A stretch of 64,000 nucleotides of DNA from Aplysia californica (lineage: Eukaryota): assembly GCF_000002075.1 (NCBI RefSeq), contig NW_004797360.1, forward strand, positions 67,790-131,789. The letters run 5' to 3'. Position 1 is the stretch's first letter; every line of letters starts with the position of its first letter. Below are positions 1-64,000 of this stretch, in pieces. The translations under genes and the position numbers were made by a program. Below the pieces are notes generated by a model that was not told the origin of the DNA, made no database searches, and was given only the letters and a program-made list of their open reading frames with translations.

Positions 1-23055: not shown

Positions 23056-26000
23056 GGAGGGGGGATATATAAAGAAGGGCATGACGAGTGATCTAGATTT
23101 ATAAGAAGAGGCTATACTTGATAGATGATTGTGAAAGCAAGGATCGATTTTTCATTTCAATAAAAAAGCAAGAAAATAATGTGACATACCACAATTTTGC
23201 TCACAACGGTGATGGACAATTTTGCTTTACAAAACTCAGCTTTACGACTCGAATTTGGGATTTACATTAATTTTGCGGTAAAGAATGGCTCTTTGTTTTT
23301 TAAAAGAAAGTAACAACCCTATTTTCAACATTTTGGAGTTTCCACATTAAGGCTCTTGACCAGCGAAAGGACCTCACTCATAATAATTATTGCTTCCATT
23401 ATGCCGTTCCTGCATCGAATTATAATGTTCGAACTGGAAAGACTGCATGCTCCTAAGGGGTCATACACTTGTACCAGGCGGTTTTAACCTGAATGGAAAC
23501 CGGGGTTTGAACTGTCGCGCAAAACCGCCATTCGATGGGTCGGCGCGTCATAGACATCACGCATGGTTTAACTGCAGCGAGTGTACTGACAATGACCATT
23601 TGCTTGCAATTTATGTGCTGCTTGTGAAGAAGAATTTTGTTTTCTCTTTAATCATTGAAAAAACATAAATTCTGCTCGGATTTTGCCATAAAAATGGATC
23701 GCTCGTCTAAAACATGTAATCAGATTTTATGTTCGGTAAATCATTTTGAAGATATTGGCAGTGACAAGATAAGCCGGCTACCGCTAAGCCCGCGACGTCA
23801 CACAAAGGCTGTTGTCGACGGAACGCGCTGAACTGTAGTCAGAAAATCCACAAGTTGAAACTGCCGGTTCGGCCTTCCGGTTTAACTTTTTTTCTTGAAT
23901 TTTTTCGTCCACATATTATTATGCCGTTCCGCCTCCAGGTTTGCCTTTCCATTCCGAATCGGCAGTTTGGAACGTATATGTGTAGGGGGCCTAAATGAGA
24001 TCCAAACTGGAGAGTGTTGTACTGTGGGGTTTATCAGTTCAAAACTTAAGGCCGTGGAGTCAGTTTGAGCTTGGGTGCTGTAAGAATACAGTACGCACTA
24101 TCATGCTTTTACTAAGACAATCTGGCTCACTGGTGACCAGCTATGTTGATACTACCTAACAGGGCTTACCTGGGCCGAGTGGAAAACAGAAGGAAGGAGG
24201 TGATCTTATAAAATTGATTTCCCGGCACGCGAGTCATTTTGTATAAATACAAGTTTTACGGCACAGACAACACAATAAGGTTATATAAGCGCCGAAGATT
24301 AGAGGTTTCACTAGAGAGTCACGGACAAGGAAAAAAAGAAGTAGACAGGAATGATAGATATTGTTTGTTTTCTTTTAGTGGAGGTTTTACGGGGCTCGCA
24401 ACGAATAATAGATATTTGAGAGTAAAAGAGGAACAAACCGCACCAGGGCACCTATTAAACACGCGTGAAATCCTGTCTTTGTTGAGCAAAAAAAGCTGCG
24501 GAACCTGACTTTTACACACGGACGCTCGGGATAGTCATAGGATATACAAACGAAGACTAAGAGCGCTTGTCCACAGCCTCCGCTCCGCTCAGCTCCTCAC
24601 CGCTCCTCACTTTTGTGCATCAAACATGCCGAACGCTTTACGGGTTGTGCGGAAAGCCGGGTGTGTTATATTGATACAGTGTGGCTCATCATACTACTCT
24701 GAAATCAGTACATGCTGTTCTCGTTAGCCTATCGCTATATTCATCAATTGTTAACTGGGTTTTTAAAGATAAAGAGTGTGACTAATGGTATGGATATTAC
24801 TGCTGCTGCTTCTGCTGCTGCTTCTGCTGCTGATGCTGCTGTTGGCGGTGACGGTGACAGTGACTGTGACGGTGATGATGATGATGATGATGATGTTGAT
24901 GGGATTAATGACCAAGGGAAAAAAAACAGTTAAGCCAGGGCTTGTTCATATTTCTTTTTAATCCAGAAAAGCACGTCGTCAGAAGAAAATCAAATGTAGC
25001 TTTCTTCATCCGTAGATAACGATAGATAAGCTCACCTCGGAAGATAGTCTATGCATTTTTCTTCATCGTAGACTATCTTGGGTAGGGTACGAAATTCTCC
25101 TGGTCTGGTGAGGTGACGACATTTTGGATGATTCCAATAACGACGATAATTGGAGAGATATTTCCTTTTTACCACTGCTAAAGACAGATTGTGCGTTTTC
25201 ATGTCAGCGCCATTTTGCATAGAAAGTATGGGTAAAGACGACCTGCACGTTTCTATACCAACATTTTAAGATGAGGAGCCTAAGTTGTGGACACCTAGCC
25301 TTAACGTGCGGAGTGGAGTCACCTTCCAGCACCTTTTTCTCGCCTGGGCCCAATTTGGGGAGCGGCAGGTTTGATTTACAGGAAAAGCGTTGCAAGCGAC
25401 AGAGTAGAGCCACCAACCTCTTTTTGAGGCTAGTCCCCTCCAAGCCCCCAAAAAGGTCAGTGACTGAATTTTAACGCAGCACTAAAATTTCTCGCACCTT
25501 CAGTCACCCAAAACCCCCCACTCGGTGTGTGTACTCACTTGCACACGATACAAAAAGGCTTGCTCCATTAAATGATGATATTCACCATATTTACTACGAC
25601 GTTAGTATATTTTGTGAATCCAGTAACACGTCTGTTCAGCCTTCGTTTTCTCAATATAAAACCATCCCCTGAAATATTTCTTCGTCCATCTTGCTCAGAC
25701 AGGGCTCGTCCAGCCTCGAAAATATTTTTACATTGGTGAAATAGAACAAAAATCACAAACACTGATTCAAAAGAGTGAAGATGTCACCCCTTAATAGAGG
25801 ACGTCGGGGGAGGTGAGAGGCCTTCACTCTGTCGCCGACTTTCCTCTCCCCTTGCTCTCCCCTAAAGGGGAGTGGAGAGGCTTGGGGCTAGCTCCAGAAA
25901 GGTGACTCTACTCTGTCTATACCTACTTTAGGGACAGGCTGGCGTAAAACTTGTATCTGGTTGCCAGGAGGACATGGGTGGAGTTAGACCCCTAAAATGA

Positions 26001-28339
26001 GAAGTTTATCAAGACTATCGGACACTGGCTCTTTCCTGTTACCTGTGGTCCTGCTTCCGTAACATTTGTATTGATGGATGATGCTATAAACGTAGCCTAA
26101 CCCGTGCTGGTGATATCAATTAGTTTATATTCTGAAGTAATGATAATAGTTCGTCCGTCAGTGTATGACGATGAACAAAGCATCTGAAAAGGATTGCGCA
26201 TGTATTTCTTATGCTAAATAGTAGACTAGACATAAGGGGTAAGATGACTTGCGGTTTCTGTTACGGCCAAAGAGACTAATTCTAGTAGAGAAGAGTTCGT
26301 CAGTTGAGCATTTAGAAGCATTGTACCACTCCACAGATGTGCACAGCTTGGGAGGTTCGCTCTAGGCTTTAGCATATCTGAAGTTTCTCTCTCTTAGTTT
26401 AGTTTTAGTAGAGGTTTTACGGCGCTCGCAACTGCATTATGTCATGAGCACCAGAAGATTAGAGGTGTTACAAGATAGTAACAAACACAAAAACGAAGAA
26501 GTGGAGATAAGGACGATATATGTTTCATAGATAAGAAGAAGCAAACCACACCAGAGCACCAGCCAACCACCCACTTTCTCTCTCTAAAAGGATTATCGTC
26601 GATGGTAGTGGTAGGTGTCAAGAACCTCGAGGAAAATGTGTAACTCTAAAAATGAAGACAATGAGGACGTTTTGAGAAAGGTTTGACTACTTTCCAAAGC
26701 ACCAATTGTACTCTAATCAGTACCGCGCCTATGATACCCTTTCTTTTTCTGCCATAAATACACGTCCCCACCCTTTCAAAACAGTCAGTCCAACATCTAT
26801 GTGGGGAAATATGGTTTGGGTAATGTGATATAATCACAAATCAAAACAGTTATTACTAAATAGTGATTTTATTCAATCAAACATTTAAATATGATCGTTT
26901 GACATAGATAATTGGTGTAAAGAGTAAATAACAAAAATAATAATATAATATCATGAAAACTATGCCGTAACAAAAATATACAAACCAAGATAACAATTAT
27001 ATTATGAACTGATACAGGTAGTTTGAAAGACAGAATCTGAGTGATTTTGAAAGCAAGACATTGTCTTTCTCAGCTGAACACACGCCAAAGAAGGTTTTCT
27101 AAAGAAAAAGTCAATGACCTTCGGATTACACTTGAATGCGAACGTCAGATGTTGTTTTCGAAAAACCTAACTAGCCAGACGATGAGATCTGTGTTATAAG
27201 CATACAGAAGTGTTCACTTTTCTAAAGCTCCTCAAATTTGGCTGAACCATAACATCAAGCGTACATAAATGATTGTTGACTCACAGGTAACTGGATCATT
27301 TCCAGTGTGCATATAAAACTGTTGAAATACAGAAAATTCCAGCAGAACAATGTACGTCATAATATAATATCAAACTACGTCAAAAGAAACTGATAAGAAT
27401 CTACAAAGATATTGTGTTTCTCAAATACTCAACTAAAAATTCAGGAAGCGTGATAATATTGAACAAGTGTAGGGCACTCAAAAATGCAAAACCATATCTT
27501 ATGACATGTCAAACTAACGAGGTCAAACACAGATACAATTTTGAAAACTGGAAAATCAAGTTACAATCGTGAGAGATTATCTCCATAACAAATTAATAGG
27601 ACAAAATGTCAATCTTTTCCACACGTGGTCTTACATGTTTGCTTCTTCAAACTACATATAAATCTTGGAGTGAAACAAACACAAAAGGCATAAACATATA
27701 AATACACACGACCTTGGAATGGCCCGCACAATGGAAATAAAAAAGAGAATTCAATGTAGACTTAAGTAATTCGTGCACACCGGGGAGTGGATGACTTAAA
27801 ACAGTGCCATGAGGAAAGAGAAAGGTGGCATTAACTTGCATTAATTTAGTAGACCAGATTTGATGCTTAGAGTTGAAGGTAACTCGCGCACATGTGAAAG
27901 AATGGACTAAACGACAGATGCTTTTGGGTGTGCACTTTTCCCTGAACAAACGTTATTGCATGCTTTCTCATAAGATCCTTCATATAGATTTCATTTACAA
28001 ATTCGTAGGCAAATCTGTTTGTCATGGACACTTTATTTAATTCATTAACTATTCTTCACACAAGACAAAACCAACTAAAGAATGAAAAGCAGAAAAATAC
28101 AATACTTTCGTCATATAAAACACCACCAGATCATTACGAAAGAAATACTTGCAGGTAAGATGTTTAGTTTTAGTAAGAGTTTTACGGCACTTGCGACACA
28201 ATAAGGTCATACAAGTGCCGAAGAATAGATGTGTTACAATATAGTAACACAAAAAAGGAGGAGGAGAGATAAGGTCAATAGATATTTGATAAGAAAAAAG
28301 GAGCAAATCACACCAGAGCACCCGCCAACCACCTACAAG

Positions 28340-28517
28340 GTAAGACGTGGGAGAAAAGTGCTAGGGGTGGACAAAGAACAACGTAGACCAATAACGCCAA
28401 GGCATTGACAGGCCTAAGTATAACAGAGTCAATAACGACAGCTAGCAACCGTAAGCATTGGCGGGTGACTGCACGTCAACCTCTGAACCAGAGATACACC
28501 TCCAGATTCCAGATTCT
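28340..28517 (+). mobile_element. Decayed RTE-like LINE 3' end
   Basis: Degenerate RTE C-terminal sequence (TGLSI...TASNRKHWR) ending in a (CCAGATT)n tail. Confidence 0.5.
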
Positions 28518-29839
28518 TCATAGCACACTTAACATTTTATAGAAATTACCTTCACAACTTGGGAGATCATTGGTAGGCATTGAATAAACACTTAAAGAGC
28601 AAGTCAATAGCCCACTATAGGGTCTCATTATACAAGTGACATTGTAAAAAAGAAAACAAGAACAACGATAAGAACCCAACTTCAAGCTCGTAAAAAACCA
28701 CATAGCTAACTAAATGTAACTCATACCATGTGATTTCTTACACTGAGTACAAAGCTAGCATACAAGGAGAAGGTGGAAAATCAAAAGAAGGGAATACCGT
28801 TTTGTAACATGCACATCCAGGGACATTCAACACATCAAAGAAAAAAAACCGGCTGTTCTAACCCCCCCCCCCCCCCCCCCCAGCTTGTTCATATTTCTTT
28901 TTAATCCAGAAAAGCACCCCAATTGGATACAAACATGTTATTTTCGAGGCTCTTACTTTATATCGGGCTGAAAAGATACATTTCAAATAAGAAAAGAACG
29001 AATTTGACCCTTTTTAGATTGGAGTGTTACACTCTAGTATATTGCAAGTTTAGTTAACGCCCGAGTTGGCAACCCCATAATTCAAGTCTATCTAAAAGAA
29101 GACAGCGAAAAATGATATATTAACATGTTACAGTCCATATTATCTAACTTCAGTAATCTCTTCATCGTGTTGGTCATTTAAACAACGGTTCTTGAAGACA
29201 GGAAATGTATGCCCTCAGTGAATGTAGTCAACAAGTTTTTCTGACCTGTCAGTACTTGATGGTAGTTTTGGAGATCGGGGCCAGAGTCGCCTAGAACTAA
29301 TAATAATATTATTATAATAATTGCATTAATATAAGGCATATCCGTGCTCTCCGACATAATCTATGCGCTTTACACGTACTATTACCCCAGCACAGACCCT
29401 ATAACACTCAGAAACATTATTGGTTTCCTAGGACACATACACTACAAGCTGAGGGTTTTATGCGCTCAAAAAATAGCAAACTGACTAGATCTTCCACTGG
29501 TTATAGCCGGGTACCCATTTCCACCTGGGTGAAGTGAGAAAAATTCGTGTAAACTGCCTTTCCCAAGGACAAAACTTTGGATGCCTGACTGGATTTGAAC
29601 TCATGGATTTATGGTTGTGAGTCTTGGTTGAAAAGGTAAAAACCGATGTCTCCTTCACTGGAACTAGCGCTCCAGGAATTGGAAGAACAAACACACAACA
29701 ATAGGACATTATTAGATAATTTCCTGAGAAAATTTATTTCTGAGAACAGATACCCATTAGACCATTAACAGTCTTCTCCAAAATAAACACACATGACATA
29801 ATCATGGTATTATGATTATCAAACCAAGGGTGATCTGAC

Positions 29840-29994
29840 TCAGTCACAGTGTTTAGAACAATTATAGTTGATATCTTGACTCAGTTCACGAAACACAGAC
29901 GATTGTTCCAGGGGAAGGCATTCAGCATGTTCCATGTGGAAAAAAGACAAGTTCGACGAGTTGGGTGTTTGCCCTTTAACTTCAACGTGAATCT
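29840..29994 (-). CDS. Candidate terminal exon of the FAS-like gene
   Basis: Polypyrimidine tract plus cccag acceptor followed by short open frames; frame ambiguous, and N gaps upstream may hide exons. Confidence 0.3.
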
Positions 29995-32900
29995 GGGCAT
30001 CAGCAGAGAAATGAAAAGGAAAAACATTAGATGATTTTTCATTCATATGTCATGATGACAGAGGAACAGTTCTGAATAAATAAAAATCAACCAGTAACAA
30101 ACTAAATAGGTAAATAAAAGAGTTAGTTATACGGTATCCTTAGAGACAGAATTGAGTTTCTTTTATTTGTCGGCAGCATCATGTTGGTATATGTATTTGT
30201 GGGTGGGACTCTATGATTGCAAGCCAGACGTCTTGATGACAGTCTAATATGGAATTCTATGTGTTTGTGTGTGTGTGCGTGTGTGTTTGTGTATGTGTGT
30301 CTGTGAGTGAGAGAGTGTTTTGTGCTTGCGTGCGTGAGTGCATGCGTGCGTGCGTGCGTGCGTGCATGCGTGTGAAAACGAAAGAAGGTTAAAGGGAAGA
30401 CAGANNNNNNNNNNNNNNNNNNNNNNNNNNNNNNNNNNNNNNNNNNNNNNNNNNNNNNNNNNNNNNNNNNNNNNNNNNNNNNNNNNNNNNNNNNNNNNNN
30501 NNNNNNNNNNNNNNNNNNNNNNNNNNNNNNNNNNNNNNNNNNNNNNNNNNNNNNNNNNNNNNNNNNNNNNNNNNNNNNNNNNNNNNNNNNNNNNNNNNNN
30601 NNNNNNNNNNNNNNNNNNNNNNNNNNNNNNNGGTAGAAACAGANNNNNNNNNNNNNNNNNNNNNNNNNNNNNNNNNNNNNNNNNNNNNNNNNNNNNNNNN
30701 NNNNNNNNNNNNNNNNNNNNNNNNNNNNNNNNNNNNNNNNNNNNNNNNNNNNNNNNNNNNNNNNNNNNNNNNCTAATAACTATCTGAACTTCAAATCCAG
30801 AAATGGAAGCAACTGAGTAGGATTAAAGTAGTACGGTATAAGTATAAGAACAAAGAAGAAAGGAGTTCAAACCCCGTCCTCAATTGTCGGTTAGTTCTCA
30901 TACCATGCCCCCAAGGGGCTAAATAGAAAAGTCTTGTTCTAATTAACCCCAAAATACCGCACTGAAATCGAAAGCATCACAAGCTAATAGCCTCGCTGTT
31001 ATAAAGTTCCTATAAATTAATAGTTAAGAAGTAGTTAACGCTTGCTTGTACTGTACCCTGTGACTTTTGCTATGAAGACGTTTTCTGTCAGCTTTCCTAT
31101 GCCATTTCCATTAGATTTGCAGGACCAGGTGTAGAATGGCTTGAACTGACATCTGCTGTTTCGGGAGACTTAATAAAGAAATAAAAGACGTACATCACTC
31201 ATAAAACTAATCAGATATCAAAGTAAGTTTCGTAATTATAATATACGTACTGACATATTGGTCCGTGGAAGCAAGAGGAAAACAATCAGTTTAAAAAGTC
31301 ATATTTTGAAAATTGATAATTGGATTCGTACTCTGGCAAAATATGTCTTTGTTATTCAGCATTGTAGCATTTCAAAATAGGAGATTATTATAACAAGCAG
31401 TTAAACTGTTTAATTTTGCTGGAGACACTGTCTTATTACAAGATGTTTCATTCGTCTAAAGCCGTTACTCTTACAAGAAGCAAAATGAGGCCAGGGTGAT
31501 TCGATGTGCTTTGTGAAACTCTGCAACATACTTGATGTTAATTTCTTTCCTATCGTAATTTTGAAATACTAGGCCTACAATGTTGAACAACGGAGAGACA
31601 TTCCAGTCAATAGCAAACAAGATTTGTCTTACAATGAGAGACACTAGGGAAAAAGATATGAGATCATCTAACAACCTTTGTCAAACGTTAATGTCAAACA
31701 TGCTTTGTTTGTTTGTTTTTATGTGTTGTTTTGTCGTTTTGTTTTGTTTTGCTTTGTTTTTTAATCCAAGCTCCCCACTTTCAGTAGTTATATGAGTCTC
31801 ATCCACATGAAGAAAAAGCAAACCTCTCCCACAAGAGGGTGATCCTGTTTACAATAGAAAACTATTGAAAGTCTAAAGCTCATATTGTATTCTCTTCCCC
31901 ACCTCATGAAAGCTCGTAAGTAGTTTTGCAAGCAGTGTGCGTGGTCCAATTATTGAGAGTTGCCCCCCCCTCCCCTCAAATCCCTTCCGAAAAAAGAAAG
32001 AAAGAAAGAAGTATAGTAAAAATAAAACATTTTCTAGTTTTAAAGCATGCAGCAAGAATTTGAGAATAGAACAATGTCTAACAAAACTTCTTTACCTGCA
32101 AGTTTTACGTCGCCTTATGTTTTAGCAAAAACGTCATGGAGAAAAGGCACAATGACCTTGAGCAACCAAATAATAGAAATGATATGTTATTCTACTTACA
32201 AACACAGAAGGAATGACGCTGCTGGAGACAGGGGCTGGTGTGAGCAATCTTTCAGCAATATAGCAAACCACTGAAGTTTGGACAGATAAACAGTTCCCAT
32301 ACTCGTGACTCGCAGTCTCTGGTCCAACAAACAGAGAATTCAGGAGATCTTTTTCACTGGGTCTGTGGTCTGGGCTCAACTCAAGAACCTTGCCCAATAC
32401 TCTATAGAAATAACCTTCCACTCCAGACGGGTATAAATTGGAGATCTGTTAATAGAGGCATGAAGATTATATGAATGCAAATGAGAAAGACATTTAGCTG
32501 AACTTCATCGTGTGAAAACTGTTCGAATTATTTGCTTTTGTAGGGGTTCAGGAAATATATTAACACATCATAGGTCTTTGAAAGTAAAATGAAAAATAAA
32601 ACAGACAGAAGCTAATAACAGAGAGGGAGATTAAAATAGGACCTAAAAGTGAGACGTTCCACCTACTCGCGTCAAAATTCTAAAGTGTCTTTCAGCCATG
32701 CTTGAGATAAATACCCTGTGAAGAAGCTAGTCGGAAATTCTCTAAAACTGTTACAAACAAAACTTCATCATTCAAAACTTTAAGTGGGAGGTACACTTAC
32801 TCAACTAGTCAGGTCTGCAAGATCAGGCTTGGGTGATTAGTCAGGCTCAGCAACATATACGTACCAAGGGAAATTCGGCGTGAATAAACGATATGGTCCC

Positions 32901-33131
32901 AAGAGCAAATAATACATAATAAATATGCTCGAAATGTATAGTATCCTTGTTCAAAATGAACATACAAAGCTATATGTGTTTTACTTTGTGAACGTAATAG
33001 CATAATATTATTATCAAGGACTTGTGAAGCCCCACCGACTCCATTACAATTATCAATGAGTGAGAGTGGTACTTATCTCATCCTCAATTGTGTATCGCAG
33101 CTTTATGATTGTCAAAGATACCACACACACA

Positions 33132-33181
<50 letters not shown>

Positions 33182-36100
33182 TTTCCCACTGCCCTAAATC
33201 AACTACCAAGTAGCATTCGATAAAAACCCAAGGGGAGGGGTTGATTTGGGGCAATCATTATACTTGCTATGCAGAGCCAAACTGGCATTTTCTCAGGTCA
33301 TTATGTTTATAGCTAGGTTTTTATCTATCATACCGCATCTTGTAAAAATCAGGTGGCATCATAAGTATTACCCAATTTAATAACCGCTTACAAATCAGCA
33401 AACTTACAGTGTCATTGAGAGAGCTCATGGTATCTTCCATCAGATTCTCGAACTCTGCGTGCTTTTCAGGGGACATGGTCATGGTTTGTTGGACCACGTG
33501 CTTCGCGTCAACGCAGTGTAAGGAAATGTTGCGTAGGAACACACTCAAACCGATGTCTCGTTCAGAATCCACATTGCCACAGAGCACCACGGACCCACTA
33601 GTCTTTACTAAACTCAGGAATTCAAAGAGCTCTGTCGACAAAATATTGATCAAGAAGTTTAGTGAGCACAAAAAAATCTTAGATTTAAACAGCTCTGTAT
33701 ACATCTTATGATACTCATAAGGTTCTCTTGACAGGACTTGATGGGGGTTCAGATAGACGCTAGTTCAGCTGAAGCAAAACACTGTTGATAAAAACGAGAT
33801 AACGGTTGCATTTGGACACATGAGCTATGGACCAAAGAAAGAGTACATAATGTATCAAGGGAGATCAGGCAATTTGATTTCTGTTTCAGCCCATAGTGTG
33901 CTGAAGCCTATTTCAATACTACAAAGTAAACTCCAATCTATTAAGCTTTCCTGGGACGTTAGGGGCACAATAATCACAATTTGACTTGTCCTGGGCTAAG
34001 AGTCTGTGTACCAAGCCATCTTACCAAATGCACTGCACGAGGTTGAATTTACACCTCTTCTCGACCAAGGGCTTGCTTCATAGTTATAATATGACTACAG
34101 GAAGTCTAAGAACACAGCATCGGGTGCGAGTTTGAAGAAACACACATATAATTTATCTACACACCGATATGTTTAAAGGGTTCTCCTTGGCTCAGGGTTT
34201 GCATGTCTTTCAGTCTCACAAAAGTTACACGTCTATTGACACTGGCGTCGATGGGCTTTGTGTTCAATATGATTACACAACTAGAAAAGAGCGATGTTCA
34301 AGAACCTGATGCTTATTGAAAGTGCGTACATTTGTCAAAAGTAGACCATTGAAGTGTAATGGTAGGAGAAAAGTAAGCCAAAATATATTTTAAAAGAAGA
34401 AATTTAACATGGAGGGAGGTTATCATGCCATAAAAGTAAAAGCCGAAATACAGAATGTTTCTTACCATGACGAGGCTGGAACATGATGACTACGTCACAT
34501 CCTTGCCCGTCTGTGAGCGGACGTACGTTATGGCTGCTGACAGAGTCCCGCAACATAATACATCGTGGCATTAAAGTCCGCAGTTCCTCAATAACAAAAG
34601 TTAGGTTTGACGCAGAAATCACAAACTTACAGCCCAGGTGGTGAGCTACCAGCAGCATGACACCAGAGTCCTTGTCTGTGCACCAAAAATAAAAAGAGAA
34701 AAAAAAAACTAGTGGGTTGGCTCAGTCAGGTTTTGCGTTATACACTAATTAATACACTACTGCTCATTTAAAAACCAGGGCAGTTTGGTCCAGCACAAAC
34801 AATGACTTAGTGAAAATACCCGAAATCGCATCTTCATAACTAACTATGATAAAAAAGAGTTGACATGTCATTAGGGGGAAGGGAGGTGTATATCGAAATC
34901 AATAATGATTTTGGGGGTACAGAAGACCGGACCCTTGTGCAGACTCAATGCATGTGTAGCGGTGTAACAAGAATGGTGGATACCTATTGATCCCAACGAA
35001 GAGGGCTTTTACCTTAAGACAAATCGTAATACTTATACTCGGTAGCGTTGTGTTGTCTTTGGCTCTAAGATATCCATAAACACGTCACTATCCTAAGAAG
35101 TAGCGAGTTGCAACAAGAACAAAGTAAACTGAAGAGAGAAATCGAAATTGTGCTTTTCTTTCTCGTATTGGTCTTGAATGTACATATTATAATATGAATA
35201 TAAGTTTCGGGGTGCATACTCTAGACTTTAAAAAATTGGTTTGTCTTAAGAACGTTAGCTAGATCTAGGAAACATTATAAAGCATATCAAGTTCCTAACA
35301 TTCTAAAATGCCTCCCCCCCCCCAAAAAAAAAAAAGAAAGAATTGAAAACTAACTTTCCCTTAGCGCTTTCTGGTCTTTAAAAAATAGTAAGCAATGCCA
35401 ATTAAACTTACATTAATATACATTAACTGTATGTTCATCTTATACAGGATCATATTTTGCACAACATTTCAAGATATGCTCATCAATCAGTTTTTCCTTT
35501 ACAAATAAAGACTTTAGTTTTAATAGTTTGTTGCGAAACTTACATAAAGGAGGTTGGACGAGCACCGTCTTTTTGCTGATATTTCTACTGTTAAGTCGGC
35601 CTAGATCCCTCAGGATGTGAAGAGCAAATATCACATTCAGGACATTCTCAAGGTGGGAGAGGCTGAAATGCTTGTTCACACGGAACCGGGAGTGGATAGA
35701 TGGCTTGCCTAGGGAGAGCGAAGATTTAAACAAGTTCGGCAAAAAAGTGTGGTAAGTGCAGCCTTACTCTAGAATTTGACATGATGCTTTTGAATAAAAT
35801 AGGGGAAATGTTAAAACCACATCCTAATACGAGCACTAACAATTCTAGAATTAACAGTAAGCCAAGAATGGCAGATGTCCTTGCTTTACGAACCCGTTGA
35901 AACAGTTCAGAACATTTAAGAGGTGGGGCAGTAAGACTGGAGTACATAATGTTTTGGAATTGTTTCACTTTTCATAAAAGCGAGATCTATATTTATAATT
36001 TGTTTATGTGTAACTAAAATAAGGACATCGCATTATGGGCCACCGAATCAAAGAGAATGGACCACTGAGGGGGATTCACAATTACTAGAAATGTTGCTGG

Positions 36101-48100: not shown

Positions 48101-51100
48101 CCTTGTATTATGCAACGTGCAGAAGTAAAAAATGTAACAAAAGTCCAGGAACACAACACGCAAGGAATCAAAAGGGGTAAACGTTTTTAAATTATGAATG
48201 GAGCAAGGGAACAATAGACCTAAGGATAAAGGGAATCAGTGCGTTTGAACTCCCCTCTTTAATCAATTAAAAACATTTATTAACACGCTGCAATAAAGTC
48301 TCGCGTCATTCATTGAAACACATCCACATCAATACACGAGTGTGAAATAATTTTTCAGCCTTTTTGGATACCAAAGCAAAGGGTGATTCCCATATAATCA
48401 AGCCTGTCGACTATTAATACATGAAACATACCAATTTGACACGATAGTCTCAAAGTCAAGCCACCAGTTTCTATAGGTGATGGTACTTTGATAGATTCCA
48501 GCATGGTTGGAATGCCATCTCTGTCTGGTTTCAACTTGATCACCTCCTGTAAAGATTAATATTTTTTGACAAGTTAGAGATAAACATTAAGCATGTGTTC
48601 CTTACCTTACTCAAAAATTATCTTCGATCAGAGGTTTAAGCCTGTCATGAGCCGTTTGGTTGGGTAAAAAGAAGCACATCGATACAGCAATGCAGTCATT
48701 TGGTGAAGGGTACTTCACATAAAAGTTTTCAACAATAATAATAAAAAAGGCACTGTCACAAAATAGCATTAAAGAACAAAAGAAAAGGTAACGCATTTTT
48801 ATTTTCATCTTCGCTTTTCCCCGTGAAAGTCTTAAAGGTAAATAGCTACTGTATAAGCAGAGCAGTGAAACCAACTTTTGAACACTGTTCCTATTTTCAT
48901 TGGAGAACTTAACTTTCAGGAACCACGCCACATTCACAGTGTGAAACGAATAAGAAAAAAACACAATAACATTCCGCATTCAAGTTTCTTCTTTTATAAA
49001 TAAGTTCACCTAGACAAACGCTGTCGTTCCTTCGATCCTTCGATTATGGTATAATCGAGCACGAGAAAGACAAGCAAATTAAATGCACTTAAAGTAGACC
49101 ATAGACATGATCTCAGATCGTGGATGTCGTGGCCGCCGCGTGTCACTATTTATTTTCTTTTTTTTTAAATGTCTGCACTGATGCTCACCATGGGCGCCCA
49201 AATGAAGAGTAAAATACCAGTCTAACTATAGTCAAGTGCAAGCGCAACCTCCATCAGTTAAGTGCGCGCACAACCTTCTTTCCTCGCCCTTCATTTTGTT
49301 CACAAAAAAGTCAAATGGAATGCTCCACAGTCAATCGGAATTACGTGGAAGTGCACTGTCTAGGACACTAAGTTTAAAGGTACAAGTCTTTGGATCTGAC
49401 TTTAGCTCGTCCTTCGCCTTAGAATCTCTCTTTAACGCACTTTCCTGTCTGGCGGACAATGTGACCTGTTATCAAAATGGCCTTTTTTAAGTCAAGAAGG
49501 TTTTCAGAATCAACGAAAACGAAAGTTGAAGACCCTATTCCCATTCACCTGATCGCAGAGCTCGAAAGTTTGGCGCACTGACGGGATATTCATCAAATCC
49601 TTACTAGGGCTCCATGGGGAAGAAATCATATCAGTGAAGACAACGCAAACTGGGGTGACTACCGGGTCCATGCTTGAGACATCAAAGTACTGCAATGAGC
49701 CTGAAAATTTGTGAAATGATGAAATGGTTTAAGTTACCGTCCCTATCATTAGGTTATTTAAGAAGCGGGACCCCCAAGTTTAACATCTGTCTCCGAAAGG
49801 ACAGAGCCAAAAGATTTGATTGATTGAGTAGGTGTTTTACGGCACTATCGACCCAATTCCGGTCATCTAAGTGCCAACAGGTTTCACCGTAACAAATCTA
49901 GGATCAGTCGCGTTTCAGCAAATGGAAAATTCGTGTAAAGTGTCTTTCCCAAGAACACAATGTTGGACTGAACTGAGGCTCGAACCCCTGAACCCACAAT
50001 CTCACGATTACCGATCTGGTAGCCTAGTCACTAGACGATTTTCGCCGATTGAAAATAATGTATCTACGTGTACATTTATTATCTGAAGCAGTACTAATAC
50101 TTCGCATTAAGTACGTGCAGCTTACTATCAGTAACAAACAACGCAGTTACAAACTTTCATTTATACTTCGCATTACTTATGTGTAAAAGGCGTTTACAAT
50201 CTTTCACTTTTATTTACTTTTTTCAGCAAAACGTCTCACGTTCCGCGTCGTCTGAATCAGAGGTGCCGATTTTTCAGCGAGCTAAGTTAAAAAGTACAGA
50301 TCAGTGCCTTATCCTAAACCATCAATAATTTACTTTTGAGGAACCAACTCTCTATGTTTAGTTGCTGCTTTTGCCTCTTTCTTTTTTTTTTCTTTCTATT
50401 CATTTTCCTTTCTATGTTTATAAATCCCGTAAAGGAGAAAATCGTTATATCGCCAGGTGATGAATACAGATCAGTTCGTCACCCGTACTCCTAATAGACT
50501 GATTGTGGACAACATTCCAGGAAACATTTTTTTTAGGTGTTCAATAACTCGGTGTGAACAATAGTATATTATTGACTCTAGGCTGTATAAGCACGCATGT
50601 CTAAAGACTGTTTCTCCAAAAGAAAATTGTCGTGGGGTTAGTTTTGATAACGTTCGAAGTCTACAGTTTTGATCCTGTTCTGATTTTCAAAAGTCCGGGT
50701 TAAAAAATCGCTGCAGAAGGCCTGAATCAGACGGTATGTTTTTCCTAGATTAACTGTTAAGGGGGGGAAATAAAGGAATTGCTTCACACAGTCAAGTTTC
50801 TTTTCTAATTTATAGAGACAAAAGAACTCATTAAAAGGCACTTAAAAGTAGCATCTCATATGAGAATATACAGTGCACAATCGGACATGTAATTTAAAAG
50901 AATGCATGGGCGGAGCCCATGACAAATGCCCGGGACCTGTGCCAAAAGGACAACGCAGCGAAAGAGGGAGACAGCATACAGGGCCAAAAAGGGCAAAAAC
51001 GCACAGAAATAATCCTCTTTGAATTCAAGCACCTGGCAAAGACATGTCACAATCTGGTGCAAAAGTTGAATAGTGAAAAACAACCCCTTGCATTATGTTT

Positions 51101-54100
51101 TAAAATCCTTTCAACAACAAAATACTTGAACTTTTGACTGAGTTACCTTTGTCAGAGTTGACAATGAAAAAACTCCTTTCCCACATAGCATTCCCTTTAC
51201 TGAGTTCAGAGTTGAGAAAGAACCTGTAAAAGCTTGGATCTCCCATGTGTCTGAGTATGTCTATTGCTGCGTCTTGGAAATTCGCATACGGCTGCAAGGT
51301 CAGTGGAATCAACATAGGACCTGGGACAAAGAAAAACAACATGTGTAGTCATACATAATCATAACTCAGGAAACTTTTTGAGGAAACAATCACAGTAAAA
51401 ACAAGAGACACAACAGAACAGCCCAGTAGAGATACAGGTTTTTAATAGGGGAACAGTTATTTTTAAGGCAGCGAATGTATTTGTTGTGTTTGTGTACTGT
51501 CTACGTTTAATGATCGTACAGCACTCAGAGCGTGTTTCTAACATAATAGAACGCTATAAAAATGCTATATAATATATTATTATCATTATCGTTTTTACTA
51601 TCATTATCATTCTTTTATTATTACTTACAATCCGCTATCTGGGTCACTGTGTCGGGACATCTGCGGAGGACGGCATGACCACCGAGGCCCCCAAAGCCAA
51701 ATGAGCTCACTGCCATGAGTCCATTAGGATCTAATGGAGTAAAGAGAAAAACATCGACATGAGTAACGGTCATTTAATGCATTGGGGAAAGAAATATACA
51801 AAGACAGATATTACTATAGCCGAGGGAAAGGGAAAAAATATGACCGTCCATTGATGTCCTCTTCTCCTCCCCCACCCCCTCTCTCCCTTAAACCGTCATC
51901 AAGGATCTGTGCATGAGAAATGCGGGCTGACAACAATACCTCCCCACTTCCCCCAGTCCAAAGCACATGTGACGCACTGGAGAAGCCGACATGTAATTGC
52001 GAGTGTTTTACGCTCTCATCGACGTCCTGTAGATCATTTGGGAGGCACGCTGCTTTAACCTTGCCTGTCAGAGCTCACCCAGGCTGAGTGATAAAACGTT
52101 CCCCAGACGAACGGAGACGTTCGATAAAAAGCTTCCTCCCCACATGAGAGAGGAGAGAGATCAGGATATGATTGTTTGTTTGAGTAAAGAGAAGCACATC
52201 AACACAATAATGGTCATTTAGTGATGGGGGAAAGCAAGACAAACAGACAGAAACAACAGAGGTAAAGTCAAGAAGCAGGACCTACCTGTGGCGCCCTCCA
52301 ACCACCAGCTCACAATCAGAGTCACGCACACTCTCATGGAGCCTCTTCCAACACTTANNNNNNNNNNNNNNNNNNNNNNNNNNNNNNNNNNNNNNNNNNN
52401 NNNNNNNNNNNNNNNNNNNNNNNNNNNNNNNNNNNNNNNNNNNNNNNNNNNNNNNNNNNNNNNNNNNNNNNNNNNNNNNNNNNNNNNNNNNNNNNNNNNN
52501 NNNNNNNNNNNNGTGAGTAAGTCCGCTGAAAAGAGTGAGTGAGAGAGAGTGAGAGAGAGAGTGAGAGAGAGAGAGGGAGATGGGGAGAGAGAGGGGGAGA
52601 AAGAGTATAAGTACAGAGGAGCACGTTTAAACTAGAACAGCCAGTATGTGCAAGTAAAACGCAAGACACGCAGAATCAAAATAGGAGGGAAAGCAAAGAA
52701 GTATAAATTACCAGTGATACTCTTTGATCACCTGCTCATAGGTCCAGCTTTTAAATAGTCATACATAAGATTAAGGATATTGATGTAATTGAGTGTATCC
52801 ACAAGAATCATTTTAGATTCGTGCGACTCTTCAAAAGACATAATACGGTTTCAACAAATTCAAACAACATAATCAAGGACAAAAAAAAGAATAATTACTT
52901 TCAGGGACAGGAAAGTTTGAAGTAGGTATCACAATTCTCCCACTCTTAAGTGCATTACTGGCAGGGTTGGGCACTTGAAAGTTGACGCAGTTGTAGATGA
53001 TCTTCGTTTGAAAAGATATGATGCATTTCACAATGCTGGCCAGACCTGAGGATAATGCGATTTTTATTTTTTTATTTTTTTTAACCCATGAGTCTACACT
53101 CAGGTTGAAATAAAAGACAACCAAAACTTATTAACAATCAAATAGATAAATCAAACAAATAAATCACAGAACACATGACAAAACTAACCATGGAAACTGT
53201 AAGGAAAAAACAAAGAATTTCTTGTCATCAGCTTGTGGTGTAATAAAACTGTCGTGTAAGAATACGACTTAAGCACATTAAAAAAAATAGTTTGCATTGC
53301 AACCTGGCGCAATTGCATGTCAATCGTAATTTATAATGTGTTGCACAGTCAGATTCCATAAGCCTTCCAGTGATTTGTGTTAACAGCAACTACAACAATA
53401 GCATTTGGAATCTAACATGAGGTGATCAGTATCATCTGCAAAGTTAACTGGTAAGAACTTTTATTGAAACTCTTGACCTTTCTAAAAATGTAATAAGCCC
53501 CAAAAGAAGAAAAAAAGGGGCATGGGATGTACAGTGGCATATTATACCAGTCCTTACCAATGAGACTTCGATAATCACTTATTATAGTAGAGTTTTGGGT
53601 CAAACTGCTAAAATTGAATGAGTCAATTTTATATCTCACAGCAATGTACTAAGCATAATAATACTTTAAAACCGTGATATAGCGAATGGGTACTGGCCAC
53701 TTCTAGGCATTGTACGTCTATTCTTAGTCCGGTGAAGTAGGAGAAACACACGTCAATAAATGGAATTTGTTTGTTTTAGAAGAGGTTTTGTGGCGCTCGC
53801 AACTGCAAACGGTCATATGAGCGCCAAGGGGAGGATGTCAACAGAGAAGTCCTTACAGGGAATCAGACTTACTCTGCTCACCTCTCTAGCTGCAACAGCA
53901 CAAAGACTGCTTCGACTATAAAGGCACCCCGGAAATAGCGGGTCACAAGAGTGTGACAAACATACAAACGAAGTAGAGGAAAATGACGATAGTAAGGATT
54001 AGGAAAGAAAAGGCAGCAGTTCTCTGTTGTAGTTAAGGCACAGGTATGAGCATGACATTGTTGGATCAGCCCATTTACAATTCTACTATGCATTAGCACG

Positions 54101-57100
54101 AGAAATGCCCCCCCCCCCCCTTTTTCGGGAACGGCTTAAAGACACTTCAGTCTGTGGCACCGCCCCGGGAGGAGGGGGGGGGGGTTAATTAAATGGAAAA
54201 GGAGCTAACCATAAAATAATTCATGATCTGCAGGAATATGGAAAAGAAGAACACAGTCAGTTTGAGTTCCCTCATGCTCCGACTAAAAAGTTAACGAAAA
54301 CCTTTCCTGGAAAATACCGTCTTTTATAAACAGAGACCACCAGGCAACAACAACTGAGAGTTATCTGCTGTTCTTCTGACCTGAGGTAGCCTCTGTGTGC
54401 CCAATGTTTCCTTTCACAGAGCTCACAATGAGAGGGTCTCTTCTCCTTGAGCATATTACGGCATCAATTGCTTTCAATTCAGCTTCATCGTCTTTCTGTG
54501 GGGAAAGTGATAGACTCAGCAAACACTAGAGCACATCATGAGGTAATGTCAAATTTTAGTTTAGTTTTAGTAGAGGTTTTACGGCGTTCGCGACTGCATA
54601 AGGTCATATGAGCGCCAGAACATTAGAGGTGTTACAAGAGAGTAACAAACATAAAAAAGAAAAAGGGGAGATAAGGACGATAGATGTTTCATAGGAAAGA
54701 AGAAGCAAACCACACCAGAGCACCCGCCAACCATCCACGTGATAGCAACTTTGGAACAGGAGAAAGCACCATAACAAACAGAGAAATAACATGGGTGTAG
54801 GGGTGGAAGCACATGCAGAAGTGGTCAATGTTAGCTTAAATAGATATTATACATTGAGTGTATGTATATATATAACAACAGCAAATCCCAGCGAGTCTGC
54901 ATAATACACCCACGCTGTGTCACTCACAAGTAACAGATAAAAACAATTTTTAGAAACAGAAAAGAAGGAGATAAAATAAAACAATTAGCCTTGTGTTTCA
55001 AAATGTAAAGTGAAGGATGACTTGTAGAAATTCAATTATCTCATCATCATCCTAGAGCACTGATCGGTTGTTGTTTTGTTTATTTTAAATTAGTTTTAGT
55101 AAGAGGTTTGCGGAACTTGCAACACAATAAGGTCATACAAGTGCCGAAGATTAGAGGTGTTACAGGAGTGTAACATACATAAAAAGGGAGGAGGAGAGAG
55201 AAGGGCGATAGATGTTTGATAGGAAAGAATGAGCAAACCACACCAGAACACCCGCCAACCAACCACGAGCATTGATCTGATTGTCAATGTTGTCATTTCA
55301 TATAGGAGTCCGTTATAATTTTAATGATGGTATAACCACAGGTTGTAATTTGCTAGTTATTTCTAAAGGGTGTATTCTCATAATGTTTGCCTCCAGTCTA
55401 TAATAATAAATTATACCAAGTGAAAATCAACGAAGGGTTGTCTATGGCCAAACTGGGGCCGTTTTCATAAGGACAAACAAGAGAATCAAAATACCGTTTT
55501 ATTGATCCCCGCATGGCAATTGTGGTTACAACGATCAACACAATGCATTTATAATGATACGCAATGTTATATGACACCATTACATGTGATGTAAAGAGCA
55601 TGTCATAATTATGTGGTCGCTGCTGTACAGTGCCCTGCATTTGTTTTTGTATTTTTTAGCTAAGGTCATCGTGTTCTGCTCTCAAGGACACATTTCATTG
55701 ACCATTCACCAAACTGTCGTGTAACTGATTTTGCTAGATTTTTTTTATTAACCTGAGCCATTGACCCATCATCCTGTGATTTAAAGTCTCGAACCAAAAG
55801 AAAAAAGAAAGTATTGTCACCAAAATGCCATATTTTTTAACATACCAAATACAGTATAATAAAGTGGTATCAGCAAGGCAACACTTTATGCGTAGAATAA
55901 ACTTAGGAAGTGGCCTAAAGCAAGAATACAAACTACGTTGTCTCCTCTTTGACATTATCGCTTACTTGGAAATCAAACTGACATGTAATTCAAATTTGTA
56001 TTTTCGCAGCGACCTGTGTTTTTTGGCATTGTGTAGAAGGACGATAATACCTTCTGGGAAGACTTTTTGTCTCCTTTTTCTTTCTTAGTTCAGAAGCTAC
56101 AAACTCGAATGCCAAACTGTTTTTAAACATTTTGTTTTTCGAAACAACGGTATTTTGTTAACGACATCTAAAGGAAATCATCACTCTGTGTGATGTCAGT
56201 CACCTAGTGGTTATAGGATGTTGGGCTCGCAATTGAAAGATCAGGGGTTCGAACCCCCGTCAAGGGCTAGACGTCGTGTCCTTGGGAAAGGCACTTTACA
56301 CAAATTTCCATCACTTCAACTTGGGGGTAACGGGGACTCGGCTATAGATGGTAAAAGATCTTTATCAGGTTGGGGTTTTTTCGTCTTTAAGTGCTTTATC
56401 AGCCACTTGTATACTTTCCGGAAGCTGAAAATGTATCTCAATATTCCAGGTTTAGCCGGGGTACTAAAATCAGATTGTAAAGAACAAAGAGCATGTTGCT
56501 GAGCAGGGAGATGCGCTATGGAAATGCTATTCATTACTTGTCATTTTTTTCTCACCCCTCCCTCTCCTTTCCATCAAAAAGAATCCCCCCCCCCAAAAAA
56601 AAACCCCAAAAAAACCCAAAACAAATAATGTTAAAACACCAAACTAACATAAAAGCATACTAATTTTAACTCTACTGATTGGATAATTGAGCGATTCTTG
56701 CATAGTGTCAGTCTTCAAATAATGAGGTACGGGCCTGTCAAATGCTTTGTTATGAACCGAATTAGTTTTCAGCATACATTATTCTGATTCCCATAAGTTA
56801 CCCGGTTGCATGCACCATGCGCTTCGAAGCAAACGATATCTTTGACGTCGATATTGAACTCAGTGTAGACATCATTCAAGAGTCGTGACTGGAACTCGTA
56901 ACTTGGACGGACGATTCCTGAATGAAATTTTAAAAAAGCAGCTTTAGATAGTTTCGTTTCCGTAAGAGTTTTACGGCACATGCAACACAATTAGAGTATA
57001 TTATAAGTGCCGGAGATCAGAGCTGTAATTACAGAGTAGTATACTAAGAGTAGAAGAAGAAGAGCAGAAGGACGGCAGATGTTTGATAGAAAAAAGGAGC

Positions 57101-58724
57101 AAACCACGTCAGAGCACACGCCAACAACCTACAAAACCAGTTTTAAAACGTTCAAATTAGCAAATTACTAACATGCCCAAAAGTGTATGCCATGGATCAA
57201 TTTATTATAAAAATAAGACTTCTTTACTAATCTGCTGTTTATCTAGATTTTTTTTGTACCATGCACAGTGGCAACCATGTTAGTAACATTATCCTCAATG
57301 GATTTATTCATTTATTAATATAATCAGATGAAATTAGTTAGTTTTAGTTTTAGTTTTAGTAGAGGTTTTGCGGGGCTCGCAACTGTTTAAGGTCATAAGA
57401 GCGCCAGAAGATTAAAGGTGTTACAAGAGAGTAACAAACATAAAAAAGAAGGGGAAATAAGGACGATAGGTGTTTGATGGAAAAGAAGAAGCAAACCACA
57501 CCAAAGCACCCGCCAACCACGCACACAGAGGAAATTAAGTTTGTCCTTTTTTTTAGGACTTATGAGACTTGTCAAAGAGCAACACATTTTGTCACACATC
57601 GTTTGCTGCATTGCTAGGAATGCCTTGTAATTGTAGAAGCTCTACGCCCACATCGACACGATTCATTTGCTCGTTTAGTGCGCGGGCTGCTTAGAACTTT
57701 CCCATGAGGACCAACCTAGGCTGGGAGGTATACAGCGTCCCATCAGAAAGGTGGTAACACCCTGTAAAAATTCTGCCCACACCATAGATGCCTTTAAACA
57801 TGTCTTGAAATAAGGTGAGAGATCAAAAACAAGGATGTCTGGACTGTATATTACCTTTCAAAGCGCGATGCAAAATTATTTGCTTTGCTTTTTATGCAAA
57901 TGTCACGAGTTCGATTCCAGAGTGAGATAGGTTTTCTACTGCCTGGTGGGATATATATATATATATATATACATCTATGAGGAATGTCATACGGCTCACC
58001 TTTTTCTCTTGATCCCCCACACTGTAGGCCGAAACCAACTACATCACAGTAGCCCCTTGCAGGCAAAACACAATCACTTCTGTGGATGGTTAACAACCTG
58101 TAGTTTTATGTCAGTTAAGAAAAGCGGTCTATCAAGAACCTGGAATACAGATTACGCCTGCTGCAAACCAGATGAACACTAATGTAATAACGGAGCCGGC
58201 AGCCAAGCAGAAAACCATTTATTTACTACAAGCCTGACCAAGGCATGAAGCACTTAGAAAGGAATAATATTGGCAAAAATCCTAGGCAGAGAGACCCAGA
58301 GCTCTACATGAGCCTGGAGGACTTGCTGCGAACAGCACACTTTGCACTTCAGAACGAGATGCCCTGTAAAGATAAAGCAGAAGAAGCCAGATAACACACA
58401 TAGCTTAAGTATTGATCGAACATAAATATAACTATTACTGTACTTACGGTTTTAGTAAAAGAGCAACAATCCCATCAGAACGGACGTAACCGTTTGCCCT
58501 TTGGTCAAAAGGAGTACTCTGACCATCTGGACTCAGCAGCCTCGCCCTGGCAAGTCGCAAAGATACAACTGGATCCAGAATTAAGTTGGCACCTGCGAAT
58601 AAGAATCCACGGCATAGGTAACACAACGAAAAAAAAAGGAATTATTTTACATTGGCCTATGAACAAAGAATTTTTTTTTTCAAAACTTCACAAAGCCCCA
58701 TCATAAAAGCAAGACATCCCCCCT

Positions 58725-58782
<58 letters not shown>

Positions 58783-61700
58783 ACACACACACGCACAATA
58801 CAATTTGAGTGATACACTGGAAGAAGCTACGTGATAAGTCCCACATGCATGTTACTATTAATCAAGACGTCTTCTGTCGATTTCCTGCAGCTTTAACATT
58901 GCCCTCCCAAATGGGTTTTTTATGCTTGAAAAAAAAAAGGGGGGGGTATTCCGATGTGGTTAGTATTTTGGAAAGAAAAGTACACCTAATGATAAATTAC
59001 AATCTATATCAATATCTGTAATATTGAGAGCTTTACCTGCCACAATGGCCAGATCACATCTGTTGGTCCTAATGTCCAACAAAGCAGCATGGAGAGCAGC
59101 GAAGGATGAGGCACAGCCCCCGTCTATGTTCTGCACGGGGCCTTTCAGGTCGAATTTTTTTGCAACCCTGGAGCTCAGCTCACTGCCTGTGTTGACTGAT
59201 ATAATAAAAGAGAATTTTACAAATTAAAGTAATATTTTCTCCTCTTTTTTTAATTATAGGGGCATGTGTGTTCTACGCAACTTAAATAATTTGAGGGGCG
59301 AGCTGTTGCGACTCTGCCTGCCAATCCGGGCTGAGAGGGGTACATTATCTCTGCATTAAGACGAAGATACTTTGTTAAAAAAAAAAACAACCTCCCCATT
59401 AAGAAATTTAATTAAACTCGCCTCCTCTGTGCTGAACATTACGTTATTTCAACAACGGCTGAAGACACGCTGTTTTGGGGGGACTTAAATAACTTCTTCA
59501 CAAATACAAATTTTTCAATTCATGTTTTCTTAACTGATATTTTAAAGGTCAGTCGAAAGTTTGCCTACTATGAAATACACGAAACCATGTTTCTGATTTG
59601 TATGTTGTGGTTGGAAATGAGGCTGAATATTGCCTGTGGTCAGCCGCTGTAGCCACAGACATGTTATGTGTCCGGTACGCCATTAAATAAAGAGTTTGTT
59701 ACACTACAAACCTCGGTAAAACAATTTGTGAACACCGCCATTTTCTACGGGTTTGTTTGGTTTTTTTGCTTTGATGCTTTTGGTATTTGTTCTTCTAAAA
59801 ATTGTATTTGATTTTTTTCTATCTATTTCGAGAAGGGTGAGTGGTAGCCTGATCTTTAAAAAAGAAAACAACAAGCAGTTTGATTGTGCAACACTTTGCT
59901 TGGCTCCTGTGTGAAAAGTGACCCCCCATCCCCCTTCTGAAAAAAACAGCCCCACTTTCCTTTTGAAAAAGGTCGCTAAAACCGAAAAATGGAACTTACC
60001 TTACATTTGAACTTCAATAGTCCACCCTCTATTGCTAGACAAGGGTTTACATTCTGAGCTTTACAGTAGCAAGGATATAGGGGGGGAAACAGCCTGTTAA
60101 GTCACACGGGTCAAAACTCCGAACTAGTTTTGTTTTACCCTGCTCTTAATACGAACGACCCCCCATTAAAAAAACCGAAAACGAGCGAGTGTGTGGGTGT
60201 GTCGTCTTACTGCTTAGGTTCAGCCTTGTGCGACTCAGTCACGGAGTTTCTCATCCAGTAATAATACGTAATCCTATTCATTTAGACTACACGTAGTCTG
60301 ACAACTTAATGTATTATTGTAAGAGAGACGACCACGGTGCGCTGTACTTCTGTCGCCCATCTATATTACTGACGTTTACACTTTTTGCACTGCTGAGTTG
60401 GGAGTTGTTGGCGAAGATCTGAATAATAAAACCACAATTCGTTAATCATACTTTCCTACAGCATGTATCTAGCGGGGTTCCGGGTGTAGAAATTTTGAAT
60501 TGTGGTCTATCTTTGCACTTCCTCACCACTCAGAAACATTCTCGGCGTCCCAGGGAGCATACAGTGCAAGCTGCAGATTGCACGCACTCATTCACTAACA
60601 AATTGACAAGATATTTCGCTCTCTATTGCCGGACATCCATTTCACTTGGGTGAAGTTAGGGAAAACTCTCATAAAGTACCTTTATCAAGGACAAGACGTC
60701 GGGTCCCTGAAGGGATTCGAACCCACAACCTTACAATAATTGCGAGTTCAAAAGCTTACCCACTAGACCAACGACGCCATACTTACAACAAACTATTATA
60801 ATGGTTGCTAGGTAAAGAATATCATGGTACATGGCACTTGCACATAATAAAAACATCGCAAAGACAGTAAGTATGAAGTGAAGACGCGATACTTACAGTA
60901 TTCAGAAGGACTTGAGAAGGGTCCTGTTTTTATATAGTCGGTGTCACATTGGGTCATGCCCAAGTAAAATCCCGTTTTTCGATGAGAGACTTCGGCAAAT
61001 GTCAGTCCAGAGTCCATGATGCACTCAGCTACAACCTCCAGAAGCGGCCCGAGCATGTGATTGCTGCAGAAAGCCTGCAATATTGTTAGAAGCCAGGTTA
61101 CTTAAATAATTCATCAGCTTCACAATTATATACAGGCATAGCATGAGAAGCTCCTCTACTTTTCGTTACCTTCGCCAGAGACTTAATGCTAAAACGTGAC
61201 CAATGGAAACTCAAGACCGGTAATTTGAACTACGACAAAAAATGTACAACTTAGCCACCAAGTAGAGACAGTGCATTGAAAAAAATTTGAAGGACAATGG
61301 CTTAAGTACATTTTTTTAAACTTTTAACTTTGAATATTATACCTCAATGCTTATCAAACAAAGCACGGCGGGCGACTGAAGGGTGCTTTGATGTGATCTG
61401 CTTATTCTCTCCTCTCAAACATCTATCCTTGTCTTTTTGGTCGTCACTCTCTTGTGACACCTCTGATCATTGGCATCTATATGACATTGTGTTGCCATTG
61501 CCGTAAAACTCTTGTTTAAACTAAAACAAAACAAAGCATCTTTTGGAAAGAATCTTAGCACTGTTGTCTGTTTCAAGTAATGGTTGATGCCGGGTTTTTA
61601 AAAAAAGAGGACCTATTTAGAAAGCACTAACTCCGTCATCATTCGACCGATTTCGTAGAAACTTTGAAGAAATGAAATTCAACCGGGGATATATTACATT

Positions 61701-63681
61701 TGTCAAAATGAAGCAAAGCAACCATCATGTTCGAAAAAAACCAAGTTTTGAAAATTTCCACCAAAACTGAGTCAAACGCAAAACCTTGCAACTTTTTATA
61801 AATCTACCATACCGATCATTGCATTAAAGAACAAATGTATGCAAAATATTGTATTGCCAAATAAACCCAGGGACCTGACGGCTACTTATAGTTCCAGGGA
61901 TTGACCAATTCTCTCCATGCAAGCTCCGCTATATACCACTGGAAATTTTGAATATCACCGTGGCGTGTTTTGAGGTCGATTCTTTGGACATCCTGTTGAA
62001 CATTGAATTTCAACTGTTCAATCGTTTGTGGTTTGTCTCCGTAGACTGTCAAAAAAGCACCAAAGGTTATAATTTAAAGAGCTCAAGTTTCGGGGAATGT
62101 GGTAACCATTCATTCGAAAACTTTCGGCCCATAAAGGGTTCCACAAACCTTTCTAATAACCACATGAAGGCCACTCTAGACATTTGGGGTGTTGCCCCAT
62201 CCGACTGGAACCAGGCCTCTGCAGCATAACACCTTCTCCTCCAGAAAACCTCTTCAAAACTTTCTCAGCACGGTGAGATATCTATCTGATGTGACTGTTG
62301 TGGATTTATCATCCCCTTTGTTGAATGTTATTTGTTCGAAGTTTTGTTAAAATTAATGTACTATTGACTGAGTTATTGCCCTTTAAGTGGGTCCTAATTT
62401 TTAGACATCCTGTATGAGAGACAGCTGCCATTTTATGGCTGGCGCCATTAGAACTAGAGGGCGGAAAATTATGTCCCGCAATAGGTTTTTTGTTGTATCA
62501 TCTTGATCAACAAACAGGATTTTGTATCTTTTCAGAAACACTTCTTATGATTCTAAAATTTTACTGAAACGTGTTCCTTAATGGAAATTACAACTGTGCC
62601 CCGTTTCTCAAAGTGCGTAAATACTTGACCTCCAACGGAGAAACGTTGAAAAATTGACAGTCCATCTCTCCAACCGAATCCAACCGCCCACATTTGTGCC
62701 TCATTCCAAACACCCCAGGAGGCCATCGAGGATCTGCAAGGTTACAATGACCAGCTTTCAGAGTATAGGACAACTCCTGAAATTGAAAAAAAGAAAACGA
62801 GGGACACTTACTTGGACTACTGCCCTTTTCTTTTTTTTTTTCTTTTTTGCTGCCCATGAAAATAAACACTCATACTTTTCAAAGCACACATTTAAAAAAT
62901 TCAGACTGCATGAGTGCTAAACAATACATTTTTATAGCCCTTCATTGATACTAATACAGAGGTGTCAACTTCGTTTCACGAAGTAGTGGAATTCACTTTT
63001 ACTTTTGATATGAAAAGGGCAACGTACATAATGTTACGTCAATACTTTTAATAAGAAAGTGGCTATTCTCACCCGCCCGGAAGTTCTCGCAAGATCAACT
63101 CCTCCCCTCTTCTCTCTCTCTCTGTCTCATTCTGAATACTGTCTATCGGTGTGGACGATCAAATTGACCAAAACAAAGTTAAAAAATGATGTTAAAACAC
63201 AAAAGTAAATTAATTTGGTTGTCTACAAAGATGCTACGGCTATTTAACTTTTCGAATCGAGCCGAACTACGCGGGTCGCCATTTTGTTTTGCCCGGAAAT
63301 TCTCGCGCTACTCCTCTCTCTCTCTCTCTCTCTCTCTCCACTGCCCACAGACAAAATTGTACGCTTTTAGTAGGCTACAGTTGTAATGGAACGTTTGTTC
63401 ACGGCACAGAATTCTACAATTTTTCTGTTATCACAGTGTAGAATTCTGTGGTTTAGGGTGAACGCAAAATTTGGTGAACGCGCACCGGGTGAGAATAGCC
63501 ACAAGACTCGCCTGCACTATTCTCACTCCGGGTGAGAATAGAGGTGGCCTTTAATAAGATCATTTAAAAACCTCATACTTACATCAATGTCGTTTGCCTG
63601 TGGTAGCCGGAAACCCAAGCCCGAAATGCAAGCAAGGCTTTTGAGCGGGCTATGCGGCGTGCTTGCCGCGTCTGCACTCAT
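29840..63681 (-). CDS. Animal FAS-like type I PKS/FAS paralog (KS - pseudoAT - pseudoDH - pseudoMT/pseudoKR remnants plus insertion - pseudoER - ACP-like); at least 28 coding exons, about 7.7 kb CDS, about 2,600 aa; 3' terminal exon uncertain
   Basis: 28 consecutive phase-consistent GT-AG exons from 63681 to 31057 with no stop codon. Domain order and motifs are collinear with animal FAS (CISGLGFRLP, FDLKGP..IDGGCASS, EAHG, VKGNIGHTE, SFGFGG, AVAYADRCLS, FLTTLGRIHVAG, TDGQGCDVVI, GLSVFLRNISLH). Confidence 0.9.
31057..31168 (-). CDS. FAS-like exon 28 (putative)
   Basis: SRNSRCQFKPFYTWSCKSNGNGIGKLTENVFIAKVT; open in phase 1; no homology support. Confidence 0.45.
31475..31520 (-). CDS. FAS-like exon 27 (putative)
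   Basis: tgcag|SFTKHIESPWPHFAS|GTAAGA; phases 0 to 1; no homology support. Confidence 0.5.
32200..32445 (-). CDS. FAS-like exon 26 (ACP-like, lacks the DSL serine)
   Basis: Open, phase 0 to 0, GTAAGT donor; RVLGKVLEL...KDLLNSLFVGPETASHE aligns weakly to AVAHILGI...SSLADLGLDSLMSVE. Confidence 0.7.
33122..33178. repeat. (CA)n(CT)n compound microsatellite
   Basis: Seen directly. Confidence 0.95.
33408..33631 (-). CDS. FAS-like exon 25 (ER)
   Basis: LSLVKTSGSVVLCG...IGLSVFLRNISLHCVD, similar to CLATHGRFLEIG...LGMAIFLKNVTFHGV. Confidence 0.88.
34466..34675 (-). CDS. FAS-like exon 24 (ER nucleotide-binding subdomain, degenerate)
   Basis: SGVMLLVAHHLGCKFVISA...VRPLTDGQGCDVVI, similar to AIALSLGCRVFTTV...HTGGKGVDLVL. 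Confidence 0.87.
35544..35708 (-). CDS. FAS-like exon 23 (ER)
   Basis: VNKHFSLSHLENVLNVIFALHILRDLGRL...KKTVLVQPPL, similar to [36 protein letters not shown]. Confidence 0.82.
36519..39941 (-). CDS. FAS-like exon 22, giant 3,423-nt exon (end of DH, pseudo-MT/pseudo-KR remnants, long S/T/N-rich insertion, ER start)
   Basis: Within the 1166-aa ORF; acceptor cattttcag, perfect GTGAGT donor; phase 1 to 1; begins LMTCGGLII, similar to VTVAGGVHI. Confidence 0.88.
40439..40629 (-). CDS. FAS-like exon 21 (DH second hot-dog, shortened)
   Basis: GLLKDMLSFLMNGYHELWPLRLIWDPSRHSKL, similar to FMDTMLQ...LPTRVTAIHIDPATHRQKL. Confidence 0.78.
40828..40894 (-). CDS. FAS-like exon 20 (DH)
   Basis: GSLSLLGSLEVYSENPVP, similar to GNLVVSGKVYQWDDP; phases 1 to 2. 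Confidence 0.72.
41445..41583 (-). CDS. FAS-like exon 19 (DH hot-dog fold)
   Basis: VLAFDNVRLAHVTSID...VLCKVSAASKKFVVER, similar to VVFEDVVLHQATIL...VRLLEASRAFEVSE. Confidence 0.82.
41902..42023 (-). CDS. FAS-like exon 18 (DH start, no catalytic His motif)
   Basis: ERLPKTMCKRIFPPEYAAVSDPPGVELVHILLSSAAEFFEK|GTAGGC. Confidence 0.75.
43757..44268 (-). CDS. FAS-like exon 17 (AT end and post-AT linker, with insertion)
   Basis: 512-nt open exon; CSPEFLATLLSGP and GFLTTLGRIHVAG, similar to FLAGIGRLHLSG. Confidence 0.85.
44688..44802 (-). CDS. FAS-like exon 16 (AT)
   Basis: GHTYEVLKFCVPIYCHNQDRLKDNLKTRFQKIIPRPAIW|GTAAGT, similar to FAS AFHS...LKKVIREPKPRSARW. Confidence 0.8.
45700..45870 (+). mobile_element. 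L2/CR1-type retroelement 3' tail with a 24-bp tandem duplication and (ATT)n end
   Basis: (CGTGGGAGTGGGCGCTATAGAAGT)x2 at 45727-45774 followed by ATT repeats. Confidence 0.55.
46123..46314 (-). CDS. FAS-like exon 15 (AT small subdomain)
   Basis: GQALIHL...YFIAVLHGKKNTVIQKLKEKG; phase 1 to 1. Confidence 0.72.
47664..47840 (-). CDS. FAS-like exon 14 (AT active-site region; GHSxG replaced by GEGVG)
   Basis: ALIELLKAMGALDKVALLRGEGVGGLAVAYADRCLSLAQCIRVA; the donor lies next to an N gap, so the 3' edge is uncertain. Confidence 0.87.
48432..48546 (-). CDS. FAS-like exon 13 (AT)
   Basis: EVIKLKP...LTLRLSCQI|GTATGT; phases 0 to 1. Confidence 0.78.
49549..49700 (-). CDS. FAS-like exon 12 (AT start, degenerate)
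   Basis: TPVCVVFTDMISSPWSPSKDLMNIPSVRQTFELCDQ, similar to [35 protein letters not shown]. Confidence 0.82.
51147..51320 (-). CDS. FAS-like exon 11 (KS-AT linker)
   Basis: Open and phase 1 to 1; PMLIPLTLQP...RSFFIVNSDK. Confidence 0.75.
51629..51730 (-). CDS. FAS-like exon 10 (KS C-terminus)
   Basis: GLMAVSSFGFGGLGGHAVLRR|GTAAGT. Confidence 0.92.
52899..53045 (-). CDS. FAS-like exon 9 (KS)
   Basis: GLASIVKCIISFQTKIIYNCVNFQVPNPASNALKSGRIVIPT. Confidence 0.9.
53780..54170 (-). mobile_element. Dispersed repeat family B, copy 2
   Basis: Highly similar to 22680-23055. Confidence 0.85.
54381..54495 (-). CDS. FAS-like exon 8 (KS second His)
   Basis: KDDEAELKAIDAVICSRRRDPLIVSSVKGNIGHTEATSG. Confidence 0.93.
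54555..54735 (-). mobile_element. Dispersed repeat family A (about 180 bp, SINE-like, (CTAAA)n tail); further copies near 2330-2490, 18680-18840, 24375-24460, 26395-26575, 28165-28335, 55090-55265, 56950-57130, 57340-57520, 61380-61530
   Basis: Shared core GAGGTTTTACGGCGCTCGCAACTGCATAAGGTCATATGAGCGCCAGAAGATTAGAGGTGTTACAAGAG...GCAAACCACACCAGAGCACCCGCCAACCA seen about 10 times. Confidence 0.85.
56195..56540 (+). mobile_element. tRNA-derived SINE family D with CORE-like central domain; further copies near 29320-29620(-), 49920-50035(-), 60540-60780(-)
   Basis: CTAGTGGTT...GGTTCGAACCC head, then GTGTCCTTGGGAAAGGCACTTTACAC...; L2-like GCGCTAT tail. Confidence 0.7.
56802..56917 (-). CDS. FAS-like exon 7 (KS first His, EAHG)
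   Basis: GIVRPSYEFQSRLLNDVYTEFNIDVKDIVCFEAHGACNR. Confidence 0.9.
58000..58079 (-). CDS. FAS-like exon 6 (KS)
   Basis: SDCVLPARGYCDVVGFGLQCGGSREK|GTGAGC; phases 2 to 1. Confidence 0.8.
58448..58592 (-). CDS. FAS-like exon 5 (KS)
   Basis: GANLILDP...[31 protein letters not shown]. Confidence 0.93.
58726..58791. repeat. (CA)n microsatellite
   Basis: Seen directly. Confidence 0.95.
59037..59195 (-). CDS. FAS-like exon 4 (KS active-site Cys, codon 59113-59115)
   Basis: LSSRVAKKFDLKGPVQNIDGGCASSFAALHAALLDIRTNRCDLAIVAG. Confidence 0.93.
60897..61074 (-). CDS. FAS-like exon 3 (KS)
   Basis: AFCSNHMLGPLLEVVAECIMDSGL...KTGFYLG|GTAAGT. Confidence 0.88.
62630..62776 (-). CDS. FAS-like exon 2 (KS)
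   Basis: ELSYTLKAG...PRWPPGVFGMRHKCGRLDSVGEMDCQFFNVSPLE, similar to FAS [30 protein letters not shown]. Confidence 0.88.
63059..63502. mobile_element. MITE-like element in the first coding intron of the FAS-like gene
   Basis: 17-bp perfect TIR GTGGCTATTCTCACCCG / CGGGTGAGAATAGCCAC; internal 14-bp inverted repeat at 63405-63418 / 63437-63450. Confidence 0.65.
63583..63681 (-). CDS. FAS-like gene, first coding exon (KS start)
   Basis: MSADAASTPHSPLKSLACISGLGFRLPQANDID|GTAAGT; the ATG is 2 nt after a ctgcag acceptor. Confidence 0.85.
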
Positions 63682-64000
63682 CTCTGCAGAAATTAAAACC
63701 ACAAAGACTCACTTCGCGAACATGTTCACTAGAAAGGTCCAGTCGGTGGAATAGAAGATGACCGTCACAAAACGCCAAATAAACTGTGTGCGAAATTGTT
63801 ACCTAAATATCCGGAGTTTTGTGGGACAATTTTTTAAGACTTTCTTCCCACTGTGGCCGATGTTGTCTTCAAAACAAAACTATCATGTACACACAGAACA
63901 CACTGACACCTTCTATGTAAAACTGTTGAGTGAAACTCACGAAATATTTAAGCCGAGTTTGCAAGAGCATAAAAATCCAATGATCATAATAGTTTTTCTA

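What the first reader, a model, noticed from the sequence alone, without database searches (positions are those of the whole stretch)
51629..63681. KS with an intact triad but a remodelled active-site environment
Canonical motifs are changed around the conserved triad: DTACSSS to DGGCASS, EAHGTGT to EAHGACN, MDPQxRLLLE to SNHMLGPLLE, GDPxE to DDEAE, and SFGFGGSNVH to SFGFGGLGGH. The HGTGT threonines line the pantetheine/malonyl channel in KS domains, so their loss suggests altered chemistry (for example non-decarboxylative acyl transfer, or a thiolase-like or CoA-substrate reaction) or a different substrate.
Basis: partly seen in the sequence, partly recalled or inferred. Interest (0 to 1): 0.7.

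Follow-up and report, generated by a model that had tools for sequence, protein, structure and literature searches.

The report
Hollowed-out sea-hare polyketide synthase
This is the front end of a sea-hare gene from an already catalogued but untested mollusc family of fatty-acid-synthase look-alikes; it keeps its three catalytic residues but has lost substrate-guiding residues and working partner domains, so it likely cannot build chains alone and may serve as a partner or scaffold.

Summary
All five motif changes are real. They lie in separate exons of a 28-exon minus-strand gene (63681-31097, 2547 aa, all introns GT-AG), Aplysia californica LOC101860881. Near-identical transcript KS sequences are in the supplement of Lin et al. 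2024 among mo-clade 4 animal FAS-like PKSs (AFPKs), whose biochemistry is unknown. Cys169, His303, His341, Lys336 and Phe408 are kept. Both pantetheine-anchoring threonines and the gate Asp/Asn pair (FabF D265/N404) are gone. The KS keeps 35 of 57 conserved columns (background median 55). AT, DH and ER are relics; no KR, ACP or TE was found. In 7 orthologues, the T-to-G and S-to-A changes around Cys, loss of the DPQxR Arg and loss of the gate Asn are shared (7 of 7). The threonine loss is not: 5 of 7 have HGTST, and the other 2 have lost Cys and His. EAHGACN also occurs in Cys-less mo-clade 2 KSs. So the threonine loss reads better as decay than as new chemistry. Best reading (0.5): a selected pseudo-synthase with a crippled KS. 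Rival (0.25): a gate-locked KS working in trans.

The parts
63583..63681 (-). Exon 1, start codon and KS first strand (aa 1-33)
   Evidence: start matches orthologue N-termini
62630..62776 (-). Exon 2, KS (aa 34-82)
60897..61074 (-). Exon 3, KS with SNHMLGPLLE (for MDPQxRLLLE)
59037..59195 (-). Exon 4, KS with DGGCASS; catalytic Cys169 at 59115-59113
   Evidence: (PF00109, E 2.5e-12)
58448..58592 (-). Exon 5, KS
   Evidence: (PF00109, E 1.2e-9)
58000..58079 (-). Exon 6, KS loop 2: Gly264 where the gate Asp (FabF D265) normally sits
   Evidence: present in transcript contigs
56802..56917 (-). Exon 7, KS with EAHGACN: His303 kept, Ala305 and Asn307 replace the Thr pair
54381..54495 (-). Exon 8, KS with DDEAE and KGNIGH (Lys336, His341)
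52899..53045 (-). Exon 9, KS
51629..51730 (-). Exon 10, KS end with SFGFGGLGGH: Phe408 kept, Gly412 replaces the gate Asn (FabF N404)
43805..51320 (-). Exons 11-17: linker and relic acyltransferase; GEGVG replaces GHSxG (Gly598 at 47778); active-site Arg and His also lost
   Evidence: (AT profile E 5e-15)
40439..42582 (-). Exons 18-22: relic dehydratase, catalytic His motif absent
   Evidence: (weak, E 0.014 on its own)
36519..39941 (-). Exon 23, 3423 nt open exon in the pseudo-methyltransferase position; no family match
   Evidence: pN/pS about 0.14
32200..35708 (-). Exons 24-27: relic enoylreductase, nucleotide-binding glycine motif absent
   Evidence: PF00107, E 0.093; E 9.5e-7
31057..31168 (-). 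Exon 28, stop at 31099-31097; the transcript goes on past 31057 into about 450 nt not located
   Evidence: (run X2 contig 9)

Best explanation
This is the ketosynthase of an Aplysia mo-clade 4 FAS-like protein that keeps Cys-His-His but has lost the pantetheine-anchoring threonines and the gate Asp/Asn pair, sits on relic AT, DH and ER domains with no KR or ACP detected, and therefore likely works not as a chain-building synthase but as a crippled, KS-dimerising partner or scaffold. Shown: gene structure, motif states, relic domains, splicing in transcript-like contigs, purifying selection in the large exon, placement with clade 4. Inferred: poor condensation and transacylation (by analogy with FabF and type II PKS mutants); a Cys that may still take an acyl group; action through the KS-KS interface with itself or with a working FAS/AFPK subunit, much as chain-length factors do. 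The Aplysia lineage appears to have drifted further from catalysis than most orthologues. Membership of mo-clade 4 is far surer (about 0.95) than the mechanism.
For: No cycle is possible in cis: AT Ser, Arg and His lost in Aplysia and Ser lost in 2 of 2 orthologues whose AT was seen; no KR, ACP or TE match in the protein or the window. Mutant data: FabF N404A 2-3% and D265A about 5% of wild-type condensation; D265 mutants 200-300-fold lower transacylation (bioRxiv 2021.02.13.431092); Thr-to-Ala mutants impair IgaPKS and AntPKS (PMC9006962). Aplysia lacks all four residues. KS keeps 35 of 57 conserved columns; 1 of 918 background domains is as low. Two of 7 orthologues have lost Cys and the first His, and one of these looks by eye like the closest relative of the Aplysia sequence. 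EAHGACN followed by DD also stands in 2 mo-clade 2 KSs with Cys replaced by Asp and Lys by Asn; 4 of the 5 background KSs lacking both Thr/Ser and aligned normally at this motif also lack His. The gene is still selected: 8 synonymous and 4 non-synonymous differences over 601 and 2201 sites.
Against: Cys, both His, Lys and Phe are kept in Aplysia and in 5 of 7 orthologues although Aplysia and Physella KSs are only 53% identical and the AT serine was lost: this suggests selection on KS chemistry, at least ancestrally. The published clade-4 representative keeps a thioesterase with Ser, Asp and His motifs. Aromatic type II KSs are active without the D265-N404 pair. In the EcPKS2 structure no direct hydrogen bonds to pantetheine were seen, so the threonines may matter less in AFPKs. 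245 of 918 background KSs have Gly at the gate-Asp column. No partner was shown and no activity was measured.
Confidence: 0.5

Rival explanations
1. Gate-locked condensing enzyme acting in trans: the KS still does decarboxylative condensation on short primers, holding the chain like an aromatic type II KS, with malonyl supplied by another synthase's ACP (heterodimer) or by malonyl-CoA, giving unreduced short polyketides that a TE releases in species that keep one.
For: Full catalytic set kept in Aplysia and 5 of 7 orthologues. Gate Asn lost in 7 of 7, the pattern of chain-retaining polyketone KSs. All reducing domains dead or absent. TE motifs intact in the clade-4 representative. FabF accepts malonyl-CoA. 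Physella KS model keeps the type I KS fold, TM 0.95.
Against: Polyketone KSs keep Thr/Ser at both pantetheine positions; Aplysia has neither. No TE found in Aplysia. Two of 7 orthologues have no Cys. No partner or product known.
Confidence: 0.25
2. One reading: a non-decarboxylative acyltransferase or thiolase-like enzyme using CoA thioesters.
For: Nucleophilic Cys kept; no ACP or working AT, so any activity would need free CoA esters or a partner; shared changes next to the Cys (xGxCASS, 7 of 7 orthologues) reshape the nucleophile elbow. ACP-independent KSs with unusual chemistry exist (NonJ/NonK, recalled, not checked).
Against: Non-elongating KSs usually lose the first His and thiolases need a second Cys in the last loop (both recalled); Aplysia keeps both His and has no Cys in residues 405-414. 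Gate mutants hit transacylation hardest. The Thr loss is not shared by orthologues. Best Pfam match of the Cys exon is KS (2.5e-12), thiolase 0.011.
Confidence: 0.12
3. Pseudogene or mis-assembly: random decay, or exons joined wrongly.
For: The RefSeq model starts at a different exon and omits the Cys half of the KS. A raw polyA run, X17, showed almost no reads on the exons laid.
Against: 2547-codon open frame over 28 GT-AG exons; three published contigs hold the whole spliced KS; X2 contigs join exons across introns; pN/pS about 0.14 and threefold fewer differences in exons than introns, p 0.012; orthologues in other species.
Confidence: 0.03

Closest known systems
mo-clade 4 AFPK (Lin et al. 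2024, PMC10764717)
   Same: Mollusc, FAS-like KS, unrecognisable middle; near-identical contigs stand in the clade-4 block of their alignment; six orthologues are labelled clade4; their clade-4 architecture example is an orthologue with the same relic AT and large middle part.
   Different: No TE found in Aplysia. 25 of the 34 rows in the block are a more canonical subgroup (Cys and both Thr in 25 of 25, gate Asn in 23 of 25). The paper's main text never discusses active-site residues ('active site' 0 hits).
Animal type I FAS and EcPKS1/EcPKS2 (mo-clade 1 AFPK)
   Same: KS-LD-AT-DH-(psiMT)-ER order, intron-rich gene, Cys-His-His; best animal PDB matches of the Physella orthologue are FAS (1.6e-79) and EcPKS2 (3e-65).
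   Different: 35-38% KS identity; AT, DH, ER dead; KR and ACP not found; long separate branch.
mo-clade 2 AFPK with Cys-less KS (Siphonaria example)
   Same: EAHGACN followed by DD at the same place.
   Different: Cys to Asp and Lys to Asn; keeps DPQxR, an AT with GHSLGE, KR and ACP; separate clade, so the shared motif is likely convergent (no tree was built to test this).
Aromatic (polyketone) type II KS and chain-length factor
   Same: Lack of the D265-N404 gate pair; idea of a KS-fold partner subunit.
   Different: Type II standalone bacterial proteins; keep Thr/Ser pantetheine contacts; CLF lacks the Cys (recalled), which Aplysia keeps.

Membership tests
mo-clade 4 AFPK | Molluscan KS-containing type I protein | tested here: met
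   100% match to Aplysia californica LOC101860881
mo-clade 4 AFPK | KS groups with mo-clade 4 | tested here: met
   Three near-identical contigs lie in the block opened by the Clade4 label; six orthologues labelled clade4. The two of these three contigs searched for are not in the labelled table, and my own tree held no other clade-4 rows except Physella
mo-clade 4 AFPK | FAS-HMM score above PKS-HMM score | tested here: met
   Authors' scores for a near-identical contig: 326.6 FAS, 222.8 PKS; not recomputed
mo-clade 4 AFPK | Intron-rich gene with a large exon in the psiMT region (AFPK/FAS pattern) | tested here: met
   28 exons, one of 3423 nt
mo-clade 4 AFPK | KS-AT-TE recognisable (descriptive, not the clade's definition) | tested here: inconclusive
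   KS and relic AT found; no TE in the protein or window, but about 450 nt of transcript beyond 31057 were not located and the assembly has gaps
Working type I FAS / iterative PKS | KS Cys-His-His | tested here: met
   C169, H303, H341
Working type I FAS / iterative PKS | AT with GHSxG serine | tested here: not met
   GEGVG
Working type I FAS / iterative PKS | ACP with phosphopantetheine serine; KR | tested here: not met
   No profile match, no GxDS motif on the minus strand of the gene
Non-elongating KS0 / KSQ / CLF | First His (KS0) or Cys (KSQ, CLF) replaced (definition recalled) | tested here: not met
   Both kept in Aplysia; both lost in 2 of 7 orthologues
Thiolase | Second catalytic Cys in the C-terminal loop (recalled) | tested here: not met
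   Loop reads SFGFGGLGGH, no Cys; Pfam favours KS
Any KS | Measured condensation or transacylation | not testable with these tools
   Needs protein assays

The most novel reading that the evidence does not exclude
A split animal synthase: this ACP-less, AT-dead protein supplies a gate-locked ketosynthase (and in some species a thioesterase) to a heterodimer whose other subunit supplies AT and ACP, for instance the Cys-less mo-clade 2 AFPKs that share the EAHGACN motif; or it condenses CoA esters directly as an ACP-independent type I KS.
Probability: 0.12. Interest if true: 0.8.

Novelty: new variant of a known kind. Interest (0 to 1): 0.45.

Why it matters
mo-clade 4 is reported from all surveyed mollusc classes and has no known chemistry. 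This locus shows that the clade holds a subgroup with a closed-gate KS, dead AT and no ACP, sliding from full triad to no triad across species. That gives a graded natural series for testing what the pantetheine threonines and the gate pair do in a type I KS, and whether animals use pseudo-synthases as partners of FAS-like enzymes. It also corrects the RefSeq model, which omits the catalytic Cys. If the protein proves inert, it is a conserved pseudoenzyme of modest interest.

Tried and rejected
No whole genome is held. A homologue search with the Cys exon alone found nothing (13 candidates). The KS-AT search returned 1294 proteins; none of the 120 listed besides the query's own was a mollusc record by name. 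The representative search listed 150 of 36065 hits; only P0122 (Physella acuta) was recognised as an orthologue, the rest being long multi-KS proteins that crowd the list. AlphaFold job on the Physella orthologue never finished (ticket, last asked), so no superposition of my own was made. Atlas search of part of the large exon gave only hits under 0.9. No RNA holder was listed on record. TE, ACP and KR exons were sought by profile, tblastn and motif in the whole window and not found. A frame of the last exon that stays open was rejected: it needs a phase-1 intron and the intron is phase 0. The open stretch at 61885-62073 was rejected as a KS exon (no match). Species of the orthologue contigs could not be read from the supplements searched. 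No complex prediction was run: KS dimers would pass by likeness. Searches of earlier scan findings returned nothing. Paper searches for the gene ids (65), pseudoenzyme with Aplysia (77), HGTGT with threonine (47), non-elongating KS with HGTGT (90) and FAS gate residues (86) returned nothing; searches listed no paper on clade-4 function.

Full report
Observation. The window is animal DNA with few long ORFs. Ten exons from 63681 to 51629, all bounded by AG and GT, give one open KS frame. The gene runs on for 18 more exons to a stop at 31097: 28 exons, 2547 residues. The large exon matches Aplysia californica LOC101860881 at 100%. That RefSeq protein (P0001, 2284 aa) starts at another exon and lacks the KS half with the catalytic Cys. 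Three transcript contigs in the supplement of Lin et al. 2024 carry the whole spliced KS with 2-5 differences in the columns shown. Contigs of run X2 (RNA by guess) skip the introns between 44266 and 39329 and between 37698 and 32200; a raw polyA run, X17, showed almost nothing on the exons.

How unusual. It keeps 35 of 57 columns that are at least 90% conserved; the background median is 55 and 1 of 918 is as low; two of the 22 misses are alignment gaps.

What the lost residues do. In FabF, Thr305 and Thr307 anchor pantetheine, and Ala mutants impair two type II PKSs (PMC9006962; passages and one section read). Asp265 and Asn404 hold the gate open; N404A gives 2-3% and D265A about 5% of condensation, and D265 mutants cut transacylation 200-300-fold (bioRxiv 2021.02.13.431092, passages; PMC7138838, passages). 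Chain-retaining aromatic type II KSs lack that pair and are active. In the AFPK EcPKS2 no direct hydrogen bonds to pantetheine were seen (PMC11831141, passages and one section). These are analogies; none was tested on this protein.

Rest of the protein. FAS-derived profiles find a relic AT (GEGVG for GHSxG, Arg and His lost), a faint DH without its His, the back half of an ER without the glycine motif, and no KR, ACP or TE in P0001 or in six frames of the window. The X2 contig continues about 450 nt past 31057 to a place outside the stretch laid; with the stop 40 nt upstream this is most likely 3' UTR, but a TE in another isoform is not excluded. The gene is under selection: one X1 contig differs at 8 synonymous and 4 non-synonymous places over 601 and 2201 sites (pN/pS about 0.14) and at 11 of 923 intron versus 12 of 2973 exon bases (p 0.012) (one haplotype pair, large exon only, not the KS).

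Family. Lin et al. (PMC10764717; main text parts 1-4 of 7, passages, and parts or searches of supplementary files 1-7, 9-12 and 16 seen; files 8, 13-15, 17, 18 not seen) define mo-clade 4 AFPKs as present in all surveyed mollusc classes, with only KS-AT-TE predictable and unknown biochemistry. The three matching contigs lie in the 34-row block opened by the Clade4 label, six orthologues are labelled clade4, and their clade-4 architecture example is an orthologue. My tree of 33 KSs joins Aplysia and Physella (100/100) on a long branch apart from FAS, fungal and bacterial rows; it holds no other clade-4 rows and is unrooted. The Atlas model of the Physella KS matches type I KS models at TM 0.93-0.95.

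Orthologue test, read by eye. Seven orthologues (six block rows plus Physella P0122; two rows near-identical to P0122 not counted again). Shared with Aplysia: T-to-G two before the Cys position and S-to-A after it, 7 of 7; DPQxR Arg lost, 7 of 7; gate Asn lost, 7 of 7; GDPxE Pro lost, 5 of 5 visible. Gate Asp kept in 2 of 7. Not shared: HGACN (5 have HGTST), DGGC, and G-to-D in DDEAE. Two of 7 have lost Cys and the first His. The other 25 rows of the block keep Cys and both Thr (25 of 25) and the gate Asn (23 of 25), though all have altered DPQ. The AT Ser is lost in both orthologues whose AT was seen; the published example also shows no KR or ACP by eye but has a TE with Ser, Asp and His motifs. 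In that alignment file EAHGAC occurs 5 times: the three matching contigs and two mo-clade 2 KSs whose Cys is Asp and whose Lys is Asn.

Mechanism. The protein cannot load, carry or reduce a chain by itself (shown by missing parts, subject to the unplaced 3' end). The subgroup shares a closed-gate KS with a reshaped nucleophile elbow; the triad is kept in most members and lost in some; Aplysia is in between, with the triad kept and the pantetheine anchors gone. I read this as a selected pseudo-synthase whose KS is crippled and whose role is likely structural or regulatory through KS dimerisation (0.5). The kept triad across 53% identical KSs and the TE of an orthologue keep alive a trans-acting, chain-retaining condensing role (0.25). 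Pseudogene is unlikely (0.03).

Novelty. The family and this KS sequence are in print as data. The active-site states, the two subgroups, the dead AT with no ACP and the motif shared with mo-clade 2 were not found in the paper's main text or in my searches, which cover open-licence papers only; the peer-review and reporting PDFs gave no hits for the motifs, and unseen supplements could bear on this. Verdict: new variant of a known, uncharacterised kind; interest 0.45.

Noticed in passing
window 21742-22245 (+): Single-exon 167-aa ORF with a signal-peptide-like hydrophobic stretch and many cysteines; no Pfam match.
   Followed up: partly
window 8758-10023 (+): Two exons with weak MOSC-domain matches, likely the 3' end of a MOSC/mARC-type gene.
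   Followed up: partly
window 57261-57279 (-): Short ATG-bearing piece with a GT donor that the RefSeq model uses as first exon; if real it would give an isoform without the catalytic Cys.
   Followed up: no
window 61885-62073 (-): Open stretch in intron 2 that resembles the end of a Tc1/mariner transposase (recalled resemblance; no Pfam match).
   Followed up: no
window 46550-46810 and 49750-49930: Very high-copy repeats (summed depth 1e5 and more); a second dispersed repeat of about 170 nt recurs near 53780, 54570, 55100, 56960, 57360, 28200 and 26430.
   Followed up: no
window 29843-30003 (-): Open stretch with an AG before it and AATAAA at 29738; candidate for the unplaced 3' exon of the transcript.
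   Followed up: partly
Lin et al. 2024 supplementary files 5-7, mo-clade 2: Two mo-clade 2 AFPKs have a KS with Cys replaced by Asp yet an intact AT serine and an ACP; the paper's main text was not seen to mention this.
   Followed up: partly
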